Shown: positions 1 through 64,000 of the stretch, piece after piece
Layout: each line of letters starts with the position of its first letter
How positions within the stretch are numbered: the first letter of the stretch is position 1
Source of the DNA: a virus
Taxonomy: Duplodnaviria > Caudoviricetes
Direction: 5' to 3' (one strand)
Virus record (IMG/VR): IMGVR_UViG_3300028025_003604
Span: 1,923-65,922 of that record
Length of the DNA stretch: 64,000 nt
Notes under the pieces: generated by a model
The model's input: the letters and a program-made list of their open reading frames with translations, nothing else
Database searches by the model: none
What the model was told of the DNA's origin: nothing
Program-made: the position numbers and the translations under genes

Positions 1-290
1 AGAGAGGGTAAAAGACACCCTGAATTATCAATACAATTGAATACATATATCTGCTCCTAGATTCAGAGCCTTCTGAACAAGGCTTCGCCTAAAAGCACTT
101 GTATAAGAACAAGCACCCTTAAGCGAATATCTGCTCCCGAGTTCTTCACCCACGTCACGCAGCTCTAGTTACCTAGCAGGGAGTATGATCCCCGTCGCCC
201 CTCATGTCAGCTTAAACATTCCAGTCCTCTGGATAAACATAGCTCGGCCTTTTTTAACTGGTAGCCATCCCATGAGGTAGAACCAGAATG

Positions 291-298
291 CTAAATTA
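291..298 (-). promoter_or_regulatory. putative leftward Bacteroidota-type -7 promoter element (TAATTTAG)
   Basis: One mismatch to TAnnTTTG; points into the hairpin-rich noncoding region 1-280. Confidence 0.35.
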
Positions 299-325
299 CA
301 TCACCTATCTAATATAGGGTGCCAG

Positions 326-334
326 TTATCCACA
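326..334 (+). promoter_or_regulatory. DnaA box TTATCCACA
   Basis: Perfect match to the canonical 9-mer in intergenic DNA. Confidence 0.5.
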
Positions 335-385
335 GCATGGGAATAACACAATATAATAGAGAGAAAGCAGTTTTATATTTACATC

Positions 386-559
386 ATGAACGCCACAATA
401 GAATATATCGATCAGGAAGGAGCTATAATAGCTTCTGTGTATGGTTCAGTTGGCGAGTCGATATATCTGAACGAATCGGAACTAAGATGGATCTATGAGT
501 CTCTGAGGGCCCATTACAGCGATTGTGAAAAGACGGGGAAAACTGGACGTGAAAATTAA
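386..559 (+). CDS. small hypothetical protein (57 aa)
   Basis: Hand-translated ORF MNATIEYIDQEG...; below the ORF-track cutoff. Confidence 0.4.
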   Translation: MNATIEYIDQEGAIIASVYGSVGESIYLNESELRWIYESLRAHYSDCEKTGKTGREN

Positions 560-764
560 AGGGGGATGTGTGGTCGAGGAGGGTGGGTTATACCATATTT
601 CCGGTGGCCACCGACCCAAACGCGAACTCGAAAACGGCAACCGAGTGGGGGTCAAAAAGGCGATTTTGAATTCGAAAAAGGGCCTGCAAACTTACCCCGT
701 GTTAGTTGCCTGACAATCGGAAAACCAATGCAGGCTTACGTTTCAGCCATGGGGGTGTGGGAGT

Positions 765-784
765 GTGTCAGAAAATTGTGTCAG
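765..784 (+). repeat. tandem GTGTCAG-N6-GTGTCAG, same geometry as the repeat at 11391-11410
   Basis: GTGTCAG AAAATT GTGTCAG seen directly. Confidence 0.7.
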
Positions 785-886
785 TCAGGATAGAAAAAGG
801 AAACGAACTAGGGCCATTGCGGTATGGAATGTACGTACGTGTACGCGTAACCGCAGAATCCTAGTAACCCCCTTCCCCTTCCAACA

Positions 887-943
887 ATCCGTAAACCCTA
901 TCAATTACCATCCGTAAAACAACCCATAAATCAACCCGTAAAG
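887..943 (+). repeat. short direct repeats A(T/C)CC(G/A)TAAA x4 upstream of the wHTH gene
   Basis: ATCCGTAAA twice, ACCCATAAA, ACCCGTAAA. Confidence 0.5.
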
Positions 944-953
944 GAACCATCCG

Positions 954-1280
954 ATGAAGATAGAGAAGTACATATTCTGCCTGCCAAAAGCAATCCGGTT
1001 AGCATCCACCCGCACCGGTATATCTAGGCCATTGTACCCCACTGAACTCTTCCTCCTTTATGCCCTCAAGCGCCTACCTTCCCCGTGTACCCAATCACAC
1101 CTCCAAAGGTTCTGCGCTAACGTCTATAATCCGCTTACCCTTACCACCATCCACAAAGGTCTTATGTACCTCTTGGAGCAGGAACTCATCGATCGAAAAT
1201 TGAAGTCTTATTCTCTTTCCCCTCTTGGCAGAGAATACCTTTCACACATACGACAATATCTTATTAATGTCCGTCTCTAG
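954..1280 (+). CDS. winged-helix DNA-binding protein
   Basis: TIHKGLMYLLEQELI...YSLSPLGREYL is a typical wHTH recognition helix and wing. Confidence 0.6.
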   Translation: MKIEKYIFCLPKAIRLASTRTGISRPLYPTELFLLYALKRLPSPCTQSHLQRFCANVYNPLTLTTIHKGLMYLLEQELIDRKLKSYSLSPLGREYLSHIRQYLINVRL

Positions 1281-1390
1281 TCTCTTATATACTATGAGAA
1301 CTACTATACCCCCGAGCTGCCCACTTTTGGGCAATCAGGCCCGTTTTTAATCCTTTTCCTATTTCGTTTACCCAAGCACGTTAGTAAAAA

Positions 1391-1399
1391 TGTGGATAA
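1391..1399 (-). promoter_or_regulatory. DnaA box (TGTGGATAA on +)
   Basis: Perfect 9-mer ~75 bp upstream of the early promoter. Confidence 0.5.
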
Positions 1400-1472
1400 C
1401 TTTTTATCTCTTACTCTCCCAAGGGTTTGAGCCTGCTAAATCTGTTTAGCAGAGGCCTAATTTAAAAATTTA

Positions 1473-1505
1473 TTTGGAAGCGATTATCCATTGACGTTAG
1501 TTTTG
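1473..1505 (+). promoter_or_regulatory. Bacteroidota housekeeping-sigma early promoter
   Basis: -33 TTTG (1473-1476), 21-nt spacer, -7 TAGTTTTG (1498-1505). Confidence 0.75.
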
Positions 1506-1514
1506 TGTCTCAAT

Positions 1515-1546
1515 TCGGGGATGAAGTTTCCCGATGCTCTTTGAAA
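1515..1546 (+). promoter_or_regulatory. hairpin plus boxA-like antitermination element
   Basis: Hairpin TCGGGGA-TGAAGT-TTCCCGA followed by TGCTCTTTGAAA, resembling rrn boxA (TGCTCTTTAACA). Confidence 0.65.
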
Positions 1547-1694
1547 GGTTGGTTACTGAATTCTGCAAAACGGCAGTGGGAGTAAAGGTGCGACTAGCTT
1601 CGGCGTAAAGTCTAAATGGAACCACATAACAAAAGCCCTCGGGCAAGCCCTACCACACCATAGGCAATGAACAGGATTCGCCTACCACCTTTCG

Positions 1695-1705
1695 GTTCTT
1701 TGAAA
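1695..1705 (+). promoter_or_regulatory. second boxA-like element GTTCTTTGAAA
   Basis: Near-identical to the first copy; follows a stem closed by AAAGGTG/CACCTTT. Confidence 0.6.
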
Positions 1706-1935
1706 TTATCGGCGCGAAAGTTTTACATGCGATGCTCTTCACCGGAGCTAACGATGGACATCGGCCCTGCCCCTTACACGGGAGCAACCCACAAACAAGC
1801 AACACCCCGCTAACCACGGCCTAGTCACTTGCTACCCATCTTACCCCTTACATGTAACACGAGTAACCCACCCATCGCCTTCAGGTCTGATTTATCGTCC
1901 TGATGTTTAGCGTAGTCTTGAGGCTAATGGGTTGG

Positions 1936-1990
1936 ATGGTCTAGCGGTAATAACTCCCGCTACTGATGAGACGCAGAACGTCGAAACCAT
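1936..1990 (+). ncRNA. hammerhead ribozyme HH1 (type III)
   Basis: ATGGTC^TAGCGG-loop-CCGCTA CTGATGA GACG-CAGAA-CGTC GAAA CCAT; full core, three stems, GUC site at 1939-1941. Confidence 0.9.
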
Positions 1991-2001
1991 AATCATACAT
2001 C

Positions 2002-2175
2002 ATGAAAAACTTTATTTCAATCATCAAATTTTACTTATTAATCGCCTTGCTTAACCCATTCACCCTTGCCGGTTTAATTTCCGGCTGCCACGGGTTTACA
2101 TTCTTTGGCTTTGTGGTATCTGCCCTTGCTTGTAGTGTCTTCTTCCTAGGTGGAGGAGTTAAAGCGTTCAAATAA
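2002..2175 (+). CDS. small membrane protein (57 aa)
   Basis: Hand-translated MKNFISIIKFLLLIALLNPFTLAG...; two hydrophobic segments; lies between HH1 and HH2. Confidence 0.7.
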   Translation: MKNFISIIKFYLLIALLNPFTLAGLISGCHGFTFFGFVVSALACSVFFLGGGVKAFK

Positions 2176-2195
2176 TTCCCCCGAGCTGCTCACAA

Positions 2196-2247
2196 GATTA
2201 ACTGATGAGGGTTTAATACCCGAAACATCCTTCGGGATGTCTTAATC
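2196..2247 (+). ncRNA. hammerhead ribozyme HH2 (type I)
   Basis: GATTAA CTGATGA GGGT-TTAAT-ACCC GAAA CATCC-TTCG-GGATG TC^ TTAATC; cleavage after 2241. Confidence 0.95.
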
Positions 2248-2260
2248 AAAAAACACCACC

Positions 2261-2428
2261 ATGAAAGTTGAACTAAAAGAGAGAGAAGTATACGGAAAAG
2301 TGCTTCTGTACCCTAAAAACATTAACGCCTGCATTTTTGCTGATTTAATTGGCAAAAAGACATTCGACCAACTAGACCTCTTCCACATACAACAACTAGG
2401 ATACGAGGTTGAAATCATTAAACTATAA
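2261..2428 (+). CDS. small hypothetical phage protein (55 aa)
   Basis: Hand-translated MKVELKEREVYGKVLLYP...KTF...LGYEVEIIKL; A-rich leader. Confidence 0.75.
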   Translation: MKVELKEREVYGKVLLYPKNINACIFADLIGKKTFDQLDLFHIQQLGYEVEIIKL

Positions 2429-2438
2429 AAGCACTAAC

Positions 2439-2645
2439 ATGTACGCAAAATTATCAATGGTGATTGCATCACACCTAAGCGATGCGCAGCACGACTTTGA
2501 ATCAGGTAATGATAAGCACGGGCACTACCGCTTAAACTTCATCAAATTGCTAGTACTTCAAAACCAAAGTTTAGATAAAGAGGTCAATGAAGAGTATCTG
2601 TGGAAGGTATGGAAAGAGTGCGAAGTTGGGGCTCCAAAAGATTAA
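2439..2645 (+). CDS. hypothetical protein
   Basis: ORF 2409..2645, likely start MYAKLS at 2439; GAT-TAA end forms HH3 stem I. Confidence 0.75.
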   Translation: MYAKLSMVIASHLSDAQHDFESGNDKHGHYRLNFIKLLVLQNQSLDKEVNEEYLWKVWKECEVGAPKD

Positions 2646-2691
2646 CTGATGAGGATTCAATATCCGAAACCTGCTCCGGCAGGTCTTAATC
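2640..2691 (+). ncRNA. hammerhead ribozyme HH3 (type I)
   Basis: GATTAA CTGATGA GGAT-TCAAT-ATCC GAAA CCTGC-TCCG-GCAGG TC^ TTAATC; cleavage after 2685. Confidence 0.95.
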
Positions 2692-2705
2692 AAAAAAATT
2701 TTACC

Positions 2706-3044
2706 ATGGAAACCTTACAAATCAAAAAAATTACCGGCCTAACTGAACTTGAGAAAAAAGTATTAACTGCGCTAGTTGATGGCATGTATGCAGAATGGGG
2801 ATTCAGCGATGTTGGAGCTACCGACCTTTCTGAATCTACCGGCATACCAAATAAGTCTATTCGCGGCGTAATTGGTTCGCTAGTTAAGAAGGGTCTAGTT
2901 TATGTGGATGACCGCACTGACATGTGTGACTACCGCAGCAATGACCCTGCATGGGAGCCCATCATATACCTGCAAAACGATGCCGAAGCATTGGTACCTA
3001 ATTGGCAAGAGCAGATAGGCTTCAAATCTGTTATCGAAGATTAA
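2706..3044 (+). CDS. winged-helix DNA-binding protein
   Basis: Start METLQ at 2706; LTELEKKVL...DLSESTGIPNKSIRGVIGSLVKKGLV HTH pattern. Confidence 0.7.
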   Translation: METLQIKKITGLTELEKKVLTALVDGMYAEWGFSDVGATDLSESTGIPNKSIRGVIGSLVKKGLVYVDDRTDMCDYRSNDPAWEPIIYLQNDAEALVPNWQEQIGFKSVIED

Positions 3045-3088
3045 CTGATGAGACTTAATTAGTCGAAACGCCTTCGGGCGTCTTAATC
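3039..3088 (+). ncRNA. hammerhead ribozyme HH4 (type I)
   Basis: GATTAA CTGATGA GACT-TAATT-AGTC GAAA CGCC-TTCG-GGCG TC^ TTAATC; cleavage after 3082. Confidence 0.95.
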
Positions 3089-3101
3089 AAAATCCAATCC
3101 C

Positions 3102-3338
3102 ATGAATGTTATTTTAGTCTCTCGAGACGGCATACTAGATACGCCGGTACTCGTGAAGCAGAACACCACGGCAGAAGCCACCTTTGAATCCATTGTTCGC
3201 GACCTCCTAGGTGAAGACGCCGATGATATAAACTTCTTTTGCGATACTGCCATCGATAAGGTTAACAACTACCTCAAGCCTTCCGGTATCACCATCTCTT
3301 GGTTTGTCGATATTGACGTAAACAACTATAAAAACTAA
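3102..3338 (+). CDS. hypothetical protein
   Basis: ORF with A/C-rich leader directly after HH4. Confidence 0.75.
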   Translation: MNVILVSRDGILDTPVLVKQNTTAEATFESIVRDLLGEDADDINFFCDTAIDKVNNYLKPSGITISWFVDIDVNNYKN

Positions 3339-3341
3339 ATC

Positions 3342-3413
3342 ATGAAAAGCACAACTACCGCTATCATCATTGTCATTGTCTTCTTGTTAATCACCCTAGC
3401 AGATAACATATGA
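3342..3413 (+). CDS. 23-aa hydrophobic peptide
   Basis: MKSTTTAIIIVIVFLLITLADNI; ATGA overlap with the next ORF. Confidence 0.45.
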   Translation: MKSTTTAIIIVIVFLLITLADNI

Positions 3414-3574
3414 GAAAAGTATATTTTTTCAGCTATCAACTAGCTGATGGGAACGAAATACTCTGCGCTATTAAGACTTGCATATATCCTGAACGGACCA
3501 AAATATGGAAGCGCCTCTTAACCCTTGTTATTAACAGAGAGGACGTAGTAAGTATTAAGTACTCCCTAGAATAG
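3410..3574 (+). CDS. small hypothetical protein (54 aa)
   Basis: Hand-translated MRKVYFFSYQLADG...; fills the gap. Confidence 0.55.
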   Translation: MRKVYFFSYQLADGNEILCAIKTCIYPERTKIWKRLLTLVINREDVVSIKYSLE

Positions 3575-3585
3575 TTTACCCCCGA

Positions 3586-3629
3586 ACTGCCCCCATACCG
3601 ATGGCATCCGGTTCGTGACCGGAGGCAGT
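3586..3629 (+). ncRNA. mini tRNA-like element E1
   Basis: ACTGCC/GGCAGT closing stem, small hairpin CCAT-ACCG-ATGG, T-arm-like TCCGG-TTCGTGA-CCGGA. Confidence 0.65.
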
Positions 3630-3650
3630 CCTAATCAAAATCCAAACCAC

Positions 3651-3917
3651 ATGAACTATCAACAAATCAAAGCCGCTCAGAAGGAGCAGGGCTACGACCA
3701 ATGGCAACACATCATCAACACCGGCCATGCATGGAAGACGGAGGGCGCTATAGGACGCGAGGCAATGCACTTGCTAGAATCCGGCGCATGTATGCTTCCC
3801 AAGACTGCCTTCCAAGACTACTATGGCAACAGAATCCCATCACGTGACGACCTCAAGGCCGGAACTAAAGGGACCTTCCAAAACTCAGTAAACTATTACA
3901 CTAACAATGCTTGGTAA
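3651..3917 (+). CDS. hypothetical phage protein
   Basis: Start MNYQQ at 3651; GHAWKTEGAIGREAMHLLESGAC. Confidence 0.75.
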   Translation: MNYQQIKAAQKEQGYDQWQHIINTGHAWKTEGAIGREAMHLLESGACMLPKTAFQDYYGNRIPSRDDLKAGTKGTFQNSVNYYTNNAW

Positions 3918-3937
3918 CAGGCGCAACTATTAACACT

Positions 3938-4150
3938 ATGGAAAAAGTAACCTTCGAATTTCACCCCTACGTCCAAGACTCTTGGGATTGCATGATTTCA
4001 ATTCACAGAGGGAACGAACTTGTTGTTCAGTACAAATTTCAGGCGCACATTATTGATGGGGATATTCAATTTGACCTTGACCCAGAATATGCTTACAACC
4101 CGCCTCAACGATACCTATCATTTATCACTTCAACCTTATTAAATCGATAA
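3938..4150 (+). CDS. hypothetical protein
   Basis: Likely start MEKVTF. Confidence 0.65.
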   Translation: MEKVTFEFHPYVQDSWDCMISIHRGNELVVQYKFQAHIIDGDIQFDLDPEYAYNPPQRYLSFITSTLLNR

Positions 4151-4154
4151 CACT

Positions 4155-4382
4155 ATGAAAAAGAATCTAACCGCAGAAATGCTATTAAACGAATTGCTTG
4201 ATATGAAAGCAAAGCACTACGACCTGTCTAAAATTGAACTAAGCTATCGTTTCGACCCTGATAGTGACGTAGAACCAATCACCTATGTTGGTGAAGGTCT
4301 CTTCGATGCAGATACTAACAATGTTCTAGAAGAACTTGTATTTATGACCGATGCGTCTGAATACGAAGGAGAGGGAATATAA
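4155..4382 (+). CDS. acidic hypothetical protein
   Basis: ORF in operon context. Confidence 0.7.
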   Translation: MKKNLTAEMLLNELLDMKAKHYDLSKIELSYRFDPDSDVEPITYVGEGLFDADTNNVLEELVFMTDASEYEGEGI

Positions 4383-4391
4383 CCTCCACCC

Positions 4392-4432
4392 AACCTACCG
4401 CCATGGGCGTGGGCTTCGATGCCGAGTAGGTT
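4392..4432 (+). ncRNA. mini tRNA-like element E2 (imperfect)
   Basis: AACCTAC/GTAGGTT 7-bp stem, CGCC-ATG-GGCG hairpin, GGC-TTCGAT-GCC T-like hairpin. Confidence 0.55.
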
Positions 4433-4452
4433 CTCATCAAAACTCAAACAAC

Positions 4453-4614
4453 ATGCAACAACAAGCATCAAAAACACGTAGCCACTTTGTACTATCTCTA
4501 GCTAAAAGTTTCTTAAGAGCCGGAGCATGTGTATGGCTTTACCTAGGCGACTATCAAGTAGCTGCCGGACTATTCTTAATCGCCGAAACCTTCGGTATTC
4601 TAGAAGAACTTTAA
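4453..4614 (+). CDS. small membrane protein
   Basis: Start MQQQASK; HFVLSLAKSFLR...LIAETFGILEEL. Confidence 0.7.
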   Translation: MQQQASKTRSHFVLSLAKSFLRAGACVWLYLGDYQVAAGLFLIAETFGILEEL

Positions 4615-4624
4615 AAACTAAATC

Positions 4625-4819
4625 ATGAGAAACAGAATCCACCCACCAATCTACTCTGTCAAGCCTAGTGGCCTAATCATCAAGCGCTGCAATAAACTGA
4701 GCGCATATGCAAGAAGGATGGAAGTATTGAAGGAACTCGGACTCGACGTAAAGGAATACGCCAAAGAGTGCAAGCTAAGGTCCTTATTCAGGATGCAGGC
4801 TGCAGGTCTTCTAGCATAA
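4625..4819 (+). CDS. hypothetical protein
   Basis: ORF in operon context. Confidence 0.65.
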   Translation: MRNRIHPPIYSVKPSGLIIKRCNKLSAYARRMEVLKELGLDVKEYAKECKLRSLFRMQAAGLLA

Positions 4820-4826
4820 TACCCCC

Positions 4827-4872
4827 GAGCTAGTAGGAATGACCGAAACCGGAGCGATACCGGTACTAGCTC
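4827..4872 (+). ncRNA. mini tRNA-like element E3
   Basis: GAGCTAGT/ACTAGCTC stem, linker, ACCGG-AGCGATA-CCGGT 5-bp stem with 7-nt loop abutting the closing strand. Confidence 0.7.
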
Positions 4873-4890
4873 CTCATTAAAACCTCAAAC

Positions 4891-5112
4891 ATGGATTACC
4901 CTTTAGAACTAAAAAAATATCTAGCTAGTAAGATGGCTAAGGTAGATGTTGAATGCATGGGAGTAGACTTCCAACAAGCATATGAATACCATTTAGCCAA
5001 CGACCCATTTACCCTCCTTGAATATTGGGCCGAATACTTCGGAGCATTTGACGACATGGGCGAAAACTTATTCATGGAGCTAAGCCCTGAGTCTATAGCA
5101 AAAAATAAATAA
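4891..5112 (+). CDS. hypothetical protein
   Basis: ORF directly after E3. Confidence 0.7.
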   Translation: MDYPLELKKYLASKMAKVDVECMGVDFQQAYEYHLANDPFTLLEYWAEYFGAFDDMGENLFMELSPESIAKNK

Positions 5113-5124
5113 GATAGTCCCCCG

Positions 5125-5168
5125 AACTGCGAGGTATGACCGAAGTAGGAGCGAAACCTACCGCAGTT
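5125..5168 (+). ncRNA. mini tRNA-like element E4
   Basis: AACTGCG/CGCAGTT 7 bp, GGT-ATG-ACC, GTAGG-AGCGAAA-CCTAC. Confidence 0.7.
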
Positions 5169-5212
5169 GCTAATCAAAAACTCAAGAGCGAGAGTCCAAA
5201 CGCACCAAACCT

Positions 5213-5557
5213 ATGTCAACTACTACAACATCAACCTTACAGATGCACGTCTTCACATTAGACAACGCACTAAGCTACCTGAAAGAAAATTTACAAACAG
5301 ACACAGACTTCAGCGGTGATAATGGCCCTGAGTTTCTAGATGATGACGCCGATGGATACGATTCAAATTTAGAGTACTACCTAGAAATGTTTTGGTCGAA
5401 GCACAAGCCGAAAGATGAAAAGACCCTGAATAATTTCTTCTTAAAGTTTTTTCAGTTCATGCAGAAGAGGGACCAATACTATTCAAACATTGAGTTCGAC
5501 CTTAAGTTTATTGGCGACCAAATAGTTTTAGCAGTGATGATGGAATGTGATTGCTAG
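5213..5557 (+). CDS. acidic hypothetical protein
   Basis: ORF with AAACCTATG leader. Confidence 0.7.
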   Translation: MSTTTTSTLQMHVFTLDNALSYLKENLQTDTDFSGDNGPEFLDDDADGYDSNLEYYLEMFWSKHKPKDEKTLNNFFLKFFQFMQKRDQYYSNIEFDLKFIGDQIVLAVMMECDC

Positions 5558-5564
5558 AACCCCT

Positions 5565-5608
5565 GAGCCGAGAGAGTGGATAAGGCAGAGCGATACTGCC
5601 CTCGGTTC
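5565..5608 (+). ncRNA. mini tRNA-like element E5
   Basis: GAGCCGAG/CTCGGTTC, D-loop-like linker AGAGTGGATAA, GGCAG-AGCGATA-CTGCC. Confidence 0.7.
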
Positions 5609-5623
5609 CTAAATCCCAAACCT

Positions 5624-6169
5624 ATGAGCCTACAAGACGCGGTAATCACCGCAGAAAAAAATGGTGGAGTCTCTTACAACCTTCACCATGGGTACATGAA
5701 TCCTGAGACCGGATACATGGTATCCCTAGCAGGAAGAGAGAGGCAGTCGCCATCACTCACCTATCACAACGTCCTCGGTTTTGTAAACGACAACATTGAA
5801 GCATTCGAGCCCACAACCTTCTTAGGCCTATGGCAGGAAGAAGGGACGTGGATAATGGATGTGTCTTTATGCATCCCGACACTAGCGACTGCGCTGCGGG
5901 TTGCGGAATCAAATGGCCAACGTGCCATCTACGACAATGCTAACAAAAAATCTATATACCTAAACCCTAACCGCATGGAAGAGCTAATCGAACAAATCAA
6001 GCAGCATGACTTTTGGTACATGATGTCCGAAGACTCAAGAGTATTTGACCAAGGTAAAGAGACCCAGAAATCGATCGAAGAGGGGCTTAAAAATTACCCT
6101 AAAGAAGAGGTCCTGAATAATCTACCCGAACACCTTCACGAATTTATAAAATCTATCTATGGCGCATAA
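5624..6169 (+). CDS. two-domain early protein; N-terminal domain possibly SAM-lyase-like
   Basis: Start MSLQDA; GYMVS...GLW...DVS...A...Q.AIYD pattern; second domain begins at in-frame ATG 5975. Confidence 0.55.
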   Translation: MSLQDAVITAEKNGGVSYNLHHGYMNPETGYMVSLAGRERQSPSLTYHNVLGFVNDNIEAFEPTTFLGLWQEEGTWIMDVSLCIPTLATALRVAESNGQRAIYDNANKKSIYLNPNRMEELIEQIKQHDFWYMMSEDSRVFDQGKETQKSIEEGLKNYPKEEVLNNLPEHLHEFIKSIYGA

Positions 6170-6377
6170 ACTAACAGGCGTAGAGCTCTACAATAGCGAG
6201 CTCAAGCGCAAGACAAAAGTATACGACGTTGCAAACAAAAAACTAATCGCTGAATTCGAAAGCGTGTGGGCTGCCTCCAACTACACCGGAGTCAAATGTA
6301 GTTACATCACCCAGTGTATGAGTAAGAAGTACCGCTCACATACAAATCGCCTAGGCATAACAATCACCTTCAGATGA
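6159..6377 (+). CDS. stand-alone NUMOD1-like DNA-binding protein
   Basis: VYD...LIAEFESVWAASNYTGV...ITQC motif. Confidence 0.65.
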   Translation: MAHKLTGVELYNSELKRKTKVYDVANKKLIAEFESVWAASNYTGVKCSYITQCMSKKYRSHTNRLGITITFR

Positions 6378-6462
6378 TAACACTACTAATCGTTCCTATT
6401 GCACTTGCTATCCTTATTGGTAACAATGCACTTAGTCCTGAATCTAATTTAGACTAACCCCC

Positions 6463-6509
6463 GAACCGGAAACCTAACGAGGTTATGGTATTCGCTCTAC
6501 CTCCGGTTC
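6463..6509 (+). ncRNA. mini tRNA-like element E6
   Basis: GAACCGGA/TCCGGTTC, AACCT-AACG-AGGTT, GGTA-TTCGCTC-TACC. Confidence 0.6.
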
Positions 6510-6522
6510 CTAAACCTACTTT

Positions 6523-6624
6523 ATGAAAAAGTTTAATTGGACCTTCTTAATTGCATGGACAACTATCCTCACCATAACATACATGTTGTGGTCATTCATC
6601 TTTAAACTAATATCCTACATATGA
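6523..6624 (+). CDS. 33-aa membrane peptide
   Basis: MKKFNWTFLIAWTTILTITYMLWSFIFKLISYI; ATGA overlap with the next gene. Confidence 0.5.
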   Translation: MKKFNWTFLIAWTTILTITYMLWSFIFKLISYI

Positions 6625-6860
6625 AAAGTACATTTCAACAAGTGATGGATGCAATAAATAACGGCGAAAAATTCTCATGGAATTTTAACGGCCTTACTGC
6701 ATTCAGAAACACCGACAGGTTAGTTCATGAAATACCTAACCCAACCGAGGCGTCCATTGGATGGATACTTCAAGAGTTCTGCGTTAAAGCATTATACGAT
6801 GCTGATTTATTAATCTCCTTCGAGCCATCACCTGAAGGGTTAAAAATATATTACAAATGA
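6621..6860 (+). CDS. hypothetical protein
   Basis: ORF in operon context. Confidence 0.65.
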   Translation: MKSTFQQVMDAINNGEKFSWNFNGLTAFRNTDRLVHEIPNPTEASIGWILQEFCVKALYDADLLISFEPSPEGLKIYYK

Positions 6861-6956
6861 GAACTACCTACCCAACAGAAACCCTATCATTCAACGATTG
6901 GATTATCTACATCCATAAAGAAAACATCCGTATTAGAATTCAAAAACTAAACCACT

Positions 6957-7148
6957 ATGAACAAAATCTCGGCAGCAAAAAAAGTGTTTCACACTATCAA
7001 CGAAGAATTGGACAAGGTACTATTGGGGGAAGAAAGTTCCCGCCGATTGGTTGTGCAGAAATTGAAATTGATTAATGAGGAACTATCCGATGCAGTAATT
7101 GACCTATTGAAAAAAAATGTAACCTATGAACAAGAGCGAAGTATTTAA
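6957..7148 (+). CDS. hypothetical protein
   Basis: ORF with AAACCACTATG leader. Confidence 0.6.
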   Translation: MNKISAAKKVFHTINEELDKVLLGEESSRRLVVQKLKLINEELSDAVIDLLKKNVTYEQERSI

Positions 7149-7476
7149 TGGCCTATGTGAGTATGCAGTTGAAGTTACCGGTATCGATATAAGGTACGCC
7201 AAAGGAAGACGTGAAGAGTATGTAAGGCTCAGGGCCGCTATCATGGTTATCCTTATGAACTACTACGGAGTCACCACTACATTGGCCGGACACTTTTTTA
7301 ATCGCGACCACACCACGGCAGTACACCACAAAGCAAATCACCCATGGCGATATAAGTCCGACGATGAATACGCCTATCTGTATGATGAGTTGGTGAAGCA
7401 CGTTTTACTATGTAAAAGAAATCAAGTAGACCTAGATGTACAAGAGGTACTCGAGTACATTAAATTAATTGGTTAG
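7126..7476 (+). CDS. DnaA C-terminal (domain IV)-like HTH protein
   Basis: R...VRLRAAIM.IL...TTTLAGHFFNRDHTTAVH matches the DnaA RDHTTV signature. Confidence 0.75.
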   Translation: MNKSEVFNGLCEYAVEVTGIDIRYAKGRREEYVRLRAAIMVILMNYYGVTTTLAGHFFNRDHTTAVHHKANHPWRYKSDDEYAYLYDELVKHVLLCKRNQVDLDVQEVLEYIKLIG

Positions 7477-7482
7477 TGAATA

Positions 7483-7571
7483 ATGCGGGTAGCTTAATGG
7501 TCACAATGGAAGTGACCCTTGAGGGAGGAAAGCGCTTAAATGAGATGTGGGTTCGATTCCCATCCCGCGTT
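7483..7571 (+). ncRNA. aberrant tRNA-like RNA (expanded D-loop, stub anticodon arm)
   Basis: ATGCGGG/CCCGCGT acceptor, GCTT/AAGC D-stem, GTGGG-TTCGATT-CCCAT T-arm. Confidence 0.65.
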
Positions 7572-7797
7572 CATAAATATAAAAGTTGGCGAGGTGAGAT
7601 ACCTTGATTACACCTGAGCAGGATGGTGGCCAATGGATGCTGCTAGTTATTAAGCCTATAGGATGAAATACCCTTGTACCGATGCCTTGCGGTTGGGTTA
7701 GACAAAGTTTTCTTGCGTTGCGGGTTCTATTAGGCGTTTTTTCATATCCCGTTAAAGAAAGCAAAGGGGCTTATGGTTGTGCCAGAACAACCAACAT

Positions 7798-7891
7798 AGT
7801 CAGGTCGCTCAAATTTTGGGAGCACATGCATCATTGTGTGTTCAATACAAGTCTGCTTAGGCTTGTGCAGGTTCGAATCCTGTCCTGACTA
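7798..7891 (+). ncRNA. tRNA-like RNA with non-canonical anticodon loop and long variable arm
   Basis: AGTCAGG/CCTGACT acceptor, GCTC/GAGC D-stem, GCAGG-TTCGAAT-CCTGT T-arm. Confidence 0.65.
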
Positions 7892-7976
7892 CAAACTTAT
7901 GCACAGAGTTATTCATGTAAGTATTTATACTGAATGTAACGCTCTTGCATAAACGTAGATTTGTAAAAAACAACCT

Positions 7977-8201
7977 ATGAACCAAACAACAAACCATTCG
8001 TCTGAAACGCTTAATATAACATGTGCTTATCCAAAAACTCAAACTGAATTTTCGTATGTAAGCGCTTCTCACCATAGTGTAATCGTTATAGTAAGCTCAC
8101 TATATCAAAAGCTATCAGACAAAGAAAAGTTGGAAATGCTTTCTAAATTAAATGATTGGACTTACAATGAAGCACTTAAAATTTTTAACCAAACCCAATA
8201 A
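7977..8201 (+). CDS. hypothetical protein
   Basis: ORF with AACCTATG leader. Confidence 0.6.
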   Translation: MNQTTNHSSETLNITCAYPKTQTEFSYVSASHHSVIVIVSSLYQKLSDKEKLEMLSKLNDWTYNEALKIFNQTQ

Positions 8202-8204
8202 TAT

Positions 8205-8453
8205 ATGGAACCACAAACCATCGAGCAACCATGCTCCCAAGAGCCTATCGCCTCAGTAGAGTATACTCCAACAAAGCAGGAGGCATTACGGCAGTATGAA
8301 ATTAGAATAGAATTCCTATCAAGAGGATGTATTGTTCGTGTAGGCTGTAAGTCTATACCTTTTGAGAGTGTAGATGCAGCAATGAAATGCTTAAGCGAGT
8401 ATGTAAAAGACCCTATCACCAAAGAAAAAGAGTGGGTGAAAATCTTAAATTAA
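8205..8453 (+). CDS. hypothetical phage protein
   Basis: IEFLSRGCIVRVGCKSIPF. Confidence 0.7.
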   Translation: MEPQTIEQPCSQEPIASVEYTPTKQEALRQYEIRIEFLSRGCIVRVGCKSIPFESVDAAMKCLSEYVKDPITKEKEWVKILN

Positions 8454-8460
8454 AGATGTT

Positions 8461-8591
8461 AGTCAGGTGGCGGAATTGATAGACGCTAAGTTAAGTTTAC
8501 ACACGAGATGCGACCTCATTAAAAGCTATAACGATGAGTTTAAATTGGTTCAGAGAACCACCTCTTGCAGGTTCGAATCCTGCCCTGACTA
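8461..8591 (+). ncRNA. tRNA-Leu-like frame with a ~80-nt insert replacing the anticodon/variable domain
   Basis: AGTCAGG TG GCGGAATTGATAGACGC ... GCAGG-TTCGAAT-CCTGC CCTGACT A. Confidence 0.65.
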
Positions 8592-8604
8592 CAAAAAGTA
8601 GCGT

Positions 8605-9225
8605 ATGAAATTAAATTCCAACATTCCTAGCTTTAAGGCGCTAGTAAAAAAATCCTACTTCACGAAGGACGCCAACGATAGTAACGAATACTACAACGTG
8701 TATGTCTTCGGCCTTCAGTCAGTATCCGGTAAGATAGTCACGTTCCATGTACTAACCGACTCCGGTATGCTAAGGAGCAGGGTGCCATTGTCTGAGATAT
8801 ATACCAAGGTACCAACGGGTGACATACCATTTAACTACAAGCAGCTATGGGATTGCTTTAGTGAGAATGTATCCGTAGTTGAGTATGACTTCCTTGCATT
8901 TCACAGAGCTCAAGTAGTACTGAGAGATGGCAGTAAAGTATGGGCCACGTATGTATTCACTATTGATTGGTTCAACAACCCATATAGTGATGAACCTTCC
9001 GACTATAAGTGCGGCCACGTGCTAGAATCGGATGATGGCTACTTGTTATGTATGCCGAACAACAGAATCTTTTGGAAGGATTCTAATTGGGTAACGAAAA
9101 GTTTACCGGAGGACCTGAAGCAGTTCAAGGTAGACACCGACCTTCCTTCTGTTGAAAACCAATCGGACCGATGGGTGGCAGAGGATACCAATTCATTTTA
9201 TTACGACATAATACAAGAGCTATGA
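8605..9225 (+). CDS. conserved hypothetical phage protein
   Basis: LWDCFS...YVFTIDW...PNNRIFWKD motifs recalled from aquatic phages; function unknown. Confidence 0.7.
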   Translation: MKLNSNIPSFKALVKKSYFTKDANDSNEYYNVYVFGLQSVSGKIVTFHVLTDSGMLRSRVPLSEIYTKVPTGDIPFNYKQLWDCFSENVSVVEYDFLAFHRAQVVLRDGSKVWATYVFTIDWFNNPYSDEPSDYKCGHVLESDDGYLLCMPNNRIFWKDSNWVTKSLPEDLKQFKVDTDLPSVENQSDRWVAEDTNSFYYDIIQEL

Positions 9226-9569
9226 AAACCGCAATGCAAGAATTAATCTTTCACATAGCATATATGGAAAGAAGAAAGTATCAAGATGAGCAAACACAGA
9301 TACTTGGAGGTATGAATGATTGTATTATGTATGATGCCATCGTTATTCAAAATAGAATCATTGAAGAATTAACTAAAGAGTATTCTGAATATCTTGAAAA
9401 AGAAAAGGAGCAGATAGTAAATGATTTTGAAAATGGTTACAAGGCCTGCGATTTAGATGAAGCATTGGAGATAAATAAAACAATGTTTAGCGGAGAAAGG
9501 TATTACGAACAAACCTATAAACAATACGGCTTAGATAATGAGGCTAGACAAATTTTAAATAACCTATAA
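9222..9569 (+). CDS. hypothetical protein (MKTAMQEL / EKEKEQI small-gene family)
   Basis: Likely start at 9222; AT-rich. Confidence 0.65.
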   Translation: MKTAMQELIFHIAYMERRKYQDEQTQILGGMNDCIMYDAIVIQNRIIEELTKEYSEYLEKEKEQIVNDFENGYKACDLDEALEINKTMFSGERYYEQTYKQYGLDNEARQILNNL

Positions 9570-9583
9570 CCAAAAAAATAACT

Positions 9584-9775
9584 ATGAACACTATGACCGT
9601 AATACTAGGATTAGGTACATTATTGGTTGGCTTTGTATTAGGATTTACTTTGCACTTTTTCATATCAAAAATGGAAGATGCAAAAACTTATACTAATGGT
9701 TTTAGAGATGGGATGCAAGCCGAGTTTAAAATAATTTATGAAATAATATTAAAATCAAATAACCAAAACAAATAA
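9584..9775 (+). CDS. small membrane protein
   Basis: N-terminal hydrophobic helix. Confidence 0.6.
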   Translation: MNTMTVILGLGTLLVGFVLGFTLHFFISKMEDAKTYTNGFRDGMQAEFKIIYEIILKSNNQNK

Positions 9776-9925
9776 CCAATGAAAAAAACAAAAATAACAT
9801 TTCAATTCCTTACATATGACCAACGAAGAGCTAAAATTATTGCTAATCTAAATAGTATAAAAGTAGACCCTATTAAAAGCCAAGTAACAACAACAGGTGT
9901 ATGGACTCCAAAAACTAATTAACCT

Positions 9926-10162
9926 ATGAAACTATATACAGAAGAACAAGTAAGAAAAGCTATTAGAGTAGCAGGACAATTAGTATGGGAAGATGAAGAA
10001 ATATTTGCTTCATTGCCATCAATAGAACTACCAAGTGATGAGGAGATAGAGAATAATGCTTATACAGATAGAATAGTAGATGATTGGAAGCATGAACAAC
10101 AAATTGGGTTTGAAATAGGTGCTAAATGGATGAAAGAACAAATACTTAACCAAAAAAAATAA
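9926..10162 (+). CDS. hypothetical protein (KLYTEEQV / ELPSDEEI family)
   Basis: AACCTATG leader; modular small-protein motifs. Confidence 0.65.
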   Translation: MKLYTEEQVRKAIRVAGQLVWEDEEIFASLPSIELPSDEEIENNAYTDRIVDDWKHEQQIGFEIGAKWMKEQILNQKK

Positions 10163-10165
10163 CCT

Positions 10166-10426
10166 ATGACACCACAAGAAAAAGCAACAGAATTAGTAGA
10201 AAAATTTAAGCCTTATGTAAATGGATATGTTGGTAGCTCAATGTTAACTAACACAGAATATCCAGAATCAATTTTAAGAAAGGCTAAAGAATGTGCAAGA
10301 ATAGTAGCAAACGAGATGATTGACAGATTAACATGGCATACAGGTGCAAGTGATTTAGGCAATACAATTATTGCTGAAGATATTGAATATTGGTATGAAG
10401 TGTTACAATCAATCAAATATAACTAA
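10166..10426 (+). CDS. hypothetical protein (MTPQEKA.EL family)
   Basis: AACCTATG leader; AKECA...YWYEV motif. Confidence 0.65.
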   Translation: MTPQEKATELVEKFKPYVNGYVGSSMLTNTEYPESILRKAKECARIVANEMIDRLTWHTGASDLGNTIIAEDIEYWYEVLQSIKYN

Positions 10427-10438
10427 ACCCAATAACCT

Positions 10439-10780
10439 ATGAAAATAGTAACAAACGAAAATGGACTATCTCTTGAAATAGTAAGAGACTATGTGCAAGC
10501 AGATGGGGAAGACTACTCACCAATGCTCGGAGGGGATGACTCAAATCCATCTTGGGAAGAGTATTTGGATGACTATAAAGAAGAGTTTAAGCCACATATT
10601 CTCCTACTGAAAAAATCGATCGAGGAAAATGGCCTTGTAGGATATACAGGGCAAGATGCCGATGACCTTTATTTTAAATTTTCAGATGGCAATGTTATGG
10701 GCTTTAGTTGGAGAGGATGGGGTGACCTAATGCAAGCCATTGTAAACAAGAATGAAGGCTATATGGCCTATTATATGTAA
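10439..10780 (+). CDS. hypothetical protein
   Basis: FSWRGWGDLMQA...YMAYY. Confidence 0.7.
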   Translation: MKIVTNENGLSLEIVRDYVQADGEDYSPMLGGDDSNPSWEEYLDDYKEEFKPHILLLKKSIEENGLVGYTGQDADDLYFKFSDGNVMGFSWRGWGDLMQAIVNKNEGYMAYYM

Positions 10781-10794
10781 CCTAAATCTACCCT

Positions 10795-10989
10795 ATGTCA
10801 GACATCACCAAATGCAGCGGGCAAGGTTGCCCGTTTAAAGAAAGTTGCTACCGATTTACTGCTCCCGCAGGAGATTTACAATCCTACTTCGTAGACCCTC
10901 CATTGGATGGGGACAATTGCGATATGTATTGGGGTCCCAATGGGGAGTCCATATGGAACCAATTGAAAGACGTGGTGGGTGAATCATAA
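10795..10989 (+). CDS. small Cys-rich protein
   Basis: MSDITKC...CPFKESCYRF...C. Confidence 0.7.
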   Translation: MSDITKCSGQGCPFKESCYRFTAPAGDLQSYFVDPPLDGDNCDMYWGPNGESIWNQLKDVVGES

Positions 10990-11138
10990 TGTGCGTTATA
11001 ATGCACATTGGGATGTGCTTTTATCCCTTATAATGCACATTAAGGGGTGCATCACAAATAGAAATATATTTCCAATTGTTTATTTTTTACCCGTAATTGG
11101 TAGTATAACTACCAACATTTAGAAATATACTTCCAATT
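10985..11138. repeat. cluster of short palindromes and dif-like cores
   Basis: AATGTGCGTTATAATGCACATT, TTATAATGCACATT x2, TAGAAATATAyTTCCAATT x2, TTGGTAGT-ATA-ACTACCAA. Confidence 0.65.
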
Positions 11139-11253
11139 TTGGCGCCATTCTGTTACGTGGTTTGGCGTATCTTACCCTTACTTTGTGACACGCAGAGTTG
11201 CTTTTGATTTACAAAAGCGCACTAGCACAACCCGTTTTCGACCCTGAAAATGC

Positions 11254-11547
11254 GTGTCAGAATTGTTATCAATATTGTTAATATTGTTTGCATTCATCAG
11301 TAAATCAACTATATTTATGGGGTCGATGAGTAATCCGGTATCATGCAGCAAGTTATTTTGCCTATGATTATCAATTAATTAACACCGTTTGTGTCAGAAT
11401 TCCGTGTCAGTTTTGTGCGGAATTTGAGCAAAAGGCTTCATTAAAACGTAGTAAAATTAACTATTGCCAAAGATTCTGACACACATTTTTTCAGCCCCTC
11501 CTGATGTGTTTTCCAGAGGTTGTGCATAACCGGACTATCCCATCGAC
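11254..11547. other. putative attP / integrase arm-site region
   Basis: GTGTCAG repeats at 11254, 11391, 11404 and inverted at 11476-11482; outer imperfect inverted repeat 11322-11347 / 11523-11547; immediately upstream of the integrase. Confidence 0.55.
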
Positions 11548-11583
11548 AAGTAAATATATCTTGTCACTTCAAAACTCAAAGCA

Positions 11584-12885
11584 ATGACTATTTCGTTTTA
11601 CCAACGCGGCGCCACCATCTACTGCCGTGTACACCATGGCACTGACATGGTCCGTATCTCTACCGGTATAAAGGTTCCCCCTTACATCAGGTTCGCCAAG
11701 GACAGATTCCTAGGAGACACTACCGAGGCCGCATCCCTTAACGCAGATTTGCATAGGCAAAAGGCTGTCATTAACGAGCTATACGCAGCCAATAGAGGTA
11801 ACCTATACAAGGTCAAGGAGGCTTACTCTACCCCCGAGCTCGTGGTCGATTATGAAGAGGAGAACTACGATTTAGTGAACCTCTGCGAGAGGTATATGTC
11901 AAGCATCATGTCCGGCGAGATTAAGACCCGTCAGAAGAAGAAGTTCAGGGTGTCATCCATAAAGGGGTACCAATTCCCCGTTAACGTCCTTACCCAATTC
12001 TCCCTTATCCATGGGAGTATTGACCTTAGTGAGTTCGTATTGGACAACAAGAGCCTCAAGGAAAAGCAGGTCATCACCGATAGGTTCATGGCATACTTCG
12101 ACAAGTTTATGGACTATATGATTGACTGCGAACTTCAGATTAACACAAGGCGCGAGTGTGTGAATGTTATCTGCATTGTCATCAACTACTTCAGGGATAA
12201 GCTATTCTTAAACGTACCCAAGATTCAAAGGTTGGGCGTTCAGGATAGTCCTATCGTCATCTTGCAACCTGAATTCCTTAAGAAGTTCGTGATGGATGAG
12301 CATCGTTTATACAAAGGTTTCTCCCCCGAGCATAGGTACATGTGGGAGATGATTGCCACCATGTTGGTGACCTCTTTCAGAATATCCGACGCAGTGTTGC
12401 TGACCAAAAATGATTTCATTATAAAAAACGAGGAGGTGTTCTTGGTAAAAGAGAATCAGAAAACCGGAGAGGATACCGAAATGCCCCTGCCGAAGGTCCT
12501 CACAGACGTCTATATGGAAAACCTAGCTAGACACCGGTCGATCTACACGCCTATTGGCCCCAAGGATAAGCTCGGGTACTTTAGAAAGAAGATGAGAGAG
12601 TTCCTCGCCATGTATCCAGAGATGCATGAGATGGTCACCGTGAAGAAGGCTGACATTCGTGGTAACAAGATCCCTATCACGAAGCGTATGTACGAATGGG
12701 TACACCCGCATATGCTACGGAAGACGGCGATCACTACTATGTTGATCAACAATGTTAGTCCTGACCACGTGAAGTTTGCTTCTGGTCACCGGCCCAACTC
12801 GAACGCCTTTAATAGGTACGTTGGTTTTGTAGACCGGCATTACAAGAGTCAGATCAACGACTACCAGAAGAAAATGTTTAGTTAA
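11584..12885 (+). CDS. int: tyrosine recombinase / phage integrase
   Basis: N-terminal arm-binding-like region, FRISD (R), KT (K), HMLRKT (HxxR), SGH, Y. Confidence 0.9.
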   Translation: MTISFYQRGATIYCRVHHGTDMVRISTGIKVPPYIRFAKDRFLGDTTEAASLNADLHRQKAVINELYAANRGNLYKVKEAYSTPELVVDYEEENYDLVNLCERYMSSIMSGEIKTRQKKKFRVSSIKGYQFPVNVLTQFSLIHGSIDLSEFVLDNKSLKEKQVITDRFMAYFDKFMDYMIDCELQINTRRECVNVICIVINYFRDKLFLNVPKIQRLGVQDSPIVILQPEFLKKFVMDEHRLYKGFSPEHRYMWEMIATMLVTSFRISDAVLLTKNDFIIKNEEVFLVKENQKTGEDTEMPLPKVLTDVYMENLARHRSIYTPIGPKDKLGYFRKKMREFLAMYPEMHEMVTVKKADIRGNKIPITKRMYEWVHPHMLRKTAITTMLINNVSPDHVKFASGHRPNSNAFNRYVGFVDRHYKSQINDYQKKMFS

Positions 12886-12890
12886 TTAAT

Positions 12891-12913
12891 AAGGCCCCCG
12901 ATCTGGGGGCTTT
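12891..12913 (+). terminator. intrinsic terminator after int
   Basis: GCCCCC-GATCT-GGGGGC followed by TTT. Confidence 0.7.
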
Positions 12914-12927
12914 TAAATTCCCACCCT

Positions 12928-13113
12928 ATGATATATGTAAACGGAGAAATTAAATTTAGTCAGGACATATCGCCACTGGCAGAATACGATGATGAGAAGA
13001 TGGAAGAGTTTATGCGAGAGTTTCAGGGGTTCATGGACCTGTACGCCATCACCCGCATCGATCTCTCTATCGATCCATATAAGTATATGCAACACAAAAA
13101 AGAAATGAGATGA
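12928..13113 (+). CDS. hypothetical protein
   Basis: CCCACCCTATG leader, shared with the gene at 20712. Confidence 0.6.
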   Translation: MIYVNGEIKFSQDISPLAEYDDEKMEEFMREFQGFMDLYAITRIDLSIDPYKYMQHKKEMR

Positions 13114-13301
13114 TAATTAAAGTAATGTACGACGACGACGTTGTTATCTTTCACGAGGGCAAAAGACTTGGCGCCATTGACTATGATACCTTTTGTCTGC
13201 AAGTATTATCGCCACGTCAATTTAGGCGTCTAGAAAAAGATCCAGATGTTAGAGTATGGGATGTACGTAAATTAGAGCTGGTCAATGCGCTACTTAGTTA
13301 G
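13110..13301 (+). CDS. hypothetical protein
   Basis: ATGA coupling to the previous ORF. Confidence 0.6.
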   Translation: MIIKVMYDDDVVIFHEGKRLGAIDYDTFCLQVLSPRQFRRLEKDPDVRVWDVRKLELVNALLS

Positions 13302-13619
13302 TTTGTCGATTATCCTTTTTAGTCGATCGTTCTCCTCTCTTAGTTGTTTGAGCTCTGAATCCAAATTTCTTTTGTCTGTCTTCTCTCCATCAATTAGATA
13401 GTTATAATCAACGTTGAGTTTCTGTTTAAGTATTCTAAGAACAGAATAATTAGGGGTGTAAAGACCTTGTTCGATAGCTCCTATAGATCCACTGGCCAAC
13501 CCTACTAATTTACCCATATCGGCCTGAGTTAATCTATGATCTAAACGAATTTCTCTAAATCTTTTGTTTATGTCTGAGTAGTCGGTCGGTTCCTTCTCTG
13601 TTGATTTCTTTAGACGCAT
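13290..13619 (-). CDS. XRE-family HTH repressor
   Basis: RFREIR...LTQADMGKLVG...IGAIEQG...P...V.YNYLIDG; divergent from the replication operon. Confidence 0.85.
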   Translation of the reverse strand: MRLKKSTEKEPTDYSDINKRFREIRLDHRLTQADMGKLVGLASGSIGAIEQGLYTPNYSVLRILKQKLNVDYNYLIDGEKTDKRNLDSELKQLREENDRLKRIIDKLTK

Positions 13620-13718
13620 GATGTAAATCTAATATATTTTTTATCATGTGCAAAACGTTGTCAATAACATTAACTCTCTTTTATAGAGTATTAGTATCTT
13701 TATTAGAGAATATATTTT

Positions 13719-13949
13719 ATGAAAGTATCCTATGACTATTCCAAGGACATTATGCTGATCGATGGCGTGGAGTACCCGCTCCGTCCTTACAGAAAGTGGC
13801 TATTGGAATTCCATGAAAGCCTATGTACTGGGCACTTTATCAAGGCAATACGAACCTTGGATAAGGTAAAGTACACCTACGACTGGGACACCATCTACTT
13901 CAAAGCTGGCCAGTACGAATTCTTAAATCAATACTTAAAAACTATATGA
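13719..13949 (+). CDS. hypothetical protein
   Basis: First gene divergent from the repressor. Confidence 0.65.
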   Translation: MKVSYDYSKDIMLIDGVEYPLRPYRKWLLEFHESLCTGHFIKAIRTLDKVKYTYDWDTIYFKAGQYEFLNQYLKTI

Positions 13950-14731
13950 CCTACCTACAATCCCTCCTTGAAAACTTAAGGAAAGAAATCCCCTATCAAT
14001 GGCGTGTCCAATCCCGTAACAAGGACAAGACTAAAGCCATCTGCTCTGCGTACATAGATGCGAGAGACGTAATGAATACTCTAGACAAGTACTGCGAATA
14101 TGGTTGGCAGACTGATGTCAAGGAGTTAGCTGGTTTTATTTTCTACGGAATTGGGATTGAGATCCCAGAGTTTAATCCAGAAGGTAAACATACAGGATTT
14201 ACTACCACCCTGTGGAGATGGGATACAGGCGCAAGGATCGAAGATAATGAGAAGGATAATATGTATGAGCAAGCTGGTAAATCAGCAGCCTCAGATGCCC
14301 TTAAAAGAGCTGCGGTTCAGTGGGGTGTTGGTCGTTTCCTTTATGACCTACCTACCGTTACTCTCCCTTGTGATCAATACGGCAATGTCGTAGATGAGAA
14401 GGGTGCCAGAGTATGGGATCTTACAGAACATATCAATAACAAAAAGACTAAGGTTAAGTCCCCCGAGCCGGCCAAGGCTCCTAAACCTGCAGAGTCATTC
14501 AGAGATGTAATACACGCTGTAGTTAAAGGTGCAATAGATGTTCCTACCCAAAAGGCTGCAGAGGTTACTAGCGATGAGAAGCCAGTGCTTACTCCAGAGA
14601 AGCTGGACGCCATGTTGAATTTTATCAAGGAAGGTAAGATCGAACAGGTAGAACAAGCAATGGAAAAGTATAAGCTAAATCTCGCTCAGAAGACTACGCT
14701 CAACGCCCTTATCAAACAATCCAAAAAGTAA
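13946..14731 (+). CDS. Rad52/Sak-like ssDNA annealing recombinase
   Basis: AYIDARDVMNTLD...KSAASDALKRAAVQWGVGRFLY. Confidence 0.85.
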   Translation: MTYLQSLLENLRKEIPYQWRVQSRNKDKTKAICSAYIDARDVMNTLDKYCEYGWQTDVKELAGFIFYGIGIEIPEFNPEGKHTGFTTTLWRWDTGARIEDNEKDNMYEQAGKSAASDALKRAAVQWGVGRFLYDLPTVTLPCDQYGNVVDEKGARVWDLTEHINNKKTKVKSPEPAKAPKPAESFRDVIHAVVKGAIDVPTQKAAEVTSDEKPVLTPEKLDAMLNFIKEGKIEQVEQAMEKYKLNLAQKTTLNALIKQSKK

Positions 14732-14733
14732 AT

Positions 14734-15729
14734 ATGAAAGGATTAAAACTTACACCGACTTCGAAACTAACGGAGTCGGAATGGCAGCGCCTTCGCCAGA
14801 CATTCACACTTAGAGGTATGGTTGGTGGATCAGATGCCGGAACCTTATTGGGTTGGAATAAATGGAAGTCTCCTATCTCTATGTACTATCAGGCCCTTGG
14901 CTTATCTCCTGTACCTAACCTAATGAATATCGAAATGGCGATGGGTAAGATGCAGGAAGACAACATCGCTGAATCATGGCAGTACTGGGATGGCGAAGAA
15001 GGATTCATTAAAAACATTGTCACCAAAAACAAGGTGCGCAAGTATAAAAAGATCAAAGCGATCATTGAGAATCCTAAGTACCCTACTCTGTTTGCTAACA
15101 TCGATGGCCTTATCACTTTACACCCAGTTCGGGGGAAGAAAAAAGGTATCCTAGAAATCAAGAAGATTAACGGCATGACCGTAGATACTTACATCGGTGG
15201 CATACCTCCTCAGTATATCGCACAGGTACAGCACTACATGTTAGTGTGTGATCTTGAGTGGGCTGAGTTGTGTATGCGTGTGGATGGTAGACAACTACTT
15301 GTTGAAACCATTGACGCTGATTTTGAAATCCAATCTACGATCCTTAACGAAGCTAACAAGTTTAACGAGCGTGTTAACACAGCCCTTGAGGCCATCAAGT
15401 CTTCAGGTATAGATGATAAAGAAGAGTTGTATGGTATCGCTGCTCAGTTCGAGCCGGATGCAGATGACTCAGATGATTTCAACTACTTCATATCAGAGAA
15501 GCATAAGCTAAGAGAAACCGAGGTAACGATCCAAGGTACACAAGAACATCAGCTATGGGCGGAAGAGTATAAGACTATCGCCAACAGCATCAAGGACCTT
15601 GAGTCTGGTAAGCAGCTCCTTCAGAATAAATTAAAACAGGTAATGGAAAAAGAAGGCGCCAGTATTCTGGATCTGCCGGATGGTAAGATTACTTGGAGAA
15701 AACAATTCAACATTAAACTCAACAAATAA
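14734..15729 (+). CDS. YqaJ/lambda-exonuclease family recombination nuclease
   Basis: VGGSDAG, ANIDG, LEIK, YIAQVQHYM motifs. Confidence 0.88.
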   Translation: MKGLKLTPTSKLTESEWQRLRQTFTLRGMVGGSDAGTLLGWNKWKSPISMYYQALGLSPVPNLMNIEMAMGKMQEDNIAESWQYWDGEEGFIKNIVTKNKVRKYKKIKAIIENPKYPTLFANIDGLITLHPVRGKKKGILEIKKINGMTVDTYIGGIPPQYIAQVQHYMLVCDLEWAELCMRVDGRQLLVETIDADFEIQSTILNEANKFNERVNTALEAIKSSGIDDKEELYGIAAQFEPDADDSDDFNYFISEKHKLRETEVTIQGTQEHQLWAEEYKTIANSIKDLESGKQLLQNKLKQVMEKEGASILDLPDGKITWRKQFNIKLNK

Positions 15730-15734
15730 AACCT

Positions 15735-16127
15735 ATGACAAAACTACGTGACCTAGAGAAAGCGATGAAGCCAAACTTCATCTGGAACAGAGACGGCTTA
15801 AAGCCAATGCAATTGAATGAAGAGTACGAAGGCAGTTTAGATCTGGCCCGTATGATCTTCGTTGGACTTGCAGACATGTACGGATTTGATTCCGTAGAGA
15901 CCATGAACTACATCGATATGGAGTATGAGTCTCACAGGACGAAGCTCCAGCAGTTCAGAAGTAACTACAGAGAATCTCTCCGTAGAGTAGAGAACGAAAC
16001 GATCTCCCTGATCGATGACCCCATCAAGAAGTTCTACTACAAAGTTCAGTTGTGTTTGAATTCTATTAAGTACAACTACCAAACCAATCCCTTCATTAAA
16101 CTAGAATCTTGGATGACCTATGAATAA
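15735..16127 (+). CDS. hypothetical helical protein
   Basis: ORF in the replication operon. Confidence 0.7.
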   Translation: MTKLRDLEKAMKPNFIWNRDGLKPMQLNEEYEGSLDLARMIFVGLADMYGFDSVETMNYIDMEYESHRTKLQQFRSNYRESLRRVENETISLIDDPIKKFYYKVQLCLNSIKYNYQTNPFIKLESWMTYE

Positions 16128-16413
16128 AGCCACCTTTTACGGGAGAATAACTGAAGTCAGTGAGCCCCGAATCTTTGAAAAGAATGGCGATGAATACCAG
16201 TACAGAACTGTGGTATTCAATGTTGCCGATCCTGACAGCGGATACCATGCTGTCCCCGGAAATTTTATTGCCGCTAATGTTTGGGATGATAGAGAACTAC
16301 CGGACCACGGAGTGTTATCTAGGTTCAGTGTTAGGTTAACGTCAGAGCGCAATCGCAAATCACCTGACGTGTACTTCCACAAAGTGAACCTGCAGAACGT
16401 AGAAGCACTCTGA
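16120..16413 (+). CDS. OB-fold / SSB-like protein
   Basis: Beta-rich pattern GRITEV...YRTVVF...FIAANVW. Confidence 0.55.
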   Translation: MNKATFYGRITEVSEPRIFEKNGDEYQYRTVVFNVADPDSGYHAVPGNFIAANVWDDRELPDHGVLSRFSVRLTSERNRKSPDVYFHKVNLQNVEAL

Positions 16414-16454
16414 ATACTCACGCAAAATTTTAAACTATATAAAAAACTCGACGA

Positions 16455-16922
16455 ATGGACACTACAATCACTCAGTCTACCCGTGAAATACTAAGAAGTT
16501 TCTCTTCCAAAAAGGACTGCCTCACAGCTGTAGGCTTGGTTATAAACGAGCTTGAATGTCGTGTGGTATACTCTGAAAATGTCGATCAATTGCTTGTGCA
16601 TTGGTATAAGACTAAGAAAGAAATAGAGAACTACGAAGACAGGGAACTCGCCCAGCAGGTAATGGATTACTTCAATGAGGTTAACAATACAGCTTACCGC
16701 AATCTTATCCAGATCCGAAGTGTGATCAAGCAAATACCAACTGTTACACTCGATCAATTCCAATCTGTGATAATGCATAAGCATGAGACTTGGGGCAGTG
16801 ATCCAAAGATGAGACCCTATATCAGACCCGCTACATTATTCGGTAGCAAAAATAAATTCATAACCTATCTAGAGGACAGCACAAACTACTGGATTCAAAA
16901 ACAAAAAACATATGGTGAATAA
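16455..16922 (+). CDS. replication-initiator-like protein with conserved phage C-terminal domain
   Basis: VMDYFN...K.ETWGSDPKMRPYIRPATLFG.KF..YL. Confidence 0.7.
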   Translation: MDTTITQSTREILRSFSSKKDCLTAVGLVINELECRVVYSENVDQLLVHWYKTKKEIENYEDRELAQQVMDYFNEVNNTAYRNLIQIRSVIKQIPTVTLDQFQSVIMHKHETWGSDPKMRPYIRPATLFGSKNKFITYLEDSTNYWIQKQKTYGE

Positions 16923-17076
16923 CGATGTACGAAAAGAGATACACGCTCTCGAAGACAAGCGTGAAGTGATAGAAAAAAAGATGCAGTCCCTTTACGAAAG
17001 GCTTGATAAGATGAAGCACGACATCGCCAACCTAGATACAAAACTAAAACCCCTATACAAAAAACTTTACAAATGA
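16912..17076 (+). CDS. small coiled-coil protein (54 aa)
   Basis: Hand-translated MVNNDVRKEIHALEDKRE...; ATGA coupling to the primase-helicase. Confidence 0.55.
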   Translation: MVNNDVRKEIHALEDKREVIEKKMQSLYERLDKMKHDIANLDTKLKPLYKKLYK

Positions 17077-18815
17077 TAGATAAGCTCCGCGCATTGGGAA
17101 TAGAAGTTAGGACTGGTTCGCGGGGAGATGTAAAGACTACATGCCCTAAGTGCAGCCCAACTAGAAAAAAGAAAAACGATCCGTGCCTATCTGTAAATGC
17201 AGACACTGGCGTATGGAATTGTCACAACTGCGGATGGCATGGTGTAGTAAAGACTCCGAAGAAGGAATATTCAAAACCACAAAGTGAGCTCAGGAATGTA
17301 TCCGAACCAGTTATTAAATGGTTTGCAGCTCGGGGAATATCCAATCAGACTTTACTACGATATAAGGTAACAGAGGGTTTGGAGTATATGCCTCAAGCTC
17401 AGGAACAACGAAACACAATTCAATTCAATTACTTCTATGAAAACGAACTGGTTAACATTAAGTTTAGGGATCGTGAGAAAAATTTTAAGCTGGTGTCTGG
17501 CGCTATGCTTTGTCCTTACGGCATCGATGTCGCTCGTGATAATAGTAGTGACGAATTGGTTATTGTTGAAGGCGAGATTGATGTCCTCTCGTTTTTCGAA
17601 GCGGGGATCAAGAACGCAGTCAGTGTTCCAAACGGAGCCAGCAAAGGAAACCAAAAGCTCGAGTGGTTGGAGGATCTCTACGGAGTCTTTGAAGGAAGAA
17701 GAATTCTACTAGCCACAGATACAGATGAACCCGGTGTCGCTCTTAAGAATGAGCTGGCAAGAAGGTTCGGTAAACAGAATTGTTTAGTTGTTTCATTCCC
17801 TCATGACTGCAAGGACGCCAACGATACCTTAGTTAAGTATGGTAAGGAGGCCCTGCTAGAATGCTACAGAGAAGCTACTCCGTTTCCAGTAGAAGGAGTA
17901 GAGGACGCATCATCTAAAGCTACAGATCTATTAGCCCTATACGATCAGGGGTACCCAGAAGGATATGCGTTAGACTGGGACATGGATGCAGATTTCAAAT
18001 GGTATCCATCGCAGGTAACACTTATCACTGGTATACCCGGATCTGGTAAGACCACATGGCTAAAGAATGTACTCGTAAGACTAGCTTCCCTACACAACTG
18101 GAAGAGCCTGATATACTCAGCCGAGGAGGCCAACACAGAGTTTGCTCTTGCTGATTTGATTTCCATCATGACAGACAAGTCCTTCTTCTATTCGCCAACA
18201 TCTAAGCGAGTTACTAAAGAAGAGGTCCAGCAGCTCACCCCATTCCTTACCGATCACTTTAAGTACTACAAGCTGATGGATAACGACCTCACTATCGAGG
18301 GTGTGTTAGCTAAGGCTGAAGAGATGGTTAAGCGCCATGGTATTAATGCCTTGGTGATTGATAACATGAGTACGATCGAGCGAGGTATGTCTAAGAACTC
18401 TGACAATAGACACCATACTATCGGCGAGATGATGGGAGACATTGTAAAGTTTGCCAGAAACTATGGCGTACATGTGTTCATTGTAGCGCATCCTAAAAAG
18501 ATGGCTAAGATAAATGGTAAACACGAGCTGCCAACTGGTTACGATGTAGGGGATTCTTCTCACTACTACAACAAACCTGACAATGGATTAACCGTTCATC
18601 GAAACAGAGAAACTGGAATCACCGAGGTTCACAAGTGGAAGGTGAGGTTCAGGTACACAGGGCAGGAAGGTATCGACTACTTCAAGTTCAATATCCACAC
18701 CAGCAAATTTACATCAACCCAAAACGTAAACGATGGCAGCGACAAAAAGAAGTTCAAAGGACAGCCGCTCTCTCAAGGAGACGTTGGACGATTTATCCAA
18801 GCAGGTTCTGTTTAA
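17073..18815 (+). CDS. T7 gp4/Twinkle-like primase-helicase
   Basis: Zn finger CPKC...CHNC, TOPRIM VEGEID / DTDEPG, Walker A GIPGSGKT, VAHP. Confidence 0.92.
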   Translation: MIDKLRALGIEVRTGSRGDVKTTCPKCSPTRKKKNDPCLSVNADTGVWNCHNCGWHGVVKTPKKEYSKPQSELRNVSEPVIKWFAARGISNQTLLRYKVTEGLEYMPQAQEQRNTIQFNYFYENELVNIKFRDREKNFKLVSGAMLCPYGIDVARDNSSDELVIVEGEIDVLSFFEAGIKNAVSVPNGASKGNQKLEWLEDLYGVFEGRRILLATDTDEPGVALKNELARRFGKQNCLVVSFPHDCKDANDTLVKYGKEALLECYREATPFPVEGVEDASSKATDLLALYDQGYPEGYALDWDMDADFKWYPSQVTLITGIPGSGKTTWLKNVLVRLASLHNWKSLIYSAEEANTEFALADLISIMTDKSFFYSPTSKRVTKEEVQQLTPFLTDHFKYYKLMDNDLTIEGVLAKAEEMVKRHGINALVIDNMSTIERGMSKNSDNRHHTIGEMMGDIVKFARNYGVHVFIVAHPKKMAKINGKHELPTGYDVGDSSHYYNKPDNGLTVHRNRETGITEVHKWKVRFRYTGQEGIDYFKFNIHTSKFTSTQNVNDGSDKKKFKGQPLSQGDVGRFIQAGSV

Positions 18816-19128
18816 GCCTTACTACAAACCGCTTAATAGCGGTGGGCAGATACGGGACTACATGCTTGAAGAGAAAGGCGACGACTTGTTAAGACTTGCT
18901 ACCGAAGATGAGATTGTTCCTTCAGTAGATAAGTTCTACATGCAAGATCCAATGAGATCTAACACGTTCTACCGCACTTCGTTTGATCCTTCGGTTGAGT
19001 GGGATTCTATAATGGAATTTATCAATGCAAAAAAACTCTATGTCAGAAATCAGAAACCAAATAACAACAGCACTGGCAAATCATCCGCTAATAGGGATAC
19101 GGGGCCTGTGCAATCTAGTCTCTTTTGA
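18733..19128 (+). CDS. hypothetical protein
   Basis: Overlaps the helicase 3' end. Confidence 0.6.
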   Translation: MAATKRSSKDSRSLKETLDDLSKQVLFKPYYKPLNSGGQIRDYMLEEKGDDLLRLATEDEIVPSVDKFYMQDPMRSNTFYRTSFDPSVEWDSIMEFINAKKLYVRNQKPNNNSTGKSSANRDTGPVQSSLF

Positions 19129-19246
19129 GAAGGGTCCTATAATCAAAGAGATTATCCTTATGAAAAAGGAAGGCCTTATAGAAATGAAAGGTCGCTATTA
19201 CAAACTCCGCCCCATGTACAAACAACTTGAGTTGTATAAAAATTAA
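19040..19246 (+). CDS. small winged-helix-like protein
   Basis: Likely start MSEIR; MKKEGLIEMKGRYYKL. Confidence 0.5.
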   Translation: MSEIRNQITTALANHPLIGIRGLCNLVSFEKGPIIKEIILMKKEGLIEMKGRYYKLRPMYKQLELYKN

Positions 19247-19251
19247 CCCCA

Positions 19252-19944
19252 ATGAAAATACTACACATCAGCGACACGCACGGATTTCACAACCAGTTCC
19301 CTGAAGATCGATGGGAAGGTGTGGATGTAATAGTCCACAGCGGCGATTGTTCTAACTACTTTAACGTAATCCGGAACGAGCTTGAGGTTTTCAACTTTAT
19401 GAATTGGTATGAACGTATACCTGTCAAGCACAAGATATACGTAGCAGGCAATCACGACACGTCTATTGAACGTAAGCGTGTAAAGAAGAAAGACTTCGAG
19501 GATCGTGGATTAATCTATCTGGAAAACGAAGAGGTAGTTATTGATGGCGTTAAGTTCTACGGATCTCCCATCACCCCAACCTTTGGCCAGTGGGCATTCA
19601 TGAAAGCCAGAGATAAGACTCACGAAGTATGGAAGGCTATTCCTGACGATACAAATGTATTGATCGTGCATGGTCCTCCCAAAGGCATACGTGATCTGTC
19701 ATTCAACAGACAAGGACAGCTTGAGTTTTGTGGGTGCAGGTCTTTATCTAAAAGGTGTTACGAATTAAAGGAGTCTCTTAGACTTGTTTGCTTCGGTCAT
19801 ATCCATGACATGGAAGATGTAAGTAATCAGGGAGTATCCACCTTCTCTAAAACACGTACGATCTTTTCTAATGCTACATGTGTAGACGATGGCAGGTTTG
19901 ATCGTGGCCTTACGTCTTATGGAAACATATTCTATTTATTCTAA
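19252..19944 (+). CDS. calcineurin-like metallophosphoesterase
   Basis: SDTH, HSGD, AGNHD, VHGPP, FGHIH. Confidence 0.9.
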   Translation: MKILHISDTHGFHNQFPEDRWEGVDVIVHSGDCSNYFNVIRNELEVFNFMNWYERIPVKHKIYVAGNHDTSIERKRVKKKDFEDRGLIYLENEEVVIDGVKFYGSPITPTFGQWAFMKARDKTHEVWKAIPDDTNVLIVHGPPKGIRDLSFNRQGQLEFCGCRSLSKRCYELKESLRLVCFGHIHDMEDVSNQGVSTFSKTRTIFSNATCVDDGRFDRGLTSYGNIFYLF

Positions 19945-19955
19945 TCCAATACCCT

Positions 19956-20294
19956 ATGCCTAAGATTAACGCCAGAAAAAAGGGCCATGCATTTGAGCTA
20001 CAGATACGAGACATCTTTAAAGAACTCGGTTGGGATAAAGCAGTAAGCTCCCGATCTGAGAGTAAGAACAAAGATGATCAAGGTATCGATCTATGTTTTA
20101 CTGATCCATTCTCTGTGCAGTGCAAGGCTGTGGAAAACCTTGGATCTATTCACAAGGTGTTAGCAAGTATGCCTCAAGATTCAAATTATAATTTAGTTTT
20201 CCATAAACGCAATCGTCAAGGTACAATCGTGGCCATGACGCTGGAAGACTTCAGAGAGATTGTTGCAATGTTAAAGTCAAATAAGATCCTATGA
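19956..20294 (+). CDS. PD-(D/E)XK Holliday-junction-resolvase-like nuclease
   Basis: RKKGHAFE...GID...SVQCK. Confidence 0.75.
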   Translation: MPKINARKKGHAFELQIRDIFKELGWDKAVSSRSESKNKDDQGIDLCFTDPFSVQCKAVENLGSIHKVLASMPQDSNYNLVFHKRNRQGTIVAMTLEDFREIVAMLKSNKIL

Positions 20295-20433
20295 AAATAA
20301 AACTCCACAGCGAAGTCGAACCGGAATATATTCTGGGTGCTGCAATCTCCTACTCGCCAATCGATAAAAGTATAACGCTGGCGATAGGAATATTTAAATA
20401 CACATTTTCTATAACAATAAAAATAAACTCCAA

Positions 20434-20670
20434 ATGAGTAACGAGAAAGTCTATGTAGGTCGTGTTGAGACCAAGGAAAACAAATTCGGTGACATCGAAA
20501 CGCGCATCGGTTTGACAAGTGAAAACTTGCAAGTTCTTAACGATCACCTTAGTGAAAAAGGATGGGTTAACCTTATCCTTAAAACAACCAAAGAAGGCAA
20601 GCCTTACTTACAGGTTGATACTTGGAAGCCTGCAGGCGCAACTGTAGCCCAAGAAGATTTACCATTCTAA
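20434..20670 (+). CDS. small ssDNA-binding-like protein
   Basis: GWVNL...GKPY..VDTWKP and acidic EDLPF tail. Confidence 0.6.
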   Translation: MSNEKVYVGRVETKENKFGDIETRIGLTSENLQVLNDHLSEKGWVNLILKTTKEGKPYLQVDTWKPAGATVAQEDLPF

Positions 20671-20675
20671 TTAAC

Positions 20676-20700
20676 AGGGGGACTAACCATCCCCCTTTTT
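20676..20700 (+). terminator. intrinsic terminator
   Basis: AGGGGGA-CTAACCA-TCCCCCT plus T-run. Confidence 0.7.
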
Positions 20701-20711
20701 AATCCCACCCT

Positions 20712-21020
20712 ATGAAACAAGTACACTTAAATTTTGGAGAAGGCTTTTCTCATGACTTTAATATTGAGTTTGAAGAACACAAGAACGGAACATTCACTAG
20801 GCTAGTACGAACCACAAGCACACAGTGGACCAAAGAAGCTAGAGGCAAGCAGAGTGTTGGGATTGCAGACGATGGCAGCGGCTTGCATGTTGTACTCGAA
20901 CGGGGCAAAGACTTTATCCTCGACTATGATGAGGCAGAAGAGTTATTTATTCTTCTTACGCAACAGAAGTTTACCCCATTTGAAATTAAAGAAACTAAAA
21001 CAACACTAGCATGGCCTTGA
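20712..21020 (+). CDS. hypothetical protein
   Basis: LDYDEAEELFILL. Confidence 0.7.
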   Translation: MKQVHLNFGEGFSHDFNIEFEEHKNGTFTRLVRTTSTQWTKEARGKQSVGIADDGSGLHVVLERGKDFILDYDEAEELFILLTQQKFTPFEIKETKTTLAWP

Positions 21021-21373
21021 TCTCAATAGACTATGACGATACAATCGTCTACGCCGACTACCCAAACATCGGCACAATCAAACCCCACGCAAGAGAAGTC
21101 ATAAACAATCTCTATAACGAAGGCCACTTTATAATCATCTGGACCTGCCGGTCTGGTGAGCACGAGAAGATGGCAGCTGAATACCTCAGATCTATTGGCG
21201 TGAAGTTCCATCACATCAACGAGAATCATCCTGAGAATATCGTCCAGTACGACAGCGACTCCCGTAAAATATTTGCTGACATCTATATCGATGACAAGCA
21301 GCTCGGGGGCTTACCTGAAAGCTGGATAGATATAGACACCCAATTAAGAGAACAATTAAAAAAGATAAAATGA
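21011..21373 (+). CDS. HAD-superfamily hydrolase
   Basis: DYDDTI, IWTCR, KIFADIYIDDK. Confidence 0.85.
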   Translation: MALISIDYDDTIVYADYPNIGTIKPHAREVINNLYNEGHFIIIWTCRSGEHEKMAAEYLRSIGVKFHHINENHPENIVQYDSDSRKIFADIYIDDKQLGGLPESWIDIDTQLREQLKKIK

Positions 21374-21999
21374 TTATAGGACTATCAGGCTATGCAAAAT
21401 CTGGGAAGGATACGGTAGCTGAAATAATCAGAGAGATCCAGCCCGATAAATGGCAGATTAAAAAGTTCTCTGGGAAGTTAAAGACGATCGCATCGATCAT
21501 GTTAGGTATACCAGAATACCTGTTTGAGAATCAGGATTTCAAATCTGAAATACTTGGCGAGGAATGGTGGAAGAACTATGGTGACTTCTATCACCAGACA
21601 ACTGTTAGGGATTTCCTGCAGCTGTTAGGCACTGACGCTATCCGTAATGGATTGCATAGTAACGCATGGGTTAACGCACTTATGGCGGATTATAAGCCAA
21701 CAAATGAACCTAAAATGGTGCTAGATAATGGCGTTAAGGTATATGACATAGATAGCCCAGACTTTAAGATGCCTAACTGGATTATCACTGACTGCCGATT
21801 TCCTAACGAAGCTGAGGCAATCAAGGACCGTGGTGGCATCATCATCAGGATAGATCGTCCGGGCGTAGAGCCAGTCAATGCACACCCATCAGAGATAGCT
21901 CTTGATAACTGGGACTTTGATTATAAGATCGCCAACGTATCAGATCTCCCTGCTTTAAAACAAACAGTTGAAGTACTCTTAAATAAAATCCCATGCTAG
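21370..21999 (+). CDS. deoxynucleoside monophosphate kinase
   Basis: GYAKSGKDT P-loop, RDFLQLLGT, ITDCRFPNE, HPSE. Confidence 0.9.
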   Translation: MIIGLSGYAKSGKDTVAEIIREIQPDKWQIKKFSGKLKTIASIMLGIPEYLFENQDFKSEILGEEWWKNYGDFYHQTTVRDFLQLLGTDAIRNGLHSNAWVNALMADYKPTNEPKMVLDNGVKVYDIDSPDFKMPNWIITDCRFPNEAEAIKDRGGIIIRIDRPGVEPVNAHPSEIALDNWDFDYKIANVSDLPALKQTVEVLLNKIPC

Positions 22000-22331
22000 C
22001 AACAGAATCATTTAATGATAAACAAGTAGTAGGACCCAGCAATACAGTCCATGTGTTTGATGTCAATCGTCTTTATGAATTAGAGATTGTTGATTCCAAA
22101 GCTTATACAGAATGCGCTCCAGAGACAATCGTTGGTAGGTATCATATAGCTGGTCTGCACATGTTAAAGATCCTAAATAATAAATTTATCGGAGCTGAAG
22201 ATGTAAAGCCTCAACTAAAGGAAGTATACGTAGCTCTCTCCCGAGCTGTCGAAGAAGGGGACTCATTAAAGATCGGTATCGTCCTCGGTCAAACACTAAC
22301 TAAACTTGAACAAATTATCAATGGCAATTAA
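21993..22331 (+). CDS. hypothetical protein
   Basis: ORF in operon context. Confidence 0.65.
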   Translation: MLATESFNDKQVVGPSNTVHVFDVNRLYELEIVDSKAYTECAPETIVGRYHIAGLHMLKILNNKFIGAEDVKPQLKEVYVALSRAVEEGDSLKIGIVLGQTLTKLEQIINGN

Positions 22332-22647
22332 ACTAACGGAAACCCAAACAGAATTACTTAACCTGCTATACGCTAACATCGTTAACGCTAACGACTACTG
22401 CGAAGCTTTGTTAGGCGATGATGAATTATTCAAGGGTGTGAAGGAGGAGTGCATAAGACCGTTACATGTAAAGGTGAAATGGGTTAAGCAGTCTTTGGCC
22501 CTTAAGGTACCAAGACATAAGACTCACGAAAGAGAGATAGCTTTTAAAGATACTCTTGTGTATGATGAGGTCGCCAGATTGATGAGCTATATGACACCAG
22601 AGAAAAGGCAACAGGTTGAAGACTTTGCTAAGTCTATATTGACATAA
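22321..22647 (+). CDS. hypothetical protein
   Basis: Likely start MAIKL. Confidence 0.65.
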   Translation: MAIKLTETQTELLNLLYANIVNANDYCEALLGDDELFKGVKEECIRPLHVKVKWVKQSLALKVPRHKTHEREIAFKDTLVYDEVARLMSYMTPEKRQQVEDFAKSILT

Positions 22648-22711
22648 TGTCCTAAAGAGATCGTCGGCATAGTTGTTGATTAATTTATACAACCAAACGA
22701 TGAACCAAGAG

Positions 22712-22736
22712 AGAGCCCCCAGTTCGGGGGCTTTTT
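22712..22736. terminator. terminator between convergent genes
   Basis: AGCCCCC-AGTTC-GGGGGCT followed by TTTT. Confidence 0.75.
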
Positions 22737-23081
22737 CTATTTAATCCTCCAGACTCTAATCAATTCGTTACTGGTCCTTCTCACCGTAAACTTTGCAGCA
22801 TTATTTCTGCTTCTTACATATGATGCACAGGCAGAGCTTAGGTTAGATACTTTCTTTTTAATTTCCTTTGTGTTCACCTTGATCTCGAAAGATTCACCAA
22901 CTTCCATTTCCGCAAATGGGTATCTTAGGTGTGGCCCTAGGGATCTATACGTACCAGAGATCGGTATGTTTCTTTGAATTCTAAATACCTCCCCAGTCTC
23001 AGTAGTTACGGCGCGGTGATGTGGTACTTCCTTTACGACAGGCATTCTTACAGTTTTAGATTTCTTAGCGGTCATATTCAT
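22737..23081 (-). CDS. small basic DNA-binding-like protein
   Basis: YPFAEMEVGESF...FTVR...IRVWRIK; own -7 TATTTTTG promoter near 23097-23104. Confidence 0.7.
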   Translation of the reverse strand: MNMTAKKSKTVRMPVVKEVPHHRAVTTETGEVFRIQRNIPISGTYRSLGPHLRYPFAEMEVGESFEIKVNTKEIKKKVSNLSSACASYVRSRNNAAKFTVRRTSNELIRVWRIK

Positions 23082-23215
23082 ACGTTATGTTTCCCCAAAA
23101 ATATCTGTAATAGATATATAAACTCCATTACAATTTAATTTTCGGTTACAAAAACGTAACCACAATTTGAAGCATTGTTGCGATTTCTTCTATTCTTAAA
23201 GCTACCTTTTGCTTT

Positions 23216-23482
23216 ATGTATAGGAGATTGTTAAATCGTGTAATTGTAGGCAAGTGGAAGATCTACATAATATTGATAGTATCTAAGAAGCCGATGAGGT
23301 TTAATAAGATCAAACAGCTTTGTCATCCCATTAGCTCTAACACTCTTACCAGATGTCTTAGACAACTAGCAGAAGATGGCATTGTTACTAAAAAAGAAAA
23401 CACCCACACAACGTATTTTGTTACGCCGGTAGGTGCAAAGATTTCTAAATTACTATCACAGATCAATGACCTGCTTCAGTAA
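23216..23482 (+). CDS. HxlR-family winged-helix regulator
   Basis: GKWKIYII...PMRFNKI...ISSNTLTRCLRQLAEDGIV...Y..TPVG. Confidence 0.8.
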   Translation: MYRRLLNRVIVGKWKIYIILIVSKKPMRFNKIKQLCHPISSNTLTRCLRQLAEDGIVTKKENTHTTYFVTPVGAKISKLLSQINDLLQ

Positions 23483-23487
23483 TTAAG

Positions 23488-23874
23488 CTATCTATACTTA
23501 GCAGTCTTCTTGGCGATCTTGTCAGGTTGTTTTACAAACTGTTTACCAGACTTATCACCCTTAGATTTAGCAGCGTTAGTGGCCCTCTTTTCTGCTGCAC
23601 TTAAAGAGCTCCATGCCTTCTTAGGTAGGTATCTCTTCTTGCCTTCAGATGGTTTACCATCAGAGGTAGTCCATTCTTGTTTGGTCCACTTAGCTAAACT
23701 ATTACTAGAGGACTTGGCTCCTTTATATTTTCCTCCCTTCTTTTTGTAAGCAGCTACAGCCAACTGTGCTTTACGGGCTGACCACTCTCCGGGGTCACCA
23801 CCCTTACCACCGGCCTTTACGCTAGCTACTACAGACTTCCAAAGTCCGGGGTTAGATTTTACTGCTGTACTCAT
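23488..23874 (-). CDS. Lys-rich conserved phage protein
   Basis: GEWSARKAQL...YKKKGG.Y...SLAKWTKQEW...RYLPKKAW. Confidence 0.75.
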   Translation of the reverse strand: MSTAVKSNPGLWKSVVASVKAGGKGGDPGEWSARKAQLAVAAYKKKGGKYKGAKSSSNSLAKWTKQEWTTSDGKPSEGKKRYLPKKAWSSLSAAEKRATNAAKSKGDKSGKQFVKQPDKIAKKTAKYR

Positions 23875-24374
23875 ATCTTTACGAATCCGTTTTGATCAAC
23901 TTTATTTTCGCTATGTAGTTTTCTTAATTGAACTATACTGTATCCAAATGTTTTTTGGAAGTGAGGTTGATCTACGAATCTCCAATCACCACCCCATTCC
24001 CATCCGTATCTTTTAAACACGGCTACTGCTTCCATCCAATCTGATTTACCATCGCCATCGAAGTCGGTCTTCACGTCCCATGATGCTGCTTCAAATGTTC
24101 CGTTCTTGTCTTTGTCAACAAGCAAAACAATATCAATAGCTAGTCCGTAGTTGTGATACGACTGACCACCTTTAGCTTTGGTCACAATCTTTCCGGGCTT
24201 AGTTCTGCCCTGAGCAAATAGAGCGTCCTGCTCTGCAAAGGTTCTCAACGTAAACGAGAATCTGCATATCGCTCTTCCCTTTAACTCTTCACAAATTTCT
24301 TTGTAGATTTCTAGAGCTTCTTCCCTAAGCTTAGGGTGTAGTAAGGCGATTCTATCAAGCGTTATCTTGTCCAT
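23871..24374 (-). CDS. endolysin, M15 L-Ala-D-Glu peptidase family
   Basis: LRTFAEQDALFAQGRT, SYHNYGLAID, WGGDW..D.PHFQ. Confidence 0.92.
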   Translation of the reverse strand: MDKITLDRIALLHPKLREEALEIYKEICEELKGRAICRFSFTLRTFAEQDALFAQGRTKPGKIVTKAKGGQSYHNYGLAIDIVLLVDKDKNGTFEAASWDVKTDFDGDGKSDWMEAVAVFKRYGWEWGGDWRFVDQPHFQKTFGYSIVQLRKLHSENKVDQNGFVKI

Positions 24375-24555
24375 TCCTGAATAGCTTTAATACGTTAGTG
24401 ATGATGGTGTCGGGACTGAACACGAGGCCCAGTCCGATACCGATTCCGATTGAAGCGTCTAGCCATGACTTATCAAAGAACACGCTAGCTCCTGCCGCTC
24501 CTATAATTATTAATCCGATAGTGGTTGTCTTCCAACCTTTGTAAACGTTTTTCAT
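24355..24555 (-). CDS. putative holin
   Basis: WKTTTIG plus two TM helices, adjacent to the endolysin. Confidence 0.7.
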   Translation of the reverse strand: MKNVYKGWKTTTIGLIIIGAAGASVFFDKSWLDASIGIGIGLGLVFSPDTIITNVLKLFRNGQDNA

Positions 24556-24556
24556 A

Positions 24557-27500
24557 TTATTGATTTGGAAATTCAGATAATGCTTCTGCTCTTGCGTCTT
24601 CGATCACACCTGAGATGTAAGCCTTGAGCTCTTTTCTTCTTTGCTTCCTGTCAGGGATAGCGAGTATCTTGCTGATGTCTTTCCATTCTTCTTGGAGATA
24701 CTGCTTAGTGATTTGACCTGAACGCTTAGTGTACTGGTAGTACTCATCGTCGGTCATGTCACGAGTTTCCTCGCTACTAGGATCGTCGCTCACATATAGA
24801 GGGCGAGTCTCAGGCTTACCGATGTAGATACCGTTCTCGTTAAGAGCTGCAAGCAACTCATCCTTACTAGGCTTACCTACTGTGATAGGTAATAACTTCT
24901 CTGAAGTAGATGGTGTAACTGGTTCACCGAATACATCTAGGATCGGATTTAATCCATCATTCAAATAAGGAATGTCTCTGTAGATTCTTTCAACACCCTT
25001 AGCCGCCTTAATCGGAGAGTCCATCGCTTCACGTGTGAACTTGATAGCCTGCTGAGTGAAGTTTGATACAGCCATTGTTTTAGCTTGATCAGAACCCCAG
25101 CTTATAATACGATCTCCAAGACTTGATGACTGGTTGTATTCTTGCTTAGGCTTGATCACCTCAACGAAGTCTTGAATACCTTTCATTACAGACTTGTCGT
25201 ATAATGCTGTAACCATACCTGCTGCTGCGATTTTTGCCTCGTTAGTAGGCTGATCACTGCTATTGTACTTTCCGCTATCATGCATAGCTCCTACAGCAGC
25301 TAACACTGGAGCAACAGGCCAGTCCTTATAAGAGATGTATCTGCCGCTCTTAAGCTTGATAGAGTAAGGTCTCCATCCGCTCTTCATTAACTCGTAGTTT
25401 TTCTGAGGATCGCCGGAACCATTAGCTGTTACTTCGAATAGATCATCATCATCGTCACCAGTTAATCCGCTTAACATTATGAATGTTGATAAACCGATAG
25501 TAGCCTTGATGGCGAAGTCGGCTCTCTCATCTGCAGTAAGCTTTCTTCTAACGTTTCCTTTTAAGGAAGTATCAACAACTGTACTTCCAACGGCAGATTT
25601 TACATAACCCAATGGAGTGTAGTTTAAAGCATTCTCTGTAAGGTTAACAACGATACGAGTGAACGGTAAAAACATTCTAGATAGTTTAGTAGACTGCTGG
25701 AATGAAAGAGCTAATTTGTACACAGGTCTCATGAATCCTTCTGGCTCGTAGTTAAGAGTAACTCTCTTACCGAACTCATCAGCCTCCTTCTTAATGTCCT
25801 TGCTTCTACCTTCTTCTAAGATCTGACCAACCCTTCTTCTGTATCTTACAGTGCCCGGAAGGTATCCTTCTGACTTAGCCTTATCAGCTGCCTCAGCTTT
25901 TTTCTCAGAAGTCTTGTTTAGTATTTCGTCAACACGCTTCTTAATATCCATATCAGGATTAGCCTTACCTTCTTCCTTAGCGGTATTGTAAGCCATCACT
26001 CTTGAGATAGCTTCTGAGTTTGCTCTAGCAAATGCAGCATCCGTTGCAGCTAGTGCACGGCCCACATACTTTAATACCTTTGGACTTAATCCACCAGCCC
26101 AGTCTAATACCTTACCAGCTTTATCTCCAGCCACTTGCTTCCAAGAGAAGAACTCTAGGATGTTGCCCTGCTTGAACTTATCTCCGTCTTGAGCGGTTAC
26201 ACCTGTCTTTAAAATATCAGCAGCGTCATTTGCGCCCTGCTTAATTCCAGCTAAGAAACCTTGGATACCATTAATGAATGGCATTACGCTCTTGGTTTTG
26301 ATTGCCTCACGAGTACCAACCACAGCACCTTCTGCGAAAGAGTTCCATAAGTTGGCAAAGAAGTTGGTAGACTGGGTAGTGATACCACTCAGGATGTGAG
26401 CGTACCATATAGCCTCCATAATATCTGTGGCAGCTACCGGAGTAATTGAGCTGATGTAGTTTCCTAAAGCATAAGTCGCCTCATCCTTTGGCAAACCTTC
26501 GTCAGCATTTCTTACCTCTTTAGCTAGGTCTGTGATAGTCTTGCGCTGCTCTTCTGTTAATGGCTTGCCGTTCTCGGATTCTACCTGATCCATGATCTTC
26601 TTAACATAGAACTGTAACATAGATGGCGAACCTTTAGAGTTCTCATAGAAGCGTCTGAATGCCTGTATAGCCTGACCAAGTTCTGTACCTAATGGCGCCA
26701 CTTGGTTTACTAATTGGGCCTGCTTTTCACTTAACCTTTGAGCGGTTTCTTTATCACCCTTAATCTCCGCCATATTGATAGCGGTGTCGATCTTATCCAT
26801 AACCGCACCACTCATCCAGATCCTAACACGGTTAGGTATATCTTGAGGCTGAGTAAGAAGATAGTCTAATGCATCTTCTGGGTTCTTTTCATCTATAAAT
26901 GCTTGAGCCTCTTCAGCTGTTTGTTTATTGGAGACAACAAAGTATTTCTTTGCGTCATCGTTTATCTTAGCTATGGTATCAACTCCTCTGTCAGGGAAAG
27001 TTTTAGATAACCCCCGAGCTCTCTGGCCCTCTTCAAGGTCACCAACAATATCTTCCACTGATGGGTTAAGGGCTGGGTCATACTTAACATCTTCAATAAG
27101 ATCCATGGCCTCATCTTTAGTCAACCCCTTTTCATCCATAATGATTTGAGCAACATCTTCGTCACTAAGTTTACCTAACATATTAGCTACACTCTTTCTG
27201 GTATCGGCATCGATATTGGCGCCACCTTTAGAAAGCTGTGCACCACCAACCTGATCTTTAAAGAAAGCCTTAACAGCTAAGTCGGTAGCGTTATCGATCA
27301 TAGACTTATCGAAGTCTATACCCTTACCCCACTTATCCATAAGGTCTCTTATAACCTTTTGTACGTAGTTGATTAGGGTATTGATAATATCTCCAGATGT
27401 AGCCTGATTGTAGCCGTATACTGTGTCTCTAAACTCATTCTTATCCTTGGCCATAATACCGGCCATGTTATCTCTGAAATCTTTGTTCGTTAATAACTCA

Positions 27501-30500
27501 GCCATGAACTCATTAAAGTTCTGTAGGCCATAGTAAGCACCGCTTGCCTTTTCGCCAACGATGTCTGGATGTTTTGCCTTTAAGAACTTATAGATGTCTT
27601 CAAGAGCTTTGTACTCAGTGGTACCTTTGTTCTTGTTGATACTATCAAGAGTAACCCAGTGCATCATCTCGTGAGCAGTGGCAGAATACTGGTTGGCGTA
27701 GATGTCTGTAGCGATACCTATAACCGGCTTGTCAAGGAATGTTCTTGGACGAGAGTATAAACCTGCAACCATACCACCAGACTGGTTGAATATGTTTGCT
27801 GTTTGACCTAGGTTATACATCTCAACCTTGTCCGCCTTTGGCATCTTAGAGATCGCCTTGAATATAGGCTGGTATGGACCTTCAACTTCTGCTAGCTTTT
27901 CAGCTACAGTCTTTACATTCTCGCCAGTTAAATCTGTAATGCCGAACTTAGATAGAGGTACGTAGTTGCTTCCCTCAGCTAGGTTTATGTTCGGTAGGCT
28001 ATTGAAATCCTTTAGATCTTCTACAGATAAACCTCCACCGATCTTAGCTTGAGCACGCTTTGCGTTAGGCTTAAACTTAGCAAGAGCAGGATTTGTTTCA
28101 ACCTGATTTAGGGTTCCCGGCTTTACCTTGCTGTATACTTCTGGCTTTAAGGCCTCTGTAGTCTGAGCTCTTAATAGTTTCTTTCTTCCAATGTTCCATT
28201 CTGCTACAGTCATAGGATACCCCCGACCTGCCGCAGCTTTAGAAACCCAAGCAACCTGCTTGTTTGGATCGAACGCTTGTCCCGGATATTGTTTTTCAAA
28301 CATCCTTCTTGCTGGCTCGATTAAGTTAAGTGGGTCCTGATTAAAAGGATAAACCTTCCCTTTAGGTACACGTACCACATAACCGTAATCGTTAGGAATG
28401 TTTCTTTCCAAAACGTCAGGTCTGGTGTAATACATTGAGATACCTACACCCGGACGCTCATCTCTACCAGTTGCTCTGGTATTGCTACCGAACTTATTAG
28501 GATCGATCTTCTTAATATTCTTATCGCTGTAGTGATAGAACAAGTAGTTGCCCTTATCATCTTCAGTCATTTGTTTTTGTGTAGTGGCAGGTAATTCTAC
28601 CTTACCAACTTTTTGTTGAACAGGAGAAGCAACACCTTTTATACCTGAACCATACGGCGCCACTGTCTGTGACTGTTGTGTCTTAGATTTAAGCTCTGGG
28701 TATTTCGCCCTGAACTCAGGAGTCATAATATCGTAAGCGTTAATCTTCTTATCAGGCACACCTACTACAGTACCAAGAACATTGTTCTGGTAAGTAGAGT
28801 GATCTGACACTCCACCAAACCCTGTTGGTTTCAACACGAGCATGATGTCATTCATGTCGAAGTTGTTGTCCTTATAGAAACCGTCTCTTAAAGATTCGTA
28901 GTCAACAAATAATTTGTTGTCATCTAAGAACTTCTTAAGCTCAGTACCTTTCTTTTCTTTTTGATCATCAAGAGCAATCAAGAAATCTTTTCTCTTAGGA
29001 CTCTCTAATAATTCTTCAAAAGAATTGAAGTCGTTAACGATCTTGTTAAGACCTGAGATCTTAGAGATGCTGTTAAGTTTTTCTTTGAACTTAGCGTAGT
29101 CATCTTTAAAGATCCCTTTCAACCTTTGAACAGTAATATCTGCAACACTCTTGTTAAACAGCTTGCTCTTTGAAGGAGAACCTGAAATGATAAATAAGTA
29201 GTCGCTTTTCTTGATGTTATCGTTAACAAACTTCTCACCCTTGCCTGTAGCCCAGATAATATTCTCTTTTCTATTCTTTGGATCAAGAGCGAATGAAGGA
29301 CCAGCATCTAAGTAATGCTCGCCATCAATAACACTATCGTAATAATTACCACGACCTAATTGATCTGCTACCCAGAACCAAACCTTCTGGCCCTTTGCTT
29401 GAATCTCATCGATCAAAGATTTGATGTCGATCTTGTCTTCTGGTTTTACAAAAGACAGTGGATAGCTTTCTTTAAACCTTACTGGTTCTGCTTTCGGATC
29501 AGCAACCCTTAACTGAGTTGGCGTACCTACGTTCTCACCAATATTGTTTTTAAACTCGGTAACGTTCTCCTTACCTACTACTTCTGATATATCTGTACCA
29601 GTCTTAAGAGCGTTAGAAATTTCCTTAGCCTTCTTAATGAAGGTGGCTTTATCTGTGTCGCTAAGTAGTGGATCAAGGCCTAAGTATTTTGCAATCTCAT
29701 TTACGAAATCGATTACGGCCTGCTTGAAACCTGTAGGAACCGAATCGAAATCAATAGTACCATCAGCCATCAAAGCAATAGATTCAACCATTGCTTCATC
29801 TACCTGTGTTTCTTTTCCTTCGTAGTTATTCTCTGACCAGTTAACAATAGCCTTAGCATTGTTATTAGTTTTCGCCAACTGAGCTAAACCATTAGCCATC
29901 TTGTCGTACAGATTTCTATCTGTATTTCTAATGATGTTCATCACAGGGTGAGAAGACTCGTGCCATGCAATGTTCCAGTCCTTAGAGTTTTTGATTGCAG
30001 CCAAGTTGATAGACACAGTTCCGTCTTCATCAACGAATACACCTTGAGTAGATTTATCCTGACCTGACTCACTAGCAAATGAATCTGCGTTATCGTAGAT
30101 CTTAAATTTAACTCCCGAGCTGGCAAGTGTCTTAGCAGCTTGGTTTACATCAGCAATAACCTTCTTGTGGATAGGACTGCTAACAGTTACGTTAGGTAGA
30201 TCTACTGGAGCATCTGCAGTTACTGTGAACTTAGGACTCTTATCAGTATAGTTATCCTCTATATTAGAGAACTCTTCTGGTAATAAACCAATCTTCTGCT
30301 CAGCAAACGGACGCTCTGTTGCGCTCATGAAACCTTCATCACCTTTCTTCTTGATAGATCCATCAGGATTTCTCATTTGCTTACCGAAGTTTACCCATGA
30401 GTTTTGACCACGTGTCTCAGTAGTCATTGCTCTTCTTGCGAGAGGAGTAAACATTCTTGCGTGAACGTCCCATGCATTCTCTTCACCTACGGCGCCAAAA

Positions 30501-33151
30501 GAATTACCTCTTTCTGTGTGGCCGAAGAAGTCATGCACACCACGGAACACATCGTTCATTAACAATGGTTTGCCGTTAATATCTTTAGCACCACTATCTC
30601 TCAATAGTGGGTTATCATTTCTTTGTTGATCTGTGATAGGATTCTGACCGAAGTCTTTTTCTGTAGAGAGAACGAATAGATGTTTGTTGTCACGCACATC
30701 TTTAATCATCTCCTCAGAGTTTTTATATGGCTCACCCTGACCCTCGTAGATTTCGAACTTAACACCAGCTTTAGTGATGGCGTCAAATTGATCTTTAGTT
30801 TCTTGGGCCATAGCCTCGTAAGCAGCTTTTACTTGTGGATCGTTAGGGTTATTCTCCATAGCGTCATAAGCATCTGCTATTGATTTAGATTTATTTTCAT
30901 CAAGCTTTGTGATAGGCGCTCCTTCTGGAACATCGATACCCTTAGCTTGCTTGTATTCTGTAGCAATAACCTTAGTCTCAGGATTAGGTTCGTTAAACAA
31001 TCTCTTGCCTGCTTTAACTGTAACCTCTGGTAGGTCGACAGCTTTAGCACTCCTGTCCTTATCTACTACTGCAAGTATCTGCTTTTCTAATTCCTTTATT
31101 TGATTCTCAGCTTCTGGTTTAAACGCAGGATCTAATTCCTTAGCTTGCTGAGTTAATGCATCCTTCTTTTTAATTAGTTCTAGTGTCTCAGCTTTTGCAG
31201 AATCAGAAAGATCTTCAGGAACTTTCTTAATATCTGTAGTTGTTTGGGCGATCTCTTGCTTGAGCTTCATACCCTGCTCCTTGGTTAGATTACCAGAAGC
31301 AACATTTAGATCTATATTGTTTGATACCTGTGCCGCATCACCCTTAGTAACTACAGTAACAACATCTTTCTTTGAAATATCTTTTCCTCTCTTCGCAGTC
31401 TCAACCATTGTACCGTAAGCTATCTCTACAGATCCCGGACCGGTTTCTCCGATCGCTTCCATAAGGATTGCGTTAGGGCTTGTGATTTTACCTTCAGAAA
31501 CTAATTGACCAGCAGCCTCACCACCAGCACCAAGCCCTGCCTGTACAGCCATCTCTGCTGCACCTGCTAGCGCTTTCCCTGCAATTGTTTTGGCTGGCTT
31601 TGATAATACCTTACCAGCAATACCACCACTAATCATGTCAAACAATGCTACAGGGACACCCTTCTTCAAACCGTCTGACTTTAACTCATCCATTAACTTT
31701 TTATCAGCAAATGCATTCTTAAGATCTTCTGCGTTTGTTACATCAACGCCAAGTTCAGAGAGCCCTTCTATTATTTTACCAGAGTACTCTAGGTTTAATG
31801 AGGCCATACCTAATCCAGCTAAAGCACCAGTACTAGCACCAGCAGCAGTTCCAATTCCCGGAACAACACTACCAGCTACAGCACCTGTACCAGCACCGGC
31901 AGCCATACGTGATGCGCCATGAGAATATAATGCACTTAAACTTTCTAGTGATAGCTCTAAAAGAATTCCCAATGGATTCTTTTTAAATAATTCAAAGCTT
32001 GGGTTGTTGCTAAACTCTTCGTAAATCTTTGTACCCTTTGCGTCTTGCTGAAGCTTTTGCAATTCAGCTAAACGAGCTACATCTATACCAGAGTTTTCTG
32101 CAGTTACGTTTAATATGTCAGCAGTCTCACCAACCTTAGTTCCGCGATCAATAGCATTACTAATTAATTTCCCAAAGGCCCTAGTTGTGTAAGGATTTTC
32201 GTAATCAATTTGGCGTAACCTTTCTGAAGCAGCAGCCTTTTCTTCTTTGGCCTTGTTAAATAACTCAACAGCAGTTGCAATATCTTTATTTTGATTGATC
32301 ATAGTTGCCGCAGCATCCTGATCAATATCAGCGCCAATCATATCAAGCTCTAACTTAACAGCTTCCTTTTCTGACTCGCTAGTCTTAGGGTCATTTAGTT
32401 TTTGAATAGCATCGGTATATTCACTTTGCTTACCATACGACAACGACTTAAGGCCGTTGAATTGACGGCCTGTTAAAACTCCTTTTAAATCGGAGTTCTC
32501 ATATTCTTTAGTTAATTCTGGAGACTTAGAGTTGTATACACCAGCATAGGTGCTACTAATAAAAGAATCACGTGTTTGATTATTGGTCTGAAGATCTGAG
32601 TTCTTTGAGAAGAAGTCATACAGTAAGCCTGTTCTTTCAGTACCTTTATTTTGTTGGTTTAACTCATAAGCACTTCTGATTAACTCAGAAGCCTTTGGAG
32701 CAAACGTTGGATCTTTCTTTTTCTTATCTTCTATAAGCGAGTTAAGCGTTCCGGTACCGGCGCTAACCCTCTTATATCTTTCCTTCATCTCATCTGTTAC
32801 AACGGGATCTATCTCCAATGGTAATGGAGATTGGTCCGATACAGATACAGATGCAGAAGCTTGAGATGATTGAGGCGTAGATGTCTTTGATGACTTTACC
32901 ACAACTTCTGGCAAAGTCTCTCCATCCACCGCCATCTCTTTTTTTTTTACAGGAAAGAACTCTGGGAACTTGTCCTCAAACTCAACATCAGATTTATATT
33001 TACCGCTATCTATTGTAGCAGAGTAATCGAAGGCAGCAGATAAATTATCTTTACCTATTTGAGGAAATTGATTCAACAGTTCATCATCACTTATTTCAGG
33101 ATTAGACTTAAGCGTTTCATGAAAATTTAATAGCGTTTGTTTTATATCCAT
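24557..33151 (-). CDS. giant polyvalent ejection/internal virion protein (2864 aa)
   Basis: Gly/Ala-rich membrane-like segment, two HExxH motifs, HDFFGH/ETRGQNSW domain, ART-like FYHYS segment; lies after the tail genes. Confidence 0.75.
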   Translation of the reverse strand: MDIKQTLLNFHETLKSNPEISDDELLNQFPQIGKDNLSAAFDYSATIDSGKYKSDVEFEDKFPEFFPVKKKEMAVDGETLPEVVVKSSKTSTPQSSQASASVSVSDQSPLPLEIDPVVTDEMKERYKRVSAGTGTLNSLIEDKKKKDPTFAPKASELIRSAYELNQQNKGTERTGLLYDFFSKNSDLQTNNQTRDSFISSTYAGVYNSKSPELTKEYENSDLKGVLTGRQFNGLKSLSYGKQSEYTDAIQKLNDPKTSESEKEAVKLELDMIGADIDQDAAATMINQNKDIATAVELFNKAKEEKAAASERLRQIDYENPYTTRAFGKLISNAIDRGTKVGETADILNVTAENSGIDVARLAELQKLQQDAKGTKIYEEFSNNPSFELFKKNPLGILLELSLESLSALYSHGASRMAAGAGTGAVAGSVVPGIGTAAGASTGALAGLGMASLNLEYSGKIIEGLSELGVDVTNAEDLKNAFADKKLMDELKSDGLKKGVPVALFDMISGGIAGKVLSKPAKTIAGKALAGAAEMAVQAGLGAGGEAAGQLVSEGKITSPNAILMEAIGETGPGSVEIAYGTMVETAKRGKDISKKDVVTVVTKGDAAQVSNNIDLNVASGNLTKEQGMKLKQEIAQTTTDIKKVPEDLSDSAKAETLELIKKKDALTQQAKELDPAFKPEAENQIKELEKQILAVVDKDRSAKAVDLPEVTVKAGKRLFNEPNPETKVIATEYKQAKGIDVPEGAPITKLDENKSKSIADAYDAMENNPNDPQVKAAYEAMAQETKDQFDAITKAGVKFEIYEGQGEPYKNSEEMIKDVRDNKHLFVLSTEKDFGQNPITDQQRNDNPLLRDSGAKDINGKPLLMNDVFRGVHDFFGHTERGNSFGAVGEENAWDVHARMFTPLARRAMTTETRGQNSWVNFGKQMRNPDGSIKKKGDEGFMSATERPFAEQKIGLLPEEFSNIEDNYTDKSPKFTVTADAPVDLPNVTVSSPIHKKVIADVNQAAKTLASSGVKFKIYDNADSFASESGQDKSTQGVFVDEDGTVSINLAAIKNSKDWNIAWHESSHPVMNIIRNTDRNLYDKMANGLAQLAKTNNNAKAIVNWSENNYEGKETQVDEAMVESIALMADGTIDFDSVPTGFKQAVIDFVNEIAKYLGLDPLLSDTDKATFIKKAKEISNALKTGTDISEVVGKENVTEFKNNIGENVGTPTQLRVADPKAEPVRFKESYPLSFVKPEDKIDIKSLIDEIQAKGQKVWFWVADQLGRGNYYDSVIDGEHYLDAGPSFALDPKNRKENIIWATGKGEKFVNDNIKKSDYLFIISGSPSKSKLFNKSVADITVQRLKGIFKDDYAKFKEKLNSISKISGLNKIVNDFNSFEELLESPKRKDFLIALDDQKEKKGTELKKFLDDNKLFVDYESLRDGFYKDNNFDMNDIMLVLKPTGFGGVSDHSTYQNNVLGTVVGVPDKKINAYDIMTPEFRAKYPELKSKTQQSQTVAPYGSGIKGVASPVQQKVGKVELPATTQKQMTEDDKGNYLFYHYSDKNIKKIDPNKFGSNTRATGRDERPGVGISMYYTRPDVLERNIPNDYGYVVRVPKGKVYPFNQDPLNLIEPARRMFEKQYPGQAFDPNKQVAWVSKAAAGRGYPMTVAEWNIGRKKLLRAQTTEALKPEVYSKVKPGTLNQVETNPALAKFKPNAKRAQAKIGGGLSVEDLKDFNSLPNINLAEGSNYVPLSKFGITDLTGENVKTVAEKLAEVEGPYQPIFKAISKMPKADKVEMYNLGQTANIFNQSGGMVAGLYSRPRTFLDKPVIGIATDIYANQYSATAHEMMHWVTLDSINKNKGTTEYKALEDIYKFLKAKHPDIVGEKASGAYYGLQNFNEFMAELLTNKDFRDNMAGIMAKDKNEFRDTVYGYNQATSGDIINTLINYVQKVIRDLMDKWGKGIDFDKSMIDNATDLAVKAFFKDQVGGAQLSKGGANIDADTRKSVANMLGKLSDEDVAQIIMDEKGLTKDEAMDLIEDVKYDPALNPSVEDIVGDLEEGQRARGLSKTFPDRGVDTIAKINDDAKKYFVVSNKQTAEEAQAFIDEKNPEDALDYLLTQPQDIPNRVRIWMSGAVMDKIDTAINMAEIKGDKETAQRLSEKQAQLVNQVAPLGTELGQAIQAFRRFYENSKGSPSMLQFYVKKIMDQVESENGKPLTEEQRKTITDLAKEVRNADEGLPKDEATYALGNYISSITPVAATDIMEAIWYAHILSGITTQSTNFFANLWNSFAEGAVVGTREAIKTKSVMPFINGIQGFLAGIKQGANDAADILKTGVTAQDGDKFKQGNILEFFSWKQVAGDKAGKVLDWAGGLSPKVLKYVGRALAATDAAFARANSEAISRVMAYNTAKEEGKANPDMDIKKRVDEILNKTSEKKAEAADKAKSEGYLPGTVRYRRRVGQILEEGRSKDIKKEADEFGKRVTLNYEPEGFMRPVYKLALSFQQSTKLSRMFLPFTRIVVNLTENALNYTPLGYVKSAVGSTVVDTSLKGNVRRKLTADERADFAIKATIGLSTFIMLSGLTGDDDDDLFEVTANGSGDPQKNYELMKSGWRPYSIKLKSGRYISYKDWPVAPVLAAVGAMHDSGKYNSSDQPTNEAKIAAAGMVTALYDKSVMKGIQDFVEVIKPKQEYNQSSSLGDRIISWGSDQAKTMAVSNFTQQAIKFTREAMDSPIKAAKGVERIYRDIPYLNDGLNPILDVFGEPVTPSTSEKLLPITVGKPSKDELLAALNENGIYIGKPETRPLYVSDDPSSEETRDMTDDEYYQYTKRSGQITKQYLQEEWKDISKILAIPDRKQRRKELKAYISGVIEDARAEALSEFPNQ

Positions 33152-33165
33152 TATTTTCCTTTTAA

Positions 33166-34584
33166 TTATCTTGGGGTGCCTTTTTGTTCTTTCGGTTTAG
33201 GGTTATATCCTGTTCCGCTTGTTGCTGGAACTACTACATCGCGCCATGATTGGATGTCGTATGTTTTTAATGGTTCACCTGCTTTCTCTCTTACGAAGAA
33301 CTGACGTGTACCAGAGTTGTACTGAACCTCTACTGGTCCATAAGTACCTCTTCTATTTTTGAATAATGGTAGGTTATTGAACTGTCCAGTTACATCGTAC
33401 ATCATATTCCCCTGACCAGTCTTTTTAGCGGAGCCTAGGAAGTTTGTATCAAGACTAATGATAGATGTGATACGGTCGTTAGGTGCAGCGTTCGTAGGAT
33501 CTGTTGAGGTAGGTGTAGTGATTCTTGGTTGGAATATAATATCCTGCTTAGACTCTGACTCTACCTTGCCGATTTGATTAGCCACAGATTGTGTATGGAA
33601 TGCCTTCTTGATGTTTTCTAGAATGGCGCCATTTGCTGGATCTAGAACTTTAGGCAAGCTGATAGTAGGAGGTAGTCCTGCCTTAGCAGCCATTGCCGCC
33701 TTACCTTTATCATCTGCAGTGTTGTAGTCGTTAATAAAGCCAACAGCTCTCGATGTAAGCATCCTGTTGATGCTTGGATCTGATACGTCGTCTTTATAAA
33801 CCTCGTCTACTAGAAACCCGTTATTATCAGTATTTAATACGATCTCCTCGTTCTTATCATCGTACTTCTGGTACTTAGGAGAAAAAGTAATCTTATTCGT
33901 TTCAGAAGTTCTTTTTAATCCACGCTGTACCTTAAGACTTAAAGTCTCTGTAGACTTAGGGGCCTTAGTAATTTTTTCAGTAAGAGCATTATAGCCGGTA
34001 CTAAGGTTAGCAAACTTTAATCCATCTGGACTATTAATAAGAGAGCCTAAGTAATCTTGACTGTCATCCAGTTCATCATTAGACTTAGGAACCCAGTTGC
34101 CTTTAGCGTCTTGTTTCTTGAATGCATTTCTAATAGCAACCTGTTTAGCTTCGCCAATATTATAACCCTTCCTCTCATCGTCAGTTAATGACTTCTCTCT
34201 CTCGTCAATATTCTTTAGGATGTTAGCATACTTAGCATCTCCTGCAGTAATATTCATTAATTGCTTTAGGGCGTTTTCTGCAACTTGTGCATCAGTACCA
34301 CCTTTCATTCCGCCTTTAAGAACAGCAGTTGTATTAGTTAAAATGTCGTCAACCAAAGCGGCTCTAGTTTCTGCACGCAGCTTACTAGGATCGAACATCG
34401 AACTCAATAGTTCTTTGTTCTGTTGATATATTCTCTTTTGCTCCTCAGCTTCAATACGCATCTTCTCTCTTTCCCTTTCGGCATTGAGGGCATTACGACG
34501 ATCAATGCTAGACGCCATATTCGTAAGAATCTGCGAAGCAGTGTTGTCAAACTGTATAGGATTTACTCTAGTTTCTTGTGCCAT
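33166..34584 (-). CDS. putative ejection/internal virion protein
   Basis: Helical, charged; between the small pilot-like protein and the giant protein. Confidence 0.6.
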   Translation of the reverse strand: MAQETRVNPIQFDNTASQILTNMASSIDRRNALNAEREREKMRIEAEEQKRIYQQNKELLSSMFDPSKLRAETRAALVDDILTNTTAVLKGGMKGGTDAQVAENALKQLMNITAGDAKYANILKNIDEREKSLTDDERKGYNIGEAKQVAIRNAFKKQDAKGNWVPKSNDELDDSQDYLGSLINSPDGLKFANLSTGYNALTEKITKAPKSTETLSLKVQRGLKRTSETNKITFSPKYQKYDDKNEEIVLNTDNNGFLVDEVYKDDVSDPSINRMLTSRAVGFINDYNTADDKGKAAMAAKAGLPPTISLPKVLDPANGAILENIKKAFHTQSVANQIGKVESESKQDIIFQPRITTPTSTDPTNAAPNDRITSIISLDTNFLGSAKKTGQGNMMYDVTGQFNNLPLFKNRRGTYGPVEVQYNSGTRQFFVREKAGEPLKTYDIQSWRDVVVPATSGTGYNPKPKEQKGTPR

Positions 34585-34588
34585 TTAT

Positions 34589-35143
34589 TTATTTACCTTT
34601 AGCGCTGTTAGATAAATTAGCGGCAGACAGCAATGAGTTACCTACATTCTGCCATGCGCTAGTTCTTGTTTGACCAGCGGCACCTAGGAGGTTAGCTCTT
34701 GAGTTAAATGCGGTTTGTGCTCCTTCGTACATGGCTTGGTCTTCTTGTTGACCCGCTCTCTGTGCGTTATATAAATCCTGCAGCTTCTGAAGTCTCATCT
34801 GCTGATTCATTTCGTTAGCCTTAAAAGCATCTTGATTAGCTTGAGCTCCGTAAGCAGATACTAGAGATAGCATTTGACTAGGGTCAACTACATTCCTTTG
34901 AGCTGCCGCTACCATGTTAGCTTGATTAGCTGCAATCTGTCTGTTCTGAATACTAGCAAATGGATTAGCGTTAAGCTCGTTTTGAGCCTGAGCCAACATC
35001 TGTGCGGGTAGCTTAGAGCGCTCCCGAACTGGCACCTGACCAGCAAGTTGATCAAACTTCTTAGCAGTCTTACCGGCACTGATACCGCCAATGATATTGC
35101 CAATAGTTCCAGCGGCTGCCAAGCCTATTGATATAGGGTCCAT
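34589..35143 (-). CDS. putative DNA pilot/ejection protein
   Basis: MDPISIGLAAAG N-terminus; Ala/Gln-rich coiled coil. Confidence 0.65.
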   Translation of the reverse strand: MDPISIGLAAAGTIGNIIGGISAGKTAKKFDQLAGQVPVRERSKLPAQMLAQAQNELNANPFASIQNRQIAANQANMVAAAQRNVVDPSQMLSLVSAYGAQANQDAFKANEMNQQMRLQKLQDLYNAQRAGQQEDQAMYEGAQTAFNSRANLLGAAGQTRTSAWQNVGNSLLSAANLSNSAKGK

Positions 35144-35198
35144 AGTTATATGTATTTATAATTAAAATACCGTTGCTGTATAGGCATTACGGTATATG

Positions 35199-35245
35199 CA
35201 AAAATCGACTAGAATGGTTGGAGAGTCCTGTAAAACAGGGGGTGA
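35199..35245 (-). promoter_or_regulatory. late promoter: -7-like TTTG plus upstream TCACCCCCTGTTTT element
   Basis: Same element and 37-bp offset at 54487 and 61161. Confidence 0.55.
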
Positions 35246-35246
35246 T

Positions 35247-36005
35247 TTATACTGTTTGACCCGTAGAAGAGTCGAAGTCTATGTCAACAAACTTGATTGA
35301 TTTCAGTACTTGAGGTTGTGTGTAAACTACCATGGTTTTACAAAGCTCACCCCTAATAGTATCGCCAGTATATAACTTGTCATTGAAGTTACCTGCGGCA
35401 TTTGGGGACAACCTGTCTCTGAATAATTCAGAATAGTTGACACCTTCTTTGTTAGAGAACTCCAAGCCTACAAGATCTGTACTTTGAACATAAGGGACCT
35501 CAGTTCTTACATGCACACGGTCCGGCACATCACCCTCAATGGCGATGGTCTTGTAAGACTTTACCGTATTGCCAGCCTCACTGTGAGTAAGAGCTATACA
35601 TGTGTCACATAGCTGGCCATAGAATGTATTGTATGATCCATTGTGTATGTAGGGTTTGCCACCTTTAAAGGTTACTAACCTATTCCCAACCATGGTCATC
35701 CATTCAGGTCTGAAGCTGTACTGGGTGATCCACTTATCGATAAGAGGTTGGAACGCTATGGTCCCACCTTGGCCGTCATTAATATTATAGAATGATCTTA
35801 ATAGCTCAGTCACCACTACATTACCTGTACCAGACGTAGACGTCTCCAACCTGATCGTATTGGTTCCGTTAGAAACAAAGTATCCAGTCCCGCCATTGTT
35901 AATGATCTTTATGTTAGAATAAAAAACATTTACTCCGGCTGGCGCGGTTACCTTGTAGACTTTATCTATCGTGGTTGATATTGTTATATTGGTTATGTAT
36001 AGCAT
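35247..36005 (-). CDS. tail nozzle/stabilization protein, C-terminal part
   Basis: TIAF...KWITQYSFRPE...FKGG.PYIHN...FYG...KEG..Y resembles the C-terminus of crAss-like muzzle proteins. Confidence 0.6.
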   Translation of the reverse strand: MLYITNITISTTIDKVYKVTAPAGVNVFYSNIKIINNGGTGYFVSNGTNTIRLETSTSGTGNVVVTELLRSFYNINDGQGGTIAFQPLIDKWITQYSFRPEWMTMVGNRLVTFKGGKPYIHNGSYNTFYGQLCDTCIALTHSEAGNTVKSYKTIAIEGDVPDRVHVRTEVPYVQSTDLVGLEFSNKEGVNYSELFRDRLSPNAAGNFNDKLYTGDTIRGELCKTMVVYTQPQVLKSIKFVDIDFDSSTGQTV

Positions 36006-36006
36006 A

Positions 36007-39000
36007 TTAGCAGCTTGTTCTGGCTATGACGTAGCCGTCGTTATCTAATTGTACAGAGTATACAGCGCCAGTACCGTTAAGGCTAATAGCCAACCATTTG
36101 TTGTTCTGGCCTGTGATAGGATACTGTAATCCTGTATCGTTGTAGAGTCTTGTTACTCCGCTTGGGTGACCCTCTGCAGCGTACACATATCTAGCTGTGT
36201 TATAGTTAGGGCATGATGCGGCAGATGAATCATAGTAGTTAGCCTGTGCACCATAACCGTAGTATTGTGCAGGAGGTTGAACTGTAACGGTTCCGCTTAC
36301 TGCCACATTTGTAGAAGCACCACCACCAGCTACACCAACGTTTTCTGGACCCTTGGCACCAGCTGATCTGCCAGACTTTAATCTAACCCATACAGTATTG
36401 TTTGCAAGAGTTCCTGTTCCAGTGTATGGAAGAGTAACTACAGATCCACTAAACCCTTGAAGAGCGTTAGTAACTGAAACCTCAAAGTTTTGGGTGGCAG
36501 CTATTGCTATTGTTCCACCGCCTGCAGTAAGGTTAAATGCCTCAAGTGTAAACTGCTGTGCTATTGAAGGACCAAATCCTTCTACATAGTCTAGGCCAGT
36601 AATTACGCTAGGGGTAGCAACAATTCTAGGAGTTACGTTAACAGTTACATTACCGCTACAAACTACAGTGTCAGATAGTTCTGCATTCTGTGTTTGGCAG
36701 TTAATGACCTGAGAGTTATAGTTTCCAACAACTCTGCCTGACTTAAGCCTTACGTAGATCGTAGTTGAGATAGCCATGTTTGTTTCTGGTATTGAAACTG
36801 ACTGAGAGAATGTGGTATTGTTTAATGACACTTCGTAATCGGTAGTGCCAGTAACAGTTGCGATCATACCCGGTCTTAGGTTAGTCCCAGTAAGAACAAA
36901 TGTTTGAGATGTAGAAGGACCGAAGCCAACCTCATAGGTAAACCCTGTTAATGTTTCAGGGACAGCTACGAGTGTAGCCTGAGCCATTGTGTAAGAGTAA
37001 GTATTAGTACCCAACTCCATGTCTGTTAATATTTCGTTCTGAGGTATAACAGTCATCCTTGGCATGTTCATCAAGTACTCAGTATGGAACGGATCTACTC
37101 CACCAAGAACCCTTATAGGGAAATTATTATTCGCCAAGTTGTAAGTCTCTGGCGATTTAAAGTAGTTTAATATTTCTGCACCAAGAGTCCTGAAGTACTT
37201 CGTCATTTTTAAACGAGAGATCTCAGTTAAGCCTTGGCTATTATATCTAACCCAGCATCCTTTACTTGCATCAAAGAATAAAACCTCACCACTCCATTTG
37301 AAAACACTCTCTGGGTTAATGGTTCCGTAGCTACCTCTTAGGATATTTACTTGACCTATTACCCCCGAGCTCTTTGCAAGGAATGAAGAACCAGTAGCGT
37401 CGAATACTTGGGTTTCGCCAATGTATATAGATACGGTTTCTTGCTGACCAATTGCTAAAAGAACAGTTCCTTCAAACTGAACCTTAGATGTGTTTACTAA
37501 TTTTTCAACTGCACCTATCTCTAATGGTAGTATAAATATATTTAGAGAGTCAAATGATACAAGACCATTATTACCTGCGTTATAAACATTACTAAATATA
37601 CCACCTGTGTTTAATCTCTCTACTTTGCTAAGAGTCTCAACTGTAGCACGGCCAGTATTATCAGCCCATACAGTATAGATCTTGTCATTGTAGTTCATGG
37701 TCTCTACTAAGTACGTAGTGTTGTCAGGACGTGTTCTTAATTTCAACGTCACATCACCGGCAGTAGTAGAGAATAAATCTCCGTAAGTTCTTGTAGCAGT
37801 ACCCGGATTTAGGATAGCTGTCTTATTGGCGATCTCGTAGAATATTTCATTGTTTGAAATTTCTTTCGGAGTATACACCTCAACAATCACCTCATCGTTA
37901 GATGTAAGTGGGTTGCTGATTAGAACGTATTCAACGATAATAAAATCTGAATAAACATCTAATACTCTAGACGTATACTTAACTAGGCCATTGTAAATGT
38001 TTACAAGGTCGCCCTGCTGGTAAGCATACCCCTGACCGAACAATGTCAAGTCAGACATCTTTATAGCTAGACCAAACACCTTTACGTTGGTTGTGTCTAA
38101 ACCTAAAACATATTCACCAGCGTCGTTCTTTGATACGACCCTTAACTCTGATGATTTAAATTGCTGGAAGAATCCAGTTCTCTTATTCTTAGTTCTTACG
38201 ATTGAGAAGTACTTAGCCCAATCTGGTATTTCGTTTATTGCGTTTGCGTTACTTAAAGTCCAGTTGATACCAATGGCGAACTGACTGTTAGTTTCTGTTC
38301 TGTCTGGAACAGTTATAGATGGACCACCAACTACACCACAAGCTCTTCCTGCATCATCATAGAATACTACGCCATACTTATAACTGGTGCCGCTTTTAAA
38401 TACAGGCATACCGTTAGATCCGGCAGTATTAGATAATGATAATGTTAGTGAGGTTGTGATTGGAGAATCATATCCTAATAAGACGTCACCCATAAACAAT
38501 CTATTCTTAGAAAGTTCAAGGGTGCCAGCTAATCTAGGGACACTGTCAAATGGCTTAGCAGCTGCAGCGTCATCTACATAGATACCTAAAGTATTACTGA
38601 AGAAACTAAATTCTAATGGGGTAGTACCTGCGTTATGTGCAGCAATGGCAGCAGCATCTTTGGTTGCATACCAAGTATGAACGATAGCTGTCTTACCACT
38701 TAGGCTATACTTAACAGCAGCTTCGATCTGATCAATATCTGATGGGATCTTTTGCTCTAGAGGTATGAAGAATTTTAGGTAACCAAGATTACCTGCTGTT
38801 TCAAATGTCTCAGAGTAAATACTGAATGTACTATACTCTTTATCTTTATAAACAAACCTGTATGTACCTTGGTATACATCGAAATTCAAATCATCAGAGC
38901 TATTGTAAAAACCAATAGTTAATGGATATACAGGCTGAGGTCTTATGATTGTAAGTGCGGACTGGGTAACCGGTACGGCATATACACCCTCTGTACCTGA

Positions 39001-39501
39001 GTAGGTAGGGTGGTTTGTTTTGATACCTCTCTCTAGATTAATTCTTCTTGGCTCGTTATAGTCGTCAGTCCAGAAAAGAATATTATCTATGTAGGTAATA
39101 CTGTGGATGAATTTATTTCTTTGGAAGTTTAAACCTCCAGTTATATCTGAATTTTTAAATACAGTGTATATTAAATCTGTATCGAAGTCGTAGCAGTATA
39201 TGCCATGTGTACCTGAAGAGTTCCAGTTAAACCACACGATCCTTCTGTTAGCGGTATCTTCGTATGCACCTATAGCTTCGTTTGTGCCAGACGGTAATAC
39301 AAATGTGATTCTAGCGCCAGCATCATTAATAGTTTCAGTCTTTTCAACATTACCCTCAACGTTAGACACCTTGCCCACTTGACCTTTCTCACTGGTAGCA
39401 AAACGTATATTAAGACCACCAAGGTATTCCTTGGGATCTAAAAGGTATTCAGAGTCATCTGTATTGAGACCCCCTATTAAAAGCTTCTTGGTTATGGGCA
39501 T
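36007..39501 (-). CDS. tail nozzle/stabilization protein, N-terminal part with appended Ig-like repeats
   Basis: GGLNTDD...GN, LFWTDDYNEPRRIN, YKYGVVFYDDAGR, YGTINPES; two YEVGFGPS/YVEGFGPS repeats. Confidence 0.75.
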   Translation of the reverse strand: MPITKKLLIGGLNTDDSEYLLDPKEYLGGLNIRFATSEKGQVGKVSNVEGNVEKTETINDAGARITFVLPSGTNEAIGAYEDTANRRIVWFNWNSSGTHGIYCYDFDTDLIYTVFKNSDITGGLNFQRNKFIHSITYIDNILFWTDDYNEPRRINLERGIKTNHPTYSGTEGVYAVPVTQSALTIIRPQPVYPLTIGFYNSSDDLNFDVYQGTYRFVYKDKEYSTFSIYSETFETAGNLGYLKFFIPLEQKIPSDIDQIEAAVKYSLSGKTAIVHTWYATKDAAAIAAHNAGTTPLEFSFFSNTLGIYVDDAAAAKPFDSVPRLAGTLELSKNRLFMGDVLLGYDSPITTSLTLSLSNTAGSNGMPVFKSGTSYKYGVVFYDDAGRACGVVGGPSITVPDRTETNSQFAIGINWTLSNANAINEIPDWAKYFSIVRTKNKRTGFFQQFKSSELRVVSKNDAGEYVLGLDTTNVKVFGLAIKMSDLTLFGQGYAYQQGDLVNIYNGLVKYTSRVLDVYSDFIIVEYVLISNPLTSNDEVIVEVYTPKEISNNEIFYEIANKTAILNPGTATRTYGDLFSTTAGDVTLKLRTRPDNTTYLVETMNYNDKIYTVWADNTGRATVETLSKVERLNTGGIFSNVYNAGNNGLVSFDSLNIFILPLEIGAVEKLVNTSKVQFEGTVLLAIGQQETVSIYIGETQVFDATGSSFLAKSSGVIGQVNILRGSYGTINPESVFKWSGEVLFFDASKGCWVRYNSQGLTEISRLKMTKYFRTLGAEILNYFKSPETYNLANNNFPIRVLGGVDPFHTEYLMNMPRMTVIPQNEILTDMELGTNTYSYTMAQATLVAVPETLTGFTYEVGFGPSTSQTFVLTGTNLRPGMIATVTGTTDYEVSLNNTTFSQSVSIPETNMAISTTIYVRLKSGRVVGNYNSQVINCQTQNAELSDTVVCSGNVTVNVTPRIVATPSVITGLDYVEGFGPSIAQQFTLEAFNLTAGGGTIAIAATQNFEVSVTNALQGFSGSVVTLPYTGTGTLANNTVWVRLKSGRSAGAKGPENVGVAGGGASTNVAVSGTVTVQPPAQYYGYGAQANYYDSSAASCPNYNTARYVYAAEGHPSGVTRLYNDTGLQYPITGQNNKWLAISLNGTGAVYSVQLDNDGYVIARTSC

Positions 39502-39503
39502 AA

Positions 39504-40262
39504 TTAGTTTTTAATGGTAGGACCATACCCGATTGCTAGAGATCTTCTTATATCGTTCACATCGATTGGGTTCAGTCTACCTTTCAATATTCTTAATTGG
39601 TTATAAAACTCATCCTTAGATTCCATACGATCGCCTTGTGTATATGCACGGCTATTCGCTTTCATCTTCCAAATGATATATGCTTCGATTGTAGCAGCGG
39701 CGTAAGGATGGATAGCATTAGATGCGCTGATAGTTAGACCATCAGTCAGGTAGTCCATGGTAATTTCTGTACCGGTATAGCTAACATCTAATTGAATTTC
39801 ATTGCGCTCTCTGATGATCTGGAATGAATGTCGAAAAGAAGGCTGAGCATTGTAGAGTCTACCAGTGAGTTCGCCTTTATCATTAGCGTAATTTGTATAC
39901 CAGAGTCCATCAAAATTGGCTGGTAAGTAATAGTTTTGAGACTCCACATCTGGGTAAGGTATTTTATTGCCTTGCGCGTCAAACTTATTCAGGCGGTTAA
40001 AAGATTCTTTCGGACCCCATGGATCAATATACTGGCCAAGCTCATTACCAACCCTGATATAATCAACGAAGTCGATAGGTAGGGTACAAGCCTTGTAGCT
40101 ATTCACCGGTAGTCTTGCGCTCTTTACATTCTGCAATACGTCCATGTTCAGCTCACGAAGACACTGAACACCGTAGTGAAGGAAGTTTAAATAGAAGTGC
40201 ATTGGATAGCCTCTGCTCATCAATGTGCCTCTAACAATATTATCTAAGGTATATAGCTTCAT
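39504..40262 (-). CDS. tail ring/adaptor protein
   Basis: LRELNMD...LPIDFVDY; podovirus ring-protein position. Confidence 0.65.
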   Translation of the reverse strand: MKLYTLDNIVRGTLMSRGYPMHFYLNFLHYGVQCLRELNMDVLQNVKSARLPVNSYKACTLPIDFVDYIRVGNELGQYIDPWGPKESFNRLNKFDAQGNKIPYPDVESQNYYLPANFDGLWYTNYANDKGELTGRLYNAQPSFRHSFQIIRERNEIQLDVSYTGTEITMDYLTDGLTISASNAIHPYAAATIEAYIIWKMKANSRAYTQGDRMESKDEFYNQLRILKGRLNPIDVNDIRRSLAIGYGPTIKN

Positions 40263-40873
40263 TAGTCGTTAGTTATTTTATCCGCTGGCGGAGTTTGTAC
40301 AAGAATGTTATAAACAGTCTGAACGATCATCGCCTCCATATCTGAAGAGATAGGAAGAGTTTCGTAATCCGTTACAGTGTTAAGGTCAACGCCAACAAGT
40401 CTGATAAACACATTGTTTATACCTAGTCCCGGTAGGTTCTTAGTGAACACTACATCCTTACCAAATACTTCGTACCCGATAAGACCACTGAGTTCGCCAA
40501 GTAATACCTGTGGTTTTACGATACCATATAATCCTGATGGGATCGGTATGAATGGTTCGTCAATAGCATCTGTTCTAGAGATATGAAACACGCCCATATT
40601 CCTTGGTAGGTTTATTGGCATAGATGGAAGTACAGCTTTACTTACTCCTTTGTATACAGTTACAGGAACAGACTCATAAGTATAAATCATGCAGTTCGGG
40701 GGAATAGTATCACCATCCGCCATATTAACCTGAAAGAATTCTGTCTTCAGTAACTGATTAGCTACCTGCTCTATTAAAAGCTTGACATCATTTTTCTGCA
40801 CACGAGCTTGAATCACAGGGTTACCTGCAATCAATCTTTGTATCTGTTCTGCTATTTTAAATTTAGTAGTCAT
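40262..40873 (-). CDS. tail ring/adaptor protein
   Basis: Synteny; LP..PI.LP...PISSDME. Confidence 0.6.
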   Translation of the reverse strand: MTTKFKIAEQIQRLIAGNPVIQARVQKNDVKLLIEQVANQLLKTEFFQVNMADGDTIPPNCMIYTYESVPVTVYKGVSKAVLPSMPINLPRNMGVFHISRTDAIDEPFIPIPSGLYGIVKPQVLLGELSGLIGYEVFGKDVVFTKNLPGLGINNVFIRLVGVDLNTVTDYETLPISSDMEAMIVQTVYNILVQTPPADKITND

Positions 40874-41577
40874 TATTGCCCCTGTTGGTTTTTAATCTCA
40901 GCAAACTGAATCACTTCTTGAGATTGAAGATTCAATCCGTAATACGACAGCGCCTTAATAATTACATTGTTTATGTCAGCCTCATTCCACTCTAGCTGAG
41001 TAGAAGAACCAGAGTTGTAAGTGATCGTTCTGCCTGACTGAGTGTAGGCGAATACTGGAACAGCTGGTCTCTTAAAGTAGTACACACGACCCGGCTGTGG
41101 TTGCTCTGGGAATAACTGGATCTTCTTAGCTGCATTCATGATACAGATCGGATCTTCATAGCTCACAGGGATAACCTGACTTTCTAATCTCTCGATTAAC
41201 TCCTCTTCGTTTAACACCTGTACTGGGTTAACTACGTTACGTCCTAATGACTGTATAAACTGGGTAGTATATAAAGCGATCAGGTGCATGTAGTCTGAAG
41301 GGAGGGTGATAACTCCACCGGGAGTGTCGTTGTTTGTGAACGTGTATGTCTTCTTGAAAGGAGACAATGCGTCGTCCATACGCTGGCTATCTCCATATCC
41401 GGGGACAGGAGCCTTAGCTTGACGTGTATTGTAAAGCTTAGGGTTAGCGTGGTATTCATTGAATAGCGCCATCTGAGCTCTATCTAAAACCTCATCAATC
41501 TCGGCATGGGTAATAAAACCTTGCTGAGCCTTGTTAAGGTAGAAGAGGATGACGTTATGTATATCTTGTATGTTCAT
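40873..41577 (-). CDS. tail ring/head-tail connector protein
   Basis: LNK.QQGFIT..E....AQ, LPSDY, YFKRP. Confidence 0.65.
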   Translation of the reverse strand: MNIQDIHNVILFYLNKAQQGFITHAEIDEVLDRAQMALFNEYHANPKLYNTRQAKAPVPGYGDSQRMDDALSPFKKTYTFTNNDTPGGVITLPSDYMHLIALYTTQFIQSLGRNVVNPVQVLNEEELIERLESQVIPVSYEDPICIMNAAKKIQLFPEQPQPGRVYYFKRPAVPVFAYTQSGRTITYNSGSSTQLEWNEADINNVIIKALSYYGLNLQSQEVIQFAEIKNQQGQ

Positions 41578-41894
41578 TAGAACCTGTTATTAGGGATGTT
41601 AACTGTCTTGCCGATCTGTGATCCTTCTCTCCAATTCTTATCGTTGATATAAGCCTTTGGGCTTTTGTTCCCTGCGTGTCTGGCGAAGTAGCTCTTTACC
41701 TGTCCAGCAGACTTACCACCCTTGGTACCCCACTTGCCACGGTGCTTAGCCTCACCACCCTTAAGTGTGATCTCACGACCAGTCTTAGGATTGATGCCGG
41801 TAGCCTTCCATGCGTGCTTACCATCTTTTGCTGCTGATACTTTAAATAAAGACATTGACCAATTTGAATATTTGTTTGCGGAATACGATGACAC
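41577..41894 (-). CDS. small basic protein
   Basis: KSYFARH motif; Lys/Gly-rich. Confidence 0.55.
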   Translation of the reverse strand: MSSYSANKYSNWSMSLFKVSAAKDGKHAWKATGINPKTGREITLKGGEAKHRGKWGTKGGKSAGQVKSYFARHAGNKSPKAYINDKNWREGSQIGKTVNIPNNRF

Positions 41895-42390
41895 CTGCGA
41901 TGGCTATAATGCCCCAGAACTTTAGGGCAAGGTTGCGGTTCTCTTTCTTTAATTCGCGGTTTGCGATCTGCGAATCACTTAGCAGTTTGATGTAGGCTGA
42001 GATAGCTGTATCTCTCTTGGTTATGTCGCCCTTAAGAATATTCTCGTAGGCTTTATCTCGAATGTTATTTGTCTTAGTTATGGTACGGAGGATTTGCTTT
42101 TCCTTGCATTTATGCTGGTAGGTTAATACCCCCGAACTGATTCTAATCAAGGTTCCGTCTGGTAGGTTCTTTTCAAAATCACTACACGGAACTTGTATTT
42201 TATTCTCTATAATAGAGTCCTTATAAACAATAGAATCCTTAGTGGTCTCTATTGTTATAGTATCATTTACACATGCACCGCTGCGAATCACAGCTTCCTT
42301 TACTTGCTCAAATTTTTCACGATCATTAAGAACACGCTTGACTGGATTGCATCCTATTAACAATATAAATATTAATGCTGCGATCCTCAT
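41842..42390 (-). CDS. lipoprotein with C-terminal TM helix (unimolecular-spanin-like)
   Basis: Lipobox LLIGC after a hydrophobic signal; C-terminal FWGIIAIAGVIVF. Confidence 0.6.
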   Translation of the reverse strand: MRIAALIFILLIGCNPVKRVLNDREKFEQVKEAVIRSGACVNDTITIETTKDSIVYKDSIIENKIQVPCSDFEKNLPDGTLIRISSGVLTYQHKCKEKQILRTITKTNNIRDKAYENILKGDITKRDTAISAYIKLLSDSQIANRELKKENRNLALKFWGIIAIAGVIVFRKQIFKLVNVFI

Positions 42391-42677
42391 TTACTTATTG
42401 CTCTTAACGTTGTGATAAAGTATTCTATAATGAGACCCAATGAAACAATCGCCGATACGGTATAGATTATTTTCTTCTTGAAGTCTCTTAGGTCTTCAAT
42501 CTCTTTTTCTAGGTGACTGATCTTACTTACAAGACCTGCACCCTTACCCATGAGTGGATTTCCAACCAATGCTTCTACGACTTGGTTTAACTTACTGTCG
42601 ATATTATCGATCTTAGATTCTAATTCTGTCAATCTATTATCCATTTTTTCTAGCTCTGATTGGAAATCCTTCTCCAT
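42387..42677 (-). CDS. coiled-coil membrane protein (holin/lysis accessory-like)
   Basis: Coiled coil followed by a C-terminal TM helix. Confidence 0.55.
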   Translation of the reverse strand: MEKDFQSELEKMDNRLTELESKIDNIDSKLNQVVEALVGNPLMGKGAGLVSKISHLEKEIEDLRDFKKKIIYTVSAIVSLGLIIEYFITTLRAISK

Positions 42678-42682
42678 GATAA

Positions 42683-42961
42683 TTAGTCCTTAAATGAACT
42701 CAAGATCTGAGCCTTTGCAAGCACAGTCAATTGTTCGTTTGTTTTTACGAAATCTTTAAGGGTACCTTCATCAGACTTGTCTAGATCCAAAGTTTCACCG
42801 TTGTAAATCTTCTGGGCCCAAGTAAACATCTTTAAGGCATCACCTTTGTTCGCCCCTGCTAACTGGCTAGCTAATAGCTTACCCACAGGTAGCGATTCGT
42901 TCTTCTCGTCTTTCACTTCTTTGCCATCAAGGCCAACAAGTGGTTGGTTAAAATCTAACAT
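42683..42961 (-). CDS. hypothetical tail-associated protein
   Basis: Follows the tail-fibre genes; -7 TAATTTTG promoter at 42992-42999. Confidence 0.65.
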   Translation of the reverse strand: MLDFNQPLVGLDGKEVKDEKNESLPVGKLLASQLAGANKGDALKMFTWAQKIYNGETLDLDKSDEGTLKDFVKTNEQLTVLAKAQILSSFKD

Positions 42962-43033
42962 AGATTGTTATTTGGTTTAAAAATTGATGCACAAAATTAC
43001 CCATGATGTTATCCAAACAGGGGAAATTTACCC

Positions 43034-43258
43034 CTAGATAATTGTGAGGTTCAGTTGTGCTGCGGCCCAGTTCCACCGGTTGGTATTACCCTCGGTGTAG
43101 CTGCCACCCGACATGGTCAGGTTACCGGCAATGCCGCCTAGATTGTAGTAGAATTTTGCTGTTTCCGTTAGGTCATCGAAGGTGCAGTATAACTGCAGTT
43201 GGGTTACAGTAACGGATTGTCCGTTTAACCAGATATTAACTGGCGAAATAGTCTTCAT
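43034..43258 (-). CDS. tail-fibre accessory protein
   Basis: MKTISPVNIW...GNLTM...WAAAQLNLTI. Confidence 0.6.
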   Translation of the reverse strand: MKTISPVNIWLNGQSVTVTQLQLYCTFDDLTETAKFYYNLGGIAGNLTMSGGSYTEGNTNRWNWAAAQLNLTII

Positions 43259-43293
43259 GGTTGGCGTGCTCCTTCACACGCAGGGGTTTTAAA

Positions 43294-43698
43294 TTATGCT
43301 GTCGGTTCTGATAGGTCTGGGGTAGGTTCTGGAGTTGGCTCAGGGGTTGGTTCTGGAGTTGGGGTTGGCGTTGGAGCCCATGGTAATGGAGGAGAAACGA
43401 TCGGAGGGTTAATTAGGTTAGCTATTTGCTTATCTAAATTAGCATCTAAAGCTTCCATATCCATTGAGCTTTCTAACCAGCCACATACGATCTCAAACGT
43501 TAGGTCCTCGTAAGGAATAAAGTTTGTTACGTTTTCAGCGCTGAATGACTGAGCACCATACACATCTGCATTGTACTCTTTTTCTCCTACTACTTCATGA
43601 GCCTGTCTGCGCCAATGGCAAACTACCACGAAGTCTTTTAAGTCGCCATCTTGAGGCAAACAATCTAATTGGGATACGACCCAGTTCTTAGTACTCAT
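43294..43698 (-). CDS. tail-fibre accessory protein with PEPT tail
   Basis: FIPYEDLT.E.V.GW...LPW then PTPEPT repeats. Confidence 0.65.
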   Translation of the reverse strand: MSTKNWVVSQLDCLPQDGDLKDFVVVCHWRRQAHEVVGEKEYNADVYGAQSFSAENVTNFIPYEDLTFEIVCGWLESSMDMEALDANLDKQIANLINPPIVSPPLPWAPTPTPTPEPTPEPTPEPTPDLSEPTA

Positions 43699-43700
43699 TC

Positions 43701-46700
43701 TTATTTATTTAATTGTGATTTTAATTCGTTGATTAGAGTGCGCTGTTCATTAAGCTGAACCTGCTGCTCTTTGATTGCATTAACCAATGTTACCCAGATA
43801 CCTTCAGATTCTAAACCTAAATAATCTTCTGAACCTAATAGTCTTACCATATCAGGCATTACTTCCTTAACCTCCTGAGCGATGAAACCATACTTTAATC
43901 TAGCCTTAGTTAAATCATCATTGTAGTAGAATGTTTTAGGGTTTAATTGAAGCACTTCGTTTAGACCGTAGGTTAAAGGCTTGATGGTGTTCTTAAGTCT
44001 GAAGTCTGATGGATTGGTATTAGTAATAAAACCTGCATTTGAGTACAAAGCTCCAGTACTTAAGTTACCTGCGTATACCTGACCAAATGCTGCTGTACCA
44101 TTTGCGTATAAAACGGCTCCTTGAGTGGTTGCTGTAGCATTAATACAGATTGCTCCACCCTCAGTAATTCTCATACGCTCAACAAACGTTGTACCAAATG
44201 TATTTCCTGCACTTTCGTTGTGAACATAAAATACCATCGCTGAACCCCAGCCTGTAGTTCTAATACCCCTTATACCTGCTGTAATTACGTCCTCATTTTG
44301 GAATTGCAATAATCCACCATGCCCTGAAGTGTATGTGTCAGTTTTAGTAAAGATGTTTATACCATTTCCAAGAGCTCCAGCTCCTGTTGACAGACTGAGT
44401 AACACTTGACCTGCACTTGTTATGCGCATACGTTCTGCCCAACTTCCGCTGTATGTATTAAATACTAAATCATTTGTACTTCCACTTCCCGGACCACTTA
44501 ATCCAATCGATGCGGCATAGGTTGGTGTAGCATCTTTATAAAACTCAAGGTGGCCACCTTGTAGCAATGCACCTGCCGTGCTTACTGTTGATACTATATG
44601 CAATTTACCATTTGGATTTGTAGTTCCAATTCCAACATTACCACCACTTGTTATGCGCATACGTTCACTTAACGAACCACCGCTTGCAGTTCTAAACCAC
44701 AAATCAGCTGCGTTAGTAGACTCGCCACCATTTTGTATTGATAAACCAAAAGAAGCTCCGGGCTTAATGGCACCATTTGTGTTATGGGAAATCATTATAG
44801 CCGTTGCTGAAGATGTGTTAATCCCTGTGTTAACATCTAAGACGGTATTAGGATTTGTAGTGCCTATACCAACATTGCCTAGTTGAGTAATCCTCATCCT
44901 TTCAACAGGAGAATTAGCTTGATATTGGCTTGTTGTACTAAAGGATAGATAACCTGCATAAAAATACCCATCCGTACCGTATGCTATTTTAGCTAAAGCA
45001 TAATTAGAAGGATATGTATTATTAAAGTAGATTGAACTGTTTTCAGCAGAAGTTGAATAGTTAACCGTAGTTAATGAAGCAACGCCATTTACATCTAATG
45101 TATATAATGGACTCGAAGTGTTTATACCTACATTACCATTTGCCGTAATACGCATACGCTCTAAAGAACTACCACTACCATTGTGTGTTCCAAAGGCCAT
45201 TGCCCCATGACCATTGTTCCCTCCAGAGTTTGAAATCACTTTTATAAAACCTGTTGGGACTCCTGATGTATACCCAGCGTCACCATAAAAATTCAACTGC
45301 GCTCCTTGAACTCCAAATGCTGCTCCTCCAGCCATATTCCTAATTGATGCTACAGTATATCCTGATGAGTTACTTGACGCTGCGACAAATGTTCCATAAG
45401 CTGCATCTGTAGATCCAATCAATACATTCCCCCCACTTGTTATGCGCATACGTTCTGCGTTGTTCGTGCCAAATACTAAAGCATTATTTGAACTATTTTG
45501 CAATGTTACTAATCCACCATTTGATTTTAATTGACCTGTGTAAACAGCATTATCAACTAAATCTATTCTTGGAGTGCTTGAAGTTCTTGCTAGTTCTAAT
45601 CCATATCCAGTTCCATCTGCTGCATTACCAATACCAATCATACCTGCTGATGTTATGCGCATACGTTCGGTATTGTCTGTTCCGAAGATAACAGGGTCAG
45701 CAGTTAATGAACCTATAAGTAATCCTGCACTGCTTGTTCCACTTGATAATAAGGCAGTATAATTACCTGCAAATAACCCAAATACAGTAAATCCAAAACC
45801 CGATGAATAAGTAGTAAATTGTCCAAGACTACCAATATTATTTTCAACATAAATTCTTGCCGTTGCTGCCGCACCTGAATTTAAGTTTATTGACCTTATT
45901 GTATTTTCACTATTAACATTTGAACTGACATCTAACTTATATGTATCATTAGTGTTTCCTATTGATAAATTACCTGAAGCGTTTAACGTCATAGCTTGGG
46001 TAAAGGATATAGCGTTACCTGCCGTTCCTGAAGAGGCTTGATACCAAAGATGTGTGCTTCCGTCTTGCACATAGGCACTTGCGGAATTGCTTGTTATATA
46101 CTTGTAACCACCATCATAATAGGAATTATTAAATACTATTGTCCCAAATGTTCCACTATTTGCTAAAGCACCTGAATTACCAAATTGAAATGCTTTTACA
46201 TTTGTTCCACTCCATGCACTCGGTGTAACTCCTAATCCTATTGCATTGGTTCCCTCTTGTAAAATACTATTCCCTATTGTACTTGTACCTGTAAACTTAG
46301 GTAGGTAGTTTGTAGTACCTGTACCAGAGACATTGCCAACAGTCCAGCTTCTATCAGCAGACAAATCAAAGGTAGTGCCGTTGATAGTTAGTGTTCTCGA
46401 GTTAAGGGTATAAGGAGCTAGTGCAGCAGAGGTAATGTACCCCTGTGATGTTACAAACGACTGAGTAGCATATGCGGTTGAAATTGATAGTATACCAAAG
46501 GCATCAGACACTACAACACCGCTTGTGAATGTTGGCACCTGAACCTGACCTGTGGTTCTAATTACAAAAGCATTATTGTTAGCAGCAACTCCAAAGGTTA
46601 AATTACCTGCGGCATTTGTTGCCTGTATGTAGTTAATACCAGCAGTTGTAAACGAAAGCTGTGAGTCTAAAGTAAGTATACCTGTGAATCTACCAGTACC

Positions 46701-48776
46701 TGTTACATCTAGCCTGTATGTATTGTTAGTATTATTGATTGAGATATTACCCGTAGTCGCATTAATCCTCATTCTCTCTGTAGCACCTGTACCAAACAAG
46801 AAGTTACCTGCTGAGTTGGTGTTGTTAGAAAGAATCATATCGCCAGCCGCAGCACCAATAATAAAGTGATTGCTTGCTGTCGCCATACCGATAATACCTG
46901 TGTAGGTAGGAGATGTAATAGTGTCTGCGAATCTAAATGAAGGAGCAGAACCAATAGCCTGATAATGATTATCTGCTGTGGTAGAGTATACCATGAACTT
47001 GGCAGACCCCGGAGTTTGGGTTCCGATCAATACCGATGTACCTGCGTCATAGATTAAACTATTACCTAGTGCTGTACTTGTGGACCACTTAGGTACAAAA
47101 CCCATAGATCCAGATCCAGTAACAGTGCCCACTGAGAAGCTTCTGTCAGCTGTAAGATCAAATGTAGTTCCGTTAATTGTTATTGTTCTAGCATTGGTTA
47201 CTGGAGTGAAACCTAATGCAGTAGTTACCATGTTAGACGTGATACCTGATATATAACCTGCAGGATTAGAGCTATCATAAGGAGTGTATCCTAATAATGT
47301 AGCGATTGACTTCATCTTATATAAAGACGTAGAAGCCTCGTATGCTAAAACTGTATTGTCAGATGGGGTAGATGTTATTTGAACATTATGAATTTCATTT
47401 AGTTCAAAACCGTTCTGTACGTTTACAAAGATCTCTCCATTGTTCTGCTGCGCCCTTGTTACAACACCAATATAAACCAAATGATTTGGAGCATATGGCT
47501 TATTAGCCAATCCAAACAATAAGTTACCATCAGTACCTAACCAAACAGGATCTCCAGCTTGAGCAGATGATGTATCTAAGCCAGAAAGTAAACCTTCGGT
47601 AACAACAAAACCTGTACCATTAACTGAAAGGCTCTGAGCAATAAGACCCATCGTTTTACTTGATGTACTCTCTGTAGCATTTGACGCCTTGCTCACAATC
47701 ATATTGGTACCATCAGCACTTGACACATAAACAGCTTGACCCTTAGTCAATGCCACGCCAGCTTTAACTGTGTGCTTTACTGTACCTGTATAATTATCTA
47801 TCCACTCTGTGTTATAATTAGTGTTATCTATCTTAGCTAAGATCTGACCAGTAGTACCGCCAACAGGAAGTATTGCTGAAGGGTTAACAATAGCTTGCGT
47901 AGATAATACCCCCGAACTGTTCGCCACTACCATACGGTCTCCTGTGCCAGCAAGATCACCTACCCTTACTAAACCGCTTACTAAATTCATAGCATAGTGA
48001 GTAAGGCCAGTTGTAGCGGTTAATGTAGGGTTATAATAAATACCCGTAAAGTTTGAAGTACTTTGCGTGTAGTTTAAAGTAGGCATCAAATTGATACCAT
48101 AACCATTAATATTTGCAGAAGGCGTTGGATTACCAAATGCATCACTGGTAAATATTTTAATTAACGAAACGTCACCATTGTAGATTGTTCCATTGTTACT
48201 ATATGCGCCATTGAATGAGAATACCGCTTTGATTGCAGTAGCAGCACCAAATCTTAAATCACCAACGAACCCCATTGTGTAAGCAGAGGCCGCATTGTAT
48301 GAATTCTGTTTTGTATAACCATCAGTAGTCGGTGTGATATAAGTTTCATTCCTAAAAGAATGCGCCCCTGTAGCCAACTGTGATGCTCTTACAGTACCAA
48401 AAACATCCATCTTATAACCAGCATCAACCGGAGACGCCTGACCAATTACAATATTACCATTGGAAAATATTTGTTGTCTGATAACATCTGAAGTACGTAG
48501 CTCTAATCCAGCTGTGGCATACTCATTGGCAAGTATTAAGTTAAGAGTAGCATTACTATAACCTATGTATGATTTTGCAGTAGGTGATAAAGTGCCTTGA
48601 GCAAATACCATTTTCATTGTGCCACTACTAGACACCCTTTCAAAGACTAAGTTGTTAGCCTCTGTTCTTAAACGAGTACCAGTACCTGCGTAGATAGTAT
48701 TCGATGCAGCATTAGCTGAAAACGTATTCTCTACTGTAAGACCGGCCTTAACTAATATGTCACTTAAAAACTTCAT
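43701..48776 (-). CDS. tail fibre / receptor-binding protein with C-terminal intramolecular chaperone (S74-like)
   Basis: Multiple ERMRIT..GNVGIG repeats; SDFRLK...GFIAQEV C-terminus. Confidence 0.88.
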   Translation of the reverse strand: MKFLSDILVKAGLTVENTFSANAASNTIYAGTGTRLRTEANNLVFERVSSSGTMKMVFAQGTLSPTAKSYIGYSNATLNLILANEYATAGLELRTSDVIRQQIFSNGNIVIGQASPVDAGYKMDVFGTVRASQLATGAHSFRNETYITPTTDGYTKQNSYNAASAYTMGFVGDLRFGAATAIKAVFSFNGAYSNNGTIYNGDVSLIKIFTSDAFGNPTPSANINGYGINLMPTLNYTQSTSNFTGIYYNPTLTATTGLTHYAMNLVSGLVRVGDLAGTGDRMVVANSSGVLSTQAIVNPSAILPVGGTTGQILAKIDNTNYNTEWIDNYTGTVKHTVKAGVALTKGQAVYVSSADGTNMIVSKASNATESTSSKTMGLIAQSLSVNGTGFVVTEGLLSGLDTSSAQAGDPVWLGTDGNLLFGLANKPYAPNHLVYIGVVTRAQQNNGEIFVNVQNGFELNEIHNVQITSTPSDNTVLAYEASTSLYKMKSIATLLGYTPYDSSNPAGYISGITSNMVTTALGFTPVTNARTITINGTTFDLTADRSFSVGTVTGSGSMGFVPKWSTSTALGNSLIYDAGTSVLIGTQTPGSAKFMVYSTTADNHYQAIGSAPSFRFADTITSPTYTGIIGMATASNHFIIGAAAGDMILSNNTNSAGNFLFGTGATERMRINATTGNISINNTNNTYRLDVTGTGRFTGILTLDSQLSFTTAGINYIQATNAAGNLTFGVAANNNAFVIRTTGQVQVPTFTSGVVVSDAFGILSISTAYATQSFVTSQGYITSAALAPYTLNSRTLTINGTTFDLSADRSWTVGNVSGTGTTNYLPKFTGTSTIGNSILQEGTNAIGLGVTPSAWSGTNVKAFQFGNSGALANSGTFGTIVFNNSYYDGGYKYITSNSASAYVQDGSTHLWYQASSGTAGNAISFTQAMTLNASGNLSIGNTNDTYKLDVSSNVNSENTIRSINLNSGAAATARIYVENNIGSLGQFTTYSSGFGFTVFGLFAGNYTALLSSGTSSAGLLIGSLTADPVIFGTDNTERMRITSAGMIGIGNAADGTGYGLELARTSSTPRIDLVDNAVYTGQLKSNGGLVTLQNSSNNALVFGTNNAERMRITSGGNVLIGSTDAAYGTFVAASSNSSGYTVASIRNMAGGAAFGVQGAQLNFYGDAGYTSGVPTGFIKVISNSGGNNGHGAMAFGTHNGSGSSLERMRITANGNVGINTSSPLYTLDVNGVASLTTVNYSTSAENSSIYFNNTYPSNYALAKIAYGTDGYFYAGYLSFSTTSQYQANSPVERMRITQLGNVGIGTTNPNTVLDVNTGINTSSATAIMISHNTNGAIKPGASFGLSIQNGGESTNAADLWFRTASGGSLSERMRITSGGNVGIGTTNPNGKLHIVSTVSTAGALLQGGHLEFYKDATPTYAASIGLSGPGSGSTNDLVFNTYSGSWAERMRITSAGQVLLSLSTGAGALGNGINIFTKTDTYTSGHGGLLQFQNEDVITAGIRGIRTTGWGSAMVFYVHNESAGNTFGTTFVERMRITEGGAICINATATTQGAVLYANGTAAFGQVYAGNLSTGALYSNAGFITNTNPSDFRLKNTIKPLTYGLNEVLQLNPKTFYYNDDLTKARLKYGFIAQEVKEVMPDMVRLLGSEDYLGLESEGIWVTLVNAIKEQQVQLNEQRTLINELKSQLNK

Positions 48777-48779
48777 TCA

Positions 48780-49865
48780 TTATTTTTTAATAACTACACG
48801 ATATGCATTAGACGCAGGTGCTACTGCAAAACTTACTGTAACAGTATTCACGTCAGTGATAACCACATCAGCAAAAACCTCTTCAAGAGTTGTATTATCT
48901 TTTAACATTACAATCACATCAACCGTATTAAGCCCGTGGCTTACAGCGTAAGACGTAGCTGAACCATTACCGATATTAGCAGCGTATCCGCCTGTTCTAT
49001 TATCTAGTAAAGTCTTTAACTTTAAAGGAGTAACCGCAGTGGTGTCATCTGTACCTGTGTTAACTTCAGTTTGTGTTGCTAATCTAACAAGACCTAATAC
49101 TGTTTCTGTTGCTTGATCTCTATTAACCTCTAATCTGATCCAGTCTGCTTTTGACGAAGTAGATGCGTTGTCAATCTTAGCGATAATCATATCGCCAATG
49201 TTGAACGCTTCTCCATCTACAGTACCTGCTACAGACACATACCAGTAGTCACCTTTCTTTGTACCGCCAGTACCAACTGGGAATGATCCTGTTGATGCAT
49301 CCCATGCACCTTCAAGGTTCCCAAGATTACCTACAGTGGTATCGATATAAGATTTAATTGCAGATGATGTAGCAAGGGTAGTAGTTGAAGCAGAAGCAAG
49401 ATCTGTTACAATAACAACGGCAGATGGTGTAGCAGTAGAGCCGCTAGTATTACCAATAACTGTATTGTTTGCTAACTGTGCAAGTTTACCTAAAGTAACC
49501 TGATTGTCACCTAACTTGATTGTAGTAATAGCGCCATCGTTAAGCTTTGCTGTAGTGATACCAAGATCTTTCACACGAACTGTGTCGTTATTGATCTCGA
49601 TGGTAGCATTATCTACGTTAATGTCTAATGTAACTGCGCCACTTGTACCTCCACCAGTTAGACCTGCACCTGCAATAACAGCTGTAATATCTCCAGAAAC
49701 ATTGATCCATGTAGATCCATCCCAGAAATAAACCGCAAGGTCTACTGTGTTAAAATAGATCTGACCAGCTACTGGTGAGCTAGGAGCAGACGATAGATTC
49801 TGTAACGCTACGTTAAGTATCTGATTTTTTGATAGGTCTAAATTGACCAAGACTTTTTTTGCCAT
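48780..49865 (-). CDS. tail fibre/structural protein
   Basis: Likely start MAKKV; ITTAKL.DGAITT repeats, ATETVLGLVRLATQTEV. Confidence 0.75.
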   Translation of the reverse strand: MAKKVLVNLDLSKNQILNVALQNLSSAPSSPVAGQIYFNTVDLAVYFWDGSTWINVSGDITAVIAGAGLTGGGTSGAVTLDINVDNATIEINNDTVRVKDLGITTAKLNDGAITTIKLGDNQVTLGKLAQLANNTVIGNTSGSTATPSAVVIVTDLASASTTTLATSSAIKSYIDTTVGNLGNLEGAWDASTGSFPVGTGGTKKGDYWYVSVAGTVDGEAFNIGDMIIAKIDNASTSSKADWIRLEVNRDQATETVLGLVRLATQTEVNTGTDDTTAVTPLKLKTLLDNRTGGYAANIGNGSATSYAVSHGLNTVDVIVMLKDNTTLEEVFADVVITDVNTVTVSFAVAPASNAYRVVIKK

Positions 49866-49866
49866 G

Positions 49867-51042
49867 TTAGTTGAGATATGCTTTTCCTGCAACAGGTGCA
49901 GTGAATGTTATTGTAAGTTGATTGTTTGAATTGTATCTAACCTCGCCTTCAACCTGATCGTTAGCAGTGTCAACAATAGACACGCTCGGGAATTTTCCCA
50001 TATTATGAGTCACTACCCAAGTAGCAGATGCCACCTGCTGATCAAACACAAAGTTGTTTTGTGTGATAAGCGAAGACAGGTAAGTCCATAAGTCTGTCTG
50101 GTTAGTTAAATCGCCGGTGATGTTACCCCAAACTGCTCCGGGGAAATATGCACTTAGATCGTATGGTAAGATCTGGCAGTTACATGGAGTGTAAGCTGGA
50201 AGCTGGTAGTTGGTTAGAACCCTGATAAGGTCCTTAAGATCTGTATAAATATCAGCTACGTCTTCAGTCTTGATCTTGTCGATAATATGAACAAACAAAG
50301 ATTGCGCATATTCAAAGTCTGCCTTGATCTGACCGAACTCATTTCCTGTATTAATTCTTTGGTTAAGCTCTGTCTTAAGTCCACTGATCTGTGTTACTAT
50401 AGAGGTTAAACCCGGAGGGGTTTGTGCGTAAGAGGTAAATGTTTTACTTACCCTTTCGTCAATAGTAAACCATGTATACACCTGATGGGTGTAAAGAACA
50501 GACGCCGTGAATGTACCATTGTAGTAGGCGTCAAAATACTTGTTATCGAAAATAAGATCGATGGTATTGGTAGAAGATGTCTTGGTTCCTGTTGGGATAC
50601 TAGACACGCTCCACGCTCTGGTAACTGCGCCGTTGTTAAAATTAGATCTTGAGTACACTGTATCATCGAAGTATCTAAGCTTTGGCGTAAACACATCGAA
50701 GTCTTCTCTTAGGTTTAATACAACAGCGTCATACGCTACCTGAAATGTTCTGGTAAAAGTTGTCACCAAATCGTCCGTTGTCCTGATCTCGTACTCGATC
50801 ACGTACTCTCCATTCTGTACGCCACCGGTAGAACTTAATCTTAATAAAGAAGAGAAAGTACCCCCTGAGACTGTAACATCGGGAGAGTTGAAGTTGCCAG
50901 TCCTAGTGTATCCGTCTGGCTGAGTGATATTGTAAATGCCAACAGCTCCAGCGGGATAAGTAGATGTATCCGTTAGAACAAGAGTGGGGGTACTTATTAA
51001 GTCAAACTTTACCGTAAATCCTATGTTGTTTATTATGGGCAT
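49867..51042 (-). CDS. structural protein (tail/fibre attachment)
   Basis: Likely start MPIINN; WGNITGDLTNQTDL and WVVTHNMGKFPSV motifs. Confidence 0.7.
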   Translation of the reverse strand: MPIINNIGFTVKFDLISTPTLVLTDTSTYPAGAVGIYNITQPDGYTRTGNFNSPDVTVSGGTFSSLLRLSSTGGVQNGEYVIEYEIRTTDDLVTTFTRTFQVAYDAVVLNLREDFDVFTPKLRYFDDTVYSRSNFNNGAVTRAWSVSSIPTGTKTSSTNTIDLIFDNKYFDAYYNGTFTASVLYTHQVYTWFTIDERVSKTFTSYAQTPPGLTSIVTQISGLKTELNQRINTGNEFGQIKADFEYAQSLFVHIIDKIKTEDVADIYTDLKDLIRVLTNYQLPAYTPCNCQILPYDLSAYFPGAVWGNITGDLTNQTDLWTYLSSLITQNNFVFDQQVASATWVVTHNMGKFPSVSIVDTANDQVEGEVRYNSNNQLTITFTAPVAGKAYLN

Positions 51043-51095
51043 TTGGCAGCAAAATTCCTCATTATACGTAAGTAATATGGGAAAAACAGACCCAC

Positions 51096-51125
51096 AAAAA
51101 AGCCCCACCTAAACAGGCAGGGCTT
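51096..51125 (-). terminator. intrinsic terminator
   Basis: AAGCCC...GGGCTT hairpin with an A-run on +. Confidence 0.55.
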
Positions 51126-51175
51126 AACCAAACCAAACGCGAGATGAACCTCTGTTTAGTTATAAACTAAGGTCA

Positions 51176-52009
51176 TCACTTCTTGGCCTTGCTTTGAATA
51201 GTTTGGTATACTTTCTCACCTTTCGCCGAGCTAACACAGAATGAGATTAACTCATCTACTGCATCGCTACCAGTACTTCTGGCCACCGTCAAGATAGCTT
51301 CCTTGTTAGGCCACTCGAATCTTGACTGCTCTTCGTTAAACACAATCACACCCTTTGTAACCGCACGGTTGATTGTTGCTTTCATTACAGCTTGCTTATT
51401 CCCGATAAGGTCTAAGAAAGCTGCAGGATCTGTATCTGCTAATTCTTCTAATTCGTTTCTAAGAACTGAAACAGGCTTGGTGTCGTCCTTACCTAAAGCA
51501 GCGCTATAGTCCTTCACATCTTCAGGGCTTAAGTCAGCAGCAGCATTTAAAGCTTCACGCTTCATGTTACGCTTCTTAGTCTCCTTCTCAGCCTTGGCGC
51601 CTTCATCTACTAATTCAAACACGATCTCCTTTGTTGTATCCCTATTAGGGTTAGATGCATTGTGATTGGTTAGTGACATGTAGCTATGGATCTCTTGATC
51701 AATAGCTCTTCCCCCGAACAGGGTCAAATGGCCAGCAAGCTGAGCTGTAAAGAAGATGTCATGGAATGTTGGATTGCCGTCCGAATCTACAGACCTTAAG
51801 GCTGCGATGTCTACGTACTCTTGTTTCTCTTCATCCCAGATCTGATCGATCACAGGGATATTCTTAGAAGCAGGGATCGCCAAACGAGACGGGTCCATTG
51901 GGTTTTTCTGAATGTTATAAAGCCTGTAAGTAACTCTCTCTCCCGGCTTTAACATGGTTGACTTCAACAACTTATCAGAAATGTTGTTGAACACTTTACT
52001 TTTTTTCAT
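51176..52009 (-). CDS. conserved protein downstream of the major capsid gene
   Basis: FELVD...A...DPAAFL...AVTKGVI; crAss-like synteny. Confidence 0.7.
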   Translation of the reverse strand: MKKSKVFNNISDKLLKSTMLKPGERVTYRLYNIQKNPMDPSRLAIPASKNIPVIDQIWDEEKQEYVDIAALRSVDSDGNPTFHDIFFTAQLAGHLTLFGGRAIDQEIHSYMSLTNHNASNPNRDTTKEIVFELVDEGAKAEKETKKRNMKREALNAAADLSPEDVKDYSAALGKDDTKPVSVLRNELEELADTDPAAFLDLIGNKQAVMKATINRAVTKGVIVFNEEQSRFEWPNKEAILTVARSTGSDAVDELISFCVSSAKGEKVYQTIQSKAKK

Positions 52010-52048
52010 TCTCGGTTTTTTGGTTTGTTAAATTCTTTGAGGTTAGAA

Positions 52049-52080
52049 AAAAATAAGAAGGGGACACTAGGCCCCCTCCT
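52049..52080 (-). terminator. terminator after the major capsid gene
   Basis: AGGGG...CCCCT hairpin with an A-run on +. Confidence 0.5.
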
Positions 52081-52094
52081 CATCCTTTTAGAGA

Positions 52095-53396
52095 TTAAAC
52101 TAATTTGAAGAACTGGTTTGCACCTAAGATCTCTAAACCTTGGATTGACTCGTAGTGGATTTCCAATACGCTTCTTTCGTTGGTAGGAACTGGAGCAAGA
52201 CCGCCTAACAAGATCTCACGATACTTAAGATCAAGACCGTCACCAGCCATGTATCTTACACCGATACGATCGATTAAAGCGCCATCAACAGTCTTCTGCT
52301 TTGTAGCAGGAGCACCGTAAGCAGCATCTTTGAAGTTAGGTCCACCAGTGAAGTTTACGATATTCTTGTGATCAAGAATTGGTAAGTACTTCTTGTGGTA
52401 TGTACGACCGTAGATCTTCACGCTGTCGATACCTAAATCTAATTTAGATTGTACGTTGAAACGAGCAGCTTGAGAAACGATAGCACCGTTACCTAATGCA
52501 TTAAAGAAGTTATCCCATGCAATGTTTTGAGTAGTACCTGTGAAAAGGAAGTACTCAGCAGGACAACGATCTTTATTCAAAGTCTGAGTTAAAGTCTTAA
52601 CATCAGCAGCGCTTAAAGAACCAGCAGTTAACAAGCTTTGGTTTACACCGTAAGTTGTAACATATTGGTCAAGACCTGCAGTTGTTTGAACTGGCTTACC
52701 TTCGCCATCTACTAATGAAGGGTTAGCGTCAGCAAACTGAGTTGTTGACATACGACCGAACATTAAAGCAGCACTGATGTCACCACGGAATTTCATTAAA
52801 GATTCGTGTTGACCTTTGTACATGTAGAAAGGTTTACCTTGGAATTCAACTTCAACTTTAGAAGCTTTCTGAACGTCAGTGATACTGAACTTGCCTTTGA
52901 AAGCTTGTACTTGGTTGTAGTATTTAGTTACACCCCAACGCTTAGCATCTGGAGAAAGTGAACCTTCACCAGCAGCGTTAGAGAAGAAGCTGATCTTGTC
53001 AGCAGGAGCAAGAGTTAATGTGCTAGCGTCAACACTCTTAATTACTACATTAGAGCCAGACTTAGAGAACACATAACCAACTTTCCCGTCAGGGAATAAA
53101 ACTAATTCACCAGCATTAACGTAAGCCCAAGCTGTAGCGTCAATTGTAGCAGTTACAGAAGTTGTAGTAGAACCAGTTACTGCAGTTACAGTAGCAAGAA
53201 CATACAATTCTTCGTTAACGAAGTGGTGATAGGTTGGAACAGAAGTAGGAGTAGAACGACCAGTCAATTCCATGATGTCAAGGAAAGAAGACTCTTCGTT
53301 TGTAATGTCCAATACTTTGTTAAGGATTTCTCTCTGATCGAGGAAATTTACAGATGATACGTATTTCTTATCGTATACGCCGATAGTACCTGCCAT
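52095..53396 (-). CDS. major capsid protein
   Basis: 433 aa, strong codon bias, portal-scaffold-MCP order. Confidence 0.85.
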   Translation of the reverse strand: MAGTIGVYDKKYVSSVNFLDQREILNKVLDITNEESSFLDIMELTGRSTPTSVPTYHHFVNEELYVLATVTAVTGSTTTSVTATIDATAWAYVNAGELVLFPDGKVGYVFSKSGSNVVIKSVDASTLTLAPADKISFFSNAAGEGSLSPDAKRWGVTKYYNQVQAFKGKFSITDVQKASKVEVEFQGKPFYMYKGQHESLMKFRGDISAALMFGRMSTTQFADANPSLVDGEGKPVQTTAGLDQYVTTYGVNQSLLTAGSLSAADVKTLTQTLNKDRCPAEYFLFTGTTQNIAWDNFFNALGNGAIVSQAARFNVQSKLDLGIDSVKIYGRTYHKKYLPILDHKNIVNFTGGPNFKDAAYGAPATKQKTVDGALIDRIGVRYMAGDGLDLKYREILLGGLAPVPTNERSVLEIHYESIQGLEILGANQFFKLV

Positions 53397-53429
53397 TTTT
53401 TAAAAATTTAAATAGGGGTTAGAATAAAA

Positions 53430-54467
53430 TTATTTGCTTACCCCTCTGTCTGCGAATGCTCTTAATAGGCCGGAAGTAAAATCCCCCGAACCGTCAGTGG
53501 GAACATCTCCAACAGAATTGCTAGAGGGGTTCTTGATTTCTTTTGTCACCTCGCTACGTCCAAGTGTCTTGCCATAATTAATCAAGGCTTTTTCAAAAAG
53601 CTCTGGATTTTGACTATAGGCTGCGGTCTTATACCACTTACTAAAGTCAATCTGGCCTTCACTGGAGGCGAACTGAGAAAAGAATTTGTCATTGTCAACA
53701 GTCATGTCCACGATTGATTCTGGCTCTGGGATTTCATATGCAAACTCTTCTTCTCCAACCTTGATAGCAATTCTCTTGTTTTCAAGAATGTTCTTTGTGA
53801 GTTCATGTGACTTTACAGATTGTTCGAACTTCTGTAATGCCTCCCTAGCTTCAGCTTCAGCTTGTTCCTGCTCTTGGCTACTTTCGTTTGAAGGTTCCGG
53901 GGCCTTAAAACCATTTTGCCAATCAACATACTTTTGACGAGACTTGGCTGCTTCTGATTTCAATAACTCTTGTCCGAGTTCAAAATCATCTTCGCCGTAC
54001 TCATCAGGATCAAGTTTGTACTTGTCGATTACTTGTTGCTTATAAAGCCTATCAAAAGCTTTATCAGAAACGTCAGGATACTGCTCGCGAAGACTACGTC
54101 TCATAATCTCCTCGTCAGACATCTGATTGAAATCAACAAGCTTTGCTTGCAGGTATGGGGTGATGTCGCCTGTTTTCTCGTAATACTCAACAACTCCTTT
54201 AATGAAGTCGTCTTTGAAATTGTAGGGGTCAACTGGGGCTTGCTTCTGAACTACTGGCTCAGTCTTAGTTTCCTCAGTCTTTGCAGGTTCAGCTGTAGCA
54301 GGAGCTGCTTCTGGAGCGTCTTCTGTTTTAGCTTCCGGTACACCATCAGTAGAAGTTTCTTTTACTCCTTCTTCTGTGTTTGTCTGCTGTTGACCTTCTT
54401 CTGCGATAGACTTACCGCCTATCGTCACATCTTCTAAAGAGATGCTGTTAAAATCTAGTTCACTCAT
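53430..54467 (-). CDS. scaffold/capsid assembly protein
   Basis: Acidic low-complexity N-terminus; between portal and MCP. Confidence 0.7.
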   Translation of the reverse strand: MSELDFNSISLEDVTIGGKSIAEEGQQQTNTEEGVKETSTDGVPEAKTEDAPEAAPATAEPAKTEETKTEPVVQKQAPVDPYNFKDDFIKGVVEYYEKTGDITPYLQAKLVDFNQMSDEEIMRRSLREQYPDVSDKAFDRLYKQQVIDKYKLDPDEYGEDDFELGQELLKSEAAKSRQKYVDWQNGFKAPEPSNESSQEQEQAEAEAREALQKFEQSVKSHELTKNILENKRIAIKVGEEEFAYEIPEPESIVDMTVDNDKFFSQFASSEGQIDFSKWYKTAAYSQNPELFEKALINYGKTLGRSEVTKEIKNPSSNSVGDVPTDGSGDFTSGLLRAFADRGVSK

Positions 54468-54486
54468 ATTTGTGGGTTTGGTTGTG

Positions 54487-54533
54487 CAAAGCTTTTATAT
54501 ATAGTTGACAATGTGTGGAAAAACAGGGGGTGG
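54487..54533 (-). promoter_or_regulatory. late promoter with CACCCCCTGTTTT element
   Basis: AAAACAGGGGGTG on +, 37 bp from CAAA. Confidence 0.55.
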
Positions 54534-54534
54534 T

Positions 54535-56931
54535 TTATTCCACCTCCTGTTCCATCATGTCTTCTTGCATATCCTCTTGCATATCTTCTTGCGTATCTTC
54601 TTCCTCTGGTTGTGTCATATTTGGTTGAGGGATAGGAATCTGAGGCACTGTACCAAAGTCATCATCTGGTTGGCCCATCTTTAACTTGGTAACACTCTTC
54701 TTCCCTTTGTTCTCTACCTCTTTAGTTGTAACCTTACCAGTCTGGCGCATTTGCTCTAACTGTAACTCATACTGATACTTGAGCTCAAGTAGCTTAGCAT
54801 CAAGTTCTTTTTCAACTTGAATGATCTGAGCTTTAACCTGACCTTCAACTTGGATGGTTTGTTGCTTAGCTTGCTCTGCCACCAACGCTGACTGCTGTTG
54901 GGTTTGAGCATTCATCTCCTGCATTCTAATAGCCTTCTCTTCTTCTTGCTCTCTACGCTTCTTGGTTTTGTACGCCAATAACTGCTGAGCAACTTTAAGG
55001 TTATCTGTATTCTGGATGATGATAGCATCTTCTATATCCAACATACCGTTAGCTTGACCGGCAGCAACCTGCTGCATCAACATAGCTCTTTGGTCATCAG
55101 TAGGTTTGTCTTCAAGGAAGATTCCGTATTCATGTAGATGAATGTTAGGATTGATGCGGATGAAGTTCAATGTGTTGTTTCCTAAAGATCTTAGGTAACC
55201 TTTAACCTCACCTTTCAAGATCACGTCCTGTAATCTTAGAACCACTGCGTTTGCTAAAGACTCAAGCAACTTCTTCTCGCCCTGTACTATATGAGTTAAG
55301 GCGTTGTTAGTTCCTTCGTATGCTAGCTTAGCTACAGTTGTAAGTGTACGTGGGTCAGGAGTAGATCCGTCAGTCAGCTCGTTCAATCCGGTAATATCTC
55401 TAAGCATTTGGATATTGTTCTGGATGATCTGCCAGTAGCTCATCACATCACGACCTAAACCATTCTCCAATTCTTCGATTGGCTTGTAGTTGGTCATTCT
55501 GCCTTGAGGATCTGACTTACGGTAAACTAGGGTACCAGTCTTGTTGTAAAGATCTAGGACCTTCATTGGCGTTAACTGCTTGCCGCCCTTACCTAATGGG
55601 ATCTCTTCTAGGGCACCCATCTCAATCATGATACCTTTAGGTCTAGCTTGGTTGATCGCGTTCTGTAGGCGATACCATGCGATCTGGATGGCATCAGCGA
55701 TTGGGATCAACTGCTCCATCATACCATAAGCACGCATATCCCAGAACTCTGGGGCGTATAGGTGGAAGTTTAGCTCAGTATCCATCAAGCTTGACTTAGC
55801 ACGCTTCATGTCTGTTTCTAAACCATAGTTGTAAATGAAGTCAGTATTAATGATCCACTTACCTTTATAAACTACCTTGTAGGCAACTCTTTCGAACTTG
55901 TCTTTCTTTTTGTTTCTGTCTTCGTATTTTGCTTTGGCGTAGATCTTGTTACCCCTCCTGTCAACACGCTGTTCGAAAACCAATTCATTAACACTGAAGA
56001 ACTCAATGTCGAGTACACGAATCTTGAACTTGTCATAACCTTTGTTGTAAATAGAGTAAGAGGTTGGCCAGTCTTTAGGGTTACCTAATAGGCCGATGTG
56101 GTTCTTGGCAATCTGCTCATACTGTTCTTCTGAGAACTGGTTGCCAGCCTGCTGCTTTAAATCTGCAATAGACATCTCAATGATTTCGCCAACATATTCA
56201 GCATCACTGAAGTCTTTGTTCTTACAATAAGAAGTAAGAATATTTCTTGGGTTAACGGTACGTACCTTAACGGCGCCATTACTGTCAATCCATTCTTTAT
56301 ATCCACCAACACCGAAATCAAAGAAGTCCTCACGGATCTTCTCTCTCATCTTCTCGATGCTGTTTTGTTCTAATATTAATTTGATACCCTGCTCAGCTTC
56401 TATTGCCATCTGATGCTTGAATGTGTAGTTCATTTGCATCTCAAGCTCTTCCATATCTTTTGCCTCCCGAGCTGACAGCTGTAGGGATGGAAGTTCTAAC
56501 AATGATGGGTCTACTTTCTTAGCCTGCTCACGAACAAGAAGCTTTGCTCTCATTCCTGCGAAGTATGCGTCTGTCTCTTCATTCGCCAATGGATCGATAG
56601 GCGTAGCGACAATGTTGTAATCTACTTTGTTTAACCTACCTAGTGCTATCCTTCTGAACTTAGGTACAATTGGAATAACACTCCAGTCTACGTTTAACCA
56701 TGTCTCGGTTGCCTCTTCATCTACACCAAGTAAAGGTTTATACTTGTTGATGGTTTGGTTACCCATGGCGTACTGTTTGTACATTTCATAGTTAAACCTG
56801 TTGTGGAAAAAGATATTGCGAGGTGTGTCATTCTCGAAAGAACTCCATGCTGCCTTACAATACTGCATAATCCATTCCCTGCCCTTCTCGGACGGCGGAA
56901 TCAAATGCGACGGAAACGACGCTGTTATCAT
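54535..56931 (-). CDS. portal protein
   Basis: NVDWSVIPIVPKF, ITGLNE..DGSTPD; follows the terminase. Confidence 0.88.
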   Translation of the reverse strand: MITASFPSHLIPPSEKGREWIMQYCKAAWSSFENDTPRNIFFHNRFNYEMYKQYAMGNQTINKYKPLLGVDEEATETWLNVDWSVIPIVPKFRRIALGRLNKVDYNIVATPIDPLANEETDAYFAGMRAKLLVREQAKKVDPSLLELPSLQLSAREAKDMEELEMQMNYTFKHQMAIEAEQGIKLILEQNSIEKMREKIREDFFDFGVGGYKEWIDSNGAVKVRTVNPRNILTSYCKNKDFSDAEYVGEIIEMSIADLKQQAGNQFSEEQYEQIAKNHIGLLGNPKDWPTSYSIYNKGYDKFKIRVLDIEFFSVNELVFEQRVDRRGNKIYAKAKYEDRNKKKDKFERVAYKVVYKGKWIINTDFIYNYGLETDMKRAKSSLMDTELNFHLYAPEFWDMRAYGMMEQLIPIADAIQIAWYRLQNAINQARPKGIMIEMGALEEIPLGKGGKQLTPMKVLDLYNKTGTLVYRKSDPQGRMTNYKPIEELENGLGRDVMSYWQIIQNNIQMLRDITGLNELTDGSTPDPRTLTTVAKLAYEGTNNALTHIVQGEKKLLESLANAVVLRLQDVILKGEVKGYLRSLGNNTLNFIRINPNIHLHEYGIFLEDKPTDDQRAMLMQQVAAGQANGMLDIEDAIIIQNTDNLKVAQQLLAYKTKKRREQEEEKAIRMQEMNAQTQQQSALVAEQAKQQTIQVEGQVKAQIIQVEKELDAKLLELKYQYELQLEQMRQTGKVTTKEVENKGKKSVTKLKMGQPDDDFGTVPQIPIPQPNMTQPEEEDTQEDMQEDMQEDMMEQEVE

Positions 56932-58919
56932 ATCTTATGTGCTTTAAAGTAATCACCGACCTCTCGTACGGCGGTTAAATCTTTTTTGGTAACCTTTATC
57001 TTATCAGCTATTAAGCAGTAGCCTGCAGCCATAGCCAAGTCAAATCGTGTAGTGTTTTGTGTGTCGAACTCAAGCCATTCTTTGATGAGCTCTTTGAAGT
57101 ATACGTTATCAATATTCTCTTTGATGTACGTATCTGTTATCTCTGCAATGTATTGAGTGTTTTTTGCTCCAGCTGCTATTCCGGGTTGAACTCTATCAGG
57201 AAGCCACATTAAAAAATTAAAGTACCCCCGATCTGTCATGTAGTGTTGCAATCCTATCTTCTGGTTCTCGAACAATACTTCTGCGCCATAATACACTGCA
57301 ACCTTTATCACCTCTTCATAAAACATCTGAGGTGTGTCTGGTCTGTAGCAATACTTTGCAACGAATGCATTGTTGTAGCTAGACTCTGTTGGGTTGTGCT
57401 TCTTCAGCACGATGATGGCGCCATTGGACATTTTATTGTCTGCAGTCTTGATGTGGTCAAAGGGATCGACTCCGATTACAAACCCTGTGTTACTAGGGTG
57501 GTAGCTTTCGCCTCTCTTCTGTATCCTGTTAGATTGCGTATCATCTTTAAACAGATAAACAATCTCCCATTTACCATTCTGCCTTGGCTCAAACTCTACC
57601 CTCGTATCCCTGTCACCATCCTTCCAAACAAACTCACCTCTTGTGGTAATGTTATCCTTCCAGCTTAACCTGTCAAGTCTTTCGTTTAGTAACATGGCGT
57701 CGTATAAACAATCGTCACCATCTACCCTGAAAGCCTCTTCGATTGTAAAAGGATTCTTGCGTATGATTGAACTCAACTGACGTGTGTCGTGAGCAAAACC
57801 TTTTCGCATGTTCAGGTAATAGGTCATACCTTTTACCGTGTCTTCATTTCCATACTCGTCAAAGAACGTAGACTCATGAGCTCCGAAGAATAATCTGTAC
57901 ATACCAGATGTAGTTCTTCCATTCTCATCTCTTTTAGTTTGATCACTGTTGGTCCATATATCTTTAGGGCCTCTACCAGTGACATCTATATCTTCAATGG
58001 TTGACGTAACAAAAGCTTTTCCAACCCAGTTGCCGTCCTGATCCATACAATACCTTACGATATTCCATGTATCCCATACGTTAGATCTTTGTGGTTTACC
58101 AAACTCATCCAGCGTGTATGCATATAATGCGTTACCGTCGTATGCGAATGATTCAGATGATCCGAAGTTTATTACGCTTCTTAACTCATCTCCTTGTAAC
58201 ATGTCGTCAGAATGCTTACCCTTGATTGTTGGTTTATAAAACCTTAGTTCTTTCTTAGGGCGCAAACCTTGAGAGGTGTCATAGATAGGCTTGAAGAAGT
58301 GAGGGAGGTTTACGAAGTAGTTGATGAGCTTACTAAAAACAATCTTAGCATCTTCATCCGTTTTACTTTGTGTACCACCAACCTTATCTAGCGCCAAGCT
58401 CAAACGATCTAACTGCCATGCATTCGCTATATATGTTTTACCACCACGACGTCTGCTGACATATACTAACCCGCCAGCTCGGGGATCATCTTCTACCGAT
58501 CTTAAACAGTAGAATATTTTCCTATCCGTATTTCTAAAATTCATGTAACCCACGTTCGTGACGCACCAATTCAGATAATACCAGTGGGTTCCAGTTATAT
58601 AAACATCTTGTCCGTTATTTTTAAACCAAAATCCACAACGTCTATACGTCCAATGTTTCTCACGTATAGCCTCTAGTTCTGGATCGAAGTAGTCAGGATC
58701 TTGTTTCATCCTTAACTCTTCTTTTGCTCTACGTTTATCGTAGTCTCTCGGTAGAAGTATTCTTTCAAACTTCTGTTCCGATTTCTTTGGTGAAGACTGA
58801 TGTACGCCTATGTGTACCAGATCTCCAGTAAGACGGTCAACGCCGTAGCCTACCGGAGGAACCCAGCACTCTATTCCTTGTATGTTTTCAAGCGTACCGC
58901 CTTCTACCTTTCTATACAT
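56928..58919 (-). CDS. terL: terminase large subunit
   Basis: RRRGGKT Walker A, LDEFGK Walker B, GVDPFD nuclease, FDLAMAAG. Confidence 0.92.
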   Translation of the reverse strand: MYRKVEGGTLENIQGIECWVPPVGYGVDRLTGDLVHIGVHQSSPKKSEQKFERILLPRDYDKRRAKEELRMKQDPDYFDPELEAIREKHWTYRRCGFWFKNNGQDVYITGTHWYYLNWCVTNVGYMNFRNTDRKIFYCLRSVEDDPRAGGLVYVSRRRGGKTYIANAWQLDRLSLALDKVGGTQSKTDEDAKIVFSKLINYFVNLPHFFKPIYDTSQGLRPKKELRFYKPTIKGKHSDDMLQGDELRSVINFGSSESFAYDGNALYAYTLDEFGKPQRSNVWDTWNIVRYCMDQDGNWVGKAFVTSTIEDIDVTGRGPKDIWTNSDQTKRDENGRTTSGMYRLFFGAHESTFFDEYGNEDTVKGMTYYLNMRKGFAHDTRQLSSIIRKNPFTIEEAFRVDGDDCLYDAMLLNERLDRLSWKDNITTRGEFVWKDGDRDTRVEFEPRQNGKWEIVYLFKDDTQSNRIQKRGESYHPSNTGFVIGVDPFDHIKTADNKMSNGAIIVLKKHNPTESSYNNAFVAKYCYRPDTPQMFYEEVIKVAVYYGAEVLFENQKIGLQHYMTDRGYFNFLMWLPDRVQPGIAAGAKNTQYIAEITDTYIKENIDNVYFKELIKEWLEFDTQNTTRFDLAMAAGYCLIADKIKVTKKDLTAVREVGDYFKAHKI

Positions 58920-59516
58920 TTATCTCTTAGCCTGTGACTCGGGGCTTAATCTTTTTCGTTTGGTTATTGAGTCTTCGAGTTGTTCATCCCCTCCTGATAA
59001 TTCGCGGATGTATTTTTTGAGTCTCTGAGCTATATCATCTTGAGACTGCATGATTGAAGTTTTTATATTGATCGCCTGAAGGATGTCTTTATCACGACTA
59101 CCATCTACCGGCATCATTACTCTTTGGTTGAATTCGTAGAACGCCTGTTCATTTGATACGACCATAGACCATACCCAGTTATTCTGGTACTTGAGATACT
59201 TCATGATTAATTCTAGCATCTCTTCGCACGGAACATATTCGTCCTCTTCATTCTTAGTTTTAAAATCAAATAGTTCTGTAACATCATCCTTATCTAAGTC
59301 ATACCCAGCAATGGATGCAGCGAATTTCTTACGCTTACCTAGTTCAGGATAGTATTCTCTGAGTGGCGAATTCTGATCGTACATCAAAAGGACGTATCTC
59401 ATCATCTTATCATCAACATCACCTACTATCTGCTTTAGTTTAGGGTACACAACCGTCACTGCCTTTTTAACAGTAGGGTTGAACTCCATCCTTAAGTAAT
59501 CGTTTTCACTAATCAT
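58920..59516 (-). CDS. hypothetical protein, possible terminase small subunit
   Basis: Directly upstream of terL; YVLLMYD..SPL. Confidence 0.5.
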   Translation of the reverse strand: MISENDYLRMEFNPTVKKAVTVVYPKLKQIVGDVDDKMMRYVLLMYDQNSPLREYYPELGKRKKFAASIAGYDLDKDDVTELFDFKTKNEEDEYVPCEEMLELIMKYLKYQNNWVWSMVVSNEQAFYEFNQRVMMPVDGSRDKDILQAINIKTSIMQSQDDIAQRLKKYIRELSGGDEQLEDSITKRKRLSPESQAKR

Positions 59517-60199
59517 GGTCTTGTGGTTTTATCGCATCTGTTACAGTAGCCTTCATACATATTCAGTATGGCGTTATACTCTATATTAGTGACAGCGCCA
59601 CAATCACATGTGATACTATCCGGTACTTCGATAGAAGCCTTAATAGCTTCCCTATAACTTTCAGGTCTTACGATATAAATAACCTTGTCGATGAATGTAT
59701 ATGGCAGTCTCTTAGATAGTGCCGTGTAGAACTCACCGTCACCGCAATAAACAAACCCCCACTTGGGAAGGTTATCGATCTTAGGATATACGCCTGTTGG
59801 GGTGCCAACGTTTCCTATGGCAACCACGTGTTCTCTGGGAACCCGCATATCCTGCACCGAATACTGAAAGAAGTAGAGCTTGTGTTCTGTACAATGACTT
59901 CGTATAATCTCCATTGCGTTAGGAGCGTAGATGTCATCGTCATCGCCATTCATTAAGTAATCTCCCGGCAGTTCATCCTGCCACCTAGACCTAGATCCAT
60001 GGCCCCAATAACCGAGCGGCTCGGGGTTATGTAAAGTGATAACTTTACATTTACTATCTATTTGTAAAGCTATAGGTTGACAATCCCAGATGATGGTTAG
60101 GTAATCGTTCTCGTTTAACTGAGGGGCGATACTATCTATCATCCTTTGTAGGGTTGGTCTACCTGCTGTGGCTATTACTACGTTGAATGATTTGCTCAT
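59513..60199 (-). CDS. GT-A (family 2-like) glycosyltransferase
   Basis: VVIATAGRPTL, GDDDD motif, C-terminal CxC...CxxC. Confidence 0.8.
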   Translation of the reverse strand: MSKSFNVVIATAGRPTLQRMIDSIAPQLNENDYLTIIWDCQPIALQIDSKCKVITLHNPEPLGYWGHGSRSRWQDELPGDYLMNGDDDDIYAPNAMEIIRSHCTEHKLYFFQYSVQDMRVPREHVVAIGNVGTPTGVYPKIDNLPKWGFVYCGDGEFYTALSKRLPYTFIDKVIYIVRPESYREAIKASIEVPDSITCDCGAVTNIEYNAILNMYEGYCNRCDKTTRP

Positions 60200-61154
60200 A
60201 TACTTTTAATCTTTCAGGTGCATGTTTGTATAAGTCATAATTCTCTTTACAGAATTTGTATAACTTATCCCCCGAACTCTTTCTTAGTTCAGGATCTTCC
60301 ACCAACCTTGTTATCTGTTCCACCCATGCCTTCTCTCCGTTTGCATAGTGCACAGGAAGACCACGGTATGGATCAGCATCACTGACCACGACCGGCATCT
60401 TTAGTGCTGCAAACTCAAGCAGTTTCAGATTGCTCTTACACTTGTTAAACTGTGTGGACTTACTCGGAAGAATTCCGATGTCGCCGACATAATTTGACAT
60501 GTAAGAATATGAATCTGCCCACGGCATGAAGCTGTGTGGAATCTTACCATCTGCTGTTAAGTTCTTAACCAGTATGTCAAAGAGCGGGTTCTCTTTATAC
60601 CCAGCTATAACAATCTCGATATTGAGATGAGACAGCTTGTGCATTGCTCCCGCGATAAGGTCGGTGTTCGCATAGTTCATGATCGTACTGGCGTATAATA
60701 GCCTGACACGTTCACTCTTCTTCTGCGCTTTATATTTAAACTGCCCCTTACCATAAGAGATAAGATTAGGCAGAATGTATATATGATTGTTTGGTACCTG
60801 CTCGGCCAGATCTGCATGTGTGCAGGTAACCGCATCGGCATTCATTAAGTGTTGTCGGATCTGTAAGCTGATATTGCTCTTGGTCCACCACTGGTACTTG
60901 GGGTGACCTTTGTCAACCTCCCACCAGTCATCTGTGTCTACCACGATCTTAAATCCATACTTGTCCCTGAACTGGTTCAAGAAGTCTACGGCTATCATGG
61001 TATGACGGCTGTAATGCAGGATGTCACACCATGCCAGATCCTCTTCGGATAACTGGGTTACGGTACGTACATCTGCTTCGATCGATTGGTTTGGTAAGTG
61101 AATACGATGGTAGGTACATCCATCCATCCCTTTCACGTAGGACAACACTTTCAT
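60159..61154 (-). CDS. GT-B glycosyltransferase
   Basis: DTDDWW, DIGILP...FNKCKSNLKLLE...PVVVS. Confidence 0.85.
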   Translation of the reverse strand: MKVLSYVKGMDGCTYHRIHLPNQSIEADVRTVTQLSEEDLAWCDILHYSRHTMIAVDFLNQFRDKYGFKIVVDTDDWWEVDKGHPKYQWWTKSNISLQIRQHLMNADAVTCTHADLAEQVPNNHIYILPNLISYGKGQFKYKAQKKSERVRLLYASTIMNYANTDLIAGAMHKLSHLNIEIVIAGYKENPLFDILVKNLTADGKIPHSFMPWADSYSYMSNYVGDIGILPSKSTQFNKCKSNLKLLEFAALKMPVVVSDADPYRGLPVHYANGEKAWVEQITRLVEDPELRKSSGDKLYKFCKENYDLYKHAPERLKVYEQIIQRSNSHSR

Positions 61155-61160
61155 GCACGG

Positions 61161-61207
61161 CAAAGCTAGACTGGATCTAGGGTTGAGGGCCGGAAAAGAG
61201 GGGGTGA
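61161..61207 (-). promoter_or_regulatory. late promoter TAGCTTTG plus TCACCCCCTCTTTT element
   Basis: Perfect -7 box; upstream element at the same 37-bp offset. Confidence 0.6.
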
Positions 61208-61453
61208 TTATTGGTACATCTCATTGAGGATGCGCTCGAATTTATCGATTGGCATCAATATGTTGTAGACGTCATTACGGGTATAAGCCCTAACTGCAGG
61301 TTCTTCGATTTCGGTATCGTCGATGGTATAACTAACGTTATCTTCTACGTAGGCTTCGATACACATAGGGTTGATGCGCAGGTTTGTGATAACTCCTCCG
61401 CCATCTTCTGATTCAATGACTGCTTTAAACTTTACAAATCTGCTGGTAAACAT
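61208..61453 (-). CDS. hypothetical protein
   Basis: Likely start MFTSRF. Confidence 0.65.
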   Translation of the reverse strand: MFTSRFVKFKAVIESEDGGGVITNLRINPMCIEAYVEDNVSYTIDDTEIEEPAVRAYTRNDVYNILMPIDKFERILNEMYQ

Positions 61454-61794
61454 GGCTTTGGTTTTTTGTAAAAGAATTTCATTGCTACTTCGGTAAACAT
61501 TCCACACAACCAAGCACCTGCCTCGTCGTCTTCCACACCACGGTCGTTGAGGATCTCTCTTACCAGATGATATATCTCGTGGGCGATGGTATTGTTACTT
61601 AGGTATTTTTTATTGATCACTAAGTAATAGTTGTTCAAGTCAAAGCAAATAACTGTTCCTTCTGCGGAGTCTACTTCTTCGTCATACTTCTCATTAGACT
61701 TTTTGTAAATAGAAGCACAGACCTTATCAAAGTTCTCGGCTAGGATAAAGTGCACGTTGCAGCTATATACATCTAGTTTAATTTTCTTGCGCAT
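61432..61794 (-). CDS. zincin-like HExxH protein
   Basis: TIAHEIYH...DDEAGAWL. Confidence 0.7.
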   Translation of the reverse strand: MRKKIKLDVYSCNVHFILAENFDKVCASIYKKSNEKYDEEVDSAEGTVICFDLNNYYLVINKKYLSNNTIAHEIYHLVREILNDRGVEDDEAGAWLCGMFTEVAMKFFYKKPKPCLPADL

Positions 61795-62146
61795 AAAGTA
61801 ATTTCCAGTTGTTAATATATTTTGTCATCTTTCCGCCCATGGTTATTTGAAGGGCAGCTCCGGTAATGTCTTCGATAGGTATAATAAACCAAGCACATTC
61901 CGGTTTGATATAGATGACCATGAAGTCAACGTCAAAGGTGTACTTGCTTTGGTTATATCCAGATGTCTTCACCCAGTAGGCGTTACCTCTTTTGTTAGCT
62001 GTCATCTTGATCTGGACCCTAGACAGCTTACCATTGTGGTCAACGATCCTGTCGTACCTAGCGTGGGCTAGGGGACGGGACACCGTTAGGCCCTTATCTG
62101 TCGCCAGATAATCAAACAATGCTTCAGCTGCGTATCCGTTACTCAA
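61778..62146 (-). CDS. PD-(D/E)XK endonuclease
   Basis: G..AE...YDRIVD...RVQIK. Confidence 0.8.
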   Translation of the reverse strand: MSNGYAAEALFDYLATDKGLTVSRPLAHARYDRIVDHNGKLSRVQIKMTANKRGNAYWVKTSGYNQSKYTFDVDFMVIYIKPECAWFIIPIEDITGAALQITMGGKMTKYINNWKLLYAQEN

Positions 62147-62639
62147 TGACAGTTAGGTATTTAGAGTCCATCTTTAAGAAAGCATTCGTCCTAAATGCAG
62201 TCCCACCATTCACGGTAGCACGTGTTGGAGTTTGTTTGGTTTCAAACTTCTCGGTGTAGTCGCCAACTGATGTGGTTATCTGCCATACCAGTATAACGTT
62301 CTCTTCCATCAGAGAGACTATAACATAAAATGGCACCTTGTACATACTAGATGCTAAGGCGCCAAATTTAAGTTTCTCTGCAGTTATCAGGTACCCTCCG
62401 TTTTCAGATAGGTACTTTCTGGTTAATGGTATACTACCCGCGGTCTTTCTACTTTTGATCTCTGCTAATCCTGTCATCGTTAACCTACCATCGATTACCT
62501 TGGATAGGATAACATCTGCGTTATTAGATGCGCCACTGGTGTTGATCACAGTATAACCCCGAGCAGCAAGTCTTTCTTGTGTTCGGTATTGTTCCTGTAT
62601 AAACAGTTGACCTAGTGGTGTCTCGCAGTCTAGAGGCAT
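62139..62639 (-). CDS. PD-(D/E)XK-like nuclease
   Basis: AD...LAEIKSR pattern. Confidence 0.55.
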   Translation of the reverse strand: MPLDCETPLGQLFIQEQYRTQERLAARGYTVINTSGASNNADVILSKVIDGRLTMTGLAEIKSRKTAGSIPLTRKYLSENGGYLITAEKLKFGALASSMYKVPFYVIVSLMEENVILVWQITTSVGDYTEKFETKQTPTRATVNGGTAFRTNAFLKMDSKYLTVIE

Positions 62640-62723
62640 TCTTCGTAGTTAGCATTGATTTCATCTTCTAGTTGTTTAAGAGTTTTAGTTTGTGTGGGGT
62701 AAGAGAAGCTTACAGTGTATTCT

Positions 62724-63056
62724 TTATTCAGAATCCGAAACGATAGTATCAGCAACTTGTGGTACACTATCTTGTCCGGGAAGCACTGCATCAGCATCTC
62801 GCTTTGCTTTTTCATTGCGTTCGGTTTGAAGTTTATGTATTTGTTCTAGGTAACTGTGTATACCTGCCATACCAAGCTTTTCGTACGCATGACGCAAGCG
62901 TCTCTCGTGGTTGATCTCTATGAGGTAGAGGTTTGGTTGGGGTTCTTTATCCCCTTTCTCATTAACACCCCACTCAAAACCAGACATGTGTTGTTCATAC
63001 ACCACTGGCAGCTTTGAAGCGATCTCTCGTATTTGTATAATGGTTTTCTTCTTCAT
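62724..63056 (-). CDS. hypothetical protein
   Basis: INHERRLRHAY..G. Confidence 0.65.
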   Translation of the reverse strand: MKKKTIIQIREIASKLPVVYEQHMSGFEWGVNEKGDKEPQPNLYLIEINHERRLRHAYEKLGMAGIHSYLEQIHKLQTERNEKAKRDADAVLPGQDSVPQVADTIVSDSE

Positions 63057-63412
63057 TAACTAAGCATTAAGAAGTACTTAAGTTTACCTACAGATTCCTC
63101 GAACTCACCAGACAGGTTGATCATAGCCTCGTCAGCTATACCTTTGGCGTAGTTGCAGAACATCTCAGCTAAAGCAGAAGCCTCCATTTCTATGTTCTCG
63201 CCAACCTCAATAATAGATGCTGACACTTTCACGATCTTTCTTTCGCCGATATGGTACTCAATCAGGCGGTCCTTTGTCTCGTTAACTTTCGCCAAAAAAT
63301 CACCAAAGGCTTCATGAGCAGCGAACGACTTAGTGTTCACGTGTGCTACGTGAGCACCCACTGATAGCGCATAGAACTTGCGGATCAGAATGTCAATTGT
63401 TTTTACTTCCAT
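63056..63412 (-). CDS. ferritin/Dps-like four-helix protein
   Basis: HVAH.NTKSFAAHEA...D.LIE...LKY.L. Confidence 0.7.
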   Translation of the reverse strand: MEVKTIDILIRKFYALSVGAHVAHVNTKSFAAHEAFGDFLAKVNETKDRLIEYHIGERKIVKVSASIIEVGENIEMEASALAEMFCNYAKGIADEAMINLSGEFEESVGKLKYFLMLS

Positions 63413-63983
63413 TGTATTTAATTAAAATGTTATTGTTATACATGCAATACAGCCTCTTGCCTTCGATAATATTCCAGAACTTACCTACCTCTTCGTACTC
63501 TACCTCACATCCGTTAGGAATATCTGGGTCGAGACTGGAGTAGACACGGCCACGGTTCTTCTCCTTCTTTTGGGCCAGCTCGGGAATTATTAGTAGCTCA
63601 CTGGTCACCTCCTCTTCAATAGGATCAATAAGGATATGTGAACCTACTGGCAGCACCTTACCATCTCTTACAAGTGCTATCGCATTCCAATAGTCTACGA
63701 TCCAGTACTCCTCACCTTCGTGCTCTATCCTGTTGTCAGGATCTAGAACGACGTTGAAGTTGAAGTACAGTTTGTCGCCTACCTGAACGTTATGCTGGAA
63801 GTCATCGTCCACATGTACGAAATCTACATGCATAGGTATAGCGGTCACTATACCACAGGTGGTAGAGTTCTCCTCTGGTTTCCAAGTCGTGTCTTTAAAT
63901 AACTTTATTCCGCTATCTGTTTCAATCTCGTCTTGAAACTTCTTTTCAATTTGTACGAATATCCTGTTGAATACGGGTTGCAT
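63393..63983 (-). CDS. tandem GroES-like co-chaperonin
   Basis: PVFNRIFVQ...TDSGI...G.V...VQVGDK; second repeat PVGSHILIDP...IIPE...GRV. Confidence 0.7.
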   Translation of the reverse strand: MQPVFNRIFVQIEKKFQDEIETDSGIKLFKDTTWKPEENSTTCGIVTAIPMHVDFVHVDDDFQHNVQVGDKLYFNFNVVLDPDNRIEHEGEEYWIVDYWNAIALVRDGKVLPVGSHILIDPIEEEVTSELLIIPELAQKKEKNRGRVYSSLDPDIPNGCEVEYEEVGKFWNIIEGKRLYCMYNNNILIKYNGSKNN

Positions 63984-64000
63984 AATATAAAGTTAGACAT

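Follow-up and report, generated by a model that had tools for sequence, protein, structure and literature searches.

Why should the stop codon of a protein-coding gene lie within the helix of a ribozyme, and what does the arrangement do for the genes on either side? The question is raised by the left end of a freshwater tailed phage of roughly 66 kb, in which successive small genes are separated by hammerhead motifs and two of the genes terminate inside the motif that follows them. The virus record (IMGVR_UViG_3300028025_003604) comprises 65,922 bp with direct terminal repeats of 127 bp, and the window, by which we mean the whole stretch of 64,000 nucleotides that was analysed, corresponds to its bases 1923-65922; all positions given for this phage are window positions. 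The phage encodes a primase/helicase, a RecE-like exonuclease, an integrase-like protein, a portal and a large terminase. A blastn search of deposited phages with window positions 1900-9000 returned no match, and near-identical DNA is contained in freshwater metagenome runs of 11 studies. Positions 1900-7000 hold a run of small plus-strand ORFs whose leaders are A-rich and lack a Shine-Dalgarno sequence. Elsewhere in the window, a minus-strand ORF of 2864 aa (24557-33151) has no Pfam match.

Hammerhead units and flanking ORFs at the left end

The pattern CTGATGA..GAAA has five matches in the window, against 1.2 expected, with four hammerhead units at 1963, 2202, 2646 and 3045. The first of the four is of type III, and the other three (HH2, HH3 and HH4) are of type I and have an identical stem I, with GATTAA as the 5' strand and TTAATC as the 3' strand. 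The units and the ORFs around them are as follows.

1936-1990, plus strand: HH1, a type III hammerhead with which the gene run opens, its predicted cut at 1941/1942; assigned by its core, an Rfam Hammerhead_3 score of 26.4 bits and its fold
2002-2175, plus strand: ORF upstream of HH2; its stop lies 20 nt before GATTAA, with the CCCCCGAGCTG motif between
2194-2249, plus strand: HH2, a type I hammerhead whose stem I is the same but overlaps no stop, with a predicted cut at 2241/2242; 72.7 bits with our own covariance model
2261-2428, plus strand: ORF of 55 aa behind HH2; the block 2195-2428 is common to the related locus L160
2439-2645, plus strand: P0001, an upstream ORF of 68 aa with no family; AAA GAT TAA, its two final codons plus stop, falls within the linker
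2638-2693, plus strand: HH3, a type I hammerhead with stem I open and stems II and III capped; 69.6 bits, minimum-energy fold of -15.7 kcal/mol
2640-2645, plus strand: 5' strand of HH3 stem I, GATTAA, identical with the Asp codon and TAA stop of P0001
2686-2691, plus strand: 3' strand of HH3 stem I, TTAATC, the first bases past the predicted cut at 2685/2686, opening the leader to the ATG at 2706
2706-3044, plus strand: P0002, an ORF of 112 aa with a TrmB-like winged helix (PF01978, E 6e-8), ending GAA GAT TAA
3037-3090, plus strand: HH4, a type I hammerhead; Rfam Hammerhead_1 23.5 bits, own model 70.4 bits, and fold
3039-3044, plus strand: 5' strand of HH4 stem I, GATTAA, identical with the Asp codon and TAA stop of P0002
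3083-3088, plus strand: 3' strand of HH4 stem I, TTAATC, past the predicted cut at 3082/3083, opening the leader to the ATG at 3102
3102-3338, plus strand: ORF of 78 aa downstream of HH4; its ortholog in L160 also lies behind the orthologous hammerhead

The initial annotation had described GATTAA at HH3 and HH4 as the final Asp codon plus the TAA stop of the upstream genes, and the coordinates and ORF translations agree with this exactly: P0001 ends with GCT CCA AAA GAT TAA at 2645 (C-terminus APKD) and P0002 with GTT ATC GAA GAT TAA at 3044 (C-terminus VIED). It had also placed TTAATC at the opening of the downstream leader, which is likewise the case at both units, the next ATG following the predicted cut after 20 nt at HH3 and 19 nt at HH4. 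HH3 thus reads AA, GATTAA (2640-2645), CTGATGA (2646-2652), stem II (2653-2665), GAA, stem III (2669-2684), C17 (2685), TTAATC (2686-2691) and AA, and HH4 has GATTAA at 3039-3044, the core at 3045-3051, C17 at 3082 and TTAATC at 3083-3088. The earlier description holds to the letter at HH3 and HH4, two of the three type I units; at HH2 the upstream stop lies 29 nt before the core and the overlap is absent.

P0002 is a real gene, with a TrmB-type winged helix and 14 database homologues; a search of viral contigs with this single protein recovered one distant locus, which was left out of the comparisons. The core of HH3 also contains an ATG from which the frame of P0002 stays open across the ribozyme (ORF 2649-3044), and uncut RNA could in principle yield P0002 with 19 extra residues. 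We take this ATG to be a chance occurrence and not a meaningful start, because its counterparts in HH2 and HH4 meet a stop within a few codons.

Several lines of evidence bear on the identity of the units. The core, CTGATGA plus GAA (C3-U4-G5-A6-N7-G8-A9 and G12-A13-A14), is present in HH2, HH3 and HH4 and invariant in 48 related units; the same three copies have the A15.1-U16.1 pair, which is kept in 48 of 48, and C at H17 (GTC triplet). For each unit the minimum-energy fold is the hammerhead fold. In the alignment of the 48 units, the window's three included, 99.4% of pair cells are paired and compensatory change is seen at 11 of 14 pairs; pairing and compensation of this extent arose in 0 of 500 shuffles, and sliding the pairing partners gave pairing of 23-41%. 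Stems II and III vary freely among units, and the sequence of stem I is nearly fixed. The same is seen close to home, as stems II and III differ between the window's three copies, and between HH4 and the orthologous unit of L160, with pairing retained. A covariance model built from the 48 units, with HH2, HH3 and HH4 part of its training set, found exactly three units in the window at 70-73 bits, and the next match scored 13 bits. Rfam scores fell below the gathering thresholds (HH4, 23.5 versus 34 for Hammerhead_1; HH1, 26.4 versus 48.5 for Hammerhead_3), and HH2 and HH3 were absent from the Rfam listing even at E up to 10. A gathering score is a curation cut-off and not a biochemical feature. 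Judged by core, pairing and predicted fold, HH2, HH3 and HH4 are complete type I hammerheads, and we infer self-cleavage of the window's units from their class. The one RNA run with matching sequence gave four short contigs, each lying within genes and none spanning a hammerhead.

Loop II in the 48-unit alignment reads U-N-A-N-N, with the U invariant and the A present at 90% or more, and the A at -7 is invariant. This hints at a putative tertiary contact between loop II and stem I, which would also constrain the penultimate codon to NNA.

At gathering thresholds, tRNA was the sole Rfam match in the window. Features resembling tRNA lie at 7483-7571, 7798-7892 and about 8540-8600; the tRNA-like gene there carries a 28-nt insertion and scores 35 bits with the Rfam tRNA model. 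ARAGORN reported an odd tRNA with a two-base anticodon in this region, and a third T-arm-like sequence lies further on.

Upstream stops and protein C-termini at viral hammerheads

The overlap between stop codon and stem I is not a product of chance, and it is conserved in the hammerhead lineage of the window. Among 81 window ORFs of at least 60 aa, three end in GAT-TAA or GGT-TAA, and two of the three are P0001 and P0002. Conservation of the overlap in relatives, which the initial annotation had named among the points on which its proposal turned, was looked for and found: in a first set of 74 related viral hammerheads with G(A/G)TTAA, an upstream ORF of at least 40 aa stops at the stem I TAA in 40, versus 174 of 1776 control G(A/G)TTAA hexamers without a following hammerhead core in which the TAA is the stop of the longest local ORF. 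For these counts, loci were selected by sequence patterns and ORFs were defined as the longest stop-to-stop frames rather than by a gene caller.

We then located the upstream stop in sets of increasing breadth. A first scan of viral contigs for hammerheads with a TTAATC 3' strand gave 39 loci with 63 type I units, 60 of which have an upstream ORF of at least 40 aa. The stop is the stem I TAA (-3) in 33 of the 60, and other stops include TAG at -8 (seven units), TAA at -9 (three) and UGA at +1 (three). The last codon before the stop in those 33 is GAT in 23, GGT in nine and GCT in one, and it covaries with the 3' strand (TTAATC, TTAACC and TTAAGC). When stem I was left unconstrained, a second scan returned at least 77 type-I-like units, at least 71 of them evaluable; among the matches listed, the UGA inside CUGAUGA is the upstream stop in 19 of 71, and most others stop a few bases before stem I. 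Finally, an exhaustive scanner run over all loci gave at least 196 units, from which ten within 250 nt of a locus end were dropped, leaving 186 evaluable, and 13 further units without an upstream ORF of 40 aa were left out, leaving 173. Among the matches listed, the stop of these 173 type I units falls between -15 and +1 in 146, at -3 in 45 and at the core UGA (+1) in 30. In viral loci L002-L158, a stop at the core UGA makes the upstream protein end in (I)N.

The reading frame in which ORFs run into the ribozyme is also uneven. Counted per protein cluster (146 clusters, among the matches listed), frame use is 47:29:9 for stem I sequences ending in TAA (p 2.9e-6), and, counted in the same way among the matches listed, 18:34:16 for other stems (p 0.014); the commonest frame in both stem classes is the one in which the ribozyme supplies the stop. 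In the unconstrained scan, among the matches listed, -3 is used by 0 of 7 GGTTAA units and by 3 of 15 other TAA-ending units. A preference for -3 is therefore a lineage-specific trait; what holds more widely is that ORFs terminate within the ribozyme or right up against it.

A terminal Asp should accompany the ribozyme and be missing without it, a check on homologues that the initial annotation had also called for. The P0002 family has 15 database proteins, five of which end in I-(E/Q)-D and three in I-E. It is represented at 80 metagenome loci, of which four run off the contig and 14 repeat the context of another locus, leaving 62 distinct evaluable loci. An intact type I hammerhead directly follows the stop in 4 of the 62, and all four of these homologues, which represent only two lineages, end in D or G, versus 4 of 57 at loci without a hammerhead (Fisher p 1.3e-4). 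The expectation is thus borne out for D and G taken together. In L183 (about 1125-1180), a P0002 homologue ends GGT TAA (G) and is followed by CTGATGAG; GAAA and stem III are missing, the hammerhead is incomplete, and the element appears to be a decayed hammerhead.

A protein of 52-53 aa, 96% identical between contigs, offers a similar case, ending in ITQD in L006 and ITQG in L029 beside a hammerhead. Its orthologue in L019 ends in ITQTDEKEIN, and there another gene sits between the ORF and the same hammerhead. The end of this tail (reverse strand of L019, about 820-850), GAG ATT AAT TAG (ending EIN), resembles the 5' strand of the linker in the +1 frame, and the tail may be the relic of a former hammerhead junction.

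Junctions between small ORFs carry other elements as well. At P0002 homologues in L167 and L169, a short helix with a GGTTCGA(C/T)TCC T-arm stands in place of the hammerhead; such helices lie at 263-277, 655-671 and 868-884 of L167 (three in 1.8 kb) and at about 1520-1565 of L169. The L167 helix matches the T-arm part of the tmRNA model, and ARAGORN made no tRNA call for the T-arm-like elements at junctions in L167, L169, L162 and L171. At a junction of this sort, the helix may serve as an RNase P-type signal for processing. Hairpins take the place of hammerheads at homologous junctions elsewhere. Within the window, a second junction element occupies a position equivalent to that of the hammerheads at 3579-3642, 4822-4888, 5119-5180, 5560-5622 and 6458-6526. 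In order, it has CCCCC, a hairpin nested within an outer stem, CTAA(T/A)C and a leader that reaches the following ATG; it shows compensatory change in 9 of 13 predicted pairs across its five copies, and matches no Rfam family; it is a candidate processing element.

A further motif, (T)ACCCCCGA(A/G)CTG, is over-represented in the window, with 40 matches at up to two mismatches versus 11.7 expected. Examples lie at 1309, 2178, 3579, 4822, 5119, 5560, 6458, 27011, 42129, 47909 and 57225 on the plus strand and at 15135, 21309, 22730 and 40702 on the minus strand. A looser form of the ACCCCCGA pattern falls on the plus strand in 24 of 33 matches, including matches inside genes of either orientation, and in the early region the motif lies 2-6 nt after stop codons. 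It looks like a strand-biased DNA-level signal.

The linker as a boundary between ORFs

Comparison of related phages delimits a linker that begins at -8 (AAGATTAA..), takes in the hammerhead and its leader, and extends as far as the next ATG; its edges are breakpoints of homology, and its conserved positions are accounted for by the hammerhead. When 32 pairs of units with at least 90% identical interiors were compared for their flanks, both flanks were alike in five, only the upstream flank differed in four, only the downstream flank in two, and both differed in 21. Alignments of six pairs place the beginning of homology at -8/-9 (the AAG(A/G)TTAA edge) in 4 of 4 with unrelated upstream sequence, and in pairs with unrelated downstream genes homology continues through the leader and stops at the ATG. 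Blocks shared by the window and L160 start at 2195 (5' edge of HH2) and at 2637 (5' edge of HH3). In place of the P0001 cassette, L160 has two other ORFs and an extra hammerhead, and of its four junctions two have the stop at TAA -3 (proteins ending SID and IQD), one at the core UGA (KIN) and one at a TAA at -10.

The same boundaries are met at the level of strains. Contigs of related strains in three freshwater DNA runs diverge from the window at 2194, 2227, 2695, 2697 and 3037, and in the contig that diverges at 3037 the same GAT TAA terminates another upstream ORF, which is open over 12 codons or more and ends in TLQD. Variants in those runs number one in loop II of HH4, several in leaders and none in stem I or core of HH3 or HH4, an absence that is not significant at about 1.4% overall divergence. 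The initial annotation had suggested that the GATTAA..TTAATC unit may be a mobile junction module that inserts at gene ends. The junction module is upheld in a weaker form, with a conserved linker, breakpoints at its edges and a terminal Asp or Gly that tracks the ribozyme; autonomous insertion would go beyond the data, which fit exchange of ORFs between shared linkers.

We propose that the hammerhead is probably a conserved processing linker between ORFs that carries a stop codon and a leader and bounds exchangeable ORF cassettes. The three type I hammerheads would act as self-cleaving inter-cistronic linkers in the left-end run of small genes, each reading AA-G(A/G)UUAA, CUGAUGA, stem II, GAA, stem III, C, the cut, UUAA(U/C)C-AA, an A-rich leader of ~13 nt and AUG. 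On cutting of the polycistronic RNA, the upstream message would retain the ribozyme body (stems II and III) as a structured 3' end, and the downstream message would begin with a 5'-OH, 19-20 nt before the AUG in the window; in the first scan, the predicted distance from cut to ATG is 19-23 nt in 33 of 63 units. The stop would be supplied by the linker and not by the ORF, and ORFs would be swapped between shared linkers by recombination with breaks at -8/-9 and at the next ATG, such that an ORF joined in frame with the immutable ribozyme stop (TAA at -3 or UGA at +1) would need nothing more. The RecE-like exonuclease of the phage is counted in favour of recombination between linkers. As read from the sequence, the last one or two residues of the upstream protein, (K/E/Q)-(D/G), are linker-encoded, because the linker supplies the stop in the frame that is joined. 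Stops at -3 and +1 number 40 versus 7 in the GAUUAA lineage, where the linker model alone predicts similar use, and the excess of -3 is unaccounted for by this model because TGA is an ordinary stop in this phage, ending 16 of 81 window ORFs.

The footprint of a bacterial ribosome extends about 12-15 nt 3' of the P site. A ribosome with the TAA in its A site would cover stem I and CUGAUGA, and in terminating it would have to unwind the 6-bp stem I; termination and folding of the ribozyme would therefore exclude each other in time, and this would hold for nearly all units whatever the offset. We treat this clash as a tolerated side effect and not as the reason for the overlap. Tentatively, the two could be joined in a single picture, a possible one in our estimate, in which the hammerheads are the joints of a plug-in ORF system: a stop in two frames, a self-cutting RNA and a leader would allow any ORF to be terminated, excised and translated, and the ribosome at the stop would time the cut, with release after the first round of translation.

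The initial annotation had inferred that translation of the upstream gene could gate cleavage; in our estimate it is unlikely that the overlap was selected because a ribosome terminating on stem I times or throttles self-cleavage and in this way controls separation of the messages. The geometry fits such gating, as a stop at -3 puts the ribosome over stem I and CUGAUGA; with stops between -15 and +1 in 146 of 173 units among the matches listed, occlusion would be general, and there is no sign of selection moving stops away from the ribozyme. However, the position of the stop varies over this whole range and over all three frames, HH2 lies in the same operon with its stop 29 nt before the core and no overlap, and homologous junctions elsewhere bear T-arm-like minihelices or plain hairpins and not hammerheads. 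Moreover, cleavage is irreversible, and transient occlusion can only delay it. Given the variable offsets, HH2 and the replacement of hammerheads at homologous junctions, the overlap does not appear to be a dedicated gate.

Translational coupling by unmasking, in which the terminating ribosome would melt stem I, free the UUAAUCAAAA leader and aid downstream initiation whether the RNA is cut or uncut, strikes us as improbable. The short A-rich leader lacks a Shine-Dalgarno sequence and has the 3' strand of stem I as its opening 6 nt, the stem is AU-rich and only 6 bp long, and the recurrent spacing between cut and ATG (19-23 nt in 33/63 units) would suit such a role, but cleavage would free the leader anyway, and about 60 nt separate the stop from the next ATG. 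Very improbable, too, is neutral compaction alone, with short deletions in a size-limited genome having fused ORF ends to a ribozyme that happens to contain stops, and with cassette exchange playing no part. In its favour, tight junctions are the rule throughout, stops are followed within 2-6 nt by the other junction motif, and a deletion model also predicts over-use of the frames that supply a stop; it leaves unexplained, however, the identical linkers beside unrelated ORFs with breakpoints exactly at linker edges, as well as the bias of -3 over +1, and the comparisons with L160 and between unit pairs already suggest replacement of whole ORFs between linkers, not small deletions. That the units act mainly as DNA, as recombination or nicking sites, or are inactive relics with an incidental ribozyme-like fold is scarcely credible, for although they mark recombination boundaries and all score under the Rfam gathering thresholds, every position of the catalytic core is kept, stems II and III covary as their sequence changes, which is the signature of selection on RNA pairing, and all units lie on the coding strand between co-oriented genes.

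Relation to known systems

The proposed processing linker shares features with several known elements. Like the attC site of integrons, a structured element that bounds a cassette where its ORF ends, it is structured and lies at an ORF end; attC, unlike the linker, works as DNA and together with an integrase. Synthetic ribozyme insulators such as RiboJ set the 5' end of every cistron, as the linker would, and differ from it in being engineered. Among covariance models, RAGATH-1 (RF03152) and Hammerhead_1 (RF00163) likewise describe type I hammerheads whose stem I is short and AU-rich; HH4 is a partial match to each, scoring 23.1 against a gathering threshold of 56.3 for RAGATH-1 and 23.5 against 34 for Hammerhead_1; the upstream hairpin of RAGATH-1 is not evident at HH4.

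In evolutionary behaviour the closest system, as far as the portions of the literature considered here extend, is the PeSL cassette of T4-type phages (Arbiol et al. 2010, PMC2839356), also the subject of Comeau et al. 2014 (PMC4122927). From the parts of the 2010 paper drawn on, PeSLs are likewise small conserved intergenic regulatory modules beside non-essential ORFs, and ORFs are likewise shuffled among related phages by recombination between the modules. What is found here has the same form, a conserved intergenic module beside small variable ORFs with homology breakpoints at the module. The make-up differs, in that a PeSL consists of a sigma-70-like promoter and a terminator stem-loop, as set out in those parts, whereas the linker combines a predicted self-cleaving ribozyme, a leader and a stop codon.

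Type I hammerheads of phages and prophages have been described as flanking single small genes of no assigned function (Perreault et al. 2011, PMC3088659; de la Pena 2017, PMC6155905; both cited from partial text), and processing of long phage transcripts into gene-length mRNAs has already been proposed, in the section of PMC3088659 used here. Compared with the published phage hammerheads, as presented in the same portions of the two papers, the window's units have the same catalytic core and three-helix topology, and they differ in that the upstream stop lies in stem I or the core, that the last residues of the upstream protein are predicted to be ribozyme-encoded, and that unit and leader together form a block of homology. 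They also differ in scoring below the Rfam gathering thresholds. The terms 'stop codon', 'overlap' and 'termination' have 0 occurrences each in PMC3088659, and a literature search that covered main texts in part found no account of a gene whose stop lies within stem I or the core. The presence of two UGA triplets in CUGAUGA, like the enrichment of stop triplets in ribozyme cores, is pointed out in a preprint (bioRxiv 10.64898/2026.03.05.709948). In the portion considered, the preprint makes an argument on the origin of the code and presents no real genes terminating there, whereas here the core UGA is the stop at 30 of 173 units and the -3 TAA at 45 of 173, among the matches listed.

The biological role of bacterial and phage hammerheads is called open in reviews, including the parts of PMC6155905 considered here. 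To this question the present analysis adds that the upstream gene usually ends inside or against the ribozyme, that the ribozyme would dictate the last residues of the upstream protein, and that ribozyme and leader would together form the homologous unit at which small genes are exchanged among related phages. The question of role thereby becomes one for direct experiments on the interplay of translation and cleavage and on cassette exchange. For annotators, there is a warning that C-terminal D or G residues and stops within CUGAUGA may be ribozyme-encoded, and for those who build compact polycistronic expression parts, the linker would offer a natural design.

What the first reader, a model, noticed from the sequence alone, without database searches (positions are those of the whole stretch)
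3586..6509. Six ~45-nt mini-tRNA elements occupy the same junction positions after the hammerheads stop
Seen: elements at 3586, 4392, 4827, 5125, 5565 and 6463. Each has a 6-8-bp closing stem, a short linker or tiny hairpin, and a 4-5-bp hairpin (imperfect in E2) with a ~7-nt T-loop-like loop (TTCGTGA, TTCGAT, AGCGATA, AGCGAAA, AGCGATA, TTCGCTC) directly abutting the closing 3' strand. This is the acceptor + T-arm top half of a tRNA. Sequences differ but pairing is preserved. Each follows a C-rich tract shortly after a stop codon and precedes the same type of leader (e.g. CTAATCAAAA) as the hammerheads. Established: the acceptor/T coaxial stack is what RNase P and RNase Z recognise (cf. mascRNA). 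Inference: these are host RNase P/Z processing signals functionally interchangeable with the hammerheads, or an undescribed structured-RNA or ribozyme class.
Basis: partly seen in the sequence, partly recalled or inferred. Interest (0 to 1): 0.88.

Follow-up and report, generated by a model that had tools for sequence, protein, structure and literature searches.

The report
Mini-tRNA spacers between phage early genes
Six short RNA folds that copy only the top half of a tRNA sit between the early genes of this uncultured phage, in the same slots that self-cutting hammerhead RNAs fill nearby, and they most likely tell the host's tRNA-trimming enzymes where to cut the long message, though no cut has been shown.

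Summary
The six elements are real. Each folds as described. Five match a covariance model of a large family at E 1e-14 to 4e-5. E2 is a divergent subtype with clear relatives.

The family has 138 matches, 110 of them distinct, in 37 of 41 viral loci. Both helices covary strongly: 98% of cells are paired against 75% in shuffles, and 10 of 12 pairs show double changes. In 46 of 110 members the hairpin loop is the canonical tRNA T-loop, TTCGANT. No Rfam family matches.

The elements start a median of 3 nt after a stop codon. They end most often 19 nt before the next ATG, the same register as the hammerhead cut. In 3 of 83 downstream-gene clusters, some phages have a hammerhead and others a mini-tRNA.

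Best reading (about 0.6): these are tRNA top-half mimics used as RNase P and RNase Z cut marks. Cleavage itself is untested, because no RNA runs were listed.

Two things remain unexplained: the invariant CCCCC leader and the outer stem sequence. Both also occur as a stand-alone genome-wide motif.

This scan has found the same kind of element before on other phage DNA. I found no paper describing it.

The parts
3579..3631 (+). E1. Leader CCCCC (3579-3583), an 8-position closing stem with one A.C mismatch, a 4-bp side hairpin, a 5-bp T-like stem with loop TTCGTGA, and the 3' strand. The stop codon of the upstream ORF is at 3572-3574 and the next ATG is at 3651.
   Evidence: 45.3 bits, E 1.3e-9; MFE -19.1, z -2.35
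4383..4433 (+). E2, a divergent subtype. C-rich tract CCTCCACCC directly after the TAA at 4380-4382, a 7-bp closing stem, a 4-bp side hairpin, a 3-bp hairpin with the 6-nt loop TTCGAT, and 2 nt before the 3' strand. The next ATG is at 4453.
   Evidence: ortholog in L009 with a G-C to U-A change; subtype members that carry the full CCCCCGAACTG frame; z -1.66. Not found by model R1 at E <= 10.
4822..4872 (+). E3. CCCCC, a 9-bp closing stem, a tiny side hairpin followed by GAA, and a T-like hairpin with loop AGCGATA. The upstream stop is at 4817-4819 and the next ATG is at 4891.
   Evidence: 64.4 bits, E 1.7e-14; z -3.36
5119..5169 (+). E4. CCCCC, a 7-bp closing stem with an unpaired terminal G.G, a 3-bp side hairpin followed by GAA, and a 5-bp T-like stem with loop AGCGAAA. 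The upstream stop is at 5110-5112 and the next ATG is at 5213, giving a 43-nt leader that is conserved in L009.
   Evidence: two fully compensated pairs against L009; 62.5 bits; z -3.62
5560..5608 (+). E5. CCCCT, an 8-bp closing stem with one G.U, the single-stranded linker GAGAGTGGATAA, and a 5-bp T-like stem with loop AGCGATA. The upstream stop is at 5555-5557 and the next ATG is at 5624.
   Evidence: 49.7 bits; z -2.86; the ortholog of the downstream gene is preceded by a type III hammerhead in L137
6458..6509 (+). E6. CCCCC, an 8-bp closing stem, a 5-bp side hairpin, and a 4-bp T-like stem with loop TTCGCTC. The upstream stop is at 6455-6457 and the next ATG is at 6524.
   Evidence: two compensated closing-stem pairs against L009; 28 bits, E 3.7e-5; z -3.03
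1937..3088 (+). Context: four hammerhead ribozymes in the upstream slots of the same operon. A type III hammerhead lies at 1937-1989. Type I hammerheads lie at about 2196-2247, 2640-2691 and 3039-3088. The type I hammerheads cut 19-20 nt before the next ATG and leave a leader that begins TTAATCAAAA.
   Evidence: weak Rfam matches to 1937-1989 and 3039-3088; core motifs and cut sites read from the sequence
2178..2191 (+). The same CCCCCGAGCTGC box after a stop codon, here followed by a hammerhead rather than a mini-tRNA. This shows that the box can be separated from the tRNA-like fold.
   Evidence: the same composite in L040 and L089

Best explanation
The six elements belong to a large, uncatalogued family of phage RNA elements of about 45-50 nt. 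They mimic the top half of a tRNA. An acceptor-like stem stacks on a T-arm, and a short linker or side hairpin replaces the D and anticodon arms.

They are transcribed as part of the polycistronic early message made by the host RNA polymerase. Each lies between the stop codon of one small gene and the A/C-rich leader of the next.

Most likely the host's tRNA-maturation endonucleases treat them as pre-tRNA. RNase Z would cut just 3' of the stem and create the 5' end of the downstream mRNA. RNase P may cut between the CCCCC leader and the stem and free the upstream mRNA. The operon would thus be cut into single-gene messages, the job the self-cleaving hammerheads do in the first four slots.

Shown here: the fold, its covariation, the tRNA T-loop in relatives, the fixed position, and hammerhead/mini-tRNA swaps in front of orthologous genes.

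Inferred: transcription as a single RNA, the identity of the enzymes, the cut sites, and the benefit to the phage.
For: Fold. All six fold as P1, a small P2 and a T-like P3 abutting the 3' strand.

Family. The pattern CCCCCGAACTG-N28-45-CAGTTCC hits 50 viral contigs, many with 2-5 copies each. Model R1 finds 138 matches (110 distinct) in 37 of 41 loci.

Covariation.
- On A2 (51 sequences), 98.9% of cells are paired, against 76.1% in shuffles and 23-47% when partners are slid. Nine of 12 pairs have changes on both sides.
- On A3 (110 distinct), 98.2% are paired against 74.9% in shuffles, and 10 of 12 pairs have double changes. All five T-stem pairs are among them.

tRNA likeness.
- The loop is TTCGANT in 46 of 110 members.
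- CG is at loop positions 3-4 in 105 of 106 seven-nucleotide loops.
- The stack is an uninterrupted 13 bp in 66 of 106 members and 12 bp in 17.

Position.
- The median distance from an upstream stop to the C-tract is 3 nt, and 77 of 111 are within 15 nt.
- The distance from stem end to first ATG is 18-20 nt in 67 of 112, with a mode of 19.
- The three type I hammerheads of the window cut 19, 20 and 19 nt before the ATG. The leaders then read NTNATCAAAA in the same register.

Strand. All copies in a locus lie on one strand, in 37 of 37 loci.

Slot swaps.
- In 3 of 83 clusters of downstream proteins, some members are preceded by a hammerhead and others by a mini-tRNA. One includes the gene after E5.
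- The gene after E1 is preceded by canonical-T-loop members in L133 and L142.

Negative control.

Other checks.
- No terminator-like site lies at the elements.
- No phage RNA polymerase or RNase domain was seen in the 17 larger ORFs scanned against Pfam.

Precedent. Plant mitochondrial t-elements carry the GGTTCRANYCC motif, and their ends coincide with mRNA ends attributed to RNase Z and RNase P (Forner 2007, PMC1920247, passages read).
Against: - No cleavage has been observed, and no RNA-seq run holding this phage is listed.
- RNase P and RNase Z are not sequence-specific, yet the CCCCC leader and the six outer stem pairs are nearly invariant. G-C is in 94 of 103 cells and C-G in 110 of 110. 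These enzymes do not explain that conservation.
- The same 10-mer occurs 134 times outside mini-tRNAs in 31 family loci. It has no closing stem there, so another reader of that sequence probably exists.
- None of the window's six copies has the canonical loop. AGCGAWA lacks the two U residues, TTCGTGA lacks the A at loop position 5, and E2 has a 6-nt loop on 3 bp. They may be poor substrates.
- The stack is 13 bp, not the 12 bp of a tRNA, unless the outer G-C is read as a -1:73 pair.
- An encoded CCA follows in only 5 of 110 members.
- Wobble pairs do not show which strand is functional: there are 7 G.U cells and 10 A.C cells.
- The A2 members were picked with a structural filter, and the search pattern fixed the outer stem. 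This inflates the paired percentage for those positions.
- Slots are dispensable. Orthologs of several downstream genes have no element at all.
Confidence: 0.6

Rival explanations
1. The functional unit is the CCCCCGARCU(G) box, read by a sequence-specific phage or host factor such as an endoribonuclease, a termination factor or an RNA-binding protein. The tRNA-like fold would only present, hide or insulate the box, or protect the 3' end of the upstream mRNA. It would not be a substrate of RNase P or RNase Z.
For: - The box is nearly invariant while the inner stem and T-stem covary freely.
- It stands alone 19 times in the window, by the CCCCCGA count.
- Counting CCCCCGANC, it stands alone 134 times in 31 family loci, 100 on the same strand as the mini-tRNAs and 34 on the opposite strand.
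- CCCCCGANC occurs 224 times in 35 family loci, against 4 for the reversed control.
- It precedes a hammerhead at 2178 and in L040 and L089, and it forms the 5' half of terminator hairpins at 12895 and 22724 and in L055, L089, L117 and L024.
Against: - It does not explain why a canonical tRNA T-arm and a fixed 13-bp stack are kept.
- Members without the C-tract exist: 11 of 110 are aligned without a leader.
- E2 has lost the box yet is conserved in L009.
- No candidate factor was found in the Pfam scans.
- Many stand-alone copies lie inside coding regions on either strand relative to the gene, 43 sense and 39 antisense. That looks more like a DNA-level motif.
Confidence: 0.17
2. The excised minihelices are the product. 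They would be abundant anticodon-less tRNA top halves that act in trans. Examples are decoys or sponges for a host tRNA-binding enzyme or an anti-phage nuclease, or substrates for CCA addition and charging. In this reading, punctuation of the operon is a by-product.
For: - There are many copies per genome, up to 7 per locus, all in the earliest transcription unit.
- The acceptor-stem sequence is invariant with a G-C pair on top, like an identity element.
- Linker type and loop type go together: 43 of 43 single-strand ATGGT linkers have TTCGANT loops, and 8 of 8 GAGAGTGG linkers have AGCGATA. This would fit a conserved elbow-like tertiary contact.
Against: - The strict placement between stop codon and leader, and the swaps with hammerheads, are what a cis-acting cut site predicts. 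A trans-acting RNA does not need them.
- There is no anticodon loop for anticodon nucleases to attack.
- The linker-loop association may simply reflect descent of subfamilies.
Confidence: 0.1
3. They are a new class of self-cleaving ribozyme that replaces the hammerhead.
For: - They occupy the same slots as hammerheads and sit in ribozyme-rich operons.
- No Rfam family matches them.
Against: - The only invariant bases outside the helices are the CCCCC leader and the CG of the loop.
- The junctions, where a catalytic core would lie, differ completely between four subtypes.
- 46 of 110 members carry a plain tRNA T-loop.
Confidence: 0.05
4. They are DNA-level features, such as cruciform or inverted-repeat sites, small mobile inverted-repeat elements, or transcription terminators.
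For: - The closing stem is an inverted repeat.
- Elements come and go between relatives.
- Wobble pairs give no strand signal.
Against: - There is no T-run after the stem.
- The elements always lie on the coding strand of the flanking genes, in 37 of 37 loci.
- The T-loop sequence reads as a tRNA motif only on that strand.
- The helices keep pairing through many different sequences, which fits a folded single strand.
Confidence: 0.03

Closest known systems
t-elements of plant mitochondria (Forner et al. 2007, PMC1920247; passages read)
   Same: Both are degenerate tRNA-like folds lying beside protein-coding genes in longer transcripts. Both keep the T-arm motif GGTTCRANYCC. The ends of t-elements coincide with mRNA 5' and 3' ends, which the authors attribute to RNase Z and RNase P.
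   Different: - t-elements are about 70 nt with non-canonical cloverleaves. They are few per genome, organellar, and have mapped ends.
- The phage elements are 41-50 nt with no D or anticodon arm. They carry an invariant CCCCC leader and outer stem, occur up to 7 times per operon, and swap with hammerheads. No ends have been mapped for them.
Mitochondrial tRNA punctuation (recalled; only search listings were seen)
   Same: In both, tRNA-shaped units between ORFs of a polycistronic transcript serve as cut marks for RNase P and RNase Z.
   Different: In mitochondria the punctuation marks are working tRNAs. Here they have no anticodon and cannot decode.
mascRNA at the 3' end of MALAT1 (recalled; abstract of 10.64898/2026.01.19.700226 seen in the listing)
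   Same: Both are small tRNA-like modules inside a longer RNA. Recognition by tRNA-processing enzymes defines the end of the host transcript.
   Different: mascRNA is eukaryotic, a single copy and a 58-nt cloverleaf-like fold. Here there is a bacterial-virus operon with many minimal copies.
Clustered hammerhead ribozymes flanking genes in phages and prophages (Perreault et al. 2011, PMC3088659; passages read)
   Same: Both occupy the same genomic niche, between genes of polycistronic phage RNAs, and are presumed to do the same job. Hammerheads occupy the first four slots of this very operon.
   Different: Hammerheads cut themselves. The mini-tRNAs lack the hammerhead core and would need host enzymes. 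The passages found do not mention tRNA-like partners: 'tRNA' occurs once in the paper, in the reference list.
Acceptor/T-arm minihelix model substrates of RNase P and tRNase Z (recalled from the enzymology literature; no paper was read here)
   Same: Both are a coaxial acceptor stem plus T stem-loop without the lower half of the tRNA, which is known to suffice for recognition in vitro.
   Different: The known examples are laboratory constructs, usually 12 bp with a 3' CCA. The natural elements have 13 bp, a bulged linker or side hairpin, and no encoded CCA.

Membership tests
tRNA (Rfam RF00005) | Cloverleaf with D arm and anticodon arm, detectable by the tRNA covariance model or by ARAGORN | tested here: not met
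   None of the six elements matches any Rfam family at E <= 10. ARAGORN and Rfam find only the tRNA-like genes at 7483-7571 and 7798-7892. None of the 20 copies in L117, L137 and L055 matches at E <= 1.
tRNA (Rfam RF00005) | T-arm with a 7-nt loop of the type TTCGANT closed by G-C, directly abutting the acceptor 3' strand | tested here: inconclusive
   Met in 46 of 110 distinct family members. The window's six copies have variant loops that keep only the CG at positions 3-4. Abutment holds for five of the six. E2 has 2 nt between the hairpin and the 3' strand.
tRNA-like processing signals (t-element kind) | An acceptor-like stem stacked on a T-arm, supported by covariation | tested here: met
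   98.2% of cells are paired against 74.9% in shuffles, and 10 of 12 pairs have double changes. The stack is 13 bp in 66 of 106 members.
tRNA-like processing signals (t-element kind) | Placed at the borders of mRNAs within a longer transcript | tested here: met
   The median distance from the upstream stop is 3 nt. The first ATG is 18-20 nt away in 67 of 112 members. The elements are on the same strand as the flanking ORFs. That the operon is one transcript is inferred.
tRNA-like processing signals (t-element kind) | RNA ends coincide with the element's ends, and the element is cleaved by RNase P and/or RNase Z | not testable with these tools
Hammerhead ribozyme | Conserved core CUGANGA ... 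GAAA around a three-way junction, with the cleavage-site triplet | tested here: not met
   The core is absent from all six elements. The Rfam hammerhead models hit only 1937-1989 and 3039-3088.
Other self-cleaving ribozymes in Rfam (twister, twister-sister, pistol, hatchet, HDV-like) | A match to the family covariance model | tested here: not met
   No match at E <= 10 in window 1-9000, and none at E <= 1 in L117, L137 and L055.
Intrinsic transcription terminator | G+C-rich hairpin followed directly by a run of T | tested here: not met
   None of the 8 terminator-like sites in 1200-8000 overlaps an element. The stems are followed by C and an A-rich leader.

The most novel reading that the evidence does not exclude
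The mini-tRNAs have two functions. RNase P and RNase Z cut them out of the early message, and they then accumulate as abundant anticodon-less tRNA top halves. Their invariant acceptor end would be an identity element for a specific partner. That end is the G-C pair on top of AACUG/CAGUU, followed by C, which resembles the 8-bp G-1:C73 acceptor stem of bacterial tRNA-His (recalled). The partner could be the CCA-adding enzyme plus a synthetase, or a host tRNA-directed defence or decay factor that the phage titrates in the first minutes of infection. The stand-alone CCCCCGARCT boxes would be read by the same partner.
Probability: 0.1. Interest if true: 0.85.

Novelty: new variant of a known kind. 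Interest (0 to 1): 0.62.

Why it matters
If host RNase P and RNase Z do cut these elements, bacteriophages use tRNA punctuation, a principle known from mitochondria. They would use it in its most stripped-down form, and interchangeably with self-cleaving ribozymes.

- It would explain why ribozyme clusters exist in phage operons, namely to cut the message into single-gene units with a defined leader.
- It would show that host-dependent and autonomous cutters are alternative solutions to the same problem.
- It would add a widespread RNA family to the catalogues. The family is absent from Rfam and occurs in dozens of uncultured freshwater phage contigs.
- It would offer a compact natural part for separating genes in Bacteroidota.
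- The nearly invariant CCCCC-plus-stem box, which also stands alone across the genomes, points to a further, unknown layer of recognition.

Tried and rejected
RNA evidence. The look-up of sequencing runs listed 22 runs, all DNA, with no RNA holder. No ends could therefore be mapped, and read laying was not used.

First pattern scan. CCCCYGAR-N18-32-GAGCGAWAC was too loose. Of 116 stretches, only about 10 were real members when checked for stems.

Protein-based search. The protein after E5 found only one related viral contig, L009.

Bacterial genomes. The frame pattern gave at least 120 single hits in unrelated taxa. The 80 that were fetched score at most 31.8 bits with R1 and show no T-arm. 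So there is no prophage or host clue. I used these hits as a negative control.

Cultured phages.
- blastn of window 1-8000 found nothing.
- A canonical member found only short chance or tRNA T-arm matches.
- tblastn with the primase-helicase gave Flavobacteriia-type phages at 30-34% identity. This is only a hint at the host.

Ideas dropped.
- Wobble-pair asymmetry to show which strand is functional: 7 G.U against 10 A.C cells, so no signal.
- Stand-alone CCCCCGA boxes as cryptic mini-tRNAs: their best downstream stems (2-6 bp) match the random distribution.
- The box selected in antisense orientation as a terminator or cleavage signal. This was suggested by the window (13 antisense against 4 sense) but does not hold in the family loci (39 antisense against 43 sense).
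- A coding explanation for the box: copies inside genes fall in all frames.
- A promoter for a phage RNA polymerase (N4-like hairpin or T7-like) or an ECF-type -35 element. No polymerase domain was found, the giant 2864-aa ORF has no Pfam match, and I saw no conserved -10 by eye. This is not excluded.
- Known ribozyme classes: rejected by Rfam.

Literature searches. Searches found no paper on tRNA-like minihelices between phage genes.

Script slips.
- In one search my hammerhead cut site is 1 nt too early. The distances quoted are corrected by hand.
- In one search the queries labelled E2> and E6> were out of frame, and their rows should be ignored.
- In one search the 35-aa ORF threshold misses many short downstream genes. 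therefore uses the first ATG.

Full report
**Setting.** The window is bases 1923-65922 of a 65.9-kb IMG/VR virus record with a 127-bp terminal overlap.
- Genes run on the + strand from about 380 to 22650. They are many small ORFs, followed by an integrase-family protein, a Rad52-like protein, a YqaJ exonuclease, a primase-helicase, a phosphoesterase and a dNMP kinase.
- Genes run on the - strand from 22737 to the end, including a 2864-aa ORF with no Pfam match.
- The primase-helicase is 30-34% identical to those of Riemerella, Cellulophaga, Tenacibaculum and Flavobacterium phages. The leaders have no Shine-Dalgarno sequence and are A/C-rich, so a Bacteroidota host is likely (inference).
- No RNA polymerase or RNase domain was seen in the 17 ORFs scanned.

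**The observation.** The six elements exist as described.
- Each begins with a C-tract 0-6 nt after a stop codon. The tract is CCCCC in four, CCCCT in E5 and CCTCCACCC in E2.
- Each has a 7-9-bp closing stem (P1) and a side hairpin or short linker (P2).
- Each has a 3-5-bp hairpin with a 6-7-nt loop (P3). In five of the six, P3's 3' strand runs straight into the P1 3' strand.
- The minimum-free-energy folds reproduce this, with z-scores of -1.7 to -3.6.
- After P1 come a C and a leader such as CTAATCAAAA or TCATCAAAA. The next ATG follows at 19, 19, 18, 43, 15 and 14 nt.
- No Rfam family matches at E <= 10, and no terminator-like site overlaps.
- Four hammerheads fill the preceding slots.

**Relatives.**
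- A contig whose protein is 73% identical (L009) has orthologs of E2, E4, E5 and E6. Compensatory changes occur in P1 (E6: two pairs) and in P3 (E4: two pairs; E2: one pair).
- A first loose pattern scan was mostly noise but revealed real members.
- The frame CCCCCGAACTG-N28-45-CAGTTCC then hit 50 viral contigs, up to 5 copies each.
- I built model R1 from a 51-sequence alignment, A2. R1 finds 138 matches, 110 of them distinct, in 37 of 41 loci at E <= 0.001.
- In the window R1 finds five elements and nothing else of comparable score.
- E2 belongs to a subtype with a 3-bp P3 and the loop TTCGAT. Members of that subtype in other phages carry the full frame.

**Covariation.**
- On A2, 98.9% of 612 cells are standard pairs, against 76.1% in shuffles and 23-47% with slid partners. 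Nine of 12 pairs change on both sides.
- On the model-made alignment A3, 98.2% of 1279 cells are paired against 74.9% in shuffles, and 10 of 12 pairs change on both sides. All five P3 pairs are among them, each with four pair types.
- Three caveats apply. I chose the A2 members with a stem filter. The outer six P1 pairs were fixed by the search pattern. A3 is fitted to the model.
- As a control, the same pattern in bacterial genomes gave hits that score at most 31.8 bits and align only at the fixed ends. Only the 80 fetched loci were scored.

**Why tRNA-like.**
- In 46 of 110 distinct members the P3 loop is TTCGANT, and the arm reads GGTTCGAWTCC, the signature of the tRNA T-arm.
- 105 of 106 seven-nucleotide loops keep CG at positions 3-4.
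- P1 plus P3 form an uninterrupted stack of 13 bp in 66 of 106 members and 12 bp in 17. A tRNA has 12 (established). The thirteenth is the outer G-C pair.
- Four subtypes differ only in what replaces the lower half of the tRNA:
  1. A single-stranded ATGGT-type linker, with TTCGANT loops in 43 of 43.
  2. A 2-3-bp hairpin followed by GAA, mostly with AGCGAWA loops.
  3. A GAGAGTGG linker, with AGCGATA loops in 8 of 8.
  4. A 4-5-bp hairpin, mostly with YTCGTGA loops.
- The window holds subtypes 2 (E3, E4), 3 (E5) and 4 (E1, E6) plus the E2 type. It has no canonical copy.
- The orthologous slot in front of the gene after E1 holds canonical-loop members in L133 and L142. The variants therefore appear to be equivalents of the canonical form.

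**Position and interchange.**
- The C-tract starts a median of 3 nt after the stop of an upstream ORF of at least 35 aa. 77 of 111 are within 15 nt.
- The first ATG lies 18-20 nt after P1 in 67 of 112, with a mode of 19 in 35.
- The window's type I hammerheads cut 19, 20 and 19 nt before their ATG and leave TTAATCAAAA. A cut after the C that closes P1 would leave CTAATCAAAA or CTCATCAAAA in the same register (my script's cut was 1 nt early and is corrected).
- All copies in a locus are on one strand, in 37 of 37 loci.
- In 20 of 21 loci with a same-strand hammerhead-core match, a hammerhead lies 5' of the mini-tRNA array. This count is at regex level, and several contigs are near-duplicates.
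- I clustered the proteins encoded just downstream of 116 mini-tRNAs and 26 hammerhead cores. Three of 83 clusters hold both kinds. One joins the gene after E5 (mini-tRNA here and in L009 and L136) with its L137 ortholog behind a type III hammerhead.
- Other orthologs have no element at all, so the slots are not essential.

**Mechanism.** The best-supported reading is tRNA-style punctuation.
- Host RNase Z would cut after the stem. The rarity of an encoded CCA (5 of 110) fits this pathway.
- RNase P may cut at the CCCCC/stem border.
- This is inferred from established enzyme specificity for the acceptor/T-arm stack (recalled) and from the precedent of plant mitochondrial t-elements (PMC1920247).
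- It is not shown. No RNA run holds this phage and no cultured relative was found.

**What does not fit.**
- The CCCCC leader and the outer P1 sequence are nearly invariant. Structure-reading enzymes do not explain this.
- CCCCYGAR occurs 24 times in the window against 3.9 expected. CCCCCGARCT occurs 15 times in the genome against 0 for the reversed control.
- In 31 family loci, 84 copies of CCCCCGANC lie in mini-tRNAs and 134 stand alone, 100 on the mini-tRNA strand and 34 on the other.
- The stand-alone copies have no closing stem beyond chance. They lie in all reading frames and on either strand relative to the local gene.
- Some copies precede hammerheads or form half of terminator hairpins.
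- A second, sequence-specific reader of this box, on RNA or DNA, is therefore likely. Its relation to the mini-tRNAs is open.

**Novelty.**
- Nine full-text searches found no description of such elements in phages.
- In Perreault 2011 'tRNA' occurs once, in the reference list, and the passages found do not mention tRNA-like partners.
- The principle is known from organelles and from MALAT1. A minimal, multi-copy form in phages that swaps with ribozymes appears undescribed.
- This scan has reported the same kind of element on at least eight other phage sequences, so it is recurrent rather than unique to this window.

Noticed in passing
window, CCCCCGA at 23 places: + strand 1309, 2178, 3579, 4822, 5119, 6458, 11831, 12323, 12895, 14460, 27011, 28220, 37362, 42129, 47909, 51711, 53483, 57225, 60269; - strand 15129, 21303, 22724, 40696: The motif (A/T-rich)-CCCCCGA-N-CT is strongly over-represented and strand-biased, with 19 copies on + and 4 on -. 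It also stands alone inside genes in all frames. In 31 family loci there are 134 stand-alone copies, 100 on the mini-tRNA strand. Its function is unknown. It overlaps the 5' end of the mini-tRNAs.
   Followed up: partly
window 12893-12912 and 22712-22731: Two hairpins of the form GCCCCC-GA(T/A)CT-GGGGGC, each followed by a T-run on one strand. They lie at the end of the integrase-like gene and at the point where the + and - gene blocks converge. Here the CCCCCGA box is half of an intrinsic-terminator-like stem. Similar box-plus-terminator sites occur in L055, L089, L117 and L024.
   Followed up: partly
L040 1994-2015 and 2492-2513; L157, L055 4650-4675, L133, L146, L161: In some relatives the mini-tRNA is followed by CCAA and a small extra hairpin (TGCN-ATAA-NGCA type) with compensatory changes, before the leader. 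It could be a protective 5' hairpin for the downstream mRNA.
   Followed up: no
window 7483-7571 and 7798-7892: Two tRNA-like genes lie further down the same operon. One matches Rfam tRNA at 35 bits with a 28-nt insertion in the D region. ARAGORN calls the other a tRNA of undetermined type with a 2-base anticodon. Neither is followed by an encoded CCA. They may be further punctuation marks rather than decoders.
   Followed up: no
21 family loci, e.g. L164 11648-13010, L040 747-1185, L089 4255-4760: Hammerhead cores lie 5' of the mini-tRNA array in 20 of 21 loci that have both on one strand. The order 'ribozymes first, mini-tRNAs after' seen in the window is therefore a family trait. This is a regex-level count, and some contigs are near-duplicates.
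   Followed up: partly
window 5170-5212 and L009 370-412: The leader after E4 is unusually long at 43 nt and is almost unchanged in L009, including the stretch AAGAGCGAGAG. It may hold a further element.
   Followed up: no
family alignment A3: The type of linker and the loop sequence of the T-like hairpin go together: ATGGT linker with TTCGANT in 43 of 43, and GAGAGTGG linker with AGCGATA in 8 of 8. This reflects either descent of subfamilies or a tertiary contact like the D-loop/T-loop elbow of tRNA.
   Followed up: partly
window 24557-33151 (- strand): A giant 2864-aa ORF has no Pfam domain at E <= 0.01.
   Followed up: no
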